From positions 160,001-224,000 of the forward strand of contig OZ244239.1 in NCBI GenBank assembly GCA_965217115.1: DNA of 64,000 nt, given 5' to 3'. The first letter of the stretch is position 1. Each line of letters starts with the position of its first letter. The notes under the pieces are model-generated. The model had not been told where the DNA came from. It was given only the letters and a program-made list of their open reading frames with translations, and ran no database searches. The stretch comes from Bdellovibrionales bacterium (GTDB lineage Bacteria > Bdellovibrionota > Bdellovibrionia > Bdellovibrionales > CAYMLA01). Shown piece by piece: positions 1 through 64,000 of this stretch. Both the position numbers and the translations under genes were made by a program.

Positions 1-1314
1 GAGTCTTTAGCAGCTGGTCGTGGAATATCATTACCCAGTCAGAGTACAGGTTCACTGAAATTAGCAACTCGTGTGACGAGTAATTACGGAGTGATTCGCC
101 GACAGTTTGGTCTCTCTATCGGGAAATTTGAAGGGATTGAAGAGCCTATGGCTCGTATTGCAGGCTTTAATTATATGCTGGATGCTATGCGATGTTTTAC
201 CTGTGGCGCTATTGATAAAGGAGTTAAGCCACCTGTCATCACCGCTATTGCAAAATTGAATTCCACAGAGATATTTCGTCGATGTATCAATGATGCCCTG
301 GATATCGTTGGTGGAGCAGGTATCTCCTTAGGGCGGCGTAACTTATTGGGCCATAGTTACATAGCAGCCCCCATTGGTATTACGGTTGAGGGTGCTAATA
401 TTCTTACTCGAACATTGATTATTTTTGGGCAAGGTGCTTTGCGTGCCCATCCCTATGCCTATCAAGAGGTCTCAGCGATTGAAAAAGGTGATTTAAAAGC
501 TTTTGATAGAGCCTTTTGGGGGCATGTTGGTCATGTGATTAAAAATAGTTTTCGTTCAGTGATTTTGAGTTTAACCCGTGGCTGTATAGCAAGGAGTCCT
601 GTGAGTGGAGAGCTTGCCCGGTATTATCGTAAGTTGGCCTGGGCTTCGGCATCTTTTGCTATTATGAGTGATATCGCAATGGGGTCTCTGGGAGGAGCCT
701 TAAAGCTAAAAGAAAAATTAACGGGGCGTTTTGCTGATATTTTATCCCACATGTACATGGGATTTGCCACTTTAAAAAGATATGAAGAAGAGGGACAACG
801 TAAAGAGGATCTCCCTTTTGTTCATTACACTCTTCAATACAACTTCTCTGAAATACAAAAAAGTTTTGAAGGGGTTTTTGAGAATCTCTCTGTCCCTGGG
901 CTGACTTGGTTGTTTCGAGGGCCCATCCTTTTTTGGGCAAGATTGAATCGTTTTTCCTCTCTGCCTTCAGATAAGTTGAGTCACAAGATAGCTTCTATAG
1001 TGCAAAAGGACAGTGATCAACGGGATCATATGACCAAAGGACTTTATCTACCGAAAGACCCTGAGGAAGCTATGGGCCGATTGGAAAAAGCGTTTAAATT
1101 AATTCATAAAACAGCGGCCACAGAGAAAAAAGTGAAAAAAGCCATTCGTTCTAAACAGCTGCCTAAAACCAAGCGCATTGGAGATATTTTAGATGAGGCC
1201 AAGAACAAATCAATAGTGACAGACCAAGAGTACAATGATCTTAAGGAAGTGATTGCTATTCGTAGGGACGCTATTGAGGTGGATAGTTATACACTTGAGG
1301 AGTATTTGAATTGA
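1..1314 (+). CDS. fadE: Acyl-CoA dehydrogenase (FadE type), 5'-truncated by window edge
   Basis: Frame is open from base 1 (ESLAAGRGISLP); motifs RRQFGLSIGKFEG, ITVEGANILTR and the FadE-type C-terminal extension. Confidence 0.9.
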   Translation, partial: ESLAAGRGISLPSQSTGSLKLATRVTSNYGVIRRQFGLSIGKFEGIEEPMARIAGFNYMLDAMRCFTCGAIDKGVKPPVITAIAKLNSTEIFRRCINDALDIVGGAGISLGRRNLLGHSYIAAPIGITVEGANILTRTLIIFGQGALRAHPYAYQEVSAIEKGDLKAFDRAFWGHVGHVIKNSFRSVILSLTRGCIARSPVSGELARYYRKLAWASASFAIMSDIAMGSLGGALKLKEKLTGRFADILSHMYMGFATLKRYEEEGQRKEDLPFVHYTLQYNFSEIQKSFEGVFENLSVPGLTWLFRGPILFWARLNRFSSLPSDKLSHKIASIVQKDSDQRDHMTKGLYLPKDPEEAMGRLEKAFKLIHKTAATEKKVKKAIRSKQLPKTKRIGDILDEAKNKSIVTDQEYNDLKEVIAIRRDAIEVDSYTLEEYLN

Positions 1315-1319
1315 CCTGG

Positions 1320-1411
1320 TCAGTAGAATTTTGCTCAGTAGAATTTTGCTCAGCAGGATTTTGATCAGTAGGATTTTAATCAGTGAAAAATCTTGGTCAG
1401 TAGAATCTTGG
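1320..1411. repeat. Degenerate 15-bp tandem repeat (TCAGTAGAATTTTGC) x~6
   Basis: Units start at 1320, 1335, 1350, 1365, 1380 and 1397, between two convergent genes. Confidence 0.85.
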
Positions 1412-1438
1412 ACAAGTGAGAATCAGGATTTAAGAGAT

Positions 1439-1726
1439 TCATTCGTTTTCAAAACACAGAGTAAGATTTGCTGTTTGTGGGTGTGCTTGGCAGGAGAGAA
1501 CCTCTCCTGAAGCGACCTCCTCTTGCGACAGGGCGTCATGGATGTCCATCGTGACTTCTCCCTGTTCAATTTTACACTGGCAAGCGTTGCAGGAGCCTGA
1601 CATACAGGAGTAGGGCAGGTCTACGTCCTGTCTCAAGGCAGCCTCTAAGACAGTTTCATCAGGTTTAACTTCTATCTCATGTGTTTCGCCATAAATTTTG
1701 ACGATGACTTTTAGAATCTCATCCAT
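1439..1726 (-). CDS. 2Fe-2S ferredoxin (plant type)
   Basis: LPYSCMSGSCNAC ... LSCQA cysteine pattern. Confidence 0.92.
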   Translation of the reverse strand: MDEILKVIVKIYGETHEIEVKPDETVLEAALRQDVDLPYSCMSGSCNACQCKIEQGEVTMDIHDALSQEEVASGEVLSCQAHPQTANLTLCFENE

Positions 1727-1837
1727 GGAATTTCTCCTATGGGCACGATTATAGTAGAGAAGAAAGAAAAGTCAAGACGGGGCTTTTTTATAAAAATTAA
1801 AGACATTTTCTTTAATGGAAGTCTATAATGATAAGCT

Positions 1838-4006
1838 ATGTTAGATCATCGCATGAAGCTGCACTTAAGTGAGTCTCTAGAATATTTTAAAGAATTCTTT
1901 GTTGGGATTTTTAAAATAAATCTCATCTTATTATTTTTCTTCACGCTAGTTAGAGGGTGCTTTTTCCTCTCCTATGCACAATGGGATCAACTTAAGAATT
2001 ACGGCCTAGATGTTATCCATGCTTTTCTTTTAGGGATTCGTTTTGACCTTGTGGTTGTGGCCTATGCCAATGCATTGCCATTTTTGGTATTACTCTTTTT
2101 GCCATTTTTTGCAAATAACTCTCTATGGAAAAAATTTCGAAATGGGTTAATCCTCTATTACATTTCTATTGTGATATTCTATGGTTTTATTGCAGGAGTG
2201 GATTATGGTTATTACAGTTATTTTCAAGATCATTTAAATATTATTCTTTTTGGTTTTTTGGATGATGATACGTTGGCCCTAGTTAAGACATTCTGGCAGA
2301 ATTACCCAGTGGTCTTTTTAATCTTAGGATATGGGATTTTTGTATATTCCTTCTCTAAATTGATAGCAAATATTTTTTCACACATAAACTTAGAGGTGAA
2401 CTACTGTTTGCCCCGTAAGAGATCTGGGTTATGGAAGAAGGCTTTGCTATTGCCGTTAGTCTTTAGCGTCAACTCTCTTGTTGCCCGTGGGACTTTAGCT
2501 CTGTTTCCATTAACGGTCAGTGACGCGACTATATCGACCAATGGTTTTGTTAATAAACTAAGTATAAATGGGGTTATGAGTTTCTATAATGCAGTTAAAG
2601 AGAGGCGGAAGCAAAATCATTTTAGCGTGAGCAATATCGAGGCCTTTGGTTATAGTGATGATATTCGGAGAGCATTTCGAGACTATTTAGGTAGAGAGGA
2701 ATTCAAAGTTAAATTCGAGGGAGAGTCATTCAATAAGAGCGATCTCCTATCGTCTTTATTAAGGACAACAACTCAGAAAAAAAGCATGGCTGAGTCTCCA
2801 GTTCATGTGATTGTTATAGTGATGGAGAGTTTTGGTAGTTACTGGTTGAATTTCCATGACTCAAAAACTTTTGATCTCTTAGGGGATTTAGAGAAACATT
2901 TCAAAGAAGATCTCCTATTTACAAATTTCCTCTCTAGTCATGTAGGAACTTTGGGGTCATTAACATCCTTGGTTTCAGGTTTACCACGCCGACCTTATGG
3001 GGCCTTTCTCCCAGAGAGTGAATTTGTTGATATTCCACTACAGACGGCAACGGCTAAACCATTTAAAGAAAAGGGCTACCATCGCCTTTTTGTCTATGGT
3101 GGCAATATCGGTTGGAGGAACATTAATAAATTCCTACCTAAACAGGATTTCGAAACTATTGAAGGTGATAGGGTTATAAAAGAATTTCTAGCAAAAGATG
3201 ATCGTAATTTAGAAAAGGAAGATGCATGGGGCGTCTACGATGAGTTCTTTTTTAAATATCTCTACAAACGGTTAGAAAAGGCAGATAGGCCTATGTTTAT
3301 TATGGCTTTGAGCACAACAAACCACCCTCCCTATGCATTGCCTGAACATTATCATCGACCGGAGCAAAGAATACCAGAAAAATTAATGAAGCGTTTGATT
3401 GTTAACAAGGATTTAGTGAAAGGTCGTTTTCAGTCCTATCGTTATAGCAATCATTTTTTAGGAAAATTCATCAGCTCTATTAAGAATTCTCCTCTAGGAG
3501 AAAAAACGATCATTGCCGTGACTGGAGACCATGGATTTAATATCATTAATTTTTCTGATGAGGAGTTACTTGAAAAGTATGGTGTTCCTCTCTATCTGTA
3601 TATTCCACCCTCGTTACGTCCTGAAAACGTTAATACTCGTGTTTTTGGTTCCCATAAAGATATTGCACCCACGTTATTTAATTTAGCCCTGTCTGAGCAA
3701 GATTATTTCAGTGTGGGAAGTGATCTTTTAAATAAAGATGATGAACACTTCTCCGTGAATGCGAACTTTGTGACTTTGAATCAATTAGGTGGTGTAAAAT
3801 TATCCAATAATTCTCAAATATCTCTCTATAGTCGAAATGGGAAAACGCTACAGAGAATAGATCCTAATTTGACCACAGCGGAATCAAAAGAGCAGGTTTT
3901 AGAATTGGAAGAATTAGCTAAAAAATATCGAGCTATCATGAGTGTAACAGATCGTGTTCTTTGGGAAGAGAGGCGAAAATACGGAAAAACAATAAGAAAA
4001 AAATAA
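1838..4006 (+). CDS. LTA synthase / sulfatase-like membrane protein
   Basis: Five N-terminal TM segments; IVMESF, WGVYD, STTNHPPY, TGDHG and SHKDIAPT motifs. Confidence 0.88.
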   Translation: MLDHRMKLHLSESLEYFKEFFVGIFKINLILLFFFTLVRGCFFLSYAQWDQLKNYGLDVIHAFLLGIRFDLVVVAYANALPFLVLLFLPFFANNSLWKKFRNGLILYYISIVIFYGFIAGVDYGYYSYFQDHLNIILFGFLDDDTLALVKTFWQNYPVVFLILGYGIFVYSFSKLIANIFSHINLEVNYCLPRKRSGLWKKALLLPLVFSVNSLVARGTLALFPLTVSDATISTNGFVNKLSINGVMSFYNAVKERRKQNHFSVSNIEAFGYSDDIRRAFRDYLGREEFKVKFEGESFNKSDLLSSLLRTTTQKKSMAESPVHVIVIVMESFGSYWLNFHDSKTFDLLGDLEKHFKEDLLFTNFLSSHVGTLGSLTSLVSGLPRRPYGAFLPESEFVDIPLQTATAKPFKEKGYHRLFVYGGNIGWRNINKFLPKQDFETIEGDRVIKEFLAKDDRNLEKEDAWGVYDEFFFKYLYKRLEKADRPMFIMALSTTNHPPYALPEHYHRPEQRIPEKLMKRLIVNKDLVKGRFQSYRYSNHFLGKFISSIKNSPLGEKTIIAVTGDHGFNIINFSDEELLEKYGVPLYLYIPPSLRPENVNTRVFGSHKDIAPTLFNLALSEQDYFSVGSDLLNKDDEHFSVNANFVTLNQLGGVKLSNNSQISLYSRNGKTLQRIDPNLTTAESKEQVLELEELAKKYRAIMSVTDRVLWEERRKYGKTIRKK

Positions 4007-4016
4007 GGGGGTTAAT

Positions 4017-4532
4017 GTGGGATTTTGGGGAAAGCTACTTGGAAGTAATAAATCTGGAGAAGGGGAGTCAGAAAAACACACTGGCACTATAGAGGAAATG
4101 TCAGCTATTTTAGATGATATGGATAGCATTGAAGCCCAGAAACTAGCGGGGTTAGCCTACTTGATGGCACGTGTGGCCCATAGTGATTTGGATATAGATA
4201 CTGAAGAGTTAAAAAAAATTGCTGAGATCGTTAAAGAATTTACTGATTTGTCAGATGAAAAAACAGAGAAATTGGTTCAGTTAGCCAGGAGACGTAACGA
4301 GCTTTTAGGAACGGAGGGTTTTGTGATTTCCCGTCATTTACGGAAAATTTCCAGTGGAGAGGAATTAACGAAAGTATTACACTGCCTCTTCGCTGTGGCT
4401 GGGGCCGATGACTCTATTAGTGCCGAAGAGGAAGCATCTCTACGGCAAATATCCAGTGAATTGGGATTTAGCTCTAATCAGTTTGTAATGATTCGTTCTA
4501 AATACAGAGACAAACGTGATGTCCTTAAATAA
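4017..4532 (+). CDS. TerB-family (tellurite resistance/DjlA N-terminal-like) protein
   Basis: ARVAHSD..ID.EE and LFAVAGADDSISAEE repeats. Confidence 0.8.
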   Translation: MGFWGKLLGSNKSGEGESEKHTGTIEEMSAILDDMDSIEAQKLAGLAYLMARVAHSDLDIDTEELKKIAEIVKEFTDLSDEKTEKLVQLARRRNELLGTEGFVISRHLRKISSGEELTKVLHCLFAVAGADDSISAEEEASLRQISSELGFSSNQFVMIRSKYRDKRDVLK

Positions 4533-4537
4533 GGGCA

Positions 4538-5167
4538 CTAAGCTTTTCTGAGTGCATAGTACTCGGTAAAGAGACCGGCATCAAATGGAAACGGGATATG
4601 CTCAATATTTGCCAGTGCCTTTATCTCTCCTGTTTCCAGACCTCCAACAGTGTCTCTTGTTAAGTAGTCTGGTACTTCCAAGCGTTGATTTTGAGCTGCT
4701 TGCATATAAACTTGGTTTTCATAGGCTTTAGGTATGAGTGTAACTTTGTCACCTATTTTGAGGACGGCAGATCCGATATCACATTTCTTACCATTGACAA
4801 GAACCTTACCGTGACTCACAAGTTGACGGGCGGCTGCGATACTTGAAGCAAAGCAAAGACGAAAAACAATATTATCTAAGCGTCTCTCTAGGCGACTAAT
4901 TAATGTTTCAACCCAATTATTCTGTGCTGAACCCTGTTTAGAATCGCGAATAAAACGGCGGAGCTGTTTTTCTCTAATACCGTAGTGGAACATCACTTTT
5001 TGTTTTTCTTCTAAGTGAAGAGCATACTCTGAATATTTACGTCTCTTATTTCCGTGTTCTCCAGGTGGGTAAGGTTTACGAGCTAGCGCACCAGGTTTGC
5101 CTAGACCGGGAAGTTCAGTATTGAGACGACGCTGAATTTTAAAACGAGTTTTTTCTGATTTAGCCAT
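4538..5167 (-). CDS. rpsD: 30S ribosomal protein S4 (stand-alone copy)
   Basis: PYPPGEHG, SEY..HLEEKQK, LERRLDNIVFR and ARQLVSHG motifs. Confidence 0.97.
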   Translation of the reverse strand: MAKSEKTRFKIQRRLNTELPGLGKPGALARKPYPPGEHGNKRRKYSEYALHLEEKQKVMFHYGIREKQLRRFIRDSKQGSAQNNWVETLISRLERRLDNIVFRLCFASSIAAARQLVSHGKVLVNGKKCDIGSAVLKIGDKVTLIPKAYENQVYMQAAQNQRLEVPDYLTRDTVGGLETGEIKALANIEHIPFPFDAGLFTEYYALRKA

Positions 5168-5370
5168 GTTTTCTCCTTCTTGTTAATCACCCTGATCGAT
5201 CTAGTGGCTGAACAACATCATTAAGCCTTGATAGCCTTGATGCTCTTACTTCTCCAGTGTCAGGACTGATGTGAAAATGCTCTAGAGCTTCCTTACACCA
5301 GTAGACCCGTCATTAAGGCTTTTTACCTCTATTTAGGGTCGTAATTCCCAAATTATTTTGGGCAGTGAGG

Positions 5371-5399
5371 AGACTAGTCCTATATTTACTCAATATCAA
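5371..5399 (-). promoter_or_regulatory. Putative sigma70 promoter of rpsD
   Basis: Minus strand TTGATA-N17-TAGTCT, ~200 nt upstream of the ATG; SD AAGGAG precedes the start. Confidence 0.5.
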
Positions 5400-5405
5400 G
5401 TTTAT

Positions 5406-5855
5406 TTAGATATTAATGACGACCGTAGCTGCAATGACTAATAGGGCAGCAATGATTTTCTGGCTAGAGATGCCTGTATTCTCAATAAAGAAATCCCATA
5501 AAAGGCTCGTGATCATTTGGGCACAGACCACGGCAATAAAAACCTTGAGTGCTCCCATAGACTCAATAGAGATGGGTAATCCGAAGACAATAACAAAGCC
5601 AAAAACACCAGGGAGGATGTACCACCACCTAAGCTCTTGCCCCCTGTGAGTTTCATGGAGAAATTCTGGCAAAATCCCCCCGTGAAATCTGGCAATATAG
5701 AAATAGAGAGCCGTGCAAATGAAAAATACAATTCCATTAAAGAACAAAACCTCAGAGATTGCCCAATCACGAGCTATTTGCTTATTAAAAGTACCCTGCA
5801 TAACTGTGGCGATACCCACAGCCAGAGGGAATAAGAGTAACCAAGAGCTTTGCAT
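5406..5855 (-). CDS. DMT-family (YdcZ-like) small transporter
   Basis: Five hydrophobic helices; QGTFN, WWYILPGVFG and AQMITSLLWD motifs. Confidence 0.8.
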   Translation of the reverse strand: MQSSWLLLFPLAVGIATVMQGTFNKQIARDWAISEVLFFNGIVFFICTALYFYIARFHGGILPEFLHETHRGQELRWWYILPGVFGFVIVFGLPISIESMGALKVFIAVVCAQMITSLLWDFFIENTGISSQKIIAALLVIAATVVINI

Positions 5856-5893
5856 GTCCCCAAGCTACAGAGTTTTATGGAGAAATGCAAAGA

Positions 5894-7141
5894 CTATGGT
5901 TTTGATTGTAAATAAGTCATTCCGAGGGCTAGGCTCACAGTAGCATACACTATGAGTAACAAATAGACAGAAGCTCTATAACCAATGTTGTCCGCCATGG
6001 TGCCTATGGGGAAACTCATGAGAGGACCGAGGCTTGTAAAACCCATGGCAATGAGTGAACTTATTCGACCCCGAAAACTCTCTCTAACAGTCATGTGTAT
6101 AGAAAGGGTGAGAGAGGCAAAACAGAGGTAAGAAAAAAGCCCCATAAAAAACAAGACAATAGTCGTTAGCATTTTTGAATCTAAACTCACTAAGGCGCTT
6201 AGTGATATAATGAGTAAGGGGATAGAAAAAATAAGATTTCGGTAGGGTTTTTTAGGCTGCGCAAAAGTCATAATAAAAGCTCCAACCATTGAGCCCGCGG
6301 CGGGGCTAGCAAAGAGTAGACCAAATCCTCCTGCGTCTAGCTGGAATTTTTTCTTCAAGTAGGTTCTCAAAATAACGACTGAGATCGGTATTATAATAAG
6401 AACTGTTGCTAAGAGCTGTAGCATAAAGAAGCGGATTTGATGGTCTGCACGAAAATAATTCCTGAGATTCCTTAATAATTTTCGTAAATTCATCTGTGTT
6501 TTTGGTTTTCTCTGTATCACGTCGGGCATGAGAGTCAGACGATAGAGCAGCAAGGCGATAATAAAATAAGATATAGCATCAAAGAAAAAAACAGAGGAGG
6601 GGCCCCATGTCGCAAGAAAAATTCCAGCCACGAGTGGCCCAAGCATTCGCGCTGAATGGAAACCAACTGAATGGAGAGTGATGGCTTGCTGGAAATGCTT
6701 TCTCTTAACCAAACGGGCAATAATTTTAGCGTTGAGGGGGAGATCAAAACAGAGAAGAGTTCCCTCCAGAGCAGCGTACATGATTAAAAACCACAATTGA
6801 ATTTGTGTGAGTTCTAGAGTCAGGGCTAGAGAGAAAGCAAGAAGAGAGAAGAAGATTTTTGTAATAACAATCACTTTTTGAACTTGTACACGATCTGCAA
6901 GCGCCCCTCCGTAGAAGTACAAGAAAAGTCCAGGCAGTGCGCCAGCCATCATAACAAAGCCCAAAGTTCCCGCTTTGCCCATCATTTCAATAACAATCCA
7001 TGAACGTGCCAAATCAGAGGCCCAGTTTCCTATGAGTGACCAGGTTTGAGCGCCATAAAAAATATTAAAATTCCGATAACGAAAGGGGCTAAAGCGTGTC
7101 AGAGAGAATCTTTGTAGGGACTTGCTAGGGATTTGAGGCAT
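5894..7141 (-). CDS. MFS transporter
   Basis: FRYRNF, GGALADR, ARMLGP and FRGRISS motifs; ~12 TM segments. Confidence 0.9.
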   Translation of the reverse strand: MPQIPSKSLQRFSLTRFSPFRYRNFNIFYGAQTWSLIGNWASDLARSWIVIEMMGKAGTLGFVMMAGALPGLFLYFYGGALADRVQVQKVIVITKIFFSLLAFSLALTLELTQIQLWFLIMYAALEGTLLCFDLPLNAKIIARLVKRKHFQQAITLHSVGFHSARMLGPLVAGIFLATWGPSSVFFFDAISYFIIALLLYRLTLMPDVIQRKPKTQMNLRKLLRNLRNYFRADHQIRFFMLQLLATVLIIIPISVVILRTYLKKKFQLDAGGFGLLFASPAAGSMVGAFIMTFAQPKKPYRNLIFSIPLLIISLSALVSLDSKMLTTIVLFFMGLFSYLCFASLTLSIHMTVRESFRGRISSLIAMGFTSLGPLMSFPIGTMADNIGYRASVYLLLIVYATVSLALGMTYLQSKP

Positions 7142-7325
7142 TGTGGCATTATGGAGGGGTTTTTGGTAGAAAACAATAAATAACTATTTTAATCATTCAG
7201 GCGATTTTTTAATTTTTTTAATTCTATTGAGTGACTTGTATCGCTCTTATTCGTTGTTTTTGCTTATTGATAGGGTTAATCTGTTGTTCATAAAGATGAC
7301 TGACACTTAAATAGAAGGCGAGAAA

Positions 7326-8822
7326 ATGTCTGAATTCATAATTGACGCTGATAAAGAAAACCCACTTAGAACTGAAAAAAGACGGAAGTTAACCGATATG
7401 CGTGAGGCGGGGATAGATCCCTATCCCTACTCCTATGAGAGATCTGGAAAAGCCCATGACTTTGTTGGTAAGTACTTAAGCCTGTCTGAGGGAGAGGCAG
7501 ATTTAGAGGGGGTGGTTTACCACTTTGCCGGGCGTCTGATGACGAAGAGACCTATGGGTAAGGCGGCTTTTTTTAATATTCAGGACGAGAGTGGGCGCTT
7601 GCAGGGATACTTGAAGAAGGACGAGCTAAGTGACGAAGATAAAAAGGTTTTTGAGCTTATTGATATTGGTGATATCGTTGGAATTTCGGGAACGTTTTTT
7701 AAAACCAAAAAAGGAGAGGTGAGTTTACGTTGCAAGACTTTTTCTATTTTGTGTAAGACGTTGGAGCCTCTGCCTGAAAAATTCCACGGTCTAACGGATG
7801 TGGAGACAAAGTACCGTTATCGTCATTTAGATCTTATAATGAATCCAGATTCTCGCCAGATCTTTGCAACTCGATCTCGTATCATTGGCGAAGTCCGTCG
7901 TTTTCTCGATAGTCGAGGTTTTATGGAGGTTGAGACTCCTGTGTTGCAACCTATCTATGGAGGGGCTGCAGCGATGCCATTTTCAACTCAGCATCGAGCT
8001 TTAGATATAAAACTTTTTATGAAGATCAGTCCTGAGTTGTACTTAAAACGTTTAGTTGTCGGTGGATTTGAAAAAGTTTATGAGATTGCTAAGAATTTTC
8101 GCAATGAGGGAATTGACCGCACCCATAACCCTGAGTTTACGATGCTTGAGTGGTATGAAGCCTATACGGATTACAATTATCAGATGACACAGTTTGAAGA
8201 GTTGATTGCACACTTAGCTAAGACAATCACTGGTGATACTAAGATAGACTACCAGGGACAGGAGATTAATTTCAAAGCACCGTGGCGACGGTTGACGGTG
8301 ATGGACGGAATTCGTGAATATGCAGGTGTTGATCCCGATGGACTCTCTGATGAACAGCTATTTACTAAGTGTCGGGAACTCAATGCTGATATAGACAAGC
8401 CTAAGGAGCGGGGCGAGATGTTGATGGAGCTGTTTGAATTATCGGCTGAGGAACATCTTATTCAACCGACATTTGTGATAGATCATCCCATAGAAATATC
8501 ACCTTTGACAAAAAGCCATAGAGACAAACCTGGTTTTGTGGAGCGTTTCGAACCTTTTGTGGCAGGTATGGAAATAGGGAATTCCTACTCTGAGTTAAAT
8601 GATCCAGAAGATCAACGGCAGAGGTTACGTGATCAAGAGTCAAAGAGAGTCATTGATAAGGAGGCACAGCCGATGGATGAAAATTTTCTTCATGCCATTG
8701 ATGTGGGAATGCCTCCGACAGGTGGTGTGGGGATTGGTATTGAAAGAATCGTGATGCTCTTAACCAATCAGGCGAGTATTCGTGACATTCTATTGTTTCC
8801 AACGATGAAACATAAATCTTAG
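7326..8822 (+). CDS. lysS: Lysine--tRNA ligase (class II)
   Basis: LPEKFHGL, FMEVETP, ISPELYLKRL, FRNEGID, HNPEFT and GMPPTGG motifs. Confidence 0.98.
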   Translation: MSEFIIDADKENPLRTEKRRKLTDMREAGIDPYPYSYERSGKAHDFVGKYLSLSEGEADLEGVVYHFAGRLMTKRPMGKAAFFNIQDESGRLQGYLKKDELSDEDKKVFELIDIGDIVGISGTFFKTKKGEVSLRCKTFSILCKTLEPLPEKFHGLTDVETKYRYRHLDLIMNPDSRQIFATRSRIIGEVRRFLDSRGFMEVETPVLQPIYGGAAAMPFSTQHRALDIKLFMKISPELYLKRLVVGGFEKVYEIAKNFRNEGIDRTHNPEFTMLEWYEAYTDYNYQMTQFEELIAHLAKTITGDTKIDYQGQEINFKAPWRRLTVMDGIREYAGVDPDGLSDEQLFTKCRELNADIDKPKERGEMLMELFELSAEEHLIQPTFVIDHPIEISPLTKSHRDKPGFVERFEPFVAGMEIGNSYSELNDPEDQRQRLRDQESKRVIDKEAQPMDENFLHAIDVGMPPTGGVGIGIERIVMLLTNQASIRDILLFPTMKHKS

Positions 8823-8844
8823 CTTAATGATGGGAATATTTTTT

Positions 8845-11800
8845 TTACCAAGATGTGAGATACTCTAACCAATCATTGAATTTCCAATCATCCTTGTTTT
8901 CTTGGTTAAGCAGACTTTCAGGATCAATCTCAGTCTCCATACTGATATTCTCAGAGTCAAAAACCTCTCCAGGCAAAAGAGTATAAAAACCAGGTGTGCT
9001 AGGTAGGTGGCCTGCATAGGCGAGGGCTAAACGCTCAACGGGGTAAAATCCTAACGGGTACTGATCCTTTTGATCATCTAAATTTGGCTTTCTCCACGAA
9101 CGGGTGCTTGATTCCCAGATCACTCTAGTACCATCCATCTGTTTAATAAAATTCGTAAAAGTTGACAAGCCACGTACAGATAAGAGCCACGGATGATTTA
9201 TTAGATTAGAAAAATCAAGAATATTTCCTTCTGTAAAATGCTGGGTGGTGTAGTAGTAGGTCTCTCTAAAATACTTTGGCGGATCATCTTGAGAAGGTTC
9301 AATAACATCTCCCGAACAGAGCATAAGCCCCCGAGTGAGATGATCAAATATCTCCTGTTCAGAATATTGATTATTAATGAGATGCTTCATCTCAAGTGAT
9401 CTCCTCCTTATAATTCCTGGGTCCCAGGTAATTGACTCAGGATTTAGCTTGATGGTGATACAAGACTCGTATTTTTGAAAGCCTAAAAGGATTTGCTTCA
9501 TTTCTGTTGAAAGATAAATACCTGTACCAGAGGCTGCATTTGAGTTTCTTGACTTATAATTGCTACGCACAGTACTTGCTGAAAATCCTATACCAGAGAG
9601 AAGTTGCGAAAAAACACCCTTTATCCATTTAAGGGGACTGAAGTAGGCTGCTACACTGTTTGACTTGCTGTCCCCTGCATCTTCGCTAGTTCGAGTATTT
9701 ACATTAAAGTTCAGAGCTAAGCCAGCGGACTCAATGACTTTGCTGGTCTTATGCACTTTGAGCTTTCTATCGATAATAAAAGGGAAAGGAATGTGTTCTT
9801 TAGTCAGAGGAGTGTCCCTGGAAAATTTCTTATGAAGTAGGTTATCCCAATCAACGATGTGGTTATCAAGACCCTCAAGTAGATTAACCCCGCAATGTTT
9901 AATCAAACTGCTCGAAAATGATGTCTCTTCTCCTTTAAGATGCTGACTTCTCATAAGGAGGTCATTATCATGAACATCAAAAAGACGTACTCCTTTAGAG
10001 TTAGGGTAATTGATAATTTTTTTAAAGAAGAGCTGACACATCTTGATAACTAGAATGGGCGACATGGTTCCTTTCTCAAACAACCGATTAATATCTTCTT
10101 GAGTCACTTTTGCATTAGGTTTAGTACCATAATTATCTCTAGTTAATGGTGAGCGGTTTAACTCTTTTATAAGTCCATCAAGGCCGTTATTATCTATAAA
10201 AACCTTATTATTCTCTCTCTGTATTTCAGGAGTAAAGTCTTTTGTAAATGACTCTGGAGATGGCTCTTCTGATAATTGTATGACCTCTAAATTATTGTTC
10301 TTGATGAAATGATTAAAACTCGATTGCCTTGTCATACTCTTCAGATATTGCTTCTCCATTCTTAGCCACCGTGAAATGAGCTTTTCAACAGTCATATCTT
10401 TAAAAGAATCGTCTATCTCAGCTAAGGATTTATCATCTAAAGAGTAAAGCCTCTTTACTGGCATTTGCACAGCTTTAGTAGAAGAGAACTGTAACGATGC
10501 AAGCTGATTGCAATCAGGAGTTTCACAAACTGAAGACGAGAGATCATCTGTCGGCCTCATTGCTGCCGAAGAGTAATTGGACAGCATAACAAGTGGTCCC
10601 ATGAATGTTCGAGTCTTTAAACCTGAATCCTTATCAAGAAGAGCATTGTAGTTATACTTCGTATATTTCTTTAGATCCTCTATAGAGAAATTTTTTGAAA
10701 CTCTCTCATGGGGATTGAGGTTTTCCCCTATCATATTGACTTTATCTAGATCAATAGTCTCTAGTTGTATGAGAAGAAACGTCCTCAAACGAATTAAACG
10801 CATATCACGAACAGTGAATACAATAGGGGTTATGATGAGTCCATTTCTAACTGTGACGAGTTTTTGTATGGGGCTAATAAAATCCCTCACTTGTCCGTCG
10901 ACTCCAAAGTAGGATTTTTTGGCTGCAACCCTTAATAAATAGACACCATCTTTAAGTGGTTCGCTGGTATTAGCTCCATTGATTAAGGTATCACGAATAA
11001 CATAGGGACGTATTTGTAGCTGAAAGGGCTTGTGAAATTCAAGGCTGAGGAAATTGTCGACAGAGTATGTAAAGAAATCAAATGTCTCTAGGTTATAATT
11101 GGCGATAATTAAACGAGCAGGTAATGCATTTTCTGAGCGTTTTTCCATTTCCCTGAGACGCTCCTCACTATTGATCCTTTTATCTTGCCCAAATTCCCAC
11201 CCTCGAGTCCAAGGGTTGATGTAAAAACTGAACTCCCGTTTAAAGCCCGACTTATGCTCCAAAATAAATCTTTTCTTGATATACCTCTCTGGAGAGTAGT
11301 ACTTATGTTGTATGGTGCCTGTCCAAGCTAAATAACCTTTTCCAAGTGATTCTTTAGTTGTAGAAACATCCGATGAAGGGAAATCAGCATCATCTGGCTC
11401 CCCCTTCATTCTAATGGTGAAGTCTTCTTTCTCAATATAATGTCCATGAAAACCATCGAAGACCCTTGTTTCGACAGAGAAATCAACCATTCTCTTTGTT
11501 GCCGTCTGCCAGCGAATTCCTTTAAATTTTATTATAAGAGTTTCTAAATCAAATGCACTTGCAGAGGGGGCCCCTTTAATATCAGCGATATTAGGAATTT
11601 TATCCAGGTAATCTCTTTGGAAAGAAAAGTTTTTCTTTAGAAAATCGTTCTTAGGGAAAATAGTTCCAGGGGTTATTTTATGTGCACTCCCTAGATCAAA
11701 AACACCTTCAAATCTCTTAATATGATTCTGGTTATTAATTGGCACTAACCGCAGAGCAAGCTCTAAATCTCCAGTCTTATAGAGACCGGGGATATCAACA

Positions 11801-13734
11801 TCTATACCGGCAATCAGTTGAGAGTTTTTAATAGAGACATGGGTCTGTTTAGGGTCTTTTATTTTTGATAAAATTTGTCGTATTTCTTTTTTATCTTTGC
11901 CATAACGAACAGACACAATATAGGGAATCAGCTTAAATTCTCCAGAAGTAAGAACTTTAGGGTCAAGAGGATTCCCAAAGTGATCGAATAAAATAATTTT
12001 CGGTTGTAGAGTTAAGTTAATTCTTATGTTGAGGCCCTTGTTAGACTTATGAGTTTGAGATATCCGAGTGTGGACACTAGGCAAGTGTAGATAACCATAG
12101 TTTTCTGTACGGGTTCCCATTAGATAACTTAAAGCCTCTTCTTCAGAGACAAGAAGTTTTTTCGGAATTTTAGGAGCTTTTGATGTTGTCTGCTCAATAA
12201 ACTCTGGTGAATTTATTTTGTGATCTTTATTCCAAGGATTAATGATAAATTTAATATTACGGGTCCCATAGTGTCTTTTTACACCTGTTATCTTCCGTTG
12301 GATAAGAATATTAGCGGCCTGGGAGATACTGTCATAGGCAAAGCTCTCCTTCCATGAAACACAGCCATCGTCTCCTGTGTTAGCTTTTCGGTGTTCTTTA
12401 CCAATTCTTATAAAGAAGGTTTGTCCTGGCTTCACGATACTGTTATTGAGATTGCTTTTAAGACAAGCGGTAACAGTGTAATCCCTAGCTTGGGTGAAAC
12501 GCCACTTCTTATCGACTTTCGTGCGTATAGAGGAGCCTGATAATTTATGAACAAAGAAAGAGACAGGAGTCGTGAGGGAATAAATATTATCTGGCAAATC
12601 TCCAGCACTCTTCTCATTGACCTTAAACAAAAATGGGATGTATTTTTTTTGTAAACTAAATTTTTGACCGACATTATGCATGTTTTTTTGGAGGAGACCT
12701 GTCTGGGTTTTAAATATGTCCTTTGTCTTTCCCATGCGGTAGATCCCCTCTAAACGAGTTAGACCAGGGGGGGCATTTCTGGGCACAAGGCGTAGAGCCA
12801 ATTCTAGGAATCCATCATGGGCTTGATATTGCAATGTTGTGAGTAAATTAACATCTAATTGGCCATTGACAATAACGGCTTTTTTCTTTGGTACTGAACG
12901 GGTGAGCGGTGTCCGAACGTACTTACCATTTTCGATTGTAACAGCAATAACTTGTGCCCACACGTCAAAGGAACCTTTTTTAAGCTTGTATGCATAGGAG
13001 GCTCCGTAAATGTCGGTTAACGCAATAGATGGCTTTATAGAGAGTTGTAATTCCGTGCTGACACCATTTTTTGAGCGCCCCAATTCGACTCCTGTATAGG
13101 ATAACTTAGGAGCCCATATAAAACGGGTTTTAAGTTTGCCCTGTTTACTCAGTCCTTTGAGGGCATTGTTCACAGCCCCTTTCTCCATAACAAGTGAGCC
13201 TTCAGGGATAGCGCTGGGCTTATTGGGGTCGTCTCTGAGATCCACAAATTCTGGAGTCTTAGAGCCTCTGTCTTGAGTCCATGGATTAAAGGCGATCTTA
13301 AATGGTCTCTGCCCTTTAAGAGTTCCAGTGGATTGAATGTATCCTTTCAGAAAAACGTGCTGGGAATCAGCTAAAAAGTTATAGGGTATGTATTGAGTCC
13401 AACTCAAACAACCGTCCGCATCAGTTTCTGCGCGGGTAGAAACATCTCCGACCTTGATGACAAACGGATGGCCTGGAAGCTTATTATTAGTGATATTCTC
13501 TCTGATACAGGTAGATAGGGCGTATTTTTTTGCCTGGGGAATATCCCAGCCTTTTACGATATTTGTTTTGGCAACCGGACCATCTTTTTCAATTTTAGTG
13601 ATGTAGAAAGAAGCCGCGTTCTCTTCTCTCTTAAGATTCTTATCAGGATCGTGTGGTGTTGGCTGAACACATCCGATAAGTGAGAAGATAGAAATCGGTA
13701 ATATAAACTTTGAGAGGAGACTAAAGCTTTTCAT
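8845..13734 (-). CDS. Giant (~1629 aa) putative lipoprotein with internal domain repeats
   Basis: Start refined to ATG 13734 (GGAG SD; overlaps upstream stop); lipobox-like LIGC; repeated DGC.SW...NPW and LELALRLVP units. Confidence 0.75.
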   Translation of the reverse strand: MKSFSLLSKFILPISIFSLIGCVQPTPHDPDKNLKREENAASFYITKIEKDGPVAKTNIVKGWDIPQAKKYALSTCIRENITNNKLPGHPFVIKVGDVSTRAETDADGCLSWTQYIPYNFLADSQHVFLKGYIQSTGTLKGQRPFKIAFNPWTQDRGSKTPEFVDLRDDPNKPSAIPEGSLVMEKGAVNNALKGLSKQGKLKTRFIWAPKLSYTGVELGRSKNGVSTELQLSIKPSIALTDIYGASYAYKLKKGSFDVWAQVIAVTIENGKYVRTPLTRSVPKKKAVIVNGQLDVNLLTTLQYQAHDGFLELALRLVPRNAPPGLTRLEGIYRMGKTKDIFKTQTGLLQKNMHNVGQKFSLQKKYIPFLFKVNEKSAGDLPDNIYSLTTPVSFFVHKLSGSSIRTKVDKKWRFTQARDYTVTACLKSNLNNSIVKPGQTFFIRIGKEHRKANTGDDGCVSWKESFAYDSISQAANILIQRKITGVKRHYGTRNIKFIINPWNKDHKINSPEFIEQTTSKAPKIPKKLLVSEEEALSYLMGTRTENYGYLHLPSVHTRISQTHKSNKGLNIRINLTLQPKIILFDHFGNPLDPKVLTSGEFKLIPYIVSVRYGKDKKEIRQILSKIKDPKQTHVSIKNSQLIAGIDVDIPGLYKTGDLELALRLVPINNQNHIKRFEGVFDLGSAHKITPGTIFPKNDFLKKNFSFQRDYLDKIPNIADIKGAPSASAFDLETLIIKFKGIRWQTATKRMVDFSVETRVFDGFHGHYIEKEDFTIRMKGEPDDADFPSSDVSTTKESLGKGYLAWTGTIQHKYYSPERYIKKRFILEHKSGFKREFSFYINPWTRGWEFGQDKRINSEERLREMEKRSENALPARLIIANYNLETFDFFTYSVDNFLSLEFHKPFQLQIRPYVIRDTLINGANTSEPLKDGVYLLRVAAKKSYFGVDGQVRDFISPIQKLVTVRNGLIITPIVFTVRDMRLIRLRTFLLIQLETIDLDKVNMIGENLNPHERVSKNFSIEDLKKYTKYNYNALLDKDSGLKTRTFMGPLVMLSNYSSAAMRPTDDLSSSVCETPDCNQLASLQFSSTKAVQMPVKRLYSLDDKSLAEIDDSFKDMTVEKLISRWLRMEKQYLKSMTRQSSFNHFIKNNNLEVIQLSEEPSPESFTKDFTPEIQRENNKVFIDNNGLDGLIKELNRSPLTRDNYGTKPNAKVTQEDINRLFEKGTMSPILVIKMCQLFFKKIINYPNSKGVRLFDVHDNDLLMRSQHLKGEETSFSSSLIKHCGVNLLEGLDNHIVDWDNLLHKKFSRDTPLTKEHIPFPFIIDRKLKVHKTSKVIESAGLALNFNVNTRTSEDAGDSKSNSVAAYFSPLKWIKGVFSQLLSGIGFSASTVRSNYKSRNSNAASGTGIYLSTEMKQILLGFQKYESCITIKLNPESITWDPGIIRRRSLEMKHLINNQYSEQEIFDHLTRGLMLCSGDVIEPSQDDPPKYFRETYYYTTQHFTEGNILDFSNLINHPWLLSVRGLSTFTNFIKQMDGTRVIWESSTRSWRKPNLDDQKDQYPLGFYPVERLALAYAGHLPSTPGFYTLLPGEVFDSENISMETEIDPESLLNQENKDDWKFNDWLEYLTSW

Positions 13735-14869
13735 ATAAAGTCTCCAAGTTAATAAAGTAATGGGATTGGGCCTCTTGAATATTTGATGGATTGATAAGTC
13801 CGCTCTTGCTGTAACCACCGGCAACTTTAAAGTCGTAATTATTGAGTTGTAACCCTAAAGCGACAGAATAGCCGTTGCGATTATTATGACCGTGACTAGA
13901 ACTGTTGTAAAACCCAGGGGAGGTGTCTGACTCATTAAAGAAAGAGCTGACCATTAAAGAGTACACCTGTGATTTTCCATTGAATTTGATTTCTGTGAAG
14001 ATCTCCCGTCCCAAGCGATAGGATGTGGGTGCCTTTTGATTTTCAAGAATATAGCCACCAATTTTTAATTTGAGACTTCGAGTGAGATTGGCACGAAGAT
14101 ATCCGCCGTAGAGAAGTCCATCAAATTTATAGATAAAGTAATTTCGTGGTGAATTTGGACCAATAAAATTAATAGAATTTCCGTAAATAGAACTCTGCTC
14201 TATAACAGTATTAGGTAATTGCGAGAACTTATAATGAGTTAGAAATCCTTGTGCAACGATTCTAGAAGTGATCTTGGCTCCAATGATGAGGCTCTCTGTA
14301 TAAAAAGTAGGTGTGGGCTCCTTAGTAACGGCCTTTGTTGAGAGCGTTGATGAAGAAGGTATCGCCTGCTGTAATCTGAGTTCGGCAAAGAGAGATGGAG
14401 TCTTCCATTTCAATCTCTCTACGAGAGCTGGGAAAGCTTTGGAGCTGACAAGAAGGGGGCTATTGAGATGTTTCTGATTAATAGCTCCTGATCTCATGGA
14501 AAAAAATTTAAAGGGAGCCCATGACAAATAGGCCTCAGAGAGGGAAATTGAATTTGATGGTTTAAAATCCCCAAAATGGGATTGAACACGGCCTGTCCCT
14601 AAATTGGCTGACACCTCTGTTTTAGTATATAGAGAGGGGGTCAGTTGATAACTTATAAGGCCTTTGATGGCAGATTGAGCAATTTGTGATGACTCAGTAG
14701 GACTGTCATAGGAGCTCCCTCCAAAGGAGAGCTTCCACTGTGCTTGATACCGTTGTTCTTTTTCTACAGAGAGGTTGCTCAGAGGATCATTGGCCCATAA
14801 ATCGGCGAGACAAGTCAGAGAACTTGCTAAGATCAAAGCCAATTTAAGAAACTGCCTGTTTTCCATCAT
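13721..14869 (-). CDS. Putative outer-membrane porin-like beta-barrel protein
   Basis: Signal peptide, alternating beta-strands, LSEAYLSW and GHNNRNGY segments. Confidence 0.6.
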   Translation of the reverse strand: MMENRQFLKLALILASSLTCLADLWANDPLSNLSVEKEQRYQAQWKLSFGGSSYDSPTESSQIAQSAIKGLISYQLTPSLYTKTEVSANLGTGRVQSHFGDFKPSNSISLSEAYLSWAPFKFFSMRSGAINQKHLNSPLLVSSKAFPALVERLKWKTPSLFAELRLQQAIPSSSTLSTKAVTKEPTPTFYTESLIIGAKITSRIVAQGFLTHYKFSQLPNTVIEQSSIYGNSINFIGPNSPRNYFIYKFDGLLYGGYLRANLTRSLKLKIGGYILENQKAPTSYRLGREIFTEIKFNGKSQVYSLMVSSFFNESDTSPGFYNSSSHGHNNRNGYSVALGLQLNNYDFKVAGGYSKSGLINPSNIQEAQSHYFINLETLYEKL

Positions 14870-15132
14870 TTCCCCATTTTTAGTGAAAGTGTTAGTTAAC
14901 CAATGTCATTCAAGAATTATGCTTGGAGAGATCTGCTCTAAGTGCTTGTTTAGAGAGTTAAAAAGCACGTTGCAGGCTGTATAAACTATGGATAAGTGAC
15001 AAAAAAAGTCCCTCCAGAAAATCGGCTCAAGGGCCTTTATGCGTTGCAGCTAGAATCTAAATTGCTTTGCAATTCATCTTTGCTGGTGGAACTCTTTTTA
15101 GTAGCTCTTAATTTTCATGGAGGAAATAAGGC

Positions 15133-15972
15133 ATGCTGAAGGCGTCGCTATTTTTATGGTTGGGTTTAATTAATTTCAATTTATACGCTTTCCCAGAAGC
15201 TCCCCACGATGCCTTAGAGATACTAGCTCCAGAATCAAATGGGGATGATTATGATTTTGAGGGTATCGTCAAACTATCTAATTGCAGTGGCTCTGTTATT
15301 CACTTTAAAGGACAGCCCCTGAGCGCGAAGGCCCTTGTCTTGACCAATGGTCACTGCTTGGGGAGACCTTTTGTGAGGCCGGGAGCATTCATTCTTAATA
15401 AAAAAAGCCAACGCCCAATGAAAGTTGCCGATAGTAATAGAACCTTTCATCCTATAAGAGCCCAGAAAATTATCTATGGGACGATGACCACGACAGACGC
15501 CGCTATTTATGAGATTCAGAGAACTTATAGAGAGCTTCAAGAACTGGGCATTAGACCTTTTGAATTAAATGATAGGCGTCCTGAGATAAGAACTGCCATC
15601 AACATTATCTCAGGTTATTGGGAGAGAGGATACCACTGCAAGATAGACGATTTTGTTTATCTTCTCAGGGAAGAAGAGTGGTCTTTTTCTGATTCCATTC
15701 GCTACACTAGCCAGGGCTGTAAGACCATTGGTGGGACAAGTGGGGCTCCCATTATTATGGATGGCACAAGAACAGTCATAGGTGTGAACAATACGGGTAA
15801 TCAATCTGGGCGACGATGCACTACGAATAATCCATGCGAGGTTGATAGAAGTGGAAGAGTGACTGTAAGAAGAGGCGCGTCCTATGGTCAACAAACTTAT
15901 TTGTTCTATGGTTGCCTAAATTCAGATTATGAAATAGATCTTAACCTTCCTACCTGTCAACTTCCCAAGTAA
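15133..15972 (+). CDS. Secreted trypsin-like serine protease
   Basis: Signal peptide; catalytic triad contexts LTNGHC, TDAAI and GTSGAP. Confidence 0.9.
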   Translation: MLKASLFLWLGLINFNLYAFPEAPHDALEILAPESNGDDYDFEGIVKLSNCSGSVIHFKGQPLSAKALVLTNGHCLGRPFVRPGAFILNKKSQRPMKVADSNRTFHPIRAQKIIYGTMTTTDAAIYEIQRTYRELQELGIRPFELNDRRPEIRTAINIISGYWERGYHCKIDDFVYLLREEEWSFSDSIRYTSQGCKTIGGTSGAPIIMDGTRTVIGVNNTGNQSGRRCTTNNPCEVDRSGRVTVRRGASYGQQTYLFYGCLNSDYEIDLNLPTCQLPK

Positions 15973-15989
15973 GAGATTAAAGGAAGTAA

Positions 15990-17477
15990 ATGCTTTCAGA
16001 GCGTCGTTCTAAAATCGTTGTCACCATTGGACCTGCAACGAGTCATCGTGAGAATTTAAAGAGAGCCATTCAGTCGGGAATGAATGTCGTTCGATTGAAT
16101 TTTAGTCATGGGACCCATGCAGACCATTTATCTGTCATTGTGAATATTCGAGAGTTATCCCATGAGCTAAAGGCACCAGTTGCTATCTTACAGGATTTAC
16201 AAGGTCCTAAGATCCGTGTTGGAAAATTTAAAAATGGTTTCATTCAACTTGAAAAAGGCCAGGAAGTCTGTGTCACGGTTCGTGATGTGGAAGGCAAGGA
16301 CGGTTTAATTCCCAGTGATTTTAAAAAATTACCCGAATCTTGTCAAATTGGGACAAAGATTTTATTAGATGATGGCTTACTCGAATTGATGGTTAAGGAC
16401 GTCAAGGGAGAGGATATCATCTGCAAAGTGATCTTTGGTGGAGTTTTAAAAGATCGTAAGGGAATGAATATCCCCGGTGCTTCTCTGTCTGTGGATTGTC
16501 TGACTCCAAAGGATTTGGAAGATCTCGAATTTGGAATGAAGAATGGTGTCGATCATGTTGCTCTAAGTTTTGTTCGTCAGGGACAGGATATACGTCAATT
16601 GCGAGAGATCTTAAATAAGAATGATTGTAATGCTAGGATTGTTGCAAAGATAGAGATGTTAGAAGCACTGGATAATCTTGATGAGATTGTGAATTTAAGT
16701 GATGCAGTGATGGTGGCTCGGGGGGACTTAGCCGTCGAAGTGGGGCAGGCTCGGTTGCCACAATTACAGAAAGAGATCATTCGTGTCGCAAATAAGCAGG
16801 GGAAACCTGTTATAACAGCAACTCAGATGTTAGATAGTATGGTGGAAAACCCCCGTCCTACGCGGGCAGAGATAACTGATGTGGCCAATGCAGTCTTAGA
16901 TGGGTCCGATGCTCTGATGCTTTCAGCCGAGTCGGCAAGTGGAAAGTATCCTTTTAAATGTATTCAAACCATGCATGAAATTATCCTGGAAGTTGAGAAA
17001 AACGGATGTAGTTACTACAACATTGACTTAGAGGATAGTTTTCTCAGTGTCCCTGCCTCCATCGGGGCCAGTGCCTGTTTGAGCGCACTAAAATTGGATG
17101 CAACGGCGATTGTCTCTTTAACGACAACAGGAAAGACGGCGAGGATCATTTCTGGATTTCGTCCCAAGGCTCGAGTCATTGCCATAACCCATCATATTAA
17201 GACTCTCAATAGCTTAGAGTTAACTTGGGGTATTCAGACAATTTTAATCAAGAGTTATGATACGATGGACGACGCTATTTCACAGATCGAAGGGGCTCTC
17301 CTAAAAAATGGTATTGTTAAAACAGGTGATCGTATCCTGTTAACACTTGGTTTACCCGTAAAAAAAGGTTCAAAGACAAATACGATGAAAATGTGCCTTA
17401 TTGATCGTGAAGATATTCAACAGTTGCCTGTAGAGGAGTTACCCCTTCGTTGTCGCCCTGAATCTTTTGTTAATTAA
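15990..17477 (+). CDS. pyk: Pyruvate kinase
   Basis: KIVVTIGPA, RLNFSHG, DLQGPKIR, MVARGDL and ATQMLDSM motifs. Confidence 0.98.
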   Translation: MLSERRSKIVVTIGPATSHRENLKRAIQSGMNVVRLNFSHGTHADHLSVIVNIRELSHELKAPVAILQDLQGPKIRVGKFKNGFIQLEKGQEVCVTVRDVEGKDGLIPSDFKKLPESCQIGTKILLDDGLLELMVKDVKGEDIICKVIFGGVLKDRKGMNIPGASLSVDCLTPKDLEDLEFGMKNGVDHVALSFVRQGQDIRQLREILNKNDCNARIVAKIEMLEALDNLDEIVNLSDAVMVARGDLAVEVGQARLPQLQKEIIRVANKQGKPVITATQMLDSMVENPRPTRAEITDVANAVLDGSDALMLSAESASGKYPFKCIQTMHEIILEVEKNGCSYYNIDLEDSFLSVPASIGASACLSALKLDATAIVSLTTTGKTARIISGFRPKARVIAITHHIKTLNSLELTWGIQTILIKSYDTMDDAISQIEGALLKNGIVKTGDRILLTLGLPVKKGSKTNTMKMCLIDREDIQQLPVEELPLRCRPESFVN

Positions 17478-17557
17478 GCATCATCATTTAAATTATGCTG
17501 TGAAGCCCCATAAAAAAAAATCTGTACTTTGCTGTTAGCTTCAGTAGACTTAATAGT

Positions 17558-18112
17558 GTGGATAGAGCGGTGGGGTTAACAGATTATTTTCATAATGTTT
17601 TAGGTGTACAAAGTATTTTGTGCCCTGATGTGAAACCACCTCAGGCTCAACCTAGTAACCAGTTTGAACTATGGAAGGAAGAAGCGAGGGGAGCTGTCTA
17701 CGGCCAGGTTCTTTTCTTTCATCTAAAGAAAAAGTCAGAAGAGAGCCTTTTCTCAAAAGCTCCATACAGTTTATTAAAGAAAATGATTCAAGCGATGAAA
17801 ATACCAGAAGACCAGTGGAGAGTGTTAGAGATCACTCCTGAAAGCCTTCTAGACAAGAGCGGAATGAATTCTTGCCGGAGTTATCTTCTCACTTCAGGTT
17901 TTCCGATCATTGTGATTCTGGGGGTTGAGGGTTACGAGGCATTGTTCGCTGAAGAACCTAGTGGCTCTCAAGGCCGAGGAAATTGGTTTGAAATGGAAGG
18001 TATTAAACTTATGCCCACCCATTCCCCTTTATTTTTGTTAGAGAATCCTTTAAATAAAGGCGATACGTGGACTGATCTGAAAAAAATCATGGGAGAACTC
18101 AAAATTTGTTAA
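17558..18112 (+). CDS. Uracil-DNA glycosylase family-4-like protein (degenerate)
   Basis: LLKKMIQAM, IIVILG, RGNW, LMPTHSP..LL and TWTDLK resemble the UDG-4 C-terminal half; no GEAPG motif. Confidence 0.6.
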   Translation: MDRAVGLTDYFHNVLGVQSILCPDVKPPQAQPSNQFELWKEEARGAVYGQVLFFHLKKKSEESLFSKAPYSLLKKMIQAMKIPEDQWRVLEITPESLLDKSGMNSCRSYLLTSGFPIIVILGVEGYEALFAEEPSGSQGRGNWFEMEGIKLMPTHSPLFLLENPLNKGDTWTDLKKIMGELKIC

Positions 18113-19389
18113 AAAGACACCTTTGTATAATCATCATCTTTGTTCTTAATATTTTTTTAGTAGATGCTCTTGCCTACCCAGGTAGTCATCCTCAGAGAGT
18201 AAAAATTAAATTAGGGGATTGGAGCACTTCAGAACCCTTTATTGGCAATCAGATCTTTATAAAGACAACTGGTTCTGAGTGGAAAAAAATAAAGTCCCAC
18301 CATAGAATTACTTGTCAGAAGGGTCGTCATTCTAAAACCCAGTGGACTTTAAAGACTCCAAGCAATAAATCTACGGGCAGTTTAAGTGGCCCTCGTTTGT
18401 TCATAAAAGGTAGGAAGCTTAAAGCCAAAGGCTTGGTTCTGCCAGATGAGTTCTCTCTCTCATGTGCAGATAAAAAGATCGATGTCATTTTCTCCCTTCC
18501 TTTTAATGATTACGTTTTAGGGGTTTTATTATCAGAGCTCCCGTCATCTTGGCCTTTGGAATCCTTGAAGGCGCAGGCTGTGGCCATTCGCTCCTACACC
18601 CGTGCAGTGATCAGAGAGCGGCAACGGCAGAGTTTTCATCTTAGAGCCTCAGTGATGGACCAGGTTTATAAGGTCAATATACATAAAGAAGCGCCTCAAC
18701 ATGTGTATAAGAAATTTAAACAAGCGGTGGATGAAACACAGGATTTGTTCTTGGTAGAGAATAAGAGAGTCTTAAAATCTTTTTATCATTCAGATTGCGG
18801 GGGACAGACAACCTCATCTTATGAGGTCTGGGGAGAAAAACAGGACTCTGGAGGGGTCAAGGATATTCATTGCCCTCTAAATCCTGGTGCCCAATGGAAG
18901 ATCGCGCTGAGCAAGAGAGATGTACAATTGAAGTTACGAGAGCACTTTAACTTGGGCTCTTTGATCACTTTAGATTCTCTTCGAGTGATTCGCCGTGATC
19001 TAAGTGGCCGAGTTAAGACCTTTGGAGTTGAATTTGATTTCGGCATTTCCCGTCAGTTATCAGGTCAGAAGTTGCGCTCACTCATTGGATTCCAAGAAAT
19101 ACGCAGCACTCTGTTGGAAATCGAGCAGAGAGGTGCCAATTATCATTTTAAGGGTTCAGGCTTTGGTCATGGCGTAGGCTTATGTCAGTGGGGGAGTCGA
19201 AAATTAGCGGAACAGGGTTGGAGGTTTACAAAGATCTTGGACCATTATTACAGTGGAGCCAAACTCATGGGAAGGCGGGCCTTCATTCCTCTATTAAGTG
19301 GCGGCGGTACTAAGAAACCTACATTAAGAGAGCAACACGCGCACAATAAAGAAGCCAACAGCGCAAAAACACATAAAGTTAAGTACTGA
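18106..19389 (+). CDS. SpoIID/LytB-domain lytic transglycosylase
   Basis: LKAQAVAIRSY, DQVY, FYHSDCGG and GFGHGVGLCQWG motifs. Confidence 0.92.
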   Translation: MLKRHLCIIIIFVLNIFLVDALAYPGSHPQRVKIKLGDWSTSEPFIGNQIFIKTTGSEWKKIKSHHRITCQKGRHSKTQWTLKTPSNKSTGSLSGPRLFIKGRKLKAKGLVLPDEFSLSCADKKIDVIFSLPFNDYVLGVLLSELPSSWPLESLKAQAVAIRSYTRAVIRERQRQSFHLRASVMDQVYKVNIHKEAPQHVYKKFKQAVDETQDLFLVENKRVLKSFYHSDCGGQTTSSYEVWGEKQDSGGVKDIHCPLNPGAQWKIALSKRDVQLKLREHFNLGSLITLDSLRVIRRDLSGRVKTFGVEFDFGISRQLSGQKLRSLIGFQEIRSTLLEIEQRGANYHFKGSGFGHGVGLCQWGSRKLAEQGWRFTKILDHYYSGAKLMGRRAFIPLLSGGGTKKPTLREQHAHNKEANSAKTHKVKY

Positions 19390-19428
19390 AAATATCATAA
19401 ACCCAAACCCCTCCATATAAATCTCGTT

Positions 19429-19464
19429 CCATTCTATCCCACCATTCTATCGACCCATTCTATC
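19429..19464. repeat. CCATTCTATC x3, 13-bp period
   Basis: Copies at 19429, 19442 and 19455. Confidence 0.75.
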
Positions 19465-19563
19465 AACAGTGCCTTCTGATTGTAAGGCAAAAGCACAGGA
19501 GGTCCAGAGATTGGGCCGTATTCATGACCATTGTCTTACTCCCCCCATCATTTCCCAAACAGC

Positions 19564-19639
19564 CATTTAGGAACTCATTTAGGAACTCATTTAGGAACTC
19601 ATTTAGGAACTCATTTAGGAACTCATTTAGGAACTCATT
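19564..19639. repeat. Perfect 12-bp tandem repeat CATTTAGGAACT x6 plus CATT
   Basis: Read directly; the array ends inside the -35 box of the tRNA promoter. Confidence 0.97.
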
Positions 19640-19666
19640 GACCTTTTGTGAAGGAGAACTTAGATT
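19638..19666 (+). promoter_or_regulatory. Putative sigma70 promoter of tRNA-Val
   Basis: TTGACC-N17-TAGATT, ending 17 nt before the tRNA 5' end. Confidence 0.7.
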
Positions 19667-19683
19667 CTTCTTAAATCTTGCAT

Positions 19684-19759
19684 GATCCCTTGGCGCAGTT
19701 GGTAGCGCGTCACCTTGACATGGTGAAGGTCACTGGTTCGAATCCAGTAGGGATCACCA
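19684..19759 (+). tRNA. tRNA-Val (GAC)
   Basis: Full cloverleaf: GATCCCT/AGGGATC acceptor stem, TCACC-TTGACAT-GGTGA anticodon arm, GGTTCGAATCC, encoded CCA. Confidence 0.97.
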
Positions 19760-19773
19760 TTCATTCCTTGGCT

Positions 19774-19802
19774 CTTCTCCATTAAGTGGGGCAAGTTTTT
19801 TT
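19774..19802 (+). terminator. Putative intrinsic terminator after tRNA-Val
   Basis: CTTCTCCA-ttaag-TGGGGCAAG followed by T7. Confidence 0.5.
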
Positions 19803-19820
19803 CTGATGAGCCGTTTTCTT

Positions 19821-19960
19821 TCTAGAGTCTCTCCCAAAAGAATCCAGCCCTTTTCTTGCTCAAACATCCGTTTGTCACCTCCCATTGCAGAAAAATGCAA
19901 TGGAAGTCGCCAAGCCAAACTCGCCGAAAAGAACTGGATTCTTTTGGGAGAGACTCTAGA
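19821..19960. mobile_element. 140-bp long-hairpin element, copy 1 (MITE-like or structured RNA)
   Basis: 27-bp perfect terminal inverted repeat TCTAGAGTCTCTCCCAAAAGAATCCAG; inner stem CCATTGCA/TGCAATGG; three copies in the window. Confidence 0.8.
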
Positions 19961-20024
19961 AAAAAATGCTATATTCAATCAATGGGTCAATGGATCTCTA
20001 GTGTAATATCAAAGGGAATTGTAC

Positions 20025-20084
20025 AAAAGAGAGCCCTCAAGATGAGTCTCTTGGGAACAGTTCCACTACTTATCACAAAGAACC
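20025..20084. repeat. 60-bp block shared with 40137-40196, downstream of hairpin copies 1 and 3
   Basis: 57/60 identical by eye; contains a small AAGAGA...TCTCTT hairpin. Confidence 0.85.
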
Positions 20085-20176
20085 AGTTAAATGGGTAAAA
20101 ATTTGACGAAAATGGTCACTGTCAATTTATTAGACAGAGTATTTTGTTTAAGACTTAAGTTAATTGCCATATGAAT

Positions 20177-20193
20177 TAGGCATCTATTTTGCT
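20177..20193 (+). promoter_or_regulatory. Putative sigma54 (-24/-12) promoter
   Basis: TAGGCATCTATTTTGCT (GG-N10-GC); upstream CTGTC-N9-GACAG palindrome at 20119-20137. Confidence 0.55.
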
Positions 20194-20252
20194 CTATAAA
20201 ATTACTGTATAGTCTAGATGACTTATAATTTTATAACAATAGGATCGTATTT

Positions 20253-20777
20253 ATGAAAAATCTAATAATTTTATTTGTGGGTTTATTACTAAATAATTTC
20301 TCCACTAGTTACGCACTTACTAAGACATACACCTTTAATGACGACAGTAACAGGCAGTTTAAATTCCAAGTAAGCGACACAGAAATAAAGATACCAGCGT
20401 ATAGCGTAAAGGCGGATGCTCATTCCCTTAACAATTATAAGATCGAAAAGGGAAAAACTGTTATTTGGTCTCAATATACTATGGAGGTAATACCACGTAC
20501 GGTGGGAACAAGAACAAGTGTTGATAGTCTAACGAATTGTCTAACCGTACATTCCAAAGGTGTCCTATTCATTCCTAGTCGTCATACGGTCGGTACAGAA
20601 AGAGCTATTGAATTTTGTGATGATAAAATAAAACTGCATTATGAAGATTACACATTAAATAGAGACACCGGAGAAAACCTAACGGGAACACGTTATATAG
20701 CTCCTGTAAAAATCGTAAAAGTGCCTGATTTGGAAAGAGGTTCACTTGAGTATATCTTAGGGTTTTTAGGTATTTAA
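20253..20777 (+). CDS. Hypothetical secreted protein
   Basis: Signal peptide and AGGA SD; no recognised family. Confidence 0.75.
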   Translation: MKNLIILFVGLLLNNFSTSYALTKTYTFNDDSNRQFKFQVSDTEIKIPAYSVKADAHSLNNYKIEKGKTVIWSQYTMEVIPRTVGTRTSVDSLTNCLTVHSKGVLFIPSRHTVGTERAIEFCDDKIKLHYEDYTLNRDTGENLTGTRYIAPVKIVKVPDLERGSLEYILGFLGI

Positions 20778-20877
20778 ATATCAGCCTGCGTATATGAGGT
20801 CTTTTATGGACCCATAACGCCCCCTGTTTTCCACTGAATTAGATATTTCTGAGCCATTATCAATGGTTCAACGGGCT

Positions 20878-20922
20878 TAGAACTACGGGCGCCATTCGCC
20901 TTTAGGTTCTAGGTTTTTTTTT
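20878..20922 (+). terminator. Putative intrinsic terminator
   Basis: TAGAACTACGGGCG-ccatt-CGCCTTTAGGTTCTA followed by a T run. Confidence 0.5.
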
Positions 20923-21604
20923 AACAGTGTTTGTCCATGCGATTTTGTAGGTCTGTAACAACCTCTTTGCGAAAACCTGAAGGATTTCCGCTCGCCTTGT
21001 CTCCCTTGTATTCAGCGATATCTAATTCTTCAAAAGAGATCTTAATTTTCTTAAAAATACGGGGGATTCTCTGCCCTGGGCTTTGAACGTGGTGAAGTCC
21101 TCCACTGTACCCGATAAGCATTTTTCCGTTATCTAGTCTGGACAATATCTCAGCGACGCCCCCTTTTATGTTCATGAGTTTGCCGTGTTTATCTAAACCA
21201 TCAGCCCTCTTCATGCGACCTTCTGGGAAAATCACTGCAATAGAATTTCCTTGTATCTGATTAATGAACCGTTCCCATGTGTCATCTCGTTTTCGGGTTA
21301 TAGGAATACAGTTTGGAAATAAGTATTTATATAACTTTCCCACCAGAGGACGGTTCATCGTTACATCAGCCACGGGAATAACTATCCGCTCAATAGCTCT
21401 CCACAATCTGATATTAGGCACTGCTGAAATAAAAAGAGGCTCAAAGAGGCTTGTATGATTTAAAATCACCACTAAGCGAAGTTCTTCCCAATGAATATCC
21501 TCTTTGGGCGTGAGCCATTTTGCCTCGGTGTAGTATAAAAGGCGACTCACAATTTTGATCATAAAAACAAAAAAAGCACTTAATAATTTTATAGCTGGAT
21601 TCAT
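20921..21604 (-). CDS. Lysophospholipid acyltransferase (PlsC-like)
   Basis: NHTSLFE (HX4D variant with E) and FPEGR motifs. Confidence 0.82.
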   Translation of the reverse strand: MNPAIKLLSAFFVFMIKIVSRLLYYTEAKWLTPKEDIHWEELRLVVILNHTSLFEPLFISAVPNIRLWRAIERIVIPVADVTMNRPLVGKLYKYLFPNCIPITRKRDDTWERFINQIQGNSIAVIFPEGRMKRADGLDKHGKLMNIKGGVAEILSRLDNGKMLIGYSGGLHHVQSPGQRIPRIFKKIKISFEELDIAEYKGDKASGNPSGFRKEVVTDLQNRMDKHC

Positions 21605-21781
21605 GATGACAATGTATTCTAAATTTGGATATTTTTCTATCTGGAAGAGGGCTTTTTCTTGAGATACTGTAATAACTTAAGAAACTCTTGTAAAAATTTC
21701 AGTGACCCCTAAATATACAGAAATAAAAATGGACTTAGTGTGCTATTATACACTCTTATTATCTTTTATGGAGGAAGTCCC

Positions 21782-22228
21782 ATGGGTCTCACATCACACT
21801 CTCGATTCAAGCATGATATTGTTCAAGTCTTTCAAGATGGTGATTGCATCTTTAAGGAAGGTGATAATGGGAAAGACCTCTTTATCATTCAAAGGGGAGC
21901 TGTTAAAGCCTTTAAAAAAATAAACAATGAACAAGTTGAAATAGCTGCATTCGAGCGGGGTGATTTTTTCGGTGATATTGGTTTACTCCAAGATATTCCT
22001 CGATATGCCTCTGCCTACGCTAAAGGAGAGGTGCAGCTGCTCATTCTTGGCCCAGCGGGATTTCTATTAAAAATTCGTCGGGATCCCACCTTTGCCTTTG
22101 AAATGCTCCAACAATTAACCCATAGAGTGAAGGTCTCTAACGATCGCCTCTTAGAGTTAGTTAATAAATTTGATTTGCCAAAAGATGATTTGCAAAAAAT
22201 CCTTTTTAATTTAGACGGTAAACCGTGA
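21782..22228 (+). CDS. Cyclic-nucleotide-binding domain protein (no HTH seen)
   Basis: IFKEGD..LFII..G.V, GDFFGD and PRYASA motifs; start refined to ATG 21782 after GGAGG. Confidence 0.85.
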   Translation: MGLTSHSRFKHDIVQVFQDGDCIFKEGDNGKDLFIIQRGAVKAFKKINNEQVEIAAFERGDFFGDIGLLQDIPRYASAYAKGEVQLLILGPAGFLLKIRRDPTFAFEMLQQLTHRVKVSNDRLLELVNKFDLPKDDLQKILFNLDGKP

Positions 22229-22950
22229 TTACAAATATCTACTCTGAGAAAATGGTTATTATTTCAGATATGCATGTGGGAAATCCATTTTCAACTGCAC
22301 ATAATAGGGTCATCTCTTTTATCAAGTGGGCCTCAGAAAATGATTACGATATTTGCATAAACGGAGATGGTCTTGAAATTGCTCAAGCCAGTTTCTTAAA
22401 GATAGCTGTTGAAGTTCCAAAAATCCTCCTTGCAATCAGTGAAGTTATTAAGTCAGGTAACAAAATTTATTATATTATTGGTAATCATGATATTGTCTTA
22501 GAACACTTTCTCGAAAACTGGGGAGCCATAAAAGTATCTCCTTTTCTAAATGTGACATCTGGTGATAAGAGAATACGTGTTGAGCATGGCCATATTTATG
22601 ATCCTTTCTTCATTAAGCATCCAATGCTTTACGAAGTGAGCACCCAAATAGGGGGAGTGTTTCTGAGATGCTGGCCCCGTTTTTATCGTTTTTGGATTTT
22701 ATTTGAGAGACTCAAATCACGTATCCGCAGTCGAAAGACTGGCATTATTGGAGAGCATCCAAGTTTTGCTGAAGCTGCCGAAGAGATCAGCATGAGGGGG
22801 TTTGATTCCGTGATTTTTGGACACACTCATCATCCAGGTGAGAGGAAACTAAAATCAGGTGCCATGTATTACAACACTGGCTCTTGGATGAGACAGAGCC
22901 AGTATATCACCATTGAGAGTGGCCATCTAAATCTATCCGAATTTACTTAA
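22225..22950 (+). CDS. LpxH-like metallophosphoesterase
   Basis: ISDMH, NGD, GNHD, EHGH, FGHTH and YNTGSW motifs. Confidence 0.82.
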   Translation: MITNIYSEKMVIISDMHVGNPFSTAHNRVISFIKWASENDYDICINGDGLEIAQASFLKIAVEVPKILLAISEVIKSGNKIYYIIGNHDIVLEHFLENWGAIKVSPFLNVTSGDKRIRVEHGHIYDPFFIKHPMLYEVSTQIGGVFLRCWPRFYRFWILFERLKSRIRSRKTGIIGEHPSFAEAAEEISMRGFDSVIFGHTHHPGERKLKSGAMYYNTGSWMRQSQYITIESGHLNLSEFT

Positions 22951-22954
22951 ATAG

Positions 22955-24613
22955 CTATTCCTCTTTTAAGGCTCGCCGTAAAACCTTACCCACATTTGTC
23001 TTTGGTAAATCATCGCGAAATTCAATGTGTTTTGGAACCTTGTAGCCCGTAAAGTTCTCGCGACAAAAAGCCTTTAACTCATCTTTAGTTAAAGAGGCAT
23101 CTTTTTTAACAACAAAGATTTTAACGGCTTCTCCTGACTTCTCATCAGACACACCAATCGCCGCAACTTCTAGAACCTTTTCATGATTTGCAACAACATC
23201 CTCAATTTCATTGGGAAAGACGTTAAAACCTGAAACCAAGATCATATCTTTCTTGCGATCGACAATACGGGTGAAACCGTCTTCCTCAACAATGGCAATA
23301 TCTCCGGTATATAACCATCCATCTATGATTGTTTTGGCTGTTTCATCATCCCTCTGCCAGTAACCTCTCATCACTTGAGGGCCTTTCACGCACAGTTCCC
23401 CACGCTCACCAAAACCGAGCTCATTGCCATCGTCATCGATAATCTTAACATCTGTACTAGGAAGCGCATATCCGATATAACTGTCCCTTTGACCACCACC
23501 AACAGGGTTACAGTGGGTGACAGGGGAGGCTTCTGTCAGCCCAAACCCTTGGGTGGCAGGTGTTCCAGTCACTTCATTCCACTGTTTTGCGACGGAGCTT
23601 TGCAGGGCCATGCCACCAGCCACAGTCAACTTCAAGCTTTTCTTTAAGTCTAGTTTTGCAAAATCTGGATGCTTAAGTAATGCATTAAATAAAGTGTTCA
23701 CTCCCGTCATAACTGTAAAAGGGTATTTACCCATGTCTTTAATGAAAGATTTAAAATCCCTGGGGTTAGTTATTAAAATATTACGGGCACCAAAGGAGAA
23801 AAAGCTAAAGCAATTCACCGTTAAGGAGAATATATGGTACAGGGGCAGGGGAGTGATAATAGTGTCTTCTCCCTCATCTAAAGATCCCCGCATCCAAGAC
23901 GAGATCTGTTCAATATTTGAGAGCATGTTTTCATGGGTGAGCACAGCCCCCTTGGAGACACCTGTTGTTCCCCCCGTGTATTGTAAAAACGCAATATCAT
24001 CCAAGTTTGTTTCCACGGGGACAAAACTCTTACCAGCACCAACGACGAGGGTTTTCCAAAACGGGATGCTATCCTTAATATCAAAGGCGGGAACCATTTT
24101 TTTGACGTACTTCACAACAGAATTGATGAGTAATCTCTTCGGCAGAGGCAACATATCAGCAACTTCAGTGACAATCACTTTCTCTACGGGTGTCTTATCC
24201 AGAACTCCCTGTAAGACACGGGCGCAACCAGCGTAAACAAGTATCGCTTTAGCCCCTGAATCTTTGAGCTGATGTTCCAGCTCACGGGCTGTGTAAAGGG
24301 GGTTCACATTGACAATAATAAGACCGGCCTTTAAGGCAGCAAATAAGGCAATGGGATATTGTAATACGTTTGGCATTTGAATAGCAAAACGATCTCCTTT
24401 CTTGAGATTCAGATGATTCTGAAGATAGGATGCAAAGTCATTAGAGAGTTGATCAATTTCAGAATAGGTGAGGTCACAACCAAAATTAGTATAAGCCAAC
24501 TGGTCTGAAAAATTCACGGCACTTTTTTGTATTAACTCGCTTAAGGAGTTATATTTTAAAGAGATCCCATGGGGAATTCCTTCGGGGTAATTCTTAAGCC
24601 AAACCTTGTCCAT
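22955..24613 (-). CDS. fadD: Long-chain fatty acid--CoA ligase
   Basis: YTGGTTGVSKG, GFGLTEASP, TGD and DRKKDMILVSGFNVFPNEIE motifs. Confidence 0.95.
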   Translation of the reverse strand: MDKVWLKNYPEGIPHGISLKYNSLSELIQKSAVNFSDQLAYTNFGCDLTYSEIDQLSNDFASYLQNHLNLKKGDRFAIQMPNVLQYPIALFAALKAGLIIVNVNPLYTARELEHQLKDSGAKAILVYAGCARVLQGVLDKTPVEKVIVTEVADMLPLPKRLLINSVVKYVKKMVPAFDIKDSIPFWKTLVVGAGKSFVPVETNLDDIAFLQYTGGTTGVSKGAVLTHENMLSNIEQISSWMRGSLDEGEDTIITPLPLYHIFSLTVNCFSFFSFGARNILITNPRDFKSFIKDMGKYPFTVMTGVNTLFNALLKHPDFAKLDLKKSLKLTVAGGMALQSSVAKQWNEVTGTPATQGFGLTEASPVTHCNPVGGGQRDSYIGYALPSTDVKIIDDDGNELGFGERGELCVKGPQVMRGYWQRDDETAKTIIDGWLYTGDIAIVEEDGFTRIVDRKKDMILVSGFNVFPNEIEDVVANHEKVLEVAAIGVSDEKSGEAVKIFVVKKDASLTKDELKAFCRENFTGYKVPKHIEFRDDLPKTNVGKVLRRALKEE

Positions 24614-24816
24614 TTTCTTCCTTCTTTCTTTCTAGATTAAAAGATATTTAGGTTAAAAGATATTTTCGATAATTATAGGGAGTTTTTCTACAGATAGTAG
24701 GTTTTTTTTGCAGGGCTACAAAAGAGCTGGTTCCCACCATCTCTTAATGTAACATAATATTACTTATCAGATATTAATCCCTTTAAATGATTTCCTATCC
24801 CCGGCAGCCTTCCCAT

Positions 24817-24844
24817 AAAAAAAGCCTCCCTTAACCAGGAGGCT
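24817..24844 (-). terminator. Intrinsic terminator for 24891-26069
   Basis: AGCCTCC/GGAGGCT stem with A7 on + (U-tract on minus). Confidence 0.7.
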
Positions 24845-24890
24845 CTTAACACATTTAACACATGGGTCTGTCTCCCATCTCTGCCAAAGT

Positions 24891-26069
24891 TTAAAGGCCC
24901 TTTTCCTTCAGTAAAAAATCTCCCAAGTCTCTGCCTTTCTTCTTCGTTCCAACGTCTTTCTGAGTGAGATTATCGGCAATGTCACTAGCTAGCTCTGATT
25001 CACTCCGTTTAGCAAAGGTATTGAAGATATTCATAGCATACCTGCCAATCGCACCTATAGACATTACGGCACTGACAGGGTTCCATTTAAAGCCCTTGGT
25101 TTCAACAATTTTTCCCGATGCCCCAAAAACCTTGGCCACCGTAAAAAAGGCATAGTCAGGCATCATATCAGAGAGCTTCATGCCCCTACTATTACCGCCA
25201 GTGACGCTGTCCATATCGTACAAGACACCCAATTTATAATTATTAGGACCTTTGATTAGTTTTGGAATCCTTCCAAATAAGCCGCTCAGTCCAGGAGCTA
25301 GCTTTTGGACAGCAGTCTTAATATAAGTAAGATTGCTTATGGAAACACTTGTGGCAAGACCTGTAAAATCATCAGGCTTCACCATCTTATCCTTTAGATC
25401 CCAAATCAATCCCACTCCTAAACGTGATGTTCGACCAGGGCTGGCCATCTGAACTTCAAAATTAGCTGCATCACCATGGGGCCAGAAAATAACATTCCAA
25501 AGAGCGTCCCGTTTTTCTTCAAGAACTTCCCCTGTTCTAACACTGATTGTTTGCGCAATGACAGGTGTCATAATAATTCCGAAGCTAACCGAGCCTAGGC
25601 TTAAATATCTAAGCTTAGGGGCTGCTTCTTTACCCTTGTTCTTGCCCATTAATTTTGTTGCAAAGAAAATCATATAGGACTTCGGCAGCAGATCATTCAT
25701 CGATATTTCTCCACCAATCTGATCTCTTCTCTTTTTATATTCCGAATTGACTCCTTTAATTAAAGACTCCAGCGTCTCGTAAATCCTGTTACGCTTCGCA
25801 ATGAAATTATCCTCATTTTTATCGTTGAACATCTTATCAGTCACTTGACCACTCTGTCTTAACTTATTAAGCTCCCTCAGTAATAGAGCTGTGCCTTTCT
25901 GGGCCATTTGTTGGGCAATCTCCTCAGAGCTGGTTATCTCTGTCCTAGGCTGATAAGATATAATAGTCTTTTCATCATCCCCCATTTGAAGAAGATTAGC
26001 ACCACTCACCATTGGCAGTGAAAGAACAAAAATAACAGCACTTAATCGTAAACCTCTATTGAAACACAT
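24891..26069 (-). CDS. Hypothetical secreted protein
   Basis: 392-aa ORF with signal peptide and AGGAG SD. Confidence 0.75.
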   Translation of the reverse strand: MCFNRGLRLSAVIFVLSLPMVSGANLLQMGDDEKTIISYQPRTEITSSEEIAQQMAQKGTALLLRELNKLRQSGQVTDKMFNDKNEDNFIAKRNRIYETLESLIKGVNSEYKKRRDQIGGEISMNDLLPKSYMIFFATKLMGKNKGKEAAPKLRYLSLGSVSFGIIMTPVIAQTISVRTGEVLEEKRDALWNVIFWPHGDAANFEVQMASPGRTSRLGVGLIWDLKDKMVKPDDFTGLATSVSISNLTYIKTAVQKLAPGLSGLFGRIPKLIKGPNNYKLGVLYDMDSVTGGNSRGMKLSDMMPDYAFFTVAKVFGASGKIVETKGFKWNPVSAVMSIGAIGRYAMNIFNTFAKRSESELASDIADNLTQKDVGTKKKGRDLGDFLLKEKGL

Positions 26070-26225
26070 TAGAAACTCCTTAAAAGTTAAAATTAATTCT
26101 TAATTCGTGGGAGAAGAGTTAGCACTTTTTCTACGACAGAGGTACTTCTCAATTTCTCTTTATAAATTTTATAATCCCAAGGCCTCAGGCTAGATGTTTC
26201 CGCTGTCTTAGTGTATAATCTCTGA

Positions 26226-27026
26226 ATGGAAAATCCTAAACGAAAGATGTTTCTATGTATTTTTTTCATTATCACCTTTGCTGGAAATCTCAGTGCAGAT
26301 ATCCCTTGCTCTCCAAGTGAGGAATCTAAGGGAGATTTGATTAAAAAAGTGGCGTACTATACTGATAATGATCGGGTGGTCATTCGTTTCCTACAGAGAG
26401 AGAGCTTCTTTAATTTTGAAATGTGTCTGGGTTCAGATGGCTCTGATTTCCAAGTTGAGAATTTTGACCAGTTTTCGGTCCATGAGTGCAAGCTTCTAAG
26501 CCCTAAATGGGTTTCACTCTCATTTATTGATACCCTTGAATTCAAAGCTCTCTTTCTAAAGAGCTTAGAAGAAAAAGTCGAGGGGGCCAAAGAAATGGCG
26601 AAGATAGTCAATAAAGCCATCTCCTACGCACGTGTATTAGATTCCTTAGCTTTAATGCCGCTTATTTTAACGGAGTCTGCCCTCGTCTATTTGTCTTACA
26701 AGGTTCCTAATATGTTTCCTAGTCGCCTTTCAAAAAAAATCATCCGCCACGCAGCCTGGCTCATTCTCATTTATGTGGTGTACGATATTTATCAGGGCAG
26801 TCAAATTAAAGAAGAGGTGGTGACGGCCCCAGACCATCGAGCTATTTCACTTGAGAGGTTCATTCAAGAACAGAATAAAACAACAAAGGCCCTCAGTCCT
26901 CAGATGCTCAGCACTGAAGCCAACAAGTTGATTTATCTTCTTGAAGAGTCCCTCACAGAAACTCTTGCTCAGTTAGAGAGTGCTGCATCACAGAGATGTG
27001 GTGCCCTTGCTGCTACATCCAATTAA
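26226..27026 (+). CDS. Hypothetical membrane/secreted protein
   Basis: Signal peptide plus two hydrophobic segments. Confidence 0.7.
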   Translation: MENPKRKMFLCIFFIITFAGNLSADIPCSPSEESKGDLIKKVAYYTDNDRVVIRFLQRESFFNFEMCLGSDGSDFQVENFDQFSVHECKLLSPKWVSLSFIDTLEFKALFLKSLEEKVEGAKEMAKIVNKAISYARVLDSLALMPLILTESALVYLSYKVPNMFPSRLSKKIIRHAAWLILIYVVYDIYQGSQIKEEVVTAPDHRAISLERFIQEQNKTTKALSPQMLSTEANKLIYLLEESLTETLAQLESAASQRCGALAATSN

Positions 27027-27084
27027 TGGTAACACTTAAAAAAAACCATGTGAAATGGAACTAACTCATTTTTAGGAGCTCGTT

Positions 27085-27684
27085 ATGGTGAATATTCAGT
27101 GGACCAAGATAGATGACGATAGAATGAAATTCTCTTTGGAGCAGCAAATTAGCTCCAGGGAAGTTCACTACTCCTCAGCACAGAAGGCCAACGTCTCCCC
27201 TATTGCAACGAAAATATTTGGTTTCCCTTGGACCGAATCAATAACCGTGGGAAGTCAATTCGTTACAATCCAAAAACAAAACTGGGTGGAGTGGGATACC
27301 TTAGCCGAACCACTGGCCCAATTAATAAAAGAACACATTCTGACTTATGTTGAATCTTCAAAGAATGGAGAAATTGAGGAAAACCCCGAATTAACTATAA
27401 ATAAAGAGGCGGTTCAATTAAAATCCCCTGAGGCTCAAAAAATTCAACGGCTTATTGAGGAGAGGATTAACCCTGCTGTGGCCGATCACGGAGGTTTTGT
27501 GTCTCTGGTGGATTATAAGGACGAGAATGTGTATGTTAAGCTTGGAGGAGGCTGCCAAGGTTGCTCAATGTCCCAGGCAACTCTAAAAGAAGGCATCGCA
27601 ACTTCTATTATGGAGGCATTTCCTCAAGTCAAAGAAGTGATTGATGTCACTGACCACAGCCAAGGGGAAACACCTTTTTACTGA
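27085..27684 (+). CDS. NifU/NfuA-family Fe-S scaffold
   Basis: Nfu N-terminal scaffold plus INPAVADHGG and LGGGCQGC motifs. Confidence 0.9.
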   Translation: MVNIQWTKIDDDRMKFSLEQQISSREVHYSSAQKANVSPIATKIFGFPWTESITVGSQFVTIQKQNWVEWDTLAEPLAQLIKEHILTYVESSKNGEIEENPELTINKEAVQLKSPEAQKIQRLIEERINPAVADHGGFVSLVDYKDENVYVKLGGGCQGCSMSQATLKEGIATSIMEAFPQVKEVIDVTDHSQGETPFY

Positions 27685-27698
27685 TTTGTATTTCCTTT

Positions 27699-28250
27699 CT
27701 AACGGGTCACCTTGTATCTATTAATGCTCTTATATCTGATCCCCATTAAATCTGCCACTGGAACAGGTTCATAGCACATCTCATGTATCCCCCCTGAAAT
27801 AACTCCCATCCGAACAGGGGTATCTACATGGGGGGAACCAGGAGTTCCAGTTCTTTTATAAACGACAACTCCATGCTCATTTCCAAAGTCACAGTAATCA
27901 TCACCCAGTTGAATAGGAGCAAAGTAATAGTGCTCATTTCCTAGTTTAAAAACTAAGACCTGTGCATTATTGTCAAAGGTAATACCCTCACACTTTGATT
28001 CCCAAGAATCACCACTCCAAAAACTGGAAAAGGGACCATTGGAGTAATCCGTCTCAAAAGTTTTAACTCGGCTTATGCAGTCACTGGACAGAGAAACGGC
28101 TTGACGGAAAAGCTTCTTAGCCTCCTGTGTTTCATCCACCTTCTCAATGGATTTTAAGTCGCTTGAAACATTGTCATAAAAGCTCTTCGAAGAAGCCTGA
28201 GAACTAAAAGGCATTAAAAATAAGATGGGCATCATAAATAGTTTTTTCAT
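27699..28250 (-). CDS. Hypothetical secreted protein
   Basis: MKK signal peptide, four Cys, AAGGA SD. Confidence 0.75.
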   Translation of the reverse strand: MKKLFMMPILFLMPFSSQASSKSFYDNVSSDLKSIEKVDETQEAKKLFRQAVSLSSDCISRVKTFETDYSNGPFSSFWSGDSWESKCEGITFDNNAQVLVFKLGNEHYYFAPIQLGDDYCDFGNEHGVVVYKRTGTPGSPHVDTPVRMGVISGGIHEMCYEPVPVADLMGIRYKSINRYKVTR

Positions 28251-28618
28251 ATCGTCCTTCCCGTGGGTTTGTTTTTGGATCTCATACTAGATTTTTGAAT
28301 AACTGTACATCCATTCAAGGGAAAAACCTGAAAATAGAGGGCCAGTGTATTTTTTTTAAATGGGAGGCTGTGAGATTTACGGGAGGCCCCTCTTAGCTGC
28401 ACCGCATTTTCCTGTTATTTATCACTATAATCACCATCGTCTCTAGCTTGTTATCCATTCAGAACCACCACAGATACTATGGGATTAAAGGGATAAGTTT
28501 GACTTTAGTAAATTTTATAATGTATAAACAACAGGAGCTTTTGACTTAGAGACTCTGCCCATATGCAGAGAACCAGTCAGGCATAGTGTTGTAACCTTCT
28601 CTATCATGGAGTAATGCT

Positions 28619-29341
28619 GTGATTGTTTCAGGTATAGTCCTGCTTATCCTTATCATTCTTTTTTATCTAGATTTTCGCTTGCCTGCCTATAAGCGCGCAT
28701 TGTTTATGAAAAAATATAGAAATCGTAATATCGCCTATGGAATAACTTCTATCTTGGTCGTATCGACACTACAGATAATAAATCAGTATCTAGACGGAGT
28801 CATCCCAAGACTTTCTCCCCTCAGTGACTACTTCTTATTGGATTTAGTAATTTGCTTTTTACTTGCAGAGTTAATTAACTGGGTCGCACATTATATAAAG
28901 CACAAGAGTAACTTTTTTTGGAAATTTCATTTTCAACACCATATTAGCCCTAACTACACTGTATTACTAACGACCCACACTCATTTCCTAGATGTTCTTC
29001 TCATTGGTTCTTTGACGAGCGTTCTATTACAACTCATTGGCGCTTCAGAGCTGAGTATTGGTATTTATTTAAAGTTTTATTTAGTATTTAATATTTATCA
29101 ACACACTAATCGGCCTTTATCTTTAGGCTTCTTAGATAGATTTATTATCTCCCCCGCCTATCACAAATTACACCACGCCAAAGACGGTGATTGTAATTAT
29201 GGCTCTACTTTAACTGTATGGGATGTAATTTTTAATAAAGCACGCTGGCCTAAAGCAACAGATGAAGATTATGAAACGGGTATCGTTAGGGATCAAGAAC
29301 CATTTTCTTATGTTAAAGAGATGCTTTATTTTTTAAAGTAG
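28619..29341 (+). CDS. Sterol desaturase / fatty acid hydroxylase family membrane diiron enzyme
   Basis: His boxes HYIKH, FHFQHH, YQHTN and YHKLHH; NYG..LTVWD. Confidence 0.88.
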   Translation: MIVSGIVLLILIILFYLDFRLPAYKRALFMKKYRNRNIAYGITSILVVSTLQIINQYLDGVIPRLSPLSDYFLLDLVICFLLAELINWVAHYIKHKSNFFWKFHFQHHISPNYTVLLTTHTHFLDVLLIGSLTSVLLQLIGASELSIGIYLKFYLVFNIYQHTNRPLSLGFLDRFIISPAYHKLHHAKDGDCNYGSTLTVWDVIFNKARWPKATDEDYETGIVRDQEPFSYVKEMLYFLK

Positions 29342-29403
29342 GATCAATTAATTGACCCTGAGCATGGGATACTCTCCCCATTCCTTTCAAATCAGGAGAT
29401 AAA

Positions 29404-30558
29404 ATTCCAAGTTTAATTAAATTTAATGACTTTCTAAAAAAATACCCATCTATCAAGATAGCCACTCCAGAAGATAATGAGCGTCTCTTAGCTTTTTGTA
29501 GCACAAAGGATATGAGCAAAAAAGATTTAGCTATAGGCTTTGATAGGGGAAGAGACTATTTCGGTTTTTTAAAGTTCCATTCAGAAAAAACATTAGTCTT
29601 ATATATAGAGAGAGATAATAATATTCTGGGAATGGGTGCATTCATTTTTAGAGACGGCAGAATAAACTCAGAACAAGTCTCTCTTGGTTATTCTGGAGAT
29701 CTTCGAGTAAAATTTGATAGAAGGGCTGCCGTTTTATGGAGAAGGTTTTATTCAGATTTCTTAAAAAATATCCATAGGTTTGAAGAGTATAGTCATTGCA
29801 AGTATTTTTTAACTGCAATTATGAATGGTAATAATAAAGCTACACAGGCGTTAGTGAACAATGCTAGATCTTCTTACTCCTATGAACATCAAGCTGATTT
29901 TAATATGGTCAATATTTTCTTAAAAAAGCCATTTAAGAGAAGACAAAATACAGAAATGAAAGCTTTAAGAGCCAGAGATGAAGATAAAGACTTAATTATG
30001 AACTTTTTAGAGAGGGAGCATAAAAAGAAAAAATTTGGTTTCTGTTTTAACTCTAATTATAATGAATTAGAATATAGACTGAAGAACTGGGAAGGTTTCT
30101 CTATGGAAGACTTCGTAATAGTTAAAAAGAACAATCTTATCGTAGGAGTCACAGCCCCATGGTCCCCTAGCCCGCATAAAAAAATAATTCTAAAAGAGCT
30201 TAATTTCTTTCAACGGAATTTAATTAGATTTTTGGCCCTTTTTATTAATATTCCTAGAGAAGGGGAAGAGTTTTTAGTCCAGTATTTAACATTGTTAACT
30301 ATAGAAAACGATCTGCCTGTAGAGGAGAAAAAGAAGGCCTTAAATCTAATGGTCACCGATGTTTCGGAGAGAGCCGAGCATAAGAAGTATCACGCCCTCT
30401 GCTATTTAGATTTCTGCACGGAAGCACCCCTAGTTTCTGGTTTGAATGACTTTTTTCTATCGAAGATAAAATTTAATTTATACCAAGCTTCTGATAAGGA
30501 CTTCATTGCTGGTTCTGATAAAAACAAGAACATAGCCTTTGAAATAGCTTTAGCGTAA
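29404..30558 (+). CDS. GNAT-like acyltransferase (first ATG at 29512; likely N-terminus from ATT 29404)
   Basis: In-frame upstream IKIATPEDNERLL; YSGDLRV, TAIMNGNNKA and LRARDED tandem-GNAT-like segments. Confidence 0.65.
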   Translation: MPSLIKFNDFLKKYPSIKIATPEDNERLLAFCSTKDMSKKDLAIGFDRGRDYFGFLKFHSEKTLVLYIERDNNILGMGAFIFRDGRINSEQVSLGYSGDLRVKFDRRAAVLWRRFYSDFLKNIHRFEEYSHCKYFLTAIMNGNNKATQALVNNARSSYSYEHQADFNMVNIFLKKPFKRRQNTEMKALRARDEDKDLIMNFLEREHKKKKFGFCFNSNYNELEYRLKNWEGFSMEDFVIVKKNNLIVGVTAPWSPSPHKKIILKELNFFQRNLIRFLALFINIPREGEEFLVQYLTLLTIENDLPVEEKKKALNLMVTDVSERAEHKKYHALCYLDFCTEAPLVSGLNDFFLSKIKFNLYQASDKDFIAGSDKNKNIAFEIALA

Positions 30559-30769
30559 GATGTCTCTGGCGAGTCCCCCCCTCTTTGTAGAATTTGAAAT
30601 GCCGCATCAATTGAATCTTCTAGAGGCTCAAGCACAGGAGGGGCCCAGTATTCAAGTAAATTTAGACGTTGACCAAAATCTTCGATTAAAATAAATTACC
30701 CCCAGAAATGGCGTTAAAAATCATGGGGATTTGATAAAATATCTAATGATGCTGAGGGGAAGCCATAGA

Positions 30770-31777
30770 ATGACCACGACCACCTTTAATAAGGATTTCT
30801 GGTATGTTGCTCTAAGAGAGCGGGATCTAAAGAAAAAGCCTAAAGCTATTAAAATATTAGGTGTTAACCTTGTTCTCTATAGATTAGGTACTCAGATATA
30901 TGCCTTAGAAGACCTATGCCCCCATAAAAAGGCCCCTCTCTCATTAGGGAAAGTTAAAAATAATAGGCTCACCTGTGCCTATCATGGGTGGGAATTCAAT
31001 CACGTCGGCGAGTTGGTTAATATTCCAAGTCAGGAAAGGGTTTTTAAATGTAAGATAAAAAACTATCAAGTTGAGGTTCGTTCTGATCTCATCTGGATTT
31101 TTATGAATCCTAACATAACCCCAGTGGCAAACCAGAATGCTTTTGAAGTTAAGAAGGGCTATTCTTCAAATATTTTTGTGAATAAAATACGTGCATCATC
31201 AAAATTAATCCTAGAGAACGCATTTGATTGTACTCACACCTCACATTTACATGATGGCCTGTTTCGTTTGAGTAGAACTTTAAATAAAGTTAAGAGTAAA
31301 ATCCTAACAACTCCAAAGGGAATTAGTGTAGAAACCTTTGAAACCAAAAATATTAAATCTCTTTCAATGTTTCTTTTAGGGACAGGAGAAATGAAGCATA
31401 TTGATGCTTATCATGCTCCCTCTACTGTAAGGGTCGATTATTGGAAAGGCTTGTTTCATAATGTAACTGTATTACACACAACACCTATTGATGAAAATGA
31501 AACTATGGCTTTTACTCGGATGGATATAAAAGCTCCTCTAGGGCTTTCAGTTCTGTTAAACTTTTTTTTAAAAGTTCTCGTCTCCATAGTTATTAAACAA
31601 GATAAAAAAATTCTTGAGGCTCAGGCAAAATGCATTCGAGAAGATGGACTGATGAATTTTATCAGTGTTGAAGGAGACTTAGCATCAAATGTTTTCTTAA
31701 AAAAATATGATGAGATTCATCAGAAAAAGAAGAGTCGTCGTACTGAGCTTTCTAGAGAAGCTCAATTTTATATGTAG
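30770..31777 (+). CDS. Rieske non-heme iron oxygenase (VanA-like alpha subunit)
   Basis: CPH..LS..CAYHGW Rieske motif; ENAFDCTHTSHLH mononuclear Fe motif; QD..ILE.Q; start refined to ATG 30770. Confidence 0.9.
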   Translation: MTTTTFNKDFWYVALRERDLKKKPKAIKILGVNLVLYRLGTQIYALEDLCPHKKAPLSLGKVKNNRLTCAYHGWEFNHVGELVNIPSQERVFKCKIKNYQVEVRSDLIWIFMNPNITPVANQNAFEVKKGYSSNIFVNKIRASSKLILENAFDCTHTSHLHDGLFRLSRTLNKVKSKILTTPKGISVETFETKNIKSLSMFLLGTGEMKHIDAYHAPSTVRVDYWKGLFHNVTVLHTTPIDENETMAFTRMDIKAPLGLSVLLNFFLKVLVSIVIKQDKKILEAQAKCIREDGLMNFISVEGDLASNVFLKKYDEIHQKKKSRRTELSREAQFYM

Positions 31778-31805
31778 ATAGAGAGAAAAAAAGGGGGGGT
31801 AAAGC

Positions 31806-32597
31806 ATGAGTCAATCCAAAATGGTCGTTGCTGTATTCAAAGAAAATCAATTATCTGATGAGTTAAAAGAGCAGATGTGGCAGTTATATGTGGAGAACTA
31901 CAACGATGTGACTCGCCAAGAATTTGAAAAAGACTTAAAAAAGAAAAATAAGCTCTTCATTGGTTGTGATAAACATACAAAAGAATTCGCTGGGTTTAGC
32001 GCCATGGAATTCTACACCGAATATGTTAATGGCAAAAAAATCTCTGTTATTTACTCTGGTGACACGATGATTAAGAAACAGTATTGGGGACAAAAAGGGT
32101 TGCACAATAGATTCTACATAGAGGCTTTAAAGCATAAATTAACCCATCTATCCACTCCCCTATACTGGTTTATGGTATGCATGGGCTATAAAACATACTT
32201 AATCATGGCAAAGAACAGTCTTGAATATTGGCCAAATTATAATAAGAAGACGCCTGAAGATAATCTCCAAGTGTTAAATACGATTGCTGGAAATAAATTT
32301 GGCAATGCCTATGACCCTAGTTTAAATATTATTAATACAAAAGGGGTGGGCTGTACGTTGGACCCCTCTGTTGCTAGGATAACTAAAACTGTATTAGAAA
32401 TACCTGAAGTTTCATTTTTCATCAAAAGAAACCCTAAATATGCTGAAGGAGCTGAACTGGCAAATATTTCACATCTCAATCTAAAATGGTTCTTATATAT
32501 CACTTATAAACATACTTTTGGCCTTTTACTAAAGAAGCTAAAGAAAAATGTTCTTCCTAATCTTAGAAATAAAATAAAGGGGGCACAGGGTGTATGA
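31806..32597 (+). CDS. Hypothetical protein with probable GNAT-like fold
   Basis: AGFS, YSGDTMI..QYWGQKGL (acyl-CoA-binding-like motif A) and YWFM. Confidence 0.55.
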   Translation: MSQSKMVVAVFKENQLSDELKEQMWQLYVENYNDVTRQEFEKDLKKKNKLFIGCDKHTKEFAGFSAMEFYTEYVNGKKISVIYSGDTMIKKQYWGQKGLHNRFYIEALKHKLTHLSTPLYWFMVCMGYKTYLIMAKNSLEYWPNYNKKTPEDNLQVLNTIAGNKFGNAYDPSLNIINTKGVGCTLDPSVARITKTVLEIPEVSFFIKRNPKYAEGAELANISHLNLKWFLYITYKHTFGLLLKKLKKNVLPNLRNKIKGAQGV

Positions 32598-33525
32598 TTC
32601 TGCCTATGAAAAAATAATTAAAAAATCTCTGCGTTCAAGAGTTGAGACATATAAGAGTAAAATGCCCTATTATTGGGGAGCTAGTTTTTTCAACTTAGAT
32701 AAAGTAGCTGCATTTAATGAGTTAAATGAAGAAAAAAAGACAAATATCCTAAGGAATTGCTCTCAAGATATCATTGTGGAGGGAATCCATATAGAAAATA
32801 GAGGTATAGATATGGCCTCATTTATGATCCAAAAAACAACTCTTACAAATGAGAAGCATATTTATTCCTTAATAAATGCGGATGAAATTGAGCATTATTA
32901 CATACTCAAACGCTTCCTCTTTAGCGCCCCCTCTCCTGAAGATGAAAACCCTTTTATCTCCTTGATGAAAGAGTGCATCAACTCCGCCGACAGTTACCGC
33001 ATAGTCTTTTTTCTCCAAGTTATTTTAGAGGGTTGGGGCATGACTTATTATAACGGTCTTATGAAAGCCTGCCTAGAGCCAAATTTACAGAAGAGTCTTA
33101 GCCGTATCCTACTTGACGAGTCATCCCATCACAGCGTAGGGCTTATTCATTACAAAAACCATCAAGGACAGACAAGGGCCCAACTCAATAAAATGATGGA
33201 TATCTTGGCTGCTCTGCTCGGGATGCTAAGAGCCGGTCCCCAGAGAATCATTGGATGTATTGAGAGAGAAACGGAAGGGTTGACACTTTCTGGGAAAAGA
33301 AAAATTTTCGAAGAAATCAAAGCTCAGCAAGCTGCCCAAAGGCAATTGGATGCTGTGAAAACTCTATTAAGGCATGATCTGTCCAATGAGCTTGTGGATA
33401 GATTAGATAAGCTTAATCTCTTTACTGCCATGACCTCCAAAGAATATACTATGAACCTTCAAAAACATTCTACCACTCCTCAAGAATACACTATGAATTC
33501 CAGAGAACATGCCATGGAACTTTAA
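32590..33525 (+). CDS. Ferritin-like diiron protein (oxygenase/desaturase-like)
   Basis: Two DExxH motifs (DEIEH, DESSH) with upstream Glu-bearing helices (HIENRG, VILEGWG). Confidence 0.8.
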   Translation: MYDSAYEKIIKKSLRSRVETYKSKMPYYWGASFFNLDKVAAFNELNEEKKTNILRNCSQDIIVEGIHIENRGIDMASFMIQKTTLTNEKHIYSLINADEIEHYYILKRFLFSAPSPEDENPFISLMKECINSADSYRIVFFLQVILEGWGMTYYNGLMKACLEPNLQKSLSRILLDESSHHSVGLIHYKNHQGQTRAQLNKMMDILAALLGMLRAGPQRIIGCIERETEGLTLSGKRKIFEEIKAQQAAQRQLDAVKTLLRHDLSNELVDRLDKLNLFTAMTSKEYTMNLQKHSTTPQEYTMNSREHAMEL

Positions 33526-33527
33526 TC

Positions 33528-34160
33528 ATGACCTTTCTGGCTAGAATCGTCCCTTTCTTTCCCGTGTTCCTATATATTCTTCTCTTGGGGGAGTTTGTTT
33601 TTACTATTAATGTTGATCCCCTACTTGGCATCACCCTTATTTTATTTACTCTCTACCTATTACCTATACTCATATTTCGAATACATAATATTTTTTATCC
33701 CATTAAATCCGAAGTCATTGATTTAAATATAGGCAAATATATTCCTTGGTGGGGCAGTTATTACTTTCAGAGGATTTATTTTGATATTCCTGTGTTGGAA
33801 TCGATTTTAAAATCTTTCCCTGGATTATATAGTTTCTGGTTACGGCTATGGGGAAGTAAAATTGGTAAAAATATTCACTGGACCCCTAAAGGCACGATCA
33901 CTGATCGTTTTTTACTAGAAATTGGGAATAATGTGGTCTTCGGTTATGAAACGATCCTGACCCCCCATTTCATCACCCCAATCAACGGGATTCAGAGTTT
34001 ACTCTTAGAAAAAATAAAAATAGGCTCAGACAGTTTCATTGGTGGATATAGTGTAATTGCTCCGGGATGCGTAATTCCTGAGAAAAGTTTTCTTCCTTTT
34101 GAGAGTCGTTTAAAAATACGAACTAATTGGGTGAACAGAGATGATAAAGCTAACCCTTAG
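33528..34160 (+). CDS. Membrane-anchored left-handed beta-helix acyltransferase
   Basis: WLRLWGSKIGKNI, LEIGNNVVFG and IKIGSDSFIGG hexapeptide repeats. Confidence 0.8.
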   Translation: MTFLARIVPFFPVFLYILLLGEFVFTINVDPLLGITLILFTLYLLPILIFRIHNIFYPIKSEVIDLNIGKYIPWWGSYYFQRIYFDIPVLESILKSFPGLYSFWLRLWGSKIGKNIHWTPKGTITDRFLLEIGNNVVFGYETILTPHFITPINGIQSLLLEKIKIGSDSFIGGYSVIAPGCVIPEKSFLPFESRLKIRTNWVNRDDKANP

Positions 34161-35589
34161 AATTCTATCTTATTTCCCATATAAAATGTTCGAAAAAGGA
34201 TTGAAAGACCCTGGAATAGCTCAACAAGATATTTTGAAACGAGTTATCTGTGAAGTCACGAAAATAGATCATTACAGACAATATGGTGATATTTCTACCT
34301 GCAACTTTAAAGAAAAAATCCCCATTAGTGATTACGAAGATATACAGCTATCTGTCAAAAAATCTTTAAATGGAAAAAACAATGCCATCGTTTTTGGGAA
34401 AGTGAAACTCTTTGAAAAAACATCTGGTTCTAGCGGTGGATCGAAATACATCCCCTACACAAACAAAGCCTTAATCGATTTTTACCAAACTACTCTTATT
34501 TGGATTTATGACATCATTACTCATCATAAATCATTAAAAACCTTTAAAATGTTCCTTAGTATCTCCCCTTCTTTTCAGGAAAAAGAAGAGAATGTCAGTC
34601 TAGAAAATGATGATGAGTATTTTCCCTATTTGTTTAGAAAGCTTCTGAGTAGAATACTCCTGATTCCTAAAAATTTGAAACAAATTAAAACCCCAGAAGA
34701 GTATGATCGGAATCTCTTATCATTCCTCGTAGAACAGAAAGACTTAGAAATTATCTCAATTTGGAGCCCCAGTTATTTACTCGTGTATCTAGAAAAACTA
34801 GAAGCCGATTATTCAGATTTGAGACATAGAGCCAAGAGAGAGCTCCCCGAAAAATTAGATCTCAATCTCCTCTGGCCTCATTTAAAATTCATCAGTGTAT
34901 GGGGGGATGACGTGGCAGAGGAAGGGTTTCAAAAGATTAAGGAGATTTTTCCAAAAATCCAAATCCAGAAAAAAGGACTCCTCTCTACGGAGTTTCCAGT
35001 GACAATACCTCTTCTTAAGAATCCAAAGGGGCATTATCCATTACTACAACTTGTCTATTTTGAATTCATAAAGGATGGACACTCCCACTCTTTATTGGAA
35101 GTTAAAAAGAACGGGATCTATACACTCGTATTGTCCAAACCAGGTGGATTTATTCGATACAATACTCACGATCGAGTCAAAATTATTGATTTCGATGGAA
35201 GAGTGCCTATCCTAGAATTTGTTGGTCGAGACGGGATTGTCAGTGATCTTGTTGGTGAAAAGTTAAATGCCACCTTTGTCGAAGAGACTCTTAAACTATT
35301 ACTTAGAGATCAAGCCTATCTAATGGCCTGCTATGAGGGGGATGAGTATTTTTACACCCTATTTGCTAATCAGGAAACCAATCTAAGTCAATTAGAACAG
35401 AAACTCTGTCAAAATGTTCATTACAACTATGCAAGAAAAATCGGTCAGTTAAAAGATCTTAAGCAAGTTGTGTGTAAATCTCCAAACATTGAGTACATAG
35501 AGACAAAAAGAAAGAATGGCATGAAGTTAGGAGATATAAAATTCTCCTACCTCATGAAATTAGAACAGAAACTAGAGGAAACCGTATAA
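34141..35589 (+). CDS. GH3-family acyl-acid amido ligase
   Basis: IPISDYED, TSGSSGGSKYIPYT P-loop, STE, YFEFI, RY..HD.V and F.GR...SDLVGEKL motifs. Confidence 0.88.
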   Translation: MIKLTLRILSYFPYKMFEKGLKDPGIAQQDILKRVICEVTKIDHYRQYGDISTCNFKEKIPISDYEDIQLSVKKSLNGKNNAIVFGKVKLFEKTSGSSGGSKYIPYTNKALIDFYQTTLIWIYDIITHHKSLKTFKMFLSISPSFQEKEENVSLENDDEYFPYLFRKLLSRILLIPKNLKQIKTPEEYDRNLLSFLVEQKDLEIISIWSPSYLLVYLEKLEADYSDLRHRAKRELPEKLDLNLLWPHLKFISVWGDDVAEEGFQKIKEIFPKIQIQKKGLLSTEFPVTIPLLKNPKGHYPLLQLVYFEFIKDGHSHSLLEVKKNGIYTLVLSKPGGFIRYNTHDRVKIIDFDGRVPILEFVGRDGIVSDLVGEKLNATFVEETLKLLLRDQAYLMACYEGDEYFYTLFANQETNLSQLEQKLCQNVHYNYARKIGQLKDLKQVVCKSPNIEYIETKRKNGMKLGDIKFSYLMKLEQKLEETV

Positions 35590-35693
35590 TCGATGCCTGA
35601 GAGTTCTTGAGGTGTCTAACCCCTTGCGTAGATTGTCAGTTTAGAGTTTTAAAAAAAATTCTTTATGCCAAACAATAGTGGAGCCAGTTTTTT

Positions 35694-35833
35694 TCTAGAG
35701 TCTCTCCCAAAAGAATCTAGCCCTTTTCTTGCTCAAACATCCGTTTGTCACCTCCCATTGCAGAGAAATGCAATGGAAGTCGCCAAGCCAAACTCGCCGA
35801 AAAGAACTGGATTCTTTTGGGAGAGACTCTAGA
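35694..35833. mobile_element. 140-bp long-hairpin element, copy 2
   Basis: Two substitutions relative to copy 1; flanked by T and A runs. Confidence 0.8.
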
Positions 35834-35935
35834 AAAAAATGCCATATTCAATCAATCAGTCAATATGAACAAAAAGCACAGATTTTTAAACAAAAAAGAG
35901 GAGACCAAATGGCCATCCTCTTAATCCTGTTGATT

Positions 35936-36532
35936 TTACTTGGGGCACTCTATCAGTTCAGTATCTACATGCATCGATGAAATAGAAAAAGTCTCAGGGT
36001 TATAAGTTCCGCTGAAATAAGTCGTATAACAGGTTTTCGCTTCTTCATCATATCCCACTGCCCCTTGCCTAACTGCTGAGAGTAAGCTGAGAATACTCTC
36101 TGTACCAGAAGCGACACTTGCCAAAACACCTGAATCACTTGTCTCTCGCTCTAATATCCCACTGGGAACACTGTACTTACGCTCGGCACCCCAAACCGTT
36201 GTTTCAACCCATATCTGAGTTGAACCTAAATACCTTAAAGAAAGTGATCTTCCCACTGGTACGGTTATAGTGTATTTTGCAACTTGAGCCACGAAGAGAC
36301 AACGAGCGCAGGTTCCTTTGTCCAAATAGAGATTTTCCCCAATCTTAGTGGCATTGATCTCTTTAATCTCTAAAGAAGTCACGCTCACCTTAGGTTCGCC
36401 CATTAATGGGTGATTCCTAGTATCAAATTTAACTGAGAGTGTACTCGACCCTGAATCATCAGAACTCTGTCCCTGTGCAAAGCCTGAAAATGAGATTATT
36501 AAAAATACCATTCCAATAATTAGCTTCTTCAT
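35936..36532 (-). CDS. Hypothetical secreted protein, paralog A
   Basis: Signal peptide, CxxC; extended -10 TGGTATAAT at 36573-36581. Confidence 0.8.
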   Translation of the reverse strand: MKKLIIGMVFLIISFSGFAQGQSSDDSGSSTLSVKFDTRNHPLMGEPKVSVTSLEIKEINATKIGENLYLDKGTCARCLFVAQVAKYTITVPVGRSLSLRYLGSTQIWVETTVWGAERKYSVPSGILERETSDSGVLASVASGTESILSLLSAVRQGAVGYDEEAKTCYTTYFSGTYNPETFSISSMHVDTELIECPK

Positions 36533-36818
36533 TCAATTCTCCCATGTTTACAGTTTATTTACTAAGTCTTGCATTATACCACAGACCCCATAAATAAGCG
36601 AGGGAGTCCCCCATCCATAGCCAATGACAGAGTAATATTTACAAATTTAAAAATACCTTAGAATCGAGTCACTAGGAGATATAAAATCCTCCTATCCCAT
36701 GAAATTAGAACAGAAACTATAGGAAAACGTATAAATAAAAGGGACAGATTTTTAAACAAAAAAGAGGAGACCAAATGGCCATCCTCCTAATCCTGTTGAT
36801 TTTACTTGGGGCACCCTA

Positions 36819-37484
36819 TCAGTTCACTATATCGGGGCACTTTATCAGTTCACGATATGAATTCATCGATGAAATAAGAAGAGTTTCAGGGTTATAAGTT
36901 CCTCTGAGATAAGTCGTATAACACACGTTAGCATAAGTCGTAGAACACGTTTTAGTTTTTTTAGAACACGTTTTAGTTTTTTCACTCTGTGTCACTGTCA
37001 CTTCCCCTCGCCTAACTGCTGAGACTAAGCCGAGAACTCTCCTTGCACTAGAAGCGACTTTTCTCAAAACATATGAATCACTTGTATCTCGCTCTAATAT
37101 CCCACTGGGAACACTGTACTCACGTTCGGTCTTAGCTGTTTTCTCATGCCATATAAAAGTTAAACCTAAATGCCTTAAAGAAAGTGATTCTTCCAATGGT
37201 ATGATTACAGTGTATTTTACAGCTTGATGCAGCATGAAGATACACCAATGGCAGTTTTCTCTTCCTTTATCGAGATAGAGATTTTCTCCAATTTTAGTGC
37301 CACTTTCTTTCAGTCTAATCTCTAAAGAAGTCACGTTCACCTTAGCTGCACCCATTAATGGGTAATCCCTAGTATCAAATTCAACTAAGAGTGTATTCGA
37401 CCCTGAATCATCAGAGCTTTGCTCTTGTGCAAAGCCTGAAAATGACATTATTAAAAGTGCCATTCCAATAATTAGTTTCTTCAT
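36819..37484 (-). CDS. Hypothetical secreted protein, paralog B
   Basis: Paralog of 35936-36532; internal 21-bp duplication at 36941-36982; extended -10 at 37525-37533. Confidence 0.8.
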   Translation of the reverse strand: MKKLIIGMALLIMSFSGFAQEQSSDDSGSNTLLVEFDTRDYPLMGAAKVNVTSLEIRLKESGTKIGENLYLDKGRENCHWCIFMLHQAVKYTVIIPLEESLSLRHLGLTFIWHEKTAKTEREYSVPSGILERDTSDSYVLRKVASSARRVLGLVSAVRRGEVTVTQSEKTKTCSKKTKTCSTTYANVCYTTYLRGTYNPETLLISSMNSYRELIKCPDIVN

Positions 37485-37606
37485 TCAACTCTCCCATGTT
37501 TACAGTTTATTTACTAAGTCTCGCATTATACCAGAGACCCCATAAATAAGCGAGGGAATCCCATCCATAGGCAATGACGGAGTAATATTTACAAATTTAA
37601 AACGTC

Positions 37607-38311
37607 TTAGGATCGAGTCACTAGGTCAGATTTCACTTTATCAAAAACATCTCTTACAGCAGTGCCTGTGATCGTTGAACCGTGCATTGGAGCGATTGTT
37701 TTGAAATTGAGGGCATCAAGCTTTTCCAAGGACTTATTTGAAGATGCTCCATAGGGAATAAAGCCTCCTTTGGTGTAAAAATCTATTATTGAGTCTGAAA
37801 TATCTCTTTCCACAACCGGGTCACAAATACCACCCTGGCAACAAAAGTCAGAGCTGAATAAAATTTGATTTTTCTCTTCAAACCACATATGAGCATCCCA
37901 ATTATGGGGAAAATGGGGCGTCTCAACCATCTTGAGTCTCATATCACCAATGTCTATGGCTTCACCATCTTGAATTACCTCTGCAGGTCGAATGAGCGTA
38001 TCATCTAAACTGATATTGGCGATTTTGTTACACACAACCTTAGCTTCTGGAAATCTCTGTAACCATTTATTTGCAGCACCACTCTCATCAGCTTCAACAT
38101 GTGAAAAAACGATATATTTCAGAGATCTGCCAGCAAGTGAATTTAGAACAAGTTCCTCAAGGGGCTCAAACAAGGAAGACTTTCCGGCATGAACTAGAGC
38201 CGGGCTATCATCATTAAGCAGAAATTGAGCAAATTCAAAATGGGAACTCGGCGCGAGTGATAAACGAAAAACCTTGGGTGCAATCTCTACAGTTGAAGAG
38301 TACAAACCCAT
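37607..38311 (-). CDS. MBL-fold metalloprotein (flavodiiron N-terminal-like)
   Basis: SHVEADE, TPHFPHNWD, LFSSDF and APMHG motifs. Confidence 0.82.
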   Translation of the reverse strand: MGLYSSTVEIAPKVFRLSLAPSSHFEFAQFLLNDDSPALVHAGKSSLFEPLEELVLNSLAGRSLKYIVFSHVEADESGAANKWLQRFPEAKVVCNKIANISLDDTLIRPAEVIQDGEAIDIGDMRLKMVETPHFPHNWDAHMWFEEKNQILFSSDFCCQGGICDPVVERDISDSIIDFYTKGGFIPYGASSNKSLEKLDALNFKTIAPMHGSTITGTAVRDVFDKVKSDLVTRS

Positions 38312-38364
38312 TGATCAACCTCCAGACTATCTAAAGTATCACAATTCTAAGTATCACTGGGGTT

Positions 38365-39066
38365 TTACTTTATTTTTTCAAAAATAAATTGACCTATGTA
38401 TTCTCCAGTCCTTCTATGCACACCCTCTTTAAAATCCGTGTCCTGTGAGGAAGAGGTTAACAGAGATATAAACTCTGAAGAATTTGAATTAAAAGAAGTA
38501 AATCTATTTCCAGAATCAGTGCCTGCATCATATAGAGGTAAGTTCAATACTAATTTCCGCTCCCACTGCCCGTTACTATCCAGTAGAGACAGACCATGCA
38601 CACCTACAAACCAGTCAGGACTTGGGGCAATCATACTAATTAAAGTGACTAAGGGGTGAGATTTATTGACATCAAACTCTATAGCTACCGAAGCTGTTCC
38701 AGAAGGTAAACCAGAGCTACTCAATAAAAATTCTGCGAGACCCTTATTTTTCTGCTCTTGAATTTCATCTTTGAAATCCCCCTTTGAACCAGTTTCTGCC
38801 ACAGTTTCTATTCCCTGGGTGGCTAACTGATTTCTCCCCCAAAAGCTCACTTTGCTATTATGGGTCGTCCCTATTAGGCCAGAGAAGTGATCCCTGTTAA
38901 CAGGAAAATGAGTGGGAAATCCACTGACCGTCCAATTGGGCTTAAAAGTGATCCGATAGGTGACATCTGCCTCTATATCTCTATCTGAGGAATTTTTTGC
39001 CTGACAAAGTGCCGCGATAAAAAGAGAAGCAAAAACCCATTTAATAACATACATAGAAACTCCCAA
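38365..39066 (-). CDS. Secreted Spondin_N-domain protein
   Basis: HFSGLIGTTH, AETG, MIAPSPDWFVG and YDAGTDSG motifs. Confidence 0.9.
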   Translation of the reverse strand: MGVSMYVIKWVFASLFIAALCQAKNSSDRDIEADVTYRITFKPNWTVSGFPTHFPVNRDHFSGLIGTTHNSKVSFWGRNQLATQGIETVAETGSKGDFKDEIQEQKNKGLAEFLLSSSGLPSGTASVAIEFDVNKSHPLVTLISMIAPSPDWFVGVHGLSLLDSNGQWERKLVLNLPLYDAGTDSGNRFTSFNSNSSEFISLLTSSSQDTDFKEGVHRRTGEYIGQFIFEKIK

Positions 39067-39370
39067 AGTTTATTTATTTACAATCATAACAGAGACTTTA
39101 TTCTTAGAGAGAAGAAGAAGCAACTAATATCTAATACGAGGCCATAAAGGACAGCTGTCTCCAGTGTTGAGCCCATAGAATGGAGCCTTTTTCTGACGTA
39201 AACCCCATTTGAGTCAACAGGGTTGAGTTTTAAAAAATTTAAGCTTGTAATTTTTTCCAAACTGAACTGCTCTATTGAGAATTTACAGGGAAAACCGTAC
39301 AATGCACTTACTATTAGTGTGTAAAACCTTGGAAAAACCCATTACTTAAACGAAAATTTCGGAGGAAATC

Positions 39371-39775
39371 ATGAAGAGGCAATTTATAAAATTTATTATG
39401 GGCCTTATCTTATGCTCATTGAGTGTTTCATCTGCCTATGCTGACCATTCTGGCGTATTTATGCACCACGATGGGGTGGCAAATCTTATGGAGACCAATG
39501 GAGCTGAAATCGAAAGTCAGTGTATAGACCTGAAGAATGACCTTAAGACAGGGACTTTAGTTGCTTCAACAGCTAATCTTCTCGGCCTATGGAAATTTGG
39601 CTTTGTCATGTCCTATGGAACAGGAGCACTTCTGACCCTGGTTGCTTTATGGTTGGCAGAAAATTCTGATTGTGACTCTGGGAATATAGATCATATTTAT
39701 TACGATGATTTTCCCGAAGAAGACGATGAACATACTGTCTTCCATGGAGAAGACTATAATTGGAATAATAATTAA
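39371..39775 (+). CDS. Hypothetical secreted protein with acidic tail
   Basis: GGAGG SD, signal peptide, hydrophobic hairpin. Confidence 0.75.
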   Translation: MKRQFIKFIMGLILCSLSVSSAYADHSGVFMHHDGVANLMETNGAEIESQCIDLKNDLKTGTLVASTANLLGLWKFGFVMSYGTGALLTLVALWLAENSDCDSGNIDHIYYDDFPEEDDEHTVFHGEDYNWNNN

Positions 39776-39875
39776 GATCTCTGATCTGAAAACCACTGGA
39801 CTTCTAAACTAAGTCCTACACACAAGGACAATAGGTTTCCAACTAAACCAAAGAGCCGTCAACGGTTCTTACGAG

Positions 39876-39908
39876 ACGGGTTGCTAAGAAAAGCAACCCG
39901 TTTTTTTT
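39876..39908 (+). terminator. Intrinsic terminator abutting hairpin copy 3
   Basis: ACGGGTTGCT/AGCAACCCGT stem followed by T8. Confidence 0.75.
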
Positions 39909-40047
39909 CTAGAGTCTCTCCCAAAAGAATCCAGCCCTTTTCTTGCTCAAACATTCGTTTGTCACCTCCTATTGCAGAGAAATGCAATGGAAGTCGCCAA
40001 GCCAAACTCGCCGAAAAGAACTGGATTCTTTTGGGAGAGACTCTAGA
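39908..40047. mobile_element. 140-bp long-hairpin element, copy 3
   Basis: Three substitutions relative to copy 1; same orientation. Confidence 0.8.
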
Positions 40048-40253
40048 AAAAAGGCCGTATTCAATCAATGGGTCAATGGACCTCTTTCTATGACTGACCT
40101 CCATGTGTAACAACGCTGTTATCCATGGATAGTTTTAAAAGAGAGCCCTCAAGATGGGTCTCTTAGGAACAGTTCCACTATTTATCACAAAGAACCTTTT
40201 TTTAATACCACAGAGACAAGATGCGCCCGTTGCCCCTGCTTCCCAGTCCCTAT

Positions 40254-40285
40254 AAAAAAAGAGGCAAATAGAGGCCTCTTTTTTT
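40254..40285. terminator. Bidirectional intrinsic terminator
   Basis: A7-GAGGC-aaatagag-GCCTC-T7. Confidence 0.7.
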
Positions 40286-40320
40286 CTAGCTTTTATGTAT
40301 CAGTAATTCTACTTTTGATT

Positions 40321-40481
40321 TTACTCTTCAAAAGTTCTTAATAACTGTGCTACAGCGTAATTTTTATTCTCGTTTGCGTGCATTAATGCTGTCTCGCCAT
40401 TATCATCTTTAGCCTTCCCATTTGCTCCGCCAACTGCCCGAGAGGCTTTGGGGTTGCCAATGTCCCTTGCCAATTCTCCAT
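40321..40481 (-). pseudogene. Chimeric fragment: 67-bp ogt copy fused in frame to an ankyrin-repeat C-terminus
   Basis: 40415-40481 matches 43026-43092 (1 mismatch) and continues as GKAKDDNGETALMHANENKNYAVAQLL. Confidence 0.75.
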
Positions 40482-40494
40482 TTTAAGGAAGTTC

Positions 40495-41454
40495 CTAGTC
40501 ACACATAGCGTTGCTGTAACAAGAGCTTGGGGTTGCAGTTACAGTGAAGGCCAACCTCTCCTGTAGATATTCGGTCCACTTTTTTAATTTATCAGTGAGG
40601 TGAACCAAAACGAGGGGTGCTGAAGAGTCTTCCATGGGGATACTGATCTCCTCTGTTCTTTGCTCACATTTACGATCGCTGTAGGCCCTGTGGTCTACGG
40701 AGTCACTGTGCCAGCCAAAACCTCCAACAGCGGCATTAAATACAAACGACAGAAACTTCACTGCACTCGCGCCCCCGCCAAAGTGGGTATCATAGTCAGT
40801 ATAAGCAAGGTGCCTATACTCAATGCACTTACTGATTCTATGGGTCCCTTTAAAAGAAAATTTCTCTAAAACATCAAGATTTTTTTGAACTTCAGCCACA
40901 TCAACCCTCTTTTGATCCTCTAATAGTTTGGCTGTAGCGAGCATATATTTAACAGCGGCCGAGGCATAAAGTGAAATACTTATTTGATTGCTGTTAATAT
41001 AATTATTAATTCTAGATTTTAATTCGTCACGGTCCTTTTCTATTTGCTGAACAGAGCGCGATGCCTTATCAGGGTTGCTAGCGACAAAGGTTGTTTGAGA
41101 GGTGCTTTTGTGGTGGCCATAGAGACCCGTAAGTAAAGTCGCAAGAAAAGGTAAAGGCTCGAAACCTAGGAGCAACACACCACCCATGGATTTAGAGGTC
41201 GTTTCAGTGATTGTTTCGTGGAAAAGTGTTTCTAGATGAGTCTCTAGGCTCTCTACAAAATCATTGATTTTCAACTCTTGAGCTGAATGTTTCATTAGAG
41301 AGTGGCTGAGTCGTTGGACTGCCCTCCAATCTTGCTGCGCCTCTAAAGAGTTGATCTGTTCAACATATTCCATCAATTCACTGCCATAGGAGAGAGTTAG
41401 GTTTGCGAACAGAAGTGTCACCATGGGTAAAATTATTTTTATAAAGTTCATCAT
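40495..41454 (-). CDS. Hypothetical secreted protein
   Basis: Signal peptide, AAGGAG SD, two Gly-rich hydrophobic segments. Confidence 0.75.
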   Translation of the reverse strand: MMNFIKIILPMVTLLFANLTLSYGSELMEYVEQINSLEAQQDWRAVQRLSHSLMKHSAQELKINDFVESLETHLETLFHETITETTSKSMGGVLLLGFEPLPFLATLLTGLYGHHKSTSQTTFVASNPDKASRSVQQIEKDRDELKSRINNYINSNQISISLYASAAVKYMLATAKLLEDQKRVDVAEVQKNLDVLEKFSFKGTHRISKCIEYRHLAYTDYDTHFGGGASAVKFLSFVFNAAVGGFGWHSDSVDHRAYSDRKCEQRTEEISIPMEDSSAPLVLVHLTDKLKKWTEYLQERLAFTVTATPSSCYSNAMCD

Positions 41455-41532
41455 TAAATCTCCTTGTTATTGTTTTGCACATCCACGACAAGCAAAATTC
41501 TTTTTAGAATGATTATTTCATTCTCCCTTTAC

Positions 41533-42666
41533 TTAATTCCTAACTGCATTCAGGCATTTCCTTGAGAAAGCGCTTTTGTCATTTGCATAGAAAGGACCTA
41601 AACCGTATTGGCAATCTGCTATGGTGAGTATACTTTTATACTTATTTAGACAAGAAACGGCATGGTCATACATAGCCGATTGATACATACCCCCTTGCAG
41701 ATCTCTGCATGTAAAGTACTTTTTTCTATGTTTTTCTAATCTTCTTTTTCTCCGTTCTGATGGTAGTTGCTTTCTATACTCCTCCGCATCTTTCTTCAAT
41801 TCTTCTGTTTTTATTTTGTGCCGAGCGAGCTTGCCCTCTTTATACTCGCCTAATTTTTCAATATAAGTCTGCTCTGTAAACTTAAGCTCTTTGGTACTCA
41901 CAGCTGTATCTAATAACACTAAATTAAATATATCTGAGTGATCTATGTTCACAACATCGTCATCAAATAATAAAAACGATGCTTTTGTTCCCATAGACTG
42001 CACAAGTTCTTGGTCAACTATGTATATAGGGATGTATTGTGCAGACAATAGCTTTGCTGTTACATTTTTTATAGTAGATGCGTAGATGCTCTCTGAGATT
42101 TTCATTGCTTGCTGAATATAGGCTTTAACATAAAAAGATCTTATTTGTTTAAAGGCGTTTAATAATTCCAAATAATTTCCATGGGCAGATTTTTCAATGG
42201 CGATGATAATTTTGTTTTGTTTGTTCAGACTAAGATCTTGGAATTTTTTTCCTAAATCTTTAATACCCAATACACCTGACACTAAAATAGGTTGGGACAC
42301 TGTTGAGTAGGGGCTCATTCCCGTTTTAGATTTTAAATCTTTTAAAACTGTTTTACTTTTTATTATGGCTTCACCAAACTCTTTCTCTTTAATAAGCCGT
42401 CTAACGGTCTCTAAAGCTTCTTCAAGGGTGTTCCTAAACTCCCCCATCTCAACCTCAGGATAAGAGCTTGGGGCCATCTTTATTCTAGGAACTGGCTTTT
42501 TAGAAGTGTATCTGTCACTGAATATGTCACTAAATATATCGGTTTCACAATCCGAAGGGTCGTAATTTCTTCCTGCCCTGTGGCCATTATCACAGTCAGA
42601 TGCAGAGGATGTTACAGGCATTAAAGCCGCCAAAGCCAGTAGCCCTATAAAAAATATTTTTTCCAT
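41533..42666 (-). CDS. Hypothetical secreted protein with Cys-rich termini
   Basis: Signal peptide, AAGGAG SD, helical/coiled-coil character. Confidence 0.75.
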   Translation of the reverse strand: MEKIFFIGLLALAALMPVTSSASDCDNGHRAGRNYDPSDCETDIFSDIFSDRYTSKKPVPRIKMAPSSYPEVEMGEFRNTLEEALETVRRLIKEKEFGEAIIKSKTVLKDLKSKTGMSPYSTVSQPILVSGVLGIKDLGKKFQDLSLNKQNKIIIAIEKSAHGNYLELLNAFKQIRSFYVKAYIQQAMKISESIYASTIKNVTAKLLSAQYIPIYIVDQELVQSMGTKASFLLFDDDVVNIDHSDIFNLVLLDTAVSTKELKFTEQTYIEKLGEYKEGKLARHKIKTEELKKDAEEYRKQLPSERRKRRLEKHRKKYFTCRDLQGGMYQSAMYDHAVSCLNKYKSILTIADCQYGLGPFYANDKSAFSRKCLNAVRN

Positions 42667-42889
42667 TTTAATCTCCTTAAAATAAGAGGGGTTATTTAGT
42701 CGTTTGAATAATATTTCTTCTTAATACGGTGAGCTATAATCAAGTGCGGAGTATTTTGCAAAGTTCCCATGATACTTCTGTCCGGTCTTTTCTCGAACAG
42801 ATAGAAATTACAAAGGAATTGGATAAATGACAGAAGCTAGCCCAAAGAGGTCAATCTCTCTAAAAAAAAAACCAACAGCCCAGAGTCAT

Positions 42890-43384
42890 CTATAGGGAAT
42901 TCTGATCCCTTGAATTTTCAAAATCCAAGAGGTGAGATTTAATATCGAGCCCACCGGCAAAACCTGTCAGTCCACCGCTAGCCCCAATAACTCTATGGCA
43001 AGGAATTATTATTGAGATGGGGTTTTTCCCATTTGCTCCGCCAACTGCCCGAGAGGCTTTGGGGTTGCCAATGTCCCTTGCCAGTTCTCCATAACTCATG
43101 GTTTTACCAAAAGGAATTTTTTTTAGCTGATTCCAAACCTTCAATTGAAAATCTGTTCCCTTTGGGTCTAAAGGAGTGGAAAACGTCGTCCTTCTCCCAT
43201 TGAAATACTCATTAATTTCAGCTTCTGCTTGGATGAGTATCCTGTTATTAGGGTCACGAGTCTCAAGTTTTACCTGAACTCTATCTAAACTATCACCCTC
43301 CCAAAGTATCCCAGACAATCCTTCACTGCTAGCGATCAAAGTCAGTTCCCCAACAGGCGATTTCATTTTTTTAAAACAGCTCAC
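42890..43384 (-). CDS. ogt: Methylated-DNA--protein-cysteine methyltransferase
   Basis: GTDFQLKVW, SYGELA, RAVG and IPCHRV motifs. Confidence 0.95.
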   Translation of the reverse strand: MSCFKKMKSPVGELTLIASSEGLSGILWEGDSLDRVQVKLETRDPNNRILIQAEAEINEYFNGRRTTFSTPLDPKGTDFQLKVWNQLKKIPFGKTMSYGELARDIGNPKASRAVGGANGKNPISIIIPCHRVIGASGGLTGFAGGLDIKSHLLDFENSRDQNSL

Positions 43385-43476
43385 AATCCCCGCCCCTTTT
43401 CTTTAGACACTGACTTAATTATCTATTTCTGCTATATTATAGTTATTTAATATTTAAGAATTCAAGGAAATACCGA

Positions 43477-43727
43477 ATGGCGAATATGAAAACAGATGCA
43501 CCAGGAGTTCATATAATTCCTTGTTCTAATTTAAAGGATTTTACGCATCTTATTCCCAAGTAGATGAAATAAATGACCACCAAGATTATATCAATAAATA
43601 CACTCTCCCAATGAGCGAACGAGAAGATATCCTGAAAGAATTAGACAGTATGAACATAAATGCGTTTACGCTCCTTGGAACAGAAGACTCTCTCATGGAA
43701 ACTCTCGCCTTTAGATATTTTACTTAA
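43477..43727 (+). pseudogene. Internally deleted FRG-domain-type gene
   Basis: SD plus ATG reading 28 aa to a stop; second frame ER.DILKELDSMNINAFTLLGTEDSLMETLA resembles FRG-protein C-termini. Confidence 0.6.
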
Positions 43728-43746
43728 ATTCGTGCACACGCTTAAT

Positions 43747-43823
43747 TGGTGGAGGTACAGAGGTCTGGCCTGCGAGCTCAGCGCTCTGGCAGCGTTGAGT
43801 TCTCCCAACGGGGCTACACCCCC
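43747..43823 (-). pseudogene. Degenerate full-length copy of tRNA-Ala(GGC), likely att remnant
   Basis: Colinear with 50206-50281 (TGGTGGAGGT...CCTGCGA...CAGCGTTG...TCTCCCAAC...GCTACACCCCC); T-loop and anticodon loop disrupted. Confidence 0.82.
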
Positions 43824-43878
43824 TTAAAATGAAGGTATGGAGGGGTTTAAAGAAAATATTGATTTGCCGTGATTTTCC

Positions 43879-43907
43879 TTTACAATATAACGATTTCGTT
43901 ATATTGT
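43879..43907 (+). promoter_or_regulatory. TA operon promoter with overlapping palindromic operator
   Basis: TTTACA-N17-TATTGT overlapped by the perfect inverted repeat ACAATATAACGA-tt-TCGTTATATTGT (43882-43907). Confidence 0.75.
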
Positions 43908-43914
43908 TATTTTT

Positions 43915-44229
43915 GTGAGTATTGAAATCTTAAACCAAGCAGGTCGAGAGCTGAAAGAATTCCCAAAGAAAACTCTCATCGATGTCTATTCTTTGTTTAA
44001 GGACTTAGAAGATGGCAAGAATCTCTCCATGCCTATTTCAAGGCCCCTCCCCTCCATCGCTAAGGGCCTGCATGAACTGAGATTGAACTACGAAAATAGT
44101 ATCTACAGGGTTTTTTATATCGTTAAAATCAAAGATGTTATTTATGTGATTCATGGAGTTAAGAAGAAAACACGAAAGATCGATAAGAAAACCAAAGACT
44201 TACTTTTAACCAGAATTAGGAGTTTGTAA
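43915..44229 (+). CDS. RelE/HigB-family toxin (toxin-first TA)
   Basis: LSMPISRPL, GLHELRL, YRVFY and IHG..KKT motifs. Confidence 0.88.
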   Translation: MSIEILNQAGRELKEFPKKTLIDVYSLFKDLEDGKNLSMPISRPLPSIAKGLHELRLNYENSIYRVFYIVKIKDVIYVIHGVKKKTRKIDKKTKDLLLTRIRSL

Positions 44230-44320
44230 AAAATGAAAATAGAAACCTATAGATCTATAAAAGATTTCGGTCTTTCTGATATCACACTTAGCTTTAACCA
44301 GAACCAGGAGTTTGTAAAAA

Positions 44321-44611
44321 ATGAAAACAAAAACCTACAAATCAGCAAAAGATTTTGCCAAAGACTTTGGTCTCTCTGACATTGAAATAGCTCTTATTAA
44401 TGAAAAAAAGAAACTCATCGAGAAGCTTATCGCCGAAAGAGGCAAACTCAAACTCTCCCAAGCTGCCGTTGCAAAACTTATCGCCAGCAAACAACCAGCT
44501 ATTGCTCGTATGGAGTCTGGACAAATCAGTGAGGTTAGTATGGATTTTCTACTAAAAGTAGCCTTTGCCCTGCAAGTTAATATCTCTATGAAACCCAAGA
44601 AGGTCGGCTAG
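44321..44611 (+). CDS. Xre/HigA-type HTH antitoxin
   Basis: LSQAAVAKLIASKQPAIARMESG. Confidence 0.88.
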   Translation: MKTKTYKSAKDFAKDFGLSDIEIALINEKKKLIEKLIAERGKLKLSQAAVAKLIASKQPAIARMESGQISEVSMDFLLKVAFALQVNISMKPKKVG

Positions 44612-44708
44612 GTTTTTTTAAAAAACCAATGCCAGAAAATTGGCCAAGAGATTTACAACAAAATACTTAAATAATAAAACCCAGTTTACTCTGGACCCCA
44701 TGGGGCAA

Positions 44709-45515
44709 TTAAAACTGGTAGCTTAAACCAGCCGCGAGGCTTCTTGTGTCATAGAAAACTTTTTTGTCTGTATAGGAGGCAGTGCCCCAGCTTGGAGACA
44801 ATTCAATGCTGGCAAAATAATTAAAACCCCTCTGTCTATAGGTGGCCACTTCCACTCCTATAACTCCACCAAATAAAGAGGCATCTCTTGTCTCCTCTAT
44901 GGAGGGGTCAGTGTTTGGTGGCAAAAAATCCTTCGAAATTTTAATGTCTCCCTGGAGAAATTGAAAACCTCCATATACAGACCATAAAGGATTCAGTCTA
45001 TAACCCCAAATATTGGCAACAGAAAACCCTTTGCTTTCTATATGAAGATTATACTCATCATCTTTGCAAAGATAAAAAAATCTATCCTCACAGTTTCTAC
45101 CCGTTACGAGTCCAACAAAGGCGCGAAGCCGTACAGAACCACTCCACAATTCATCCTTGCTGTAAATACTGTGCTGGGGCAAACCTAGATATTGATATTT
45201 AAAACCAATGACAGACAACCGTCCCCTTTGTCCCAGGCTACTTAGTCGCTCTAGCTCTAGATCTATAGAATTAGTTAAACCGTATGCAAGCTGAAAACCT
45301 GTCATCCCATTGGTTTCCCCATCATCTTCGGGCTCACTGATGTCTTTGTTCGTAGAAAAAATTGCTGGAGCAGTCCCCAACAACACACTCCCCTGCAAAG
45401 TGCCTTTCTTTAAAGATCGTGAAGAGCCTACCTGATGAACTGGCAATAATGCCGCACATGCAGTTAAAAAATAGCCTGAAAATACAACGAGCAATAACCT
45501 ATTAAACACACTCAT
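44709..45515 (-). CDS. Hypothetical lipoprotein / outer-membrane beta-barrel
   Basis: LTAC lipobox; beta-strand pattern ending in YQF. Confidence 0.65.
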   Translation of the reverse strand: MSVFNRLLLVVFSGYFLTACAALLPVHQVGSSRSLKKGTLQGSVLLGTAPAIFSTNKDISEPEDDGETNGMTGFQLAYGLTNSIDLELERLSSLGQRGRLSVIGFKYQYLGLPQHSIYSKDELWSGSVRLRAFVGLVTGRNCEDRFFYLCKDDEYNLHIESKGFSVANIWGYRLNPLWSVYGGFQFLQGDIKISKDFLPPNTDPSIEETRDASLFGGVIGVEVATYRQRGFNYFASIELSPSWGTASYTDKKVFYDTRSLAAGLSYQF

Positions 45516-45926
45516 ACTCCTTAAAAAAATTTCCCTCCCACTGGGGAGGTTTTGTTTTTAGAGTCAAAGACCAGAGCTGTTTACTCACACAACACGAGTG
45601 CAGTATCAAGAATTATCTAAGGACAGTGTAAAAGATACTACAGCCGTTTGGGTTCCAGGGAGATATCTCTTCAATGCACCCCCTATATTATTATTACTCG
45701 AAGCACAACGGGAAGCATTGGTCGTTGTAAAGGACTCTTCATAGGGTCTTAATTTTTCTTTTACTAAAAATCATCACTGCCCCCTAAATTTTAAAGAGTT
45801 TGGGCTTGTAATTTTTTCTAAATTAGCCAATTCCATTGATTATTTTCTGAGTGAGGTAGAAGTTATTTAATTAAAGAAACTGTGGGCAAAATTCACGGTA
45901 GAACCATTAAATTTCTGAGTGGGTAA

Positions 45927-46487
45927 ATGGATAAAAAATATTTGTCAGAACATTTAATTGGAAACCGTATTTGCCTAAAGAAGCATGATATGTCTTTGAA
46001 CCAGACAATGTTTGATTACGTAGATGAGGATCGTCAAAGACTAGGTCACTTTTTGACATGGGTGAAAGATATTAAGACAGTTGAAGATACAAAAGAATAT
46101 ATTGAGAGCACCCATGGGAGGTGGGATAATTACTCTTACTTCGAATATGGTATCTTTCAAAAAAGTGATGATCTTTATATAGGGAATATTGGGGTTCATG
46201 CCATTAGATGGAGTCATAATTGTGCAGAGTTAGGTTACTGGATTCTTGGCAAATTTGAAGGGCAGGGATACATGTCAGAAGCAGTTATGCTTATTGAAAG
46301 TCACTTGTTTGAGTTAGGGTTTCATAGAGTCCAAATACGTTGCTCTGATTTGAATAGCAGATCAGCAGGAGTTCCGATAAGGTGTGATTACCATTTTGAA
46401 GGCACTGCAAGAGAAGATGCCATTGAAAATGGAAAGTATAGAAATACAAAAACCTTCTCCAAACTTTCGACAGATAAACCTAGATAA
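45927..46487 (+). CDS. RimL-like GNAT N-acetyltransferase
   Basis: AELGYWI...EGQGYMSEA, N.RS and EGTARE motifs. Confidence 0.9.
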   Translation: MDKKYLSEHLIGNRICLKKHDMSLNQTMFDYVDEDRQRLGHFLTWVKDIKTVEDTKEYIESTHGRWDNYSYFEYGIFQKSDDLYIGNIGVHAIRWSHNCAELGYWILGKFEGQGYMSEAVMLIESHLFELGFHRVQIRCSDLNSRSAGVPIRCDYHFEGTAREDAIENGKYRNTKTFSKLSTDKPR

Positions 46488-46505
46488 ATAACCAACCTCA
46501 ACTCT

Positions 46506-46543
46506 AAAAAAAAGAGGCTATGATTTAATTTGTAGCCTCTTTT
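46506..46543. terminator. Bidirectional terminator between convergent genes
   Basis: AAAAGAGGCTA...TAGCCTCTTTT. Confidence 0.65.
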
Positions 46544-46594
46544 ATTTTTAGACCTCTGGCCTTTGCCCTGAGATGTGATTTTTAGATCTTTCAC

Positions 46595-47299
46595 TCATTT
46601 AATTAACCCTTTTAAGTACATTTTTCTACGGGCTTCAGGGAATTTTTCAATGGAATAGCGTAGCATAGTTCTTGGCATTGTCTGATAGTGCTTTTTTAAA
46701 AACGCTTCAAGCTTTTTTAAATCTTTTTTACCCGCCTCTCTCAACATCCAGCCGACAGCTTTATGGATGAGATCATGTTCATCTTTTAGGAGGACTTTAG
46801 CGATTTTAAAAACATCTTTTAAATCGCCATTACGGACAAACCACCAATTTGTCACCATAGCAATTCTTCTTGTCCATAAATGATCTGATTTTGCCCATTT
46901 GTAGAGAACAGACCGATCTCTATTCATTAGATGTTTACCGATTATGTGGGGGCAGGTGACATCAACGAGGTCCCAACTATTGATGTATTTAAAACTGCTT
47001 AAATACACCTTGTAAACCCTCCCTTGCTCTTTTGAATCCAACGATTCCTTGTACTTGCCTGTTAAAATAATCAACCCTAATAATCTCTCTTCGTGATACT
47101 TTGATTTAATTAATTTTTTTACATCAAGAAGATTTATATCAGTATTGACCTTGGCTAATTCGCGAATGACTGGAGCCCTGACTCCGAGGAAAACATCACC
47201 ATGCCCATATTCACCCTCTCCTGTTTTAAAAAAATAGGCGCTCTGCTCGGCAATTTTTTTATTCGCTAATTTTCGCAATTCATTTTGAATTCTTATCAC
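46595..47299 (-). CDS. DNA alkylation repair protein (AlkD family); start uncertain (GTG 47299)
   Basis: FFKTGEGEYG.GD.FLGV, NSWDLVD and HKAVGWMLRE motifs. Confidence 0.9.
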   Translation of the reverse strand: MIRIQNELRKLANKKIAEQSAYFFKTGEGEYGHGDVFLGVRAPVIRELAKVNTDINLLDVKKLIKSKYHEERLLGLIILTGKYKESLDSKEQGRVYKVYLSSFKYINSWDLVDVTCPHIIGKHLMNRDRSVLYKWAKSDHLWTRRIAMVTNWWFVRNGDLKDVFKIAKVLLKDEHDLIHKAVGWMLREAGKKDLKKLEAFLKKHYQTMPRTMLRYSIEKFPEARRKMYLKGLIK

Positions 47300-47307
47300 T
47301 TGATCTC

Positions 47308-47466
47308 TCAAAGACCACCACACTCATTACGCCAACGGACAACAGTCTGTGGGATTACTCCTACTTTCTCAGCAGCTTGATCGAGTTTCAGGCCCCCGCC
47401 TTGCTCAATCTCAACTGTCCGTAAATCTTGAATAATCTGCTCTGGGGTAAAACCCTTCCCTGGCAT
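47308..47466 (-). mobile_element. IS3-family transposase OrfA N-terminal remnant
   Basis: MPGKGFTPEQII....QTVVRWRNECGGL HTH followed by a stop; no OrfB. Confidence 0.75.
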
Positions 47467-47830
47467 TTTGGCCTCCTTGAGAAGGACCACTTTAACATAG
47501 AAAAATAGCTCTGGTTAGCCCGAGCAGCTCACCCTAGAAGAACGACGCTTCCCCCCAATAACAAATTCGTCTAGAGAAAACCCTTCTTCTAGTAAACTGG
47601 CTGATAAATTTAATTTAAACAAAGATTTCATCGATGGGCCTCCCAAGCGTAAAATTAATTGGCAGGACTCTACCCTCAGAAAGCTTTATTTTTTATCTGA
47701 ATAAGAAAGTGACTAAATACGACAATTCTTTGAAGATAAACTTATCAAAATGGGGCTAACAGCCTTCAGAGAGACGATAAGAGAACCCATAAAAGAAATC
47801 AAGGCTCGTAATTACAGTAGTTTAAGCCTC

Positions 47831-47846
47831 TGGCAAAGATTTTGCT
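47831..47846 (+). promoter_or_regulatory. Putative sigma54 promoter
   Basis: TGGCAAAGATTTTGCT. Confidence 0.7.
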
Positions 47847-47939
47847 CTATCTACAACTGAAACACAAAGTTCTTATTTTGAGGGAAGCATGGAGCCAACC
47901 AAGGAAATAGAACGTTACCAATAAAACTGAGGAAAAAAT

Positions 47940-48614
47940 ATGAAAATTATAGCAACGAGAAGGTTTTGGGTTATTGCCTCACTGACAATGTTTGTATCTG
48001 CACATGCTTACACAGCTGAGGAGAAAGTTCATACTTTAGATTCTTTGCCAGAGTGTCTCAGCTTAAACAATACACAAAAATCAACTTTTATAGACCCTCT
48101 TGAGTCAAGGACTGGAATAAAATTAGAGGTTGGTTATAGTTGTAAAGTAGCAACTAAGCTCACTAGAAATTACAGAAATAGAGGAGAAGTTAAGTGGACA
48201 CTCCTTTCTAATAGAGGCGGTGACAAGAAAATATGGGCCGTGGATACTCCTTATTGGGGCAAAATTGTTGTAAATTATGTTGAAGATGGCCTACATACTC
48301 ACGCTGATGCATTAAAAATATGTCATAGAGTAGAGAACCTCAGTATAAATGGGAAAGAAGAAGAAGTTCTTATGATGCTTCCAAAAACAGGCTTTAGATA
48401 CAAGGTGAAGAATAACCCTATAAATTTTGAACTCCTTTACTACTTAAATTACACGAGCATATTTCCACCTTCTTCTCCTTGGCCATTAAAATTCTGGTCA
48501 AACACACATGGTTATATGCACCATATGCGCTTGCTAACTTCCCTTGACGGTAGTACCAGCAGCACTGTTACTAAACACAAAGCCTCTGTTCGCTGCATGG
48601 GTAGAGCGGACTAA
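47940..48614 (+). CDS. Hypothetical secreted protein (C-terminal FWS...VRC motif)
   Basis: Signal peptide, GAGG SD; terminal motif recalls DUF1566/C-lectin-like folds. Confidence 0.7.
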   Translation: MKIIATRRFWVIASLTMFVSAHAYTAEEKVHTLDSLPECLSLNNTQKSTFIDPLESRTGIKLEVGYSCKVATKLTRNYRNRGEVKWTLLSNRGGDKKIWAVDTPYWGKIVVNYVEDGLHTHADALKICHRVENLSINGKEEEVLMMLPKTGFRYKVKNNPINFELLYYLNYTSIFPPSSPWPLKFWSNTHGYMHHMRLLTSLDGSTSSTVTKHKASVRCMGRAD

Positions 48615-48720
48615 ATTTTAGTATCAGTGACAGAAAGGCGAAACAATATCGATGATACCAGTTTGAATAAAATTATTTTACACCCCGGTTCTCCATTTCT
48701 CCTAAGATACCAAGAGATAC

Positions 48721-48953
48721 TATGCTCCTGTCACCCCCTACGGTTTTAAAAAAATAAATAATCACCTTGTCCCCTACCCTAAGCAAATCAAAATTTACCC
48801 ATGGTTGTTTCTTTTATTAATAATGACAGCCTCCCCTATCGGGCCACAGGTAAGAAACTAGAAGAGAGAGGAGTTAAGAACAGGAAAGGGACTGTTGCGT
48901 AGGGGCATGCTGTGATTTTATCTATTTATAAGAGGTGGAATACAAAGATATAG
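48721..48953 (+). pseudogene. Serine-recombinase 'Recombinase'-domain remnant
   Basis: TPYGFKK..HLVPYPKQ, then a frameshift, then LPYRATGKKLEERGVKNRKG..(TAG where Trp is expected)GHAVILSIYKRW. Confidence 0.65.
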
Positions 48954-48987
48954 GAGCTTTCTTTATAGCTATGAATCCCAAACGACG

Positions 48988-49018
48988 ATGGGCTGCGTAT
49001 TTCTACGCAGCCCATTTT
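48988..49018. terminator. Perfect 12-bp hairpin, probable terminator
   Basis: ATGGGCTGCGTA-tttc-TACGCAGCCCAT followed by TTT. Confidence 0.55.
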
Positions 49019-49107
49019 AAAACTCTAAATTTTTCGATTTCTAATTCGTCTCAGAACCTAGACTTTTTGACTGATCCCCTATGTTTATACAGTGGGCTCA
49101 GTTCATT

Positions 49108-49737
49108 TTATTCAATAATTCTTCTAGCCCAAGCAAAGTTTTTCTCTCTCCACTCCTGTAAGGGATGGGTTTGGACTCCTCCGCGAGAAGAATCAATGAC
49201 TATCCCTTCTTCAAGATAAATCATAACATGAGAGATTTTCGTTCGGTCTTTGTTCCAAAAAAATAATAAGTCACCTTTTCGCAAATGTTCAGTTGTTGCT
49301 AGAATCCTCCCTGCTGTTTGAGACTGGTTTATAACATTTGAATTAATGTAGATACCAAGGCCATAGTTATAGACCCAAGAAGTAAAGTTAGAACAATCTA
49401 ATCCCCCTAGTGATGGTATATGTCTATGCCTATAAGGCAAACCAATATATTTTTTGGCTACAAGATCAATTCTATGAAGTTTCCAAGAAACTGAATTATA
49501 AATAGGTGGAATATTTGGTTTGTGGAATTGAATAGGCCATGGCCCCCATTGGCTCCAATGCTCAGACCATGTGTTTGTCTTCTCTAAGGTTTCTGGCATA
49601 GAATCTCTGTGAACAAAGTCTTCTACCAAAGACGCATCAAACGCTGCTCTATTGAAGAAAAGTTGCGAACATTGATTTTTTTGTGCAATAGCTGTAAATG
49701 AAAAACAAAATATTGAAAGTACAAATAATCTAAACAT
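49108..49737 (-). CDS. Secreted NlpC/P60 peptidase
   Basis: IGLPY, GLDCSNFTSWVY, GDLLFF and SHV motifs; start refined to ATG 49737 after GGAGG. Confidence 0.88.
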   Translation of the reverse strand: MFRLFVLSIFCFSFTAIAQKNQCSQLFFNRAAFDASLVEDFVHRDSMPETLEKTNTWSEHWSQWGPWPIQFHKPNIPPIYNSVSWKLHRIDLVAKKYIGLPYRHRHIPSLGGLDCSNFTSWVYNYGLGIYINSNVINQSQTAGRILATTEHLRKGDLLFFWNKDRTKISHVMIYLEEGIVIDSSRGGVQTHPLQEWREKNFAWARRIIE

Positions 49738-49933
49738 GATGATAGTAACCTCCAAATATTCATAAACAAGAGGGCGTAGATTAAAAAGAATGGTTTATTT
49801 ATTCGATTTATTTTGAATTCCTGAGCGATTATAACAGGCCTTAGTGTCTCTGAGGGGAAAAATAGGTGCCATTGTAATTTTTCCACGATTTTTAAAGTTT
49901 GCTTTTAAAAGCGAGCTTTCTCGAATGTAAAAA

Positions 49934-50205
49934 AAAGACGACACCCAACTCATTGACCTGTCAGGTTCTTTTAACCTCTTAAAAACCTTCTACAAGGGAA
50001 TAGACAAGGTTCCTGTCGGCGAACAAGCTCAACTCTTAGAACGTATTATTAAAGAAATCATCATCCACCGAGACAAAGTGGACTTAAGAATCTACGGGGC
50101 AGAGAAACTCGACTTTGATCCCAAAAAAAGAATCACTCTAAAAGCACTTTCAGTAAATTAGAACTCAGCTAGTGCTGAGGTCGGTGGTTCGTTCCGGACT
50201 GAGAT
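49934..50205 (+). pseudogene. C-terminal remnant of a large serine recombinase abutting the tRNA 3' end
   Basis: EQAQLLERIIKEIIIHRDKVDLRIY; stop at 50159; frame continues GGSFRTEIGGG into the antisense tRNA. Confidence 0.65.
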
Positions 50206-50281
50206 TGGTGGAGGTGACAGGGATCGAACCTGCGACCTCAACGCTGCCAGCGTTGCGCTCTCCCAACTGAGCTACACCCCC
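50206..50281 (-). tRNA. tRNA-Ala (GGC)
   Basis: GGGGGTGTAGCTCAGTTGGGAGAGCGCAACGCTGGCAGCGTTGAGGTCGCAGGTTCGATCCCTGTCACCTCCACCA; G3-U70 pair. Confidence 0.97.
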
Positions 50282-50366
50282 ACAAAATGGGATTAGAATA
50301 GATAGGAATTATGATTGAGAAGGGGGGTATAAGCAAGGTAATCAAATCTTTTTTAGGTGGAATCCC

Positions 50367-51608
50367 TTAAATGCGGCGAGATTCGAGGAGTTCGATGTAC
50401 TCTTTTCCATTGTACTCACGACTCTGGCCGTCTTTGCGGAAAACATAAACTTCAGCTTGGTCAATAAGCCCACTCAATTGTTCGGAGAAATCATGCTCCT
50501 CTAAAAACCTCTGCCAATAATGGGATGAACCGCGAGTGACGGGATTCTTAGAAGCCAACATCGCACAGGCATCATCATGGGGGCGCACCGAGATATCGTG
50601 GGTGCCAATTCGGCGTGACCAATCAATGATCTCCTGCTTACAAAAACCCAGGAGAGGGCGCAGCAACGGCAGCTCCAATCCCCTTTCCACCAGAGAGATA
50701 TTTTCAATCGTCTGACTGGAAACCTGCCCCAAGGCATCACCTGTCACAAGACCGTCTGCCTGTAACCTCTTAGCCAGTATCTCCCCCGCCTCCACCATGT
50801 ATCGACGGAATAGGAGCGTGCGATAACCCTGGCGACACTGCTTAGCGACTAACGACTGCATATCACCAAAAGGCACAATAAATAACTGCCCCCTACGTTG
50901 ATACTTAGACAGAACCCTTGAAAGACTTAATACCTTATCCTTTACTTCATCACCAACAAAGGGATAGGCATGGAAAAATATAAAAGTCTGATCACAACCA
51001 CGGCGAGACATTAAGAAACTCGCCACTGGAGAATCAAACCCACCAGATAATAATGTCACCAGATGTCCACCCGTCCCTACGGGCAACCCTCCGACGGCCT
51101 TCACACTCTTGGTGTAAATATAAATTCTCTCATGGGTGATCCTAATATTAATCGTTAAATCAGGATCATCCATGGTGACAGGTAACCCATAGTGATGGCG
51201 ACGTATGAGATGCCCGACTTTACGACTGACCTCCATGCTGTTCATTGGAAAGCTCTTCTCCGTTCTCTTTGTAATAATACGAAAGCTCTTCGGAAGCTCT
51301 GGTAATTGATCGATCTCCTCTAAAATCACTGGAGTGATTAAATCAAAATCACAGGCTATCTCTCGGCAAAGCCCTATTTGATAGAGCCCAGGAATATTTT
51401 GAAGCTCCCCGGCGATTAACTCAGAGAACCCCTCTTGGCAACGCAAGGCAAACTTTGGCCCCTCTAACTTTAAAGTGAAATTCTCACCATGAAAAGCCCT
51501 GACTACCGAGTGCAGAGTTTGCTTTAAAATATTCAGCAAGATTCGACGGTTCTTCCCCTTTAACCACACTTCATCTACGCTTAATAATAATGTTTGATAG
51601 TCTTTCAT
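50367..51608 (-). CDS. thiI: tRNA 4-thiouridine synthase (no rhodanese domain)
   Basis: EVWLKGKNR, THUMP domain, GGLPVG, LSGGFDSPVA and GQVSSQT motifs. Confidence 0.93.
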   Translation of the reverse strand: MKDYQTLLLSVDEVWLKGKNRRILLNILKQTLHSVVRAFHGENFTLKLEGPKFALRCQEGFSELIAGELQNIPGLYQIGLCREIACDFDLITPVILEEIDQLPELPKSFRIITKRTEKSFPMNSMEVSRKVGHLIRRHHYGLPVTMDDPDLTINIRITHERIYIYTKSVKAVGGLPVGTGGHLVTLLSGGFDSPVASFLMSRRGCDQTFIFFHAYPFVGDEVKDKVLSLSRVLSKYQRRGQLFIVPFGDMQSLVAKQCRQGYRTLLFRRYMVEAGEILAKRLQADGLVTGDALGQVSSQTIENISLVERGLELPLLRPLLGFCKQEIIDWSRRIGTHDISVRPHDDACAMLASKNPVTRGSSHYWQRFLEEHDFSEQLSGLIDQAEVYVFRKDGQSREYNGKEYIELLESRRI

Positions 51609-51630
51609 AATCGTTGGCTCAACCGGACCG

Positions 51631-52782
51631 TCACTTTAATAATTGACACAAGTCTAAATATTCTTGGGAGATGATCTCTACCGCTAAAGTGATCTCCTCT
51701 TCCTCTAGTACATGACTTAAAGAAACCCTTAAAATTTCACCGTGCTGTTTTTCATCAAGCCCCAAAGCCCCATAAACTGGACTGATCTTTTCCTCTCCCC
51801 TGCTCGAACACGCTGAAGAGCTGGACAAGATCACACCTCTACGCTCCACATGACGAAGCAATACATCACTGGAGACACCGGGAAAAACGGCACTCACTAT
51901 GTAGGGATTCTCAGAGAGAAAGGGAAACTCCACCTGGGGACACTTTTCCTTTAAGGAATCCTTAAATAAACAGGCCCGTTCTCTGACTTTTAAACCCCTT
52001 TGAGTCATCTGGGTGTAGGAATTTTTAATGGCCTCTCCCCAAGCAATGATTGCGGGGCCATTAACTGTTGATGAACGAAATCCAAATTCATGGTTTCCAC
52101 CCAAGAGCCATGGTTTCAGGTTTGTGCTCTTACGAAAAATAAGCGCGGAAACACCCTTTGGGCCGCCCATCTTGTGACCGTTCACAGTTAAAGAATCTAT
52201 CTGTGACCCTTGCAAAGACAGGGGGAACTTAGCAAAACCCTGAACACCATCAACATGAATGTGTATATTTGGAAACTTGCTCTTAACCCTACAGGATAAC
52301 TTCTCCACATCCGTTATCATTCCAATGGAGTTATTCACCCATAACAAGTTCAATAACTTCGTGTCGCTATTTATCTCTGACAGAAGGTGGTCCTCATCCA
52401 ATCGACCCCCTGAAAAACGTAACTCTCTGTAGTCCCAATTATAATCTGTCTCTAACTTCACAACTGGCTCGATCAAACTTGGGTGATAGGACTTCGAGCT
52501 CATAACAGTGCCCCTATCCACGTTTTTTGAGAAATGCTCCAGAACCCAATTATTAGACTCTGTGGCTGAGCTTGTGAACACGACTTGATAATCTTGCTCT
52601 AAAGCTTTTAGATTTTGCCTTAAGAGATTTCTGACTTTTTCAATTTTTTTATTTTGCTCTCTACCTAAGACATGTGCCGCAGCTGAATTGCTATAATCCT
52701 CTTTAAGAGATCTATGGAAGACCTCAACACTCTCTACATCCATGGGAGTCGAGGCCGCATGATCTAAATAAATGGCTGTCAC
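51631..52782 (-). CDS. Cysteine desulfurase (IscS/NifS family)
   Basis: IYLDHAASTP, FTSSATESNN, GHKMGGPKG and SSACSS motifs. Confidence 0.92.
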   Translation of the reverse strand: MTAIYLDHAASTPMDVESVEVFHRSLKEDYSNSAAAHVLGREQNKKIEKVRNLLRQNLKALEQDYQVVFTSSATESNNWVLEHFSKNVDRGTVMSSKSYHPSLIEPVVKLETDYNWDYRELRFSGGRLDEDHLLSEINSDTKLLNLLWVNNSIGMITDVEKLSCRVKSKFPNIHIHVDGVQGFAKFPLSLQGSQIDSLTVNGHKMGGPKGVSALIFRKSTNLKPWLLGGNHEFGFRSSTVNGPAIIAWGEAIKNSYTQMTQRGLKVRERACLFKDSLKEKCPQVEFPFLSENPYIVSAVFPGVSSDVLLRHVERRGVILSSSSACSSRGEEKISPVYGALGLDEKQHGEILRVSLSHVLEEEEITLAVEIISQEYLDLCQLLK

Positions 52783-52790
52783 ATTTGCCT

Positions 52791-53828
52791 CTAAAATGCC
52801 TGATCTAGCACGAAATAAACCGAAGGCTTGCTCTCGGCGACACCCACATCTAAACGAATGGATGTTCCATCTTCTCCAATGAAATAATGTCCGCCAAACC
52901 CCAGGCCCGAGTGATCTTCAGCACTGTCCAAAGCTGCCAGAGAAGGGGCCACCTTCCCTAGAGCTGCAAAGACACTGGCTCCCCAATTGTTCCATTTCTT
53001 GCGCAATTCTATCTGCAAAAAACCACGGGCCAAATCTTTAAACCGCCCTGAATAGAAACCTCTTAAAACCCTCTTTCCTCCCAATTCCAATAGAGATCGG
53101 AAAGGAACACTCTTCTCAGAGCCATCTAGGCGTGCTAATCCAAACTGCAAGGCTGCAACTAGGTTTTCACCCATCGTCCAATACTGTCTTAAATCTAAAT
53201 CCCACTGCCCAAAATCATAACTTCTATGATTATAATCCCAATAGGTGAGCTTATAAAATCCCCCTTCAGAAGGATAACGAAGCAAGTCCCTATCATCCCA
53301 AGAAACTCCCCCTCCAAAGCCTTGGAGAGTGTAGGATTTCAAATCAGAGTTCTCCTGAATCAACTGGTCTAAGATTTTCCCTGCCTCAACCTTATACAGA
53401 TTTCTAACAGCTCGAGCATAGCCTAAGTGTAAGTAAATATTTTCAATGGCTTGCCAAGAGCCTTCTACCTTTTGAATTTCTGATCTCTCCGAGAATTCTT
53501 CAAACTCTAGGCGATCAGTTTTATTTCCCGTCTCAAAATATCGATTGGGGAAATCTTCGTAAATGAATTCAGAGAATAAATTAAAACGACCTTCCTGAAA
53601 CCAGAAATTAGGACGAACAATCAGAATCGATTGAGATTTTGCTGTATAGACACCAATATAACGAATCCCTGAAGAACGCCCATCTTGGATTTCACCAAAG
53701 TTTTGTAAATAGATCACCCCCCCAGCAAGACTTGTCTCGGGAGTGTAATAAACCACAGGAATCGTGCTATTCTTGGCATTTACCAAGCTAGCTGCAAGTA
53801 AAACTGTAATAAAAAATAACCGCCTCAT
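52791..53828 (-). CDS. Omp85/BamA-TamA-like beta-barrel without POTRA domains
   Basis: YYTPET, WDDRD..YP..G and LRGFYSGRFKD motifs; C-terminal QAF. Confidence 0.8.
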   Translation of the reverse strand: MRRLFFITVLLAASLVNAKNSTIPVVYYTPETSLAGGVIYLQNFGEIQDGRSSGIRYIGVYTAKSQSILIVRPNFWFQEGRFNLFSEFIYEDFPNRYFETGNKTDRLEFEEFSERSEIQKVEGSWQAIENIYLHLGYARAVRNLYKVEAGKILDQLIQENSDLKSYTLQGFGGGVSWDDRDLLRYPSEGGFYKLTYWDYNHRSYDFGQWDLDLRQYWTMGENLVAALQFGLARLDGSEKSVPFRSLLELGGKRVLRGFYSGRFKDLARGFLQIELRKKWNNWGASVFAALGKVAPSLAALDSAEDHSGLGFGGHYFIGEDGTSIRLDVGVAESKPSVYFVLDQAF

Positions 53829-53856
53829 CTATATAACTCCTTCTTCCTGTTTAAAA

Positions 53857-56427
53857 TTAAAATCGATAGGCTCCTCGAACATAATAGAACCCACCGCCAG
53901 TGCCAATGGGCGAAGTCAGCGCATAACGGGCGCCCGCCATTTTACCGTACAGTTTATTCTCATCAGGTCTTTCATCAAGAACGTTCTTAGCACCCACAAC
54001 AAAGTTCAAGTTATTATTAAAATCATAGCCCACTTCTAAATCCAGGGTGTATTCAGCACTGATATCTTCAAGGGGCAGATTCGAATCAAGATGATCTTCA
54101 AAGATAGAACTAAAATAATTGACTCGTCCAAGAAAACGCCAATCGCCGTTTAGATGGGTCGTCGTTAGACTGTGACGGACACTGGGGAGATTCCCTTCAA
54201 TGTTTTTAATACGAGCGTCAGAAAGATTTGCCTCAGGCTCTCCATCATCACGACTAAAGAGCTTAACATCTTTCACTTCCGTGTCCGTCCAGTTAAGGGC
54301 AAATGCAAATCTTGTCTGCCCACGGAACATATTCACATCATAGTTAGCAACAAGATCTATTCCTTGAGTTATCGTCTTAAAATCATTTGTAAAAAAAGAA
54401 ACCTCACTAAAACTCGAAGCATCCTCCACTCCCCTGCTTGTGAGATCATCAATATCTTCCTGAGTCAGTGTAATTCCCGAAGTGGTGCTAATCCTATCCT
54501 CAATATCTATTCTAAAATAATCCAAAGTTAAAAAGAATCCGTTGTCTAATTCACCTACAAAACCAAAGCTAAAGTTCACAGAGTTTTCGGGCTTTAAGGG
54601 GTTCGCTCCCTTCTTCTGAGAGATTGGATCCGACGGTGGCAATGTCGCTCGATCCCTGAGGCCATCCTCTGTGAAGGCCGTTGTTACGTTACGAACATTA
54701 CTTTGACCAATAGTAGGAGCTTTAAAACCTGTGGACAAGGCCCCGCGCACAGCCCAACTCCCATTGAGTTGATAACGTGTTGCGAGTTTCCCGTTTGTCG
54801 TACTGCCAAAATCAGAAAAATTCTCGTGTCTTATCGCCACACCAACCACAGTGTCTTCCAATGGATAGGTCTCAACATCCAGGTAGAGAGCTGTGCTATT
54901 GCGTCCCTCTTTTTCTTCGTATTTTTTATTTAACCCAGGAAACCCATTGGAGCCAACCCCAAAACCCTGATCTGCCAGTGGCCCTGCTTCGTAGGAAGCC
55001 CTGTCACCTGCAATGGACTCAAAGGATTCATAGCGATACTCCGCTCCCCCAGCCATAGAGACAGGCTCTCTTAAACCAATATCAAGTGTTTTTTCGACAC
55101 TCAACTCAATAGATTTCTCATCTTGAATATAGTCACCAGGTTTAAACGAAGTTGGGGAGCTAGCACCCAACGATGGATTCACCGTATTATAGATCGAGTA
55201 ACTGATATGATTTTTTCCCCAGGACGTACTGAGATCATAGGACCAATCGCCACTTGTCTTTCCCTTCAAGCCAGTCGTTAGAGACGTATCCTTAATTGTA
55301 CCAGCAAATCGAGGGGTGAACCCTCCAGGGAAGCGTTCATTAAAAGCCCAGCAATTCTTCCCGACATCCGTTGTGTTATCTGCAATTATCTCATAACTAG
55401 GATCATCTAAGACATTGTCACCCAGAGGAACGGTGGGACATGGTATACCATTACCAACACCGTCCATGTCTCCAACAAGTAGATCCGTCCCGTTTTCTCC
55501 CCTGTAGACTCCTGAACGTGTATGGGGATTACGAAAGTAGAAACCTCCATCCACGGCTCTCTGTGCATAGTTACCAAAGAGATAAACATGCATCCGAGAG
55601 CTTATGTCGAATCCTGAATTAACAAAGAATTTTAGATCTTGATTCACTTCAGGAGAGCCCCACGTTTGCGCTGGGTTTTTAACAAAAGTGTTACCAGCTT
55701 CGATCAACGCCGCTGCACCACCCCTCTGAATACTTCTGCTTGTTTCAGACACATTGCGAGATTCAAAACTAAAATTTGCAAAACCTTTTTTTGTCAGGGG
55801 GACACCCACATTACCAGAGTATTGGGCCCCATTGCCATCTCCTTCATAATAACCGCCGTATTGCACTTCAAGAGTTCCCCCTTGATTGCTATCCTTGAGT
55901 ACAAAGTTAATGGCTCCTGCGATAGCATCTGAACCGTATTGTGCCGAAGCCCCATCACGCAGAACTTCAAGTTGTTTTAAGGCAATAGCTGGTATTGTTG
56001 ATATGTCTGGGCCTTGGGAGCCATCAGATAAACCTCCACCAAGAAACGTGATAACAGCAGATCTGTGACGACGTTTTCCGTTAACCAGTACTAAAGTGTG
56101 ATCTGAAGATAGACCCCTTAAATTTGCTGGACGGACAAATGTGGATGCATCATTTATCTGCTGCTCGTTGACATTAAATGACGGAACCATTGCTTGAATC
56201 ATGGAGAGCATATCCGTTGAGCCCTGTTGTTTAAGCTCTTCTGCGGAGATAATATCTAACGGCACAGTTGAATCACCCATAGAACGGGGAGCTGCCCGTG
56301 TTCCGATCACAGCCATTTTTTCAATGCCCCCTGTTTTTTCTTTCTCAGCAGATTTACTGCTCTCAGCAGAAACCAAGGAAATAAATACAAGGAAAACTAA
56401 TAGATTAAAGATATTTCTCACTTCCAT
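53857..56427 (-). CDS. TonB-dependent receptor
   Basis: LVLVNGKRRH and EVLRDGASAQYGSDAIAGAIN plug motifs; C-terminal YRF. Confidence 0.95.
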   Translation of the reverse strand: MEVRNIFNLLVFLVFISLVSAESSKSAEKEKTGGIEKMAVIGTRAAPRSMGDSTVPLDIISAEELKQQGSTDMLSMIQAMVPSFNVNEQQINDASTFVRPANLRGLSSDHTLVLVNGKRRHRSAVITFLGGGLSDGSQGPDISTIPAIALKQLEVLRDGASAQYGSDAIAGAINFVLKDSNQGGTLEVQYGGYYEGDGNGAQYSGNVGVPLTKKGFANFSFESRNVSETSRSIQRGGAAALIEAGNTFVKNPAQTWGSPEVNQDLKFFVNSGFDISSRMHVYLFGNYAQRAVDGGFYFRNPHTRSGVYRGENGTDLLVGDMDGVGNGIPCPTVPLGDNVLDDPSYEIIADNTTDVGKNCWAFNERFPGGFTPRFAGTIKDTSLTTGLKGKTSGDWSYDLSTSWGKNHISYSIYNTVNPSLGASSPTSFKPGDYIQDEKSIELSVEKTLDIGLREPVSMAGGAEYRYESFESIAGDRASYEAGPLADQGFGVGSNGFPGLNKKYEEKEGRNSTALYLDVETYPLEDTVVGVAIRHENFSDFGSTTNGKLATRYQLNGSWAVRGALSTGFKAPTIGQSNVRNVTTAFTEDGLRDRATLPPSDPISQKKGANPLKPENSVNFSFGFVGELDNGFFLTLDYFRIDIEDRISTTSGITLTQEDIDDLTSRGVEDASSFSEVSFFTNDFKTITQGIDLVANYDVNMFRGQTRFAFALNWTDTEVKDVKLFSRDDGEPEANLSDARIKNIEGNLPSVRHSLTTTHLNGDWRFLGRVNYFSSIFEDHLDSNLPLEDISAEYTLDLEVGYDFNNNLNFVVGAKNVLDERPDENKLYGKMAGARYALTSPIGTGGGFYYVRGAYRF

Positions 56428-56640
56428 ACCACTCTCTTTAGTCGATTGTTTTAAGATTAAGGTGATATACAGAGGATGAAATTAGAGTTCAACAGAAACC
56501 TCCGGAATCACCATCTAGCTACATGCGTTATCACCGTTCTTAAATTCCATTCTCCTAAAGATTGCAACCAATCAAATATAAATATAGCACCTTGACAGTT
56601 AATAGCACTCCTATCAATATACGGCAGTATTTGGGAGGAT

Positions 56641-57426
56641 ATGTTTATGAAATTATACGATGTTTTACTAAAACCATTACTAATAGCCTGTGTTCTTGCA
56701 TTGACACCATTGGCTCTATCAAAAAATGTCAAGACAGACACCAATATTAAAGAACAAGGGGTTAATCATCAACAGGCCCAAAAATCTCAAAGAAAGATCT
56801 CCCAAATAGCACAAAAGACTCAATCCTTGGTGGAACAGTATCGACTGACTTTAGAGAGAATTGAAAATGCCAAAATCTATAACGCCCAACTGGAAAAATT
56901 GCTTCAGTCACAAGAGGCTGAAATGATCTCTATGAAAGAGGATATTCAAAGCCTAAAGCACACCAGTAAAGAGATCATCCCTCTTATGATCCGAATGATA
57001 GATACACTTGAGAAGTTTGTGGAATTGGACATGCCTTTTCTGCCTGGTGAACGTAAACGCCGAATAACTGAACTTAAGAATATTATGAAGAGAGCTGATG
57101 TCTCTAACTCTGAAAAATACCGACGTATACTGGAATCCTATCAAGTTGAAAGTGAATACGGCCGTACTATTGAGGCCTATGAAGATCATTTTACCATTGA
57201 TTCACAGAAACTAATGGTCAATTTTCTGCGCATTGGCCGTATTGCTCTTTTTTATCAGTCTATTGATGGGTCCCTATCTGGTATGTGGGATATTAAAAAT
57301 AAAAAATGGCAACCTCTGTCAGATTTTGAACGTTCTATTCGCGATGGATTGAGAATGGCCCGTAAACAAAAGGCTCCGAATCTTCTTAAATTACCCATAC
57401 AAACAGTCCAAAAGGTCTCCCAATGA
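56641..57426 (+). CDS. DUF3450-family protein (TonB2-system associated)
   Basis: D.PFL..ER..R, EKYRRILE.YQ.E.EYG and FLRIGRIAL motifs. Confidence 0.88.
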   Translation: MFMKLYDVLLKPLLIACVLALTPLALSKNVKTDTNIKEQGVNHQQAQKSQRKISQIAQKTQSLVEQYRLTLERIENAKIYNAQLEKLLQSQEAEMISMKEDIQSLKHTSKEIIPLMIRMIDTLEKFVELDMPFLPGERKRRITELKNIMKRADVSNSEKYRRILESYQVESEYGRTIEAYEDHFTIDSQKLMVNFLRIGRIALFYQSIDGSLSGMWDIKNKKWQPLSDFERSIRDGLRMARKQKAPNLLKLPIQTVQKVSQ

Positions 57427-58802
57427 AAAAATATAACGTATCTCGCATCTCTACCCTACTTACTACGATCAGTCTTCTCTTCTGCCAAGCGGCCATTTCT
57501 GCTGATGCAAAAATCCAAACACAGACATTGGATGAACTTCTTAAAAAAGTTCTGCTTGAGCGATCTCTACAATCTCAAGAGCTTCGAGCGCGGGAGAAAG
57601 CTTTCTTAAACAAGCAGACCTCCCAGAAGAGATTGCTTCTAAAAGCTAAAAACGAACTGGTTATCCTAGAGAGACGCACTGCTGTTCTTACAAAGAAGTT
57701 TGAAGAAAACGAAAAAATATTATCTAAAATCGAAGAAAAGCTTAATCTGATTGTTGGAACCCTGGGAGAACTCTTTGGGGTTGTTCGTCAGGTTGCAGGA
57801 GATTTTCGAGGTCAAACACAGGGCTCTATCATCTCAGCTCATGTCACAGACCGTGATGCTTTCCTAGGGAAAATCGCTGAGACAAAGAGCCTTCCAAAAA
57901 CACCTGAGCTAGAGAGATTGTGGTTTGAAATTCAGAGAGAGATGACAGAGAGTGGGAAAGTAATAGCTTTTAACCATCCCGTTATTCTCGCCAATGGAAA
58001 ACAAGTCACACAGAGAGTGACCCGCATAGGTACTTTTAATCTTATATCTGATGGAAAGTACTTTAATTACCAATCTGAAACCAAACAGGTCACGGAACTT
58101 CCCCGTCAACCATCAGGGCGACTGCTTAGTTTAGTTGAAGATTTTGAGGACACAGGTGACTCTGTCTCCCCGTTAGCTATAGACCCCTCGCGGGGAACTA
58201 TCCTATCTGCATTGGTCCAAGCTCCCACTCTGAGTGAGCGCATTGATCAAGGCGGCACTGTTGGTTATATTATTCTCATTCTTCTCTTTATTGGACTCGT
58301 ACTCTCTATAGAGCGTGTTATCGTTCTGAGAAAAGAGTCCCATAAACTCAAAGAGCAAATGCTTGCAAAGGCTCCCCTTGAAGATAATGTCCTCGGCGAG
58401 ATCATGACTGCCTTTGATAAATATCATAATCACGACCTGGAAACCCTAGAACTTAAAATTGATGAGGTTGTGTTGCGTAACACCCCTCGAATCACACGCG
58501 GGGTTGGTACAATTAAAATTCTTTCAGCGATAGCACCTCTCTTAGGACTTTTAGGAACCGTCACAGGAATGATCGCCACCTTTCAATCGATCACCTTATT
58601 CGGAACGGGCGACCCTAAGCTTATGGCTGGAGGTATTTCTCAAGCCTTAGTGACAACTGTTCTTGGATTAGTTTGTGCCATTCCTCTCCTTCTACTCTAT
58701 AATTTGGTCTCATCAAAATGTCAGGGCATCATGCAAGTTCTTGAGGAACAGAGTATTGGAATGATTGCCAGTCGTTCTCAAAAGGACGGAAAGACTTCAT
58801 GA
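57423..58802 (+). CDS. TtpC-like large MotA/TolQ/ExbB proton-channel protein
   Basis: Periplasmic coiled coil, IDPSRG and APLLGLLGTVTGMI motifs. Confidence 0.9.
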   Translation: MKKYNVSRISTLLTTISLLFCQAAISADAKIQTQTLDELLKKVLLERSLQSQELRAREKAFLNKQTSQKRLLLKAKNELVILERRTAVLTKKFEENEKILSKIEEKLNLIVGTLGELFGVVRQVAGDFRGQTQGSIISAHVTDRDAFLGKIAETKSLPKTPELERLWFEIQREMTESGKVIAFNHPVILANGKQVTQRVTRIGTFNLISDGKYFNYQSETKQVTELPRQPSGRLLSLVEDFEDTGDSVSPLAIDPSRGTILSALVQAPTLSERIDQGGTVGYIILILLFIGLVLSIERVIVLRKESHKLKEQMLAKAPLEDNVLGEIMTAFDKYHNHDLETLELKIDEVVLRNTPRITRGVGTIKILSAIAPLLGLLGTVTGMIATFQSITLFGTGDPKLMAGGISQALVTTVLGLVCAIPLLLLYNLVSSKCQGIMQVLEEQSIGMIASRSQKDGKTS

Positions 58803-59314
58803 GCTTTATCGTAGAATCCATCTTAAATCTCTTGGAATCGGGAGGACAAGTTCTTTGGCTTCTCTTATTGACTACTTTTGCACTTTGGATTCTTATTTTT
58901 GAGCGCTTTACTTTTTTTAGATGGTCCCTGCCAGGAATCAAAGAACAAACTCTCCAACAATGGAATCCCTATTCTGCAAATAAGGATTGGCAGTCAGGTC
59001 ATGTTCGCAGACAACTCCTATCAACACTGCAACAAGATCTTGGAAAAAATATCTCTGCTATCAAGATGTTAGTGGCCCTCTGTCCTCTTCTCGGACTTCT
59101 CGGAACTGTTACAGGAATGATCACTGTCTTTGATGTTATGGCCATCTCTGGAACAGGGAATGCGCGAATGATGGCATCGGGAATATCAATGGCCACGATT
59201 CCAACTATGGCAGGTATGATAGCAGCTCTATCTGGTCTCTATTTTGGAAGCTTTTTAGAAAATAAAATGAAGATAGAATGGGAAGTCGTTTCGGAACAAC
59301 TAACCTATAAGTAA
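58799..59314 (+). CDS. exbB: ExbB
   Basis: CPLLGLLGTVTGMI and MASGIS.ATIPTMAG motifs. Confidence 0.9.
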   Translation: MSFIVESILNLLESGGQVLWLLLLTTFALWILIFERFTFFRWSLPGIKEQTLQQWNPYSANKDWQSGHVRRQLLSTLQQDLGKNISAIKMLVALCPLLGLLGTVTGMITVFDVMAISGTGNARMMASGISMATIPTMAGMIAALSGLYFGSFLENKMKIEWEVVSEQLTYK

Positions 59315-59328
59315 AAACCGAGGGTGTC

Positions 59329-59736
59329 GTGAGAAAGAAAAATAGATTTTTACAAGAAGAGAGTGATATTGATCTCACTCCAATGCTAGACATTGTTTTC
59401 ATTATGTTGATTTTCTTTATCGTAACGACTTCATTTGTTAAGGAGTCAGGTATTGAGATTAATCGCCCTAATGCAGCGACAGCCGACAAGAAAGAACGGG
59501 CAAGTATTATGATTGCCATTAGCGAAAGTGGTGAAATCTGGTTACAAAAGCGACGTATCGATATTCGCTCAGTTCGTCCTAACATAGAACGCCTCCATGC
59601 AGAGAGTCCCGAAGGAGCTGTTGTCATTCAAGCCGATAAAGACTCTAAAAATGGACTACTCGTTGAGGTGATGGATCAAATTCGTCTAGCAGGGGTCACT
59701 AGTATTTCCCTTGCAGCAAAAGTGACACAGGAATAA
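59329..59736 (+). CDS. exbD: ExbD
   Basis: IDLTPMLDIVFIMLIFFIVTTSF. Confidence 0.93.
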   Translation: MRKKNRFLQEESDIDLTPMLDIVFIMLIFFIVTTSFVKESGIEINRPNAATADKKERASIMIAISESGEIWLQKRRIDIRSVRPNIERLHAESPEGAVVIQADKDSKNGLLVEVMDQIRLAGVTSISLAAKVTQE

Positions 59737-59740
59737 AGCG

Positions 59741-60373
59741 ATGTCGAAGCGTTTTGGATTATCGATCCTCTTCGGAGGAGTGTGCACATTGAGCATTTTT
59801 TATTTCATGGCCACTTTAATTTCCAGTGATAAATCGTACATGAAAGATCGAGAAGATGGCGAACCTATCGAGTTTTTACGTATTCATCAAGATGACACTC
59901 TAGAAACCCGAAATCGTCGTCCTCCTAAACAACCAGAGGCAGAACCACCTCCTAAACAACCGCAATTAAAGGTGGCAACACCCGACACTCCTTCTAAACC
60001 ACAAATGGCTCTGGATATGCCACAGATAAGTCGGTCTATAGATCTTAACTCGGCTTCATTTTCTGGCGGTATGGCTCCGGCGGCCTCTGGGGAGGTTTTA
60101 CCACTTGTACGTATCGAACCCCATTACCCACAGCGAGCCCGAATGAGCGGAATTGAAGGTTGGGTGGAAGTTCAATTTGATGTTGATAAAAAAGGGGCCG
60201 TGTACAACATACAAATTATAGGGGCGAAGCCCTGGAAAATTTTTGACACCAGTGCCCGTCGAGCTGTTGCAAGGTGGAAGTATCGCCCCCGGGTTATCAA
60301 CGGAAAACCAACAGTGCAAAAAAACATCCGCACTCGTTTTGAGTTTAAAATAGACGCTGGAGGAGACAAGTAA
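59741..60373 (+). CDS. tonB: Energy transducer TonB
   Basis: N-terminal TM, Pro-rich linker, YP..A...GIEGWV.V.F motif. Confidence 0.92.
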   Translation: MSKRFGLSILFGGVCTLSIFYFMATLISSDKSYMKDREDGEPIEFLRIHQDDTLETRNRRPPKQPEAEPPPKQPQLKVATPDTPSKPQMALDMPQISRSIDLNSASFSGGMAPAASGEVLPLVRIEPHYPQRARMSGIEGWVEVQFDVDKKGAVYNIQIIGAKPWKIFDTSARRAVARWKYRPRVINGKPTVQKNIRTRFEFKIDAGGDK

Positions 60374-60375
60374 CG

Positions 60376-61632
60376 ATGAAAACCCCTGCCTACCAGAGAA
60401 TATGTCTTGTCATTATTATTTTATTCTCTCACGTCTGTCCTGCATTGGCATCTTTAGCCCCTAAATTTTCTCCTGAGAAAATCAAAGAACTTAAGAAGAG
60501 GCGCGCGCCACTAACTTCAAAAAAAGCATTCCGTAAATTACAAAGAATTTACTCTCTAATGGATAAGAAAGAGTACGGTAAAGCTGAAACGATGATTCTG
60601 AAACTTCTTAAAAAATCAAACAGACCTTTTCAAAAAGCGCAGAATTTCCAAACTTTAGCACATCTCTATATTAGACAAGATAAGTTAGGTCAGGCGATCA
60701 GTTTTTTTAATCAGGCCCTTAGCCTTAACACCCTTCCTTTAGGACACACTCTTTCAACGATGTATAGTGTCGTACAGATATTAGCTAGCCAGGGGAAAAA
60801 CCTTCAAGCCAAGAAGAAGCTTGAGGATTGGTTCCAGTATGTTGAGAAACCACAACCCCAAGCCTTTGTTCTTTACGCTAGTTTATTGTTTGAGCAAGGC
60901 GACAAAAAAGGGGCTTTGGTAAATATCAATCACGCTTTGAAGTTAACAAAAGACCCAAAGGAGAGCTGGTTGAGGATGGCGGTTGTTCTCAATTATGAAG
61001 CAAAAGATTATGCCACGGTTGAAAAACTTCTACGTCGATTAGTAGAGATAAATCCCAATAAGAGAAAATATTGGCAGCAGCTCTCCAGCACTCAACTTAT
61101 CTTAAACCATTCTTCTAAATCTTTAGCCTCACTAGAATTAGCCTACAAGCAACGCCTTCTTAAAAAAGAGAGGCATCTCTTGAGCTTAATTAATCTCTAC
61201 TCCCACGAGCAGATTCCTTTAAAGACAGCACAGCTTCTCGAAGAACATATTCAATCGGGGAAGCTGAAAAAAAACAAAAAGAATTATCGACTTCTAGCAC
61301 AGGCCTGGCTCCAAGCAGAAGAGCCGAAGAAGGCTATTGCGCCATTAAAAAAAGCGGCTCAATATGCAAAGGATGGAGAGATTGATATTCAATTGGGGCA
61401 GCTCTATATGCAGAGTGAAAACTGGACACAGGCTCTTAAGTTCTTTCAACAGGGAGTCCAAAAAGGAAAACTCAAATCAGAGGCACAAACCCATCTTATG
61501 ATGGGGATTACTTTCTCTAAAACAGGAAATAAGAGTCTAGCTCTTAAATATCTAAAACTTGCCACTGAGTCTGAGGATGAAAGCACAGAGACAGGCGCAC
61601 GACAGTGGCTAAAACATATTCAAAAGAAATAA
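60376..61632 (+). CDS. Tetratricopeptide-repeat protein (TonB2-system associated)
   Basis: Signal peptide and repeated TPR-like helices; last gene of the operon. Confidence 0.82.
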   Translation: MKTPAYQRICLVIIILFSHVCPALASLAPKFSPEKIKELKKRRAPLTSKKAFRKLQRIYSLMDKKEYGKAETMILKLLKKSNRPFQKAQNFQTLAHLYIRQDKLGQAISFFNQALSLNTLPLGHTLSTMYSVVQILASQGKNLQAKKKLEDWFQYVEKPQPQAFVLYASLLFEQGDKKGALVNINHALKLTKDPKESWLRMAVVLNYEAKDYATVEKLLRRLVEINPNKRKYWQQLSSTQLILNHSSKSLASLELAYKQRLLKKERHLLSLINLYSHEQIPLKTAQLLEEHIQSGKLKKNKKNYRLLAQAWLQAEEPKKAIAPLKKAAQYAKDGEIDIQLGQLYMQSENWTQALKFFQQGVQKGKLKSEAQTHLMMGITFSKTGNKSLALKYLKLATESEDESTETGARQWLKHIQKK

Positions 61633-61663
61633 TTTCCATCTCTTATTCTAGGAGGCTTTAAAA

Positions 61664-62632
61664 ATGATTTATAATAATATTCTTGAAGCCATTGGAAGAA
61701 CGCCCCTAATCAAATTAAATCGTATTGGTGCTGATCTTCCTTGTAATCTCTATGCTAAATGTGAATTTATGAATCCTGGGGGATCAGTAAAAGACCGAAT
61801 TGGCTATCAAATGGTCTTAGATGCCCAAGAAAAGGGACGTATCAAGCCAGGTGATACACTCATTGAACCTTCCAGTGGCAATGCGGGGATCGGCATTGCT
61901 TTAGCTGGTGCTGTTCTCGGTTACAAAGTGATTATTACTATGCCGAAAAAAATGAGTCATGAGAAACAAGCGACCCTTGAGGCCCTTGGAGCAACTATTA
62001 TTAGGACACCGACAGAAGCTGCTTTTGATGACCCTGATGGTTTAATAGAAGTCGCTAAGAAGTTGCAGAGAGAAACCCCCCACTCCCACATTCTGGATCA
62101 ATACGCTAATCCCAATAACCCTCTGGCACATTATAATGGAACAGGACGGGAAATCCTAGACGACCTCAACAACCAAGTGGACATGATCGTTATGGGTGTT
62201 GGTACAGGGGGAACCATTACGGGAGTTGCTAAAAAAGTGAGAGAGGAAAAACCCCATGTTATTATCGTCGGTGCTGATCCTGAGGGCTCTATTCTAGCTG
62301 GTCGTCCTGATGAGGAGCCGAAGTCTTATCTTGTTGAAGGCATTGGTTATGATTTCATTCCAGACGTCCTTGATCGTCGTCTTGTTGATGTGTGGATAAA
62401 GACCAATGATGCCCTCTCATTCCCCCTTGCCCGTCGTCTTATTGCTGAAGAGGGACTTCTCTGCGGAGGCTCCTCAGGTTCTGCCATTTATGCAGCCCTT
62501 GAAGCGGCCAAGGATCTTAAAGAGGGCCAAAACTGTGTTGTCCTTCTCCCCGATGGGATTCGTAATTATATGACTAAATTCATTGATGGAGGGTGGATGA
62601 GTCAAAATGGTTTTTCCACTCACAATCTCTAA
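61664..62632 (+). CDS. Cystathionine beta-synthase / cysteine synthase family PLP enzyme
   Basis: [28 protein letters not shown] and [11 protein letters not shown] motifs. Confidence 0.92.
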
Positions 62633-62688
62633 CCAACTGTACTAGTCTTTCTATATGAATGACAAAATTGTTTTAGAAGGAGAAAAAG

Positions 62689-63270
62689 ATGAAGTTCCTA
62701 TCATTTCTAGCTATAACTCTATTTATTAGCCATTCCATGGCTGCGAAACTCTTTATTTTAGCAGGTGGTAATCAGGCCAGTGATCATTTCGAGCAAGGTC
62801 GTTATAAAGTTGATGGCAGAGGGCAATTTACATACTCTATAGGTGCTCGATTAGATTTCTCGGATGGGCATTCAGGATTCCAACTTGATTTTCTCTACTC
62901 GCCAAGAATCACAGAGTATAAATTCTCACCGGATTCAAGCGAAACAAAGACAGTTCATTATATTGATATTCCTTTAATGTACCGTATTCCCATTGGAAGA
63001 CTGTCTCTAGGTGTTGGAGCTTATTACTCCATAGGCTCTGGTAAGATTAAGCATGAAGTGACTAGAGGTGCATCAAGAACAAGTGATGACCTCGCTTTTA
63101 ATACTGCTAACCACTCTGATAATGATTACGGGGGCATTGCCGCCATCGGTTGCAATTTTAAGAGACATTTTGTTGAGGCGCGTTATTTGTATGGCTTTAG
63201 CGACAGATACACCAATCTAGATGTGGCGACCTACCGAGTGGTCCAACTTCTTCTGGGTTATCGCTTCTAG
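62689..63270 (+). CDS. Outer-membrane beta-barrel protein
   Basis: Signal peptide, YIDIPL, EARY.YG, terminal GYRF. Confidence 0.8.
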   Translation: MKFLSFLAITLFISHSMAAKLFILAGGNQASDHFEQGRYKVDGRGQFTYSIGARLDFSDGHSGFQLDFLYSPRITEYKFSPDSSETKTVHYIDIPLMYRIPIGRLSLGVGAYYSIGSGKIKHEVTRGASRTSDDLAFNTANHSDNDYGGIAAIGCNFKRHFVEARYLYGFSDRYTNLDVATYRVVQLLLGYRF

Positions 63271-63361
63271 GAAATTCTGTCTATCAAGGGACCTATCAAA
63301 AGATCGAAGTCATTTTGACCACTAAATAGACCATTTAAGAAACTATTCAGGTTAATTCTCT

Positions 63362-63377
63362 TGGCATCTTTTATGCT
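63362..63377 (+). promoter_or_regulatory. Putative sigma54 promoter
   Basis: TGGCATCTTTTATGCT (GG-N10-GC). Confidence 0.6.
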
Positions 63378-63441
63378 TTACTCTATGAGTAAGTGCATAA
63401 TGGCACTGAAAAAAATTAAACTGCTTTAACGGGGAGGATTT

Positions 63442-64000
63442 ATGAAGTGGGGAGTTACAAAATTAGCACTAATGATGACTGTATTAACGATGGGAGCTTC
63501 TGCTTCTGCAGAGAGAGTTCGATTGGTCTTAGACTACAATGACCTACATGTGAAGGGGCGCACAGATAATAAACTTCATCTTAAAAAGAAGCTCAAGTCA
63601 CAGTATCCTGGAATTCGCCTTCGTAAAGCTAGCCTCATCAAGGTGAAGCTTGTTGCCAAATCAAAGCGTGGTCATGGAACGGCAGCACTCCATGTGGGTG
63701 ATCAAAAGACTTATAGGGAACAAATCTACGGGAATAGATATGATTTTAACGATCCCAGTCCTTATACTTTTGATAAAATCAGGTTTTCTAACCCTTCCTA
63801 TGATTCCCAGGGAAAATGGCAGATTGATTTACGCGGGAATATCAAGATTCGCAAAGTTATCGTCGTCGTGAATCTTAGGAATCGTGATCGCAGAAGGGAT
63901 CAGGAGTTGACTCAGCGTATCACTTGCTCTAGCCGGGGTCACAACTACAAGTACTGTCTTGCAGATGGTCGTATTCTTAGCATCTTCCTCATGGACCAGT
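63442..64000 (+). CDS. Secreted protein, 3'-truncated by window edge (start of a DUF3011-like Cys module)
   Basis: GGAGG SD, ATG 63442, frame open to the window end: MKWGVTKLALMM...ITCSSRGHNYKYCLADGRI; absent from the ORF track. Confidence 0.82.
   Translation, partial: MKWGVTKLALMMTVLTMGASASAERVRLVLDYNDLHVKGRTDNKLHLKKKLKSQYPGIRLRKASLIKVKLVAKSKRGHGTAALHVGDQKTYREQIYGNRYDFNDPSPYTFDKIRFSNPSYDSQGKWQIDLRGNIKIRKVIVVVNLRNRDRRRDQELTQRITCSSRGHNYKYCLADGRILSIFLMDQ

Follow-up and report, generated by a model that had tools for sequence, protein, structure and literature searches.

A conserved gene cluster around a bacterial GH3 ligase and three putative iron oxygenases in a Bdellovibrionales bacterium, a candidate lipoamino acid operon

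The window, that is, the whole 64-kb stretch of DNA analysed here, carries seven co-oriented open reading frames (g1–g7) at 28619–35589 on the + strand, all of which were confirmed at their coordinates and none of which is interrupted. From g1 to g7 the spacing is 74 (170 if g2 begins at its ATG), 172, 28, −8, 2 and −20 bases, so that the tight packing is that of the last five genes, g3–g7 (g4 and g5 overlap by 8 bases, g6 and g7 by 20). The original prediction had described seven co-oriented genes with the last five packed or overlapping, and the coordinates and spacing bear this out. The content of the locus is a plant-type GH3 amide-forming enzyme (g7) together with three predicted acyltransferases (g2, g4 and g6) and three putative iron oxygenases (g1, g3 and g5). 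The predicted catalytic sites are intact, namely the GH3 nucleotide motifs, the Rieske and mononuclear-iron ligands, six diiron ligands, the His boxes and the LbH histidine. The earlier domain assignments were correct, and the predicted folds refined the two genes called GNAT-like to a single GNAT (g4) and a tandem GNAT resembling N-myristoyltransferase (NMT; g2).

Coordinates of the genes of the cluster and of the repeat downstream of it
Feature	Coordinates	Strand	Description
g1	28619..29341	+	integral-membrane His-box (FA_hydroxylase superfamily) hydroxylase or desaturase, 240 aa
g2	29404..30558	+	tandem-GNAT acyltransferase, N-myristoyltransferase-like fold (predicted); ATG ORF from 29512
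g3	30731..31777	+	Rieske [2Fe-2S] non-haem-iron oxygenase, VanA-like alpha-only type, 348 aa
g4	31806..32597	+	GNAT-fold acyltransferase (predicted), unnamed family, most constant GH3 partner
g5	32590..33525	+	ferritin-like diiron-carboxylate protein, putative oxygenase, 311 aa
g6	33528..34160	+	membrane-anchored left-handed beta-helix (hexapeptide) acyltransferase (predicted), 210 aa
g7	34141..35589	+	GH3-family ATP-dependent acyl-acid amido synthetase (predicted), 482 aa
Repeat	35695..35832		palindromic MITE/REP-like repeat (the hairpin reported earlier), downstream of the cluster and outside the pathway

The g7 protein matched the Pfam families GH3 (89.1 bits) and GH3_M (40.9 bits). Three nucleotide motifs, TSGSSGGSK (residue 94), KGLLSTE (278) and RYNTHD (339), were recognised, with key residues that do not vary across 28 homologues. 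Among solved structures, g7 matched the plant enzymes GH3.12 and GH3.5 (E 1.6e-10), along local stretches only (query residues 16–125 and 304–370).

The true start of g2 is probably an upstream ATT, at 29404 or 29416, behind an AGGAGA at 29394–29399; the upstream frame is open and conserved, and its residues match the conserved N-termini of homologues. The relatives of g2 in a representative library (n = 699) have an N-terminus about 32 residues longer than the ATG ORF, and the C-terminus of the family (...PGFEMALV) is strongly conserved. No Pfam family match was found for g2 or g4. When the AF2 model of g2 (pLDDT 93.1) was compared using Foldseek, the top matches were N-myristoyltransferases (E 8e-12, TM 0.5–0.6), while the model of g4 (pLDDT 92.3) matched AAC(2ʹ)-Ia, NatD and other GNATs (E 1e-6). 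The g6 protein scored 24.4 bits against Hexapep, below the cut-off of 27, and its profile, built from 26 homologues, matched galactoside and maltose O-acetyltransferases (E 6e-10). H147 is invariant, and residues 1–56 form a hydrophobic N-terminus with transmembrane helices ahead of the beta-helix.

Of the putative oxygenases, g1 matched FA_hydroxylase (PF04116) at 89.9 bits against a cut-off of 31, with His boxes HYIKH, HFQHH and HKLHH at residues 91, 104 and 182 and three hydrophobic segments. Its top NCBIfam match was the ornithine-lipid hydroxylase OlsE, with which it shares the His-box diiron superfamily; because the score of 71.5 bits is far below the equivalog cut-off of 475, g1 was rejected as an OlsE equivalog and is not a member of that family. 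The g3 protein matched Rieske (82.9 bits) and VanA_C (56.7 bits), carries CPH-x17-CAYH at residue 63 and NAFDCTHTSHLH at 163, and has a hydrophobic segment at residues 266–290. Its nearest solved sequences are SxtT/SxtDIOX (E 3e-22), followed by DdmC and NdmA. In g5, which scored below the Ferritin_2 cut-off (21.4 against 24.7 bits), E69, E99, H102, E147, E177 and H180 are invariant in 24 homologues; against the PDB, its profile gave weak matches only, to designed diiron proteins and to aldehyde-deformylating oxygenase.

The GC content of the cluster is 0.355, compared with 0.399 for the window, and is the lowest of 115 7-kb stretches tested; the drop is modest and present at all three codon positions. 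Earlier spot checks of 15 of 60 bases (line 29761) and 31 of 60 bases in lysS (line 7501) were exact. As the GH3 of g7 groups with a Bacteriovoracaceae sequence, its nearest named relative and one from the host's own phylum, Bdellovibrionota, and as LysS of the window is nearest to Bdellovibrionota proteins, the data do not show that the cluster came from outside its lineage. Horizontal acquisition, which had been proposed, has the modest GC deficit as its sole basis, and a recent event is weakly supported. The hairpin at which the cluster was said to end does exist, but it is a dispersed repeat of about 140 bp rather than a boundary signal. Three near-identical copies lie in the window (about 97% alike over the element), and the 23-nt arm occurs six times, as three inverted pairs (19822–19959, 35695–35832 and 39909–40046; expected 0). 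The element folds at −78 kcal/mol (z −11), and its single match in Rfam was a sub-threshold miRNA hairpin.

To assess co-occurrence, we used the 80 best of 586 GH3-encoding stretches from one-genome-per-species contigs. Among these 80 loci, the hexapeptide transferase (g6 family) was present in 70, FA_hydroxylase (g1 family) in 65, Rieske genes (g3 family) in 61, with one to four copies each, the g5 family in 50 and the g4 family in 47. A 2Fe-2S ferredoxin (54/80) and an AurF-like diiron protein (51/80) were also frequent and are absent from the cluster here. Unbiased clustering of the 1334 ORFs of the 80 loci gave the eight co-occurring families as the sole ones frequent across phyla. The loci span, as labelled in the records, Cyanobacteriota, Melainabacteria, Sericytochromatia, Pseudomonadota, Myxococcota, Bdellovibrionota, Gemmatimonadota, Acidobacteriota and Planctomycetota. 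The widest core is g4 with GH3, found also in Acinetobacter, Burkholderia and a Citrobacter plasmid; in A. baumannii and Citrobacter the g4 gene sits directly 5ʹ of a distant GH3 gene, and in Burkholderia the two share a cluster. The g2 family was not found among the best 80 of the 586 loci, and it adjoins g4/GH3 in Burkholderia (E 1e-23) and on the Citrobacter plasmid (hhalign 97.6%). A lack of co-occurrence in other genomes had been named beforehand as what would refute the prediction, and the co-occurrence found was clear. The cluster is a real conserved unit around a bacterial GH3 ligase and several iron oxygenases, not a chance neighbourhood, and full-text searches found no paper that describes such a cluster type, in keeping with the original view of it as a candidate undescribed cluster.

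In the 64-kb window, no PKS, NRPS, ACP, ferredoxin, SDR or MMPL transporter was found, and the cluster itself was found to contain no ferredoxin, reductase or exporter. The original statement that reductase, transporter and regulator genes are missing is true of this reduced version but not of its relatives, whose loci encode ferredoxin, SDR, MMPL or MFS/HlyD/OEP exporters and a TetR gene. The reduced content could mean that the genes are neighbours with no common function, or that this genome holds a decaying, inactive copy. Like the ferredoxin, the AurF-like protein is missing from this version, which has one Rieske gene where the full cluster has three; the 172-base gap between g2 and g3, moreover, contains a promoter-like site. 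We consider such a reading highly improbable, as synteny is kept across phyla, all catalytic residues are intact with no gene interrupted, and the reduced order Rieske-g4-g5-g6-GH3 is maintained in a Bacteriovoracaceae relative at 41–47% identity.

With moderate confidence, we propose that g1–g7 form an operon whose enzymes assemble and then modify a lipoamino acid associated with the membrane (an N-acyl amino-acid-type lipid). From the observed gene content, catalytic motifs, predicted folds and synteny, we infer possible substrates, step order and product as follows. Using ATP and Mg2+, the g7 enzyme would adenylate a free carboxylic acid, for which a long-chain fatty acid is the most likely candidate, and would then acylate an amino acid directly on its amino group; as with OlsH, neither CoA nor a carrier protein would take part. 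The acyl chain or head group would be hydroxylated or desaturated by g1, g3 and g5, with electrons presumably from a host ferredoxin, as the cluster, unlike most of its relatives, has none of its own. The membrane-anchored g6 may esterify a hydroxyl group, the step of OlsA/OlsI in ornithine lipids, and g4 and g2 may attach further acyl groups to free amines. The product, kept in the envelope or exported, would be an oxidised, multiply acylated lipoamino acid of a membrane-associated pathway uncharacterised so far, a view that we hold with about even confidence.

Of the signal, lipid or toxin named originally, the evidence favours a lipid. The g1 protein is integral to the membrane and belongs to the fatty-acid hydroxylase superfamily, with OlsE as its top NCBIfam match, g6 and g3 carry the hydrophobic stretches given above, and the fold of g2 is nearest to fatty-acyl-CoA N-myristoyltransferases. 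Lipid-related neighbours in relatives include FA_desaturase (in the Bacteriovoracaceae locus L001 and in L083), MMPL/sterol-sensing RND exporters (5 of 80 loci), an Mpo1-like 2-hydroxy-fatty-acid dioxygenase domain, a GT2/GT21-like glycosyltransferase, ICMT/PEMT and PAP2, and in Acinetobacter a HlyD-MFS-OEP export set surrounds g4-GH3. Counted against a lipid are the confinement of each such neighbour to a minority of loci, the lack of a ferredoxin, reductase and exporter, and the lack of OlsI- or OlsG-type genes, as the Pfam scan found no alpha/beta-hydrolase (OlsI) or methyltransferase (OlsG) here.

The closest solved relatives of g3 also count against a lipid, as their substrates are not lipids but small molecules, polar or aromatic: saxitoxin precursors (SxtT/SxtDIOX), dicamba (DdmC) and caffeine (NdmA). 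VanA-like Rieske enzymes likewise use small molecules, and the nearest solved GH3 structures are those of plant enzymes, whose substrates are aromatic or cyclopentanone acids. Accordingly, the cluster might process a soluble acid, aromatic or other, which GH3 would couple to an amino acid as in plants, with hydroxylation or demethylation of the ring by the Rieske and diiron enzymes; the outcome could be a signal, a product of detoxification or an intermediate of catabolism. AurF-like proteins of relatives weakly resemble arylamine N-oxygenases (19.4 bits against a cut-off of 29.6). Such a soluble pathway is unlikely, given that two conserved proteins are membrane-embedded and that lipid enzymes and lipid or amphiphile exporters are the recurrent neighbours, whereas the annotated loci showed neither a ring-cleavage enzyme nor a catabolic regulator, and no uptake transporter recurs.

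The PF04116 family of g1 also takes in sterol desaturases and carotene hydroxylases, and among NCBIfam models g3 scored best with SdmA, a sterol 4-methyl monooxygenase. It is conceivable, though improbable, that the oxygenases turn a sterol, hopanoid or carotenoid methyl group into a carboxylate, which GH3 then conjugates to an amino acid. Among the best 80 of the 586 loci, MMPL/sterol-sensing RND exporters occur in 5, SDR in 12 and a GMC (cholesterol-oxidase family) oxidoreductase in 2. However, the SdmA score was 75 bits against a cut-off of 600, the 1334 ORFs clustered above contained no recurrent cyclase, prenyltransferase or other isoprenoid gene, and FA_desaturase, the Mpo1-like domain and the NMT-like fold indicate straight-chain acyl groups.

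For g6, the top NCBIfam match was the Pls/PosA terminal domain (E 1.4e-9), and transmembrane helices precede its beta-helix. The overlap of g6 with g7, and the position of the hexapeptide gene immediately 5ʹ of GH3 in nearly all of the 70 loci that have it (best 80 of 586), would suit a carrier-protein-independent amide polymerisation or envelope decoration, in which GH3 activates an amino or hydroxy acid and g6 forms repeated amide bonds in the manner of the C-terminal membrane domains of epsilon-poly-lysine synthetase, giving a short poly-amide on a lipid or the envelope. We hold this to be very unlikely: the Pls score was 36.9 bits against a cut-off of 423, sugar O-acetyltransferases match the g6 profile better, and the oxygenases would be left without a role. 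The search for fused GH3 forms found none, which counts weakly in the same direction.

Compared with known systems, g7 shares its Pfam family and adenylating fold with the plant GH3 enzymes JAR1, GH3.5 and GH3.12, which form an acyl-AMP and then an amide with an amino acid. The plant substrates are hormones, the matches of g7 to solved plant structures are local, and to our knowledge plant GH3 genes never stand in operons with oxygenases or acyltransferases. In its predicted model, g2 shares the tandem-GNAT fold with eukaryotic NMT, whose catalytic base is the C-terminal carboxylate, and its strongly conserved end invites the same comparison. Identity to NMT is 8–12%, however, and MAB_4324 and other tandem GNATs match almost equally; a protein N-terminus is an unlikely acceptor.

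A GH3 gene within a lipid or surfactant cluster is also found in the legionellol surfactant cluster of Legionella pneumophila, where lpg2225 was proposed, rather than shown by assay, to attach a (modified) ornithine to an acyl chain (PMC5640695). Its core consists of KS III, ACP and acyl-CoA ligases, all absent from g1–g7, and its published table lists no Rieske, diiron, GNAT or hexapeptide genes (PMC5640695).

The closest characterised system is the OlsH/OlsI pathway. The GH3-like OlsH of Singulisphaera acidiphila, the one characterised bacterial GH3, uses ATP and Mg2+ to turn a free fatty acid into N-acyl ornithine; the ornithine lipid is then finished by a distinct O-acyltransferase (PMC12493201). 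This fits the oxidised, acylated amide foreseen in the original prediction. Shared with the present cluster are a GH3-like ATP/Mg2+-dependent ligase (here predicted) that forms a lipid amide bond without CoA or ACP, the three recognisable GH3 nucleotide motifs, a separate second acyltransferase and enzymes encoded nearby that modify the head group or chain. In place of the alpha/beta-hydrolase OlsI and the N-methyltransferase OlsG described there, the present cluster has a GNAT, a tandem GNAT and a membrane beta-helix transferase, and this cluster type adds three to six iron oxygenases. The g7 protein is probably no OlsH orthologue, set apart by the taxa that a 2026 review gives for OlsH homologues of at least 30% identity, which in the available text include neither Nostocales nor Bdellovibrionota (PMC12971839). 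The cluster type joins a GH3 amide ligase to acyltransferases and iron oxygenases, and has relatives across many bacterial phyla.

The cluster comprised seven ORFs in one orientation: an FA_hydroxylase (g1), a tandem GNAT (g2), a Rieske protein (g3), a second GNAT (g4), a ferritin-like diiron protein (g5), a hexapeptide protein (g6) and a GH3 protein (g7), with junctions of 172, 28, −8, 2, and −20 bases from g2–g3 through g6–g7. The original prediction had assigned the domains from the sequence alone, and its calls for g1, g3, g6, and g7 were directly backed by Pfam/NCBIfam, while its two GC spot checks (15/60 and 31/60) were exact on recount. The cluster was also as AT-rich as had been claimed, being the lowest in GC of 115 stretches of 7 kb (0.355, compared to 0.399 for the window). 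The mean gene GC was 0.354, compared to 0.409 ± 0.026 in 43 other ORFs (Mann–Whitney p = 9e-5), and the deficit was present at codon positions 1, 2, and 3, with GC3 values of 0.342 and 0.370, respectively (p = 0.05). A promoter/terminator scan, which was uninformative, gave 16 promoter-like sites (27.8 expected) and 12 terminator-like sites (6.7 ± 2.9 expected), and it detected no strong terminator within the cluster or immediately 3ʹ of g7. Directly 3ʹ of the cluster lay two tandem paralogues (58% identity, E = 5e-81) with signal-peptide-like N-termini and no Pfam family. Spondin_N domains occur mainly in animal extracellular-matrix proteins, and a secreted-looking protein with a strong domain of this type (158 bits) was encoded nearby.

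Coordinates of the cluster, neighboring features and loci in other genomes
Feature	Sequence	Position	Strand	Remark
1659-residue ORF	window	8845–13824	−	no Pfam family at E ≤0.001
Palindromic repeat, ~140 bp	window	19822–19959		intergenic, near-identical copy
NifU/Nfu-type Fe-S scaffold gene	window	27085–27684	+	~0.9 kb 5ʹ of cluster
Gene cluster g1–g7	window	28619–35589	+	
AGGAGA 5ʹ of g2	window	29394–29399		
ATT codons, candidate g2 starts	window	29404, 29416		
ATG of g2	window	29512		
Palindromic repeat, ~140 bp	window	35695–35832		intergenic, near-identical copy
ORF, probably spurious	window	35729–35980		
Tandem paralogue 1	window	35936–36532	−	
Tandem paralogue 2	window	36819–37484	−	
Spondin_N protein	window	38365–39066	−	
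Palindromic repeat, ~140 bp	window	39909–40046		intergenic, near-identical copy
Accessory module	L008, locus of a relative	1659–4567		
g4–GH3 locus L081	NZ_CP134684.1	7118–16436		Citrobacter portucalensis IncF plasmid
g4–GH3 locus L082	NZ_CP104448.1	5632–12996		Acinetobacter baumannii

The cluster had been described as ending at a hairpin. A hairpin does lie just 3ʹ of g7, with a fold of −78 kcal/mol (z = −11), but it is one of three dispersed copies of a repeat, ~97% alike over the element, each of which has a hairpin inside and termini that form perfect inverted repeats of ~30 nt. Since T-runs precede and A-runs follow the stem on both strands, a canonical terminator was ruled out, and the element appears to be a repeat dispersed in this genome and resembling a MITE or REP. 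The sole Rfam match between 27000 and 37000, to the plant miRNA-hairpin MIR1862, fell on this repeat below threshold (41 compared to 84 bits) and was taken as a chance hairpin match. The ORF overlapping the repeat is probably spurious, as it lies largely inside the element and had no Pfam or NCBIfam match.

Horizontal acquisition had been proposed for the cluster, and a recent event is weakly supported: the GC is low, yet the GH3 protein groups with a Bacteriovoracaceae sequence of the host phylum. In a FastTree phylogeny of 86 GH3 proteins, a quick method that gave long-branch warnings, the window GH3 joined eight sequences (the Bacteriovoracaceae one and seven metagenomic proteins) in a group with full support, apart from the other 77. 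The LysS encoded in the window had 68–73% identity to its best matches, and the organism-labeled ones were from Bdellovibrionales or Bdellovibrionota. Judged by this grouping and the LysS matches, the cluster can be taken to be at home in the host phylum. Possible causes of the low GC are a transfer further back in time, the composition of the proteins, and a weak level of expression.

The conservation of the cluster was assessed by a profile-guided scan with one genome per species, which gave 586 GH3-encoding stretches, and the best 80 were taken together with flanks of up to 10 kb each. Among these best 80 of 586 loci, with several seeds per family and with counts that are lower bounds because several loci end at contig ends, hexapeptide transferase was present at 70, FA_hydroxylase at 65, Rieske at 61 (1–4 copies), 2Fe-2S ferredoxin at 54, AurF-like diiron protein at 51, the g5 family at 50 and the g4 family at 47; SDR (12), MMPL (5), GT2 (4), GMC (2), and FA_desaturase (1) were less frequent, and the g2 family was found at 0. 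The association of GH3 with Rieske and ferritin-like genes seen in the window was thus recurrent in this set. When 1334 ORFs were grouped by single linkage with no input from the window, the same eight families emerged as the sole high-frequency cross-phylum ones. Set beside this recurrence, a reading in which the genes share no function is extremely unlikely. A PAS/GAF histidine kinase was rejected as a cluster member, being found at 20 loci, mostly cyanobacterial, in scattered positions.

The full form, in Calothrix PCC 7103, consisted of g4, Rieske, g5, AurF-like, Rieske, ferredoxin, Rieske, FA_hydroxylase, hexapeptide transferase, and GH3 genes. Some Nostoc loci retained just FA_hydroxylase, hexapeptide transferase, and GH3, and Gemmatimonadota retained Rieske, g4, and GH3 next to an MMPL gene. 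The cluster in the window is a reduced form, and no ferredoxin, AurF-like protein, SDR or MMPL was found in the entire 64 kb. Its Rieske–g4–g5–g6–GH3 order was shared with the Bacteriovoracaceae genome at 41–47% identity, where an FA_desaturase gene lies 5ʹ. Seven loci (L005, L008, L027, L030, L031, L033, and L067) from Melainabacteria-like, Legionellales, and alphaproteobacterial hosts carried an accessory module, composed of a ~700-residue amidohydrolase fused to an Mpo1-like (2-hydroxy-fatty-acid dioxygenase) domain and a SnoaL-like protein. Stand-alone ORFs of ~130 residues in L011, L052, L068, and L071 clustered with the amidohydrolase/Mpo1-like family.

The reading to which we commit, giving it about an even chance, is that the cluster encodes a lipoamino-acid pathway. 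The GH3 protein would adenylate a fatty acid and form an amide, the three iron enzymes would hydroxylate or desaturate it with electrons delivered by a host ferredoxin, the membrane β-helix transferase g6 would esterify a hydroxyl group, and the two GNATs would acylate amines, with the product retained in the envelope or exported.

For the first step, g7 matched Pfam GH3 (89.1 bits) and GH3_M (40.9 bits) above the cut-off of 23.6 for each. All three nucleotide motifs of the family, defined in PMC12493201 as (S/T)SG(T/S)(S/T)xGxxK, YxxSE-like, and YRxGD-like, were found in g7 as TSGSSGGSK at residue 94, LLSTE ending at E284, and RYNTHD at 339–344. Compared to plant GH3 enzymes, motif I is shorter by one residue. 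T94, S95, G96, K102, T283, E284, Y340, and D344 were invariant in 28 homologues, and the closest relatives (P0002–P0008) had 41–51% identity. Complex prediction of GH3 with the hexapeptide transferase, run without controls, scored 0.00 in both runs, an outcome that counts neither for nor against a complex. A search for fused, longer GH3 forms found none, which is weak evidence.

Regarding the acyltransferases, g2 and g4 had no Pfam or NCBIfam match, sequence searches of PDB chains gave nothing useful for either, and their identity came from fold prediction, ahead of which their language-model look-alikes were already GNATs. The AlphaFold2 model of g4, built on an alignment of 25 homologues from related loci, had a pLDDT of 92.3, and its best Foldseek matches in the PDB were GNATs, including AAC(2ʹ)-Ia and NatD (E ~1e-6). 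For g2, 699 relatives in a 50%-identity representative library started ~32 residues earlier. Because the frame 5ʹ of its ATG is open and encodes the conserved N-terminus of the relatives, and AGGAGA stands ahead of two ATT codons, translation most likely starts at one of these non-canonical ATT codons; an ATG-only call would cost g2 ~32 conserved N-terminal residues. The 380-residue form was modeled with a pLDDT of 93.1 as a tandem GNAT, whose top Foldseek matches were fatty-acyl-CoA N-myristoyltransferases (NMTs; E = 8e-12, TM 0.5–0.6). The models thus agree with the GNAT-like call made for both genes, a predicted GNAT fold in g4 and a predicted tandem GNAT in g2. The catalytic base of NMT is its own C-terminal carboxylate, and the conserved C-terminus of the g2 family (...PGFEMALV) may parallel it, which we take as a lead.

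The g6 family profile (26 homologues) matched LacA (E = 6e-10) and Maa (E = 9e-8), which are galactoside and maltose O-acetyltransferases; the single sequence scored 24.4 against the Pfam hexapeptide cut-off of 27. With left-handed β-helix repeats and the invariant H147 as candidate catalytic histidine, g6 fits a hexapeptide (LbH) acyltransferase, and its residues 1–56 are hydrophobic. Amide polymerization of the Pls type is a rival reading, and g6 scored 36.9 bits against the Pls/PosA NRPS terminal domain (TIGR02353), with a cut-off of 423.1; Pls/PosA proteins have six TM helices and three tandem domains, whereas g6 has one β-helix domain and one hydrophobic N-terminal stretch. We consider such polymerization very unlikely.

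Among the oxygenases, g1 belonged to the FA_hydroxylase superfamily (89.9 bits), with three His boxes and three hydrophobic segments. For g3, Pfam Rieske (82.9 bits) and VanA_C (56.7 bits) were matched, and a script located CPH-x17-CAYH at residue 63 and NAFDCTHTSHLH at residue 163. These [2Fe-2S] ligands, the mononuclear-iron His/Asp motif and the VanA_C domain place g3 in the VanA-like alpha-only Rieske type. Tailoring of an isoprenoid acid is an unlikely alternative to set beside its score against the sterol 4-methyl monooxygenase SdmA (NCBIfam NF052579), 75.2 bits with a cut-off of 600. The g5 protein has two ExxH motifs, and its Pfam Ferritin_2 score of 21.4 bits was below the cut-off of 24.7. 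Its putative diiron ligands (E69, E99, H102, E147, E177, and H180) were all invariant in 24 sequences and fit the E...ExxH...E...ExxH set of ferritin-like diiron-carboxylate proteins; sequence and profile searches of PDB chains gave nothing useful for g5. The NifU/Nfu-type gene 5ʹ of the cluster could supply the Rieske protein g3; a convergent gene stands between it and the cluster, and no NifU/Nfu-type gene was found in the annotated loci of relatives.

The lipoamino-acid reading has several independent, circumstantial lines of support, namely the membrane location of g1 and g6 together with a hydrophobic segment in g3, the OlsE equivalog (NF052566) as the best NCBIfam match of g1, though far below threshold (71.5 bits, cut-off 475), and the predicted NMT-like fold of g2. 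It is also favored by neighbors in relatives, which include FA_desaturase, the Mpo1-like domain, a GT21-like GT2, ICMT/PEMT, PAP2, and MMPL/tripartite exporters; against it, no lipid-related neighbor is present at more than a minority of loci. Small molecules are the substrates of the nearest Rieske relatives with solved structures, which also counts against a lipid product; conjugation of a soluble aromatic acid, weighed with this and with the membrane features of g1 and g6, seems improbable to us. A further point against the lipoamino-acid reading is that the GH3 clade of g7 is probably not orthologous to OlsH, the ligase of the ornithine-lipid pathway in Singulisphaera acidiphila.

Gene neighborhoods were also followed beyond these loci. 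In a tblastn search, 5 of 72,556 plasmid records matched, all with distant GH3s of <30% identity, and 3 of the 5 (3.5–4.1 Mb) have the appearance of chromosomes recorded as plasmids; a commonly plasmid-borne cluster was ruled out by these numbers. Gene order was read in three of the five. In the Citrobacter plasmid, the GH3 gene shares bases with a g4 homologue (29% identity, E = 2e-30); four radical-SAM genes come next, and then genes for a g2-family acetyltransferase (hhalign probability 97.6%) and a PAP2 phosphatase. This locus, on a mobilizable plasmid, may be the oxygen-independent equivalent of the oxygenase-rich cluster. In the Acinetobacter record, 4.1 Mb and chromosomal in appearance, g4–GH3 has HlyD and MFS genes at one end and an outer-membrane efflux gene at the opposite end, which suggests an exported product; transposase and integrase genes lie just 5ʹ. 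In Burkholderia arboris the order was g4, g2 (E = 1e-23), an unassigned gene, FA_desaturase, GH3, and Rieske, with a TetR gene nearby. By these three gene orders, g4 and GH3 appear as the most constant pair, g2 as a genuine but occasional member, and the oxidation and export modules as varying between loci.

It is possible, though we hold it only tentatively, that the g4 GNAT and GH3 form the core of an unrecognized multi-phylum pathway family, which would make CoA- or carrier-free amide lipids or amphiphiles that are then oxidized by an interchangeable module, the products being a new class of oxidized, multiply acylated lipoamino acids exported as surfactants, signals or outer-membrane lipids. 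In aerobes this module would consist of O2-dependent Rieske, diiron, and His-box enzymes, and cyanobacterial versions have up to six oxygenases and a ferredoxin; in the enterobacterial plasmid version it would be the four radical-SAM enzymes. Exporters adjoin g4 and GH3 in Acinetobacter, Gammaproteobacteria, and Gemmatimonadota. If this is true, Nostocales, Melainabacteria, Bdellovibrionota, Legionellales, Burkholderia, and Acinetobacter all make such lipoamino acids unnoticed.

The cluster is real, conserved, and uncharacterized, and a full-text literature search found no description of a GH3, Rieske, diiron, and hexapeptide cluster. The general chemistry is in print; the cluster architecture, the phylum breadth, and the interchangeable oxidation modules are not. 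Conservation extends across filamentous cyanobacteria, related non-photosynthetic lineages, and Proteobacteria with predatory, intracellular, or opportunistic lifestyles. A lipid product, if that is what the cluster makes, would represent a new class of membrane or surface lipid, relevant to biomarkers, envelope adaptation, and host or prey interaction, from a pathway that rule-based detection of biosynthetic gene clusters may overlook. Testable enzymology includes the coupling of amide ligation without a carrier to membrane acyltransferases, a tandem GNAT of NMT-like fold from a bacterium, and the Rieske and diiron oxygenase set.

Among known systems, the closest is that of S. acidiphila, for which PMC12493201 reports that the GH3-like OlsH converts free fatty acid with ATP and Mg2+ to N-acyl ornithine, and that OlsI, an α/β-hydrolase, adds an ester-linked acyl group. 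OlsH activity was seen only in extracts. Bacterial GH3-dependent amide-lipid synthesis was first shown in 2025 for this one planctomycete enzyme, whose authors state that the roles of most bacterial GH3 homologues are not known and that most of them probably use other amino acids. The part of a 2026 review that lists orders with OlsH homologues (≥30% identity over ≥70% length) includes Acetobacterales, and Nostocales and Bdellovibrionota are absent from it (PMC12971839). In the legionellol surfactant cluster, a GH3 gene was proposed to attach modified ornithine (PMC5640695). Whereas OlsH/OlsI operons pair GH3 with the OlsI α/β-hydrolase O-acyltransferase (and the OlsG methyltransferase), this pairing was not seen in the cluster: no α/β-hydrolase or methyltransferase family matched g1–g7 or the repeat-overlapping ORF in Pfam and NCBIfam, nor was either seen in the annotated loci of relatives. 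The cluster is best classed with GH3-dependent amino-lipid synthesis, as a variant outside the OlsH/OlsI pathway, a second and far more elaborate setting for GH3 amide-lipid chemistry.
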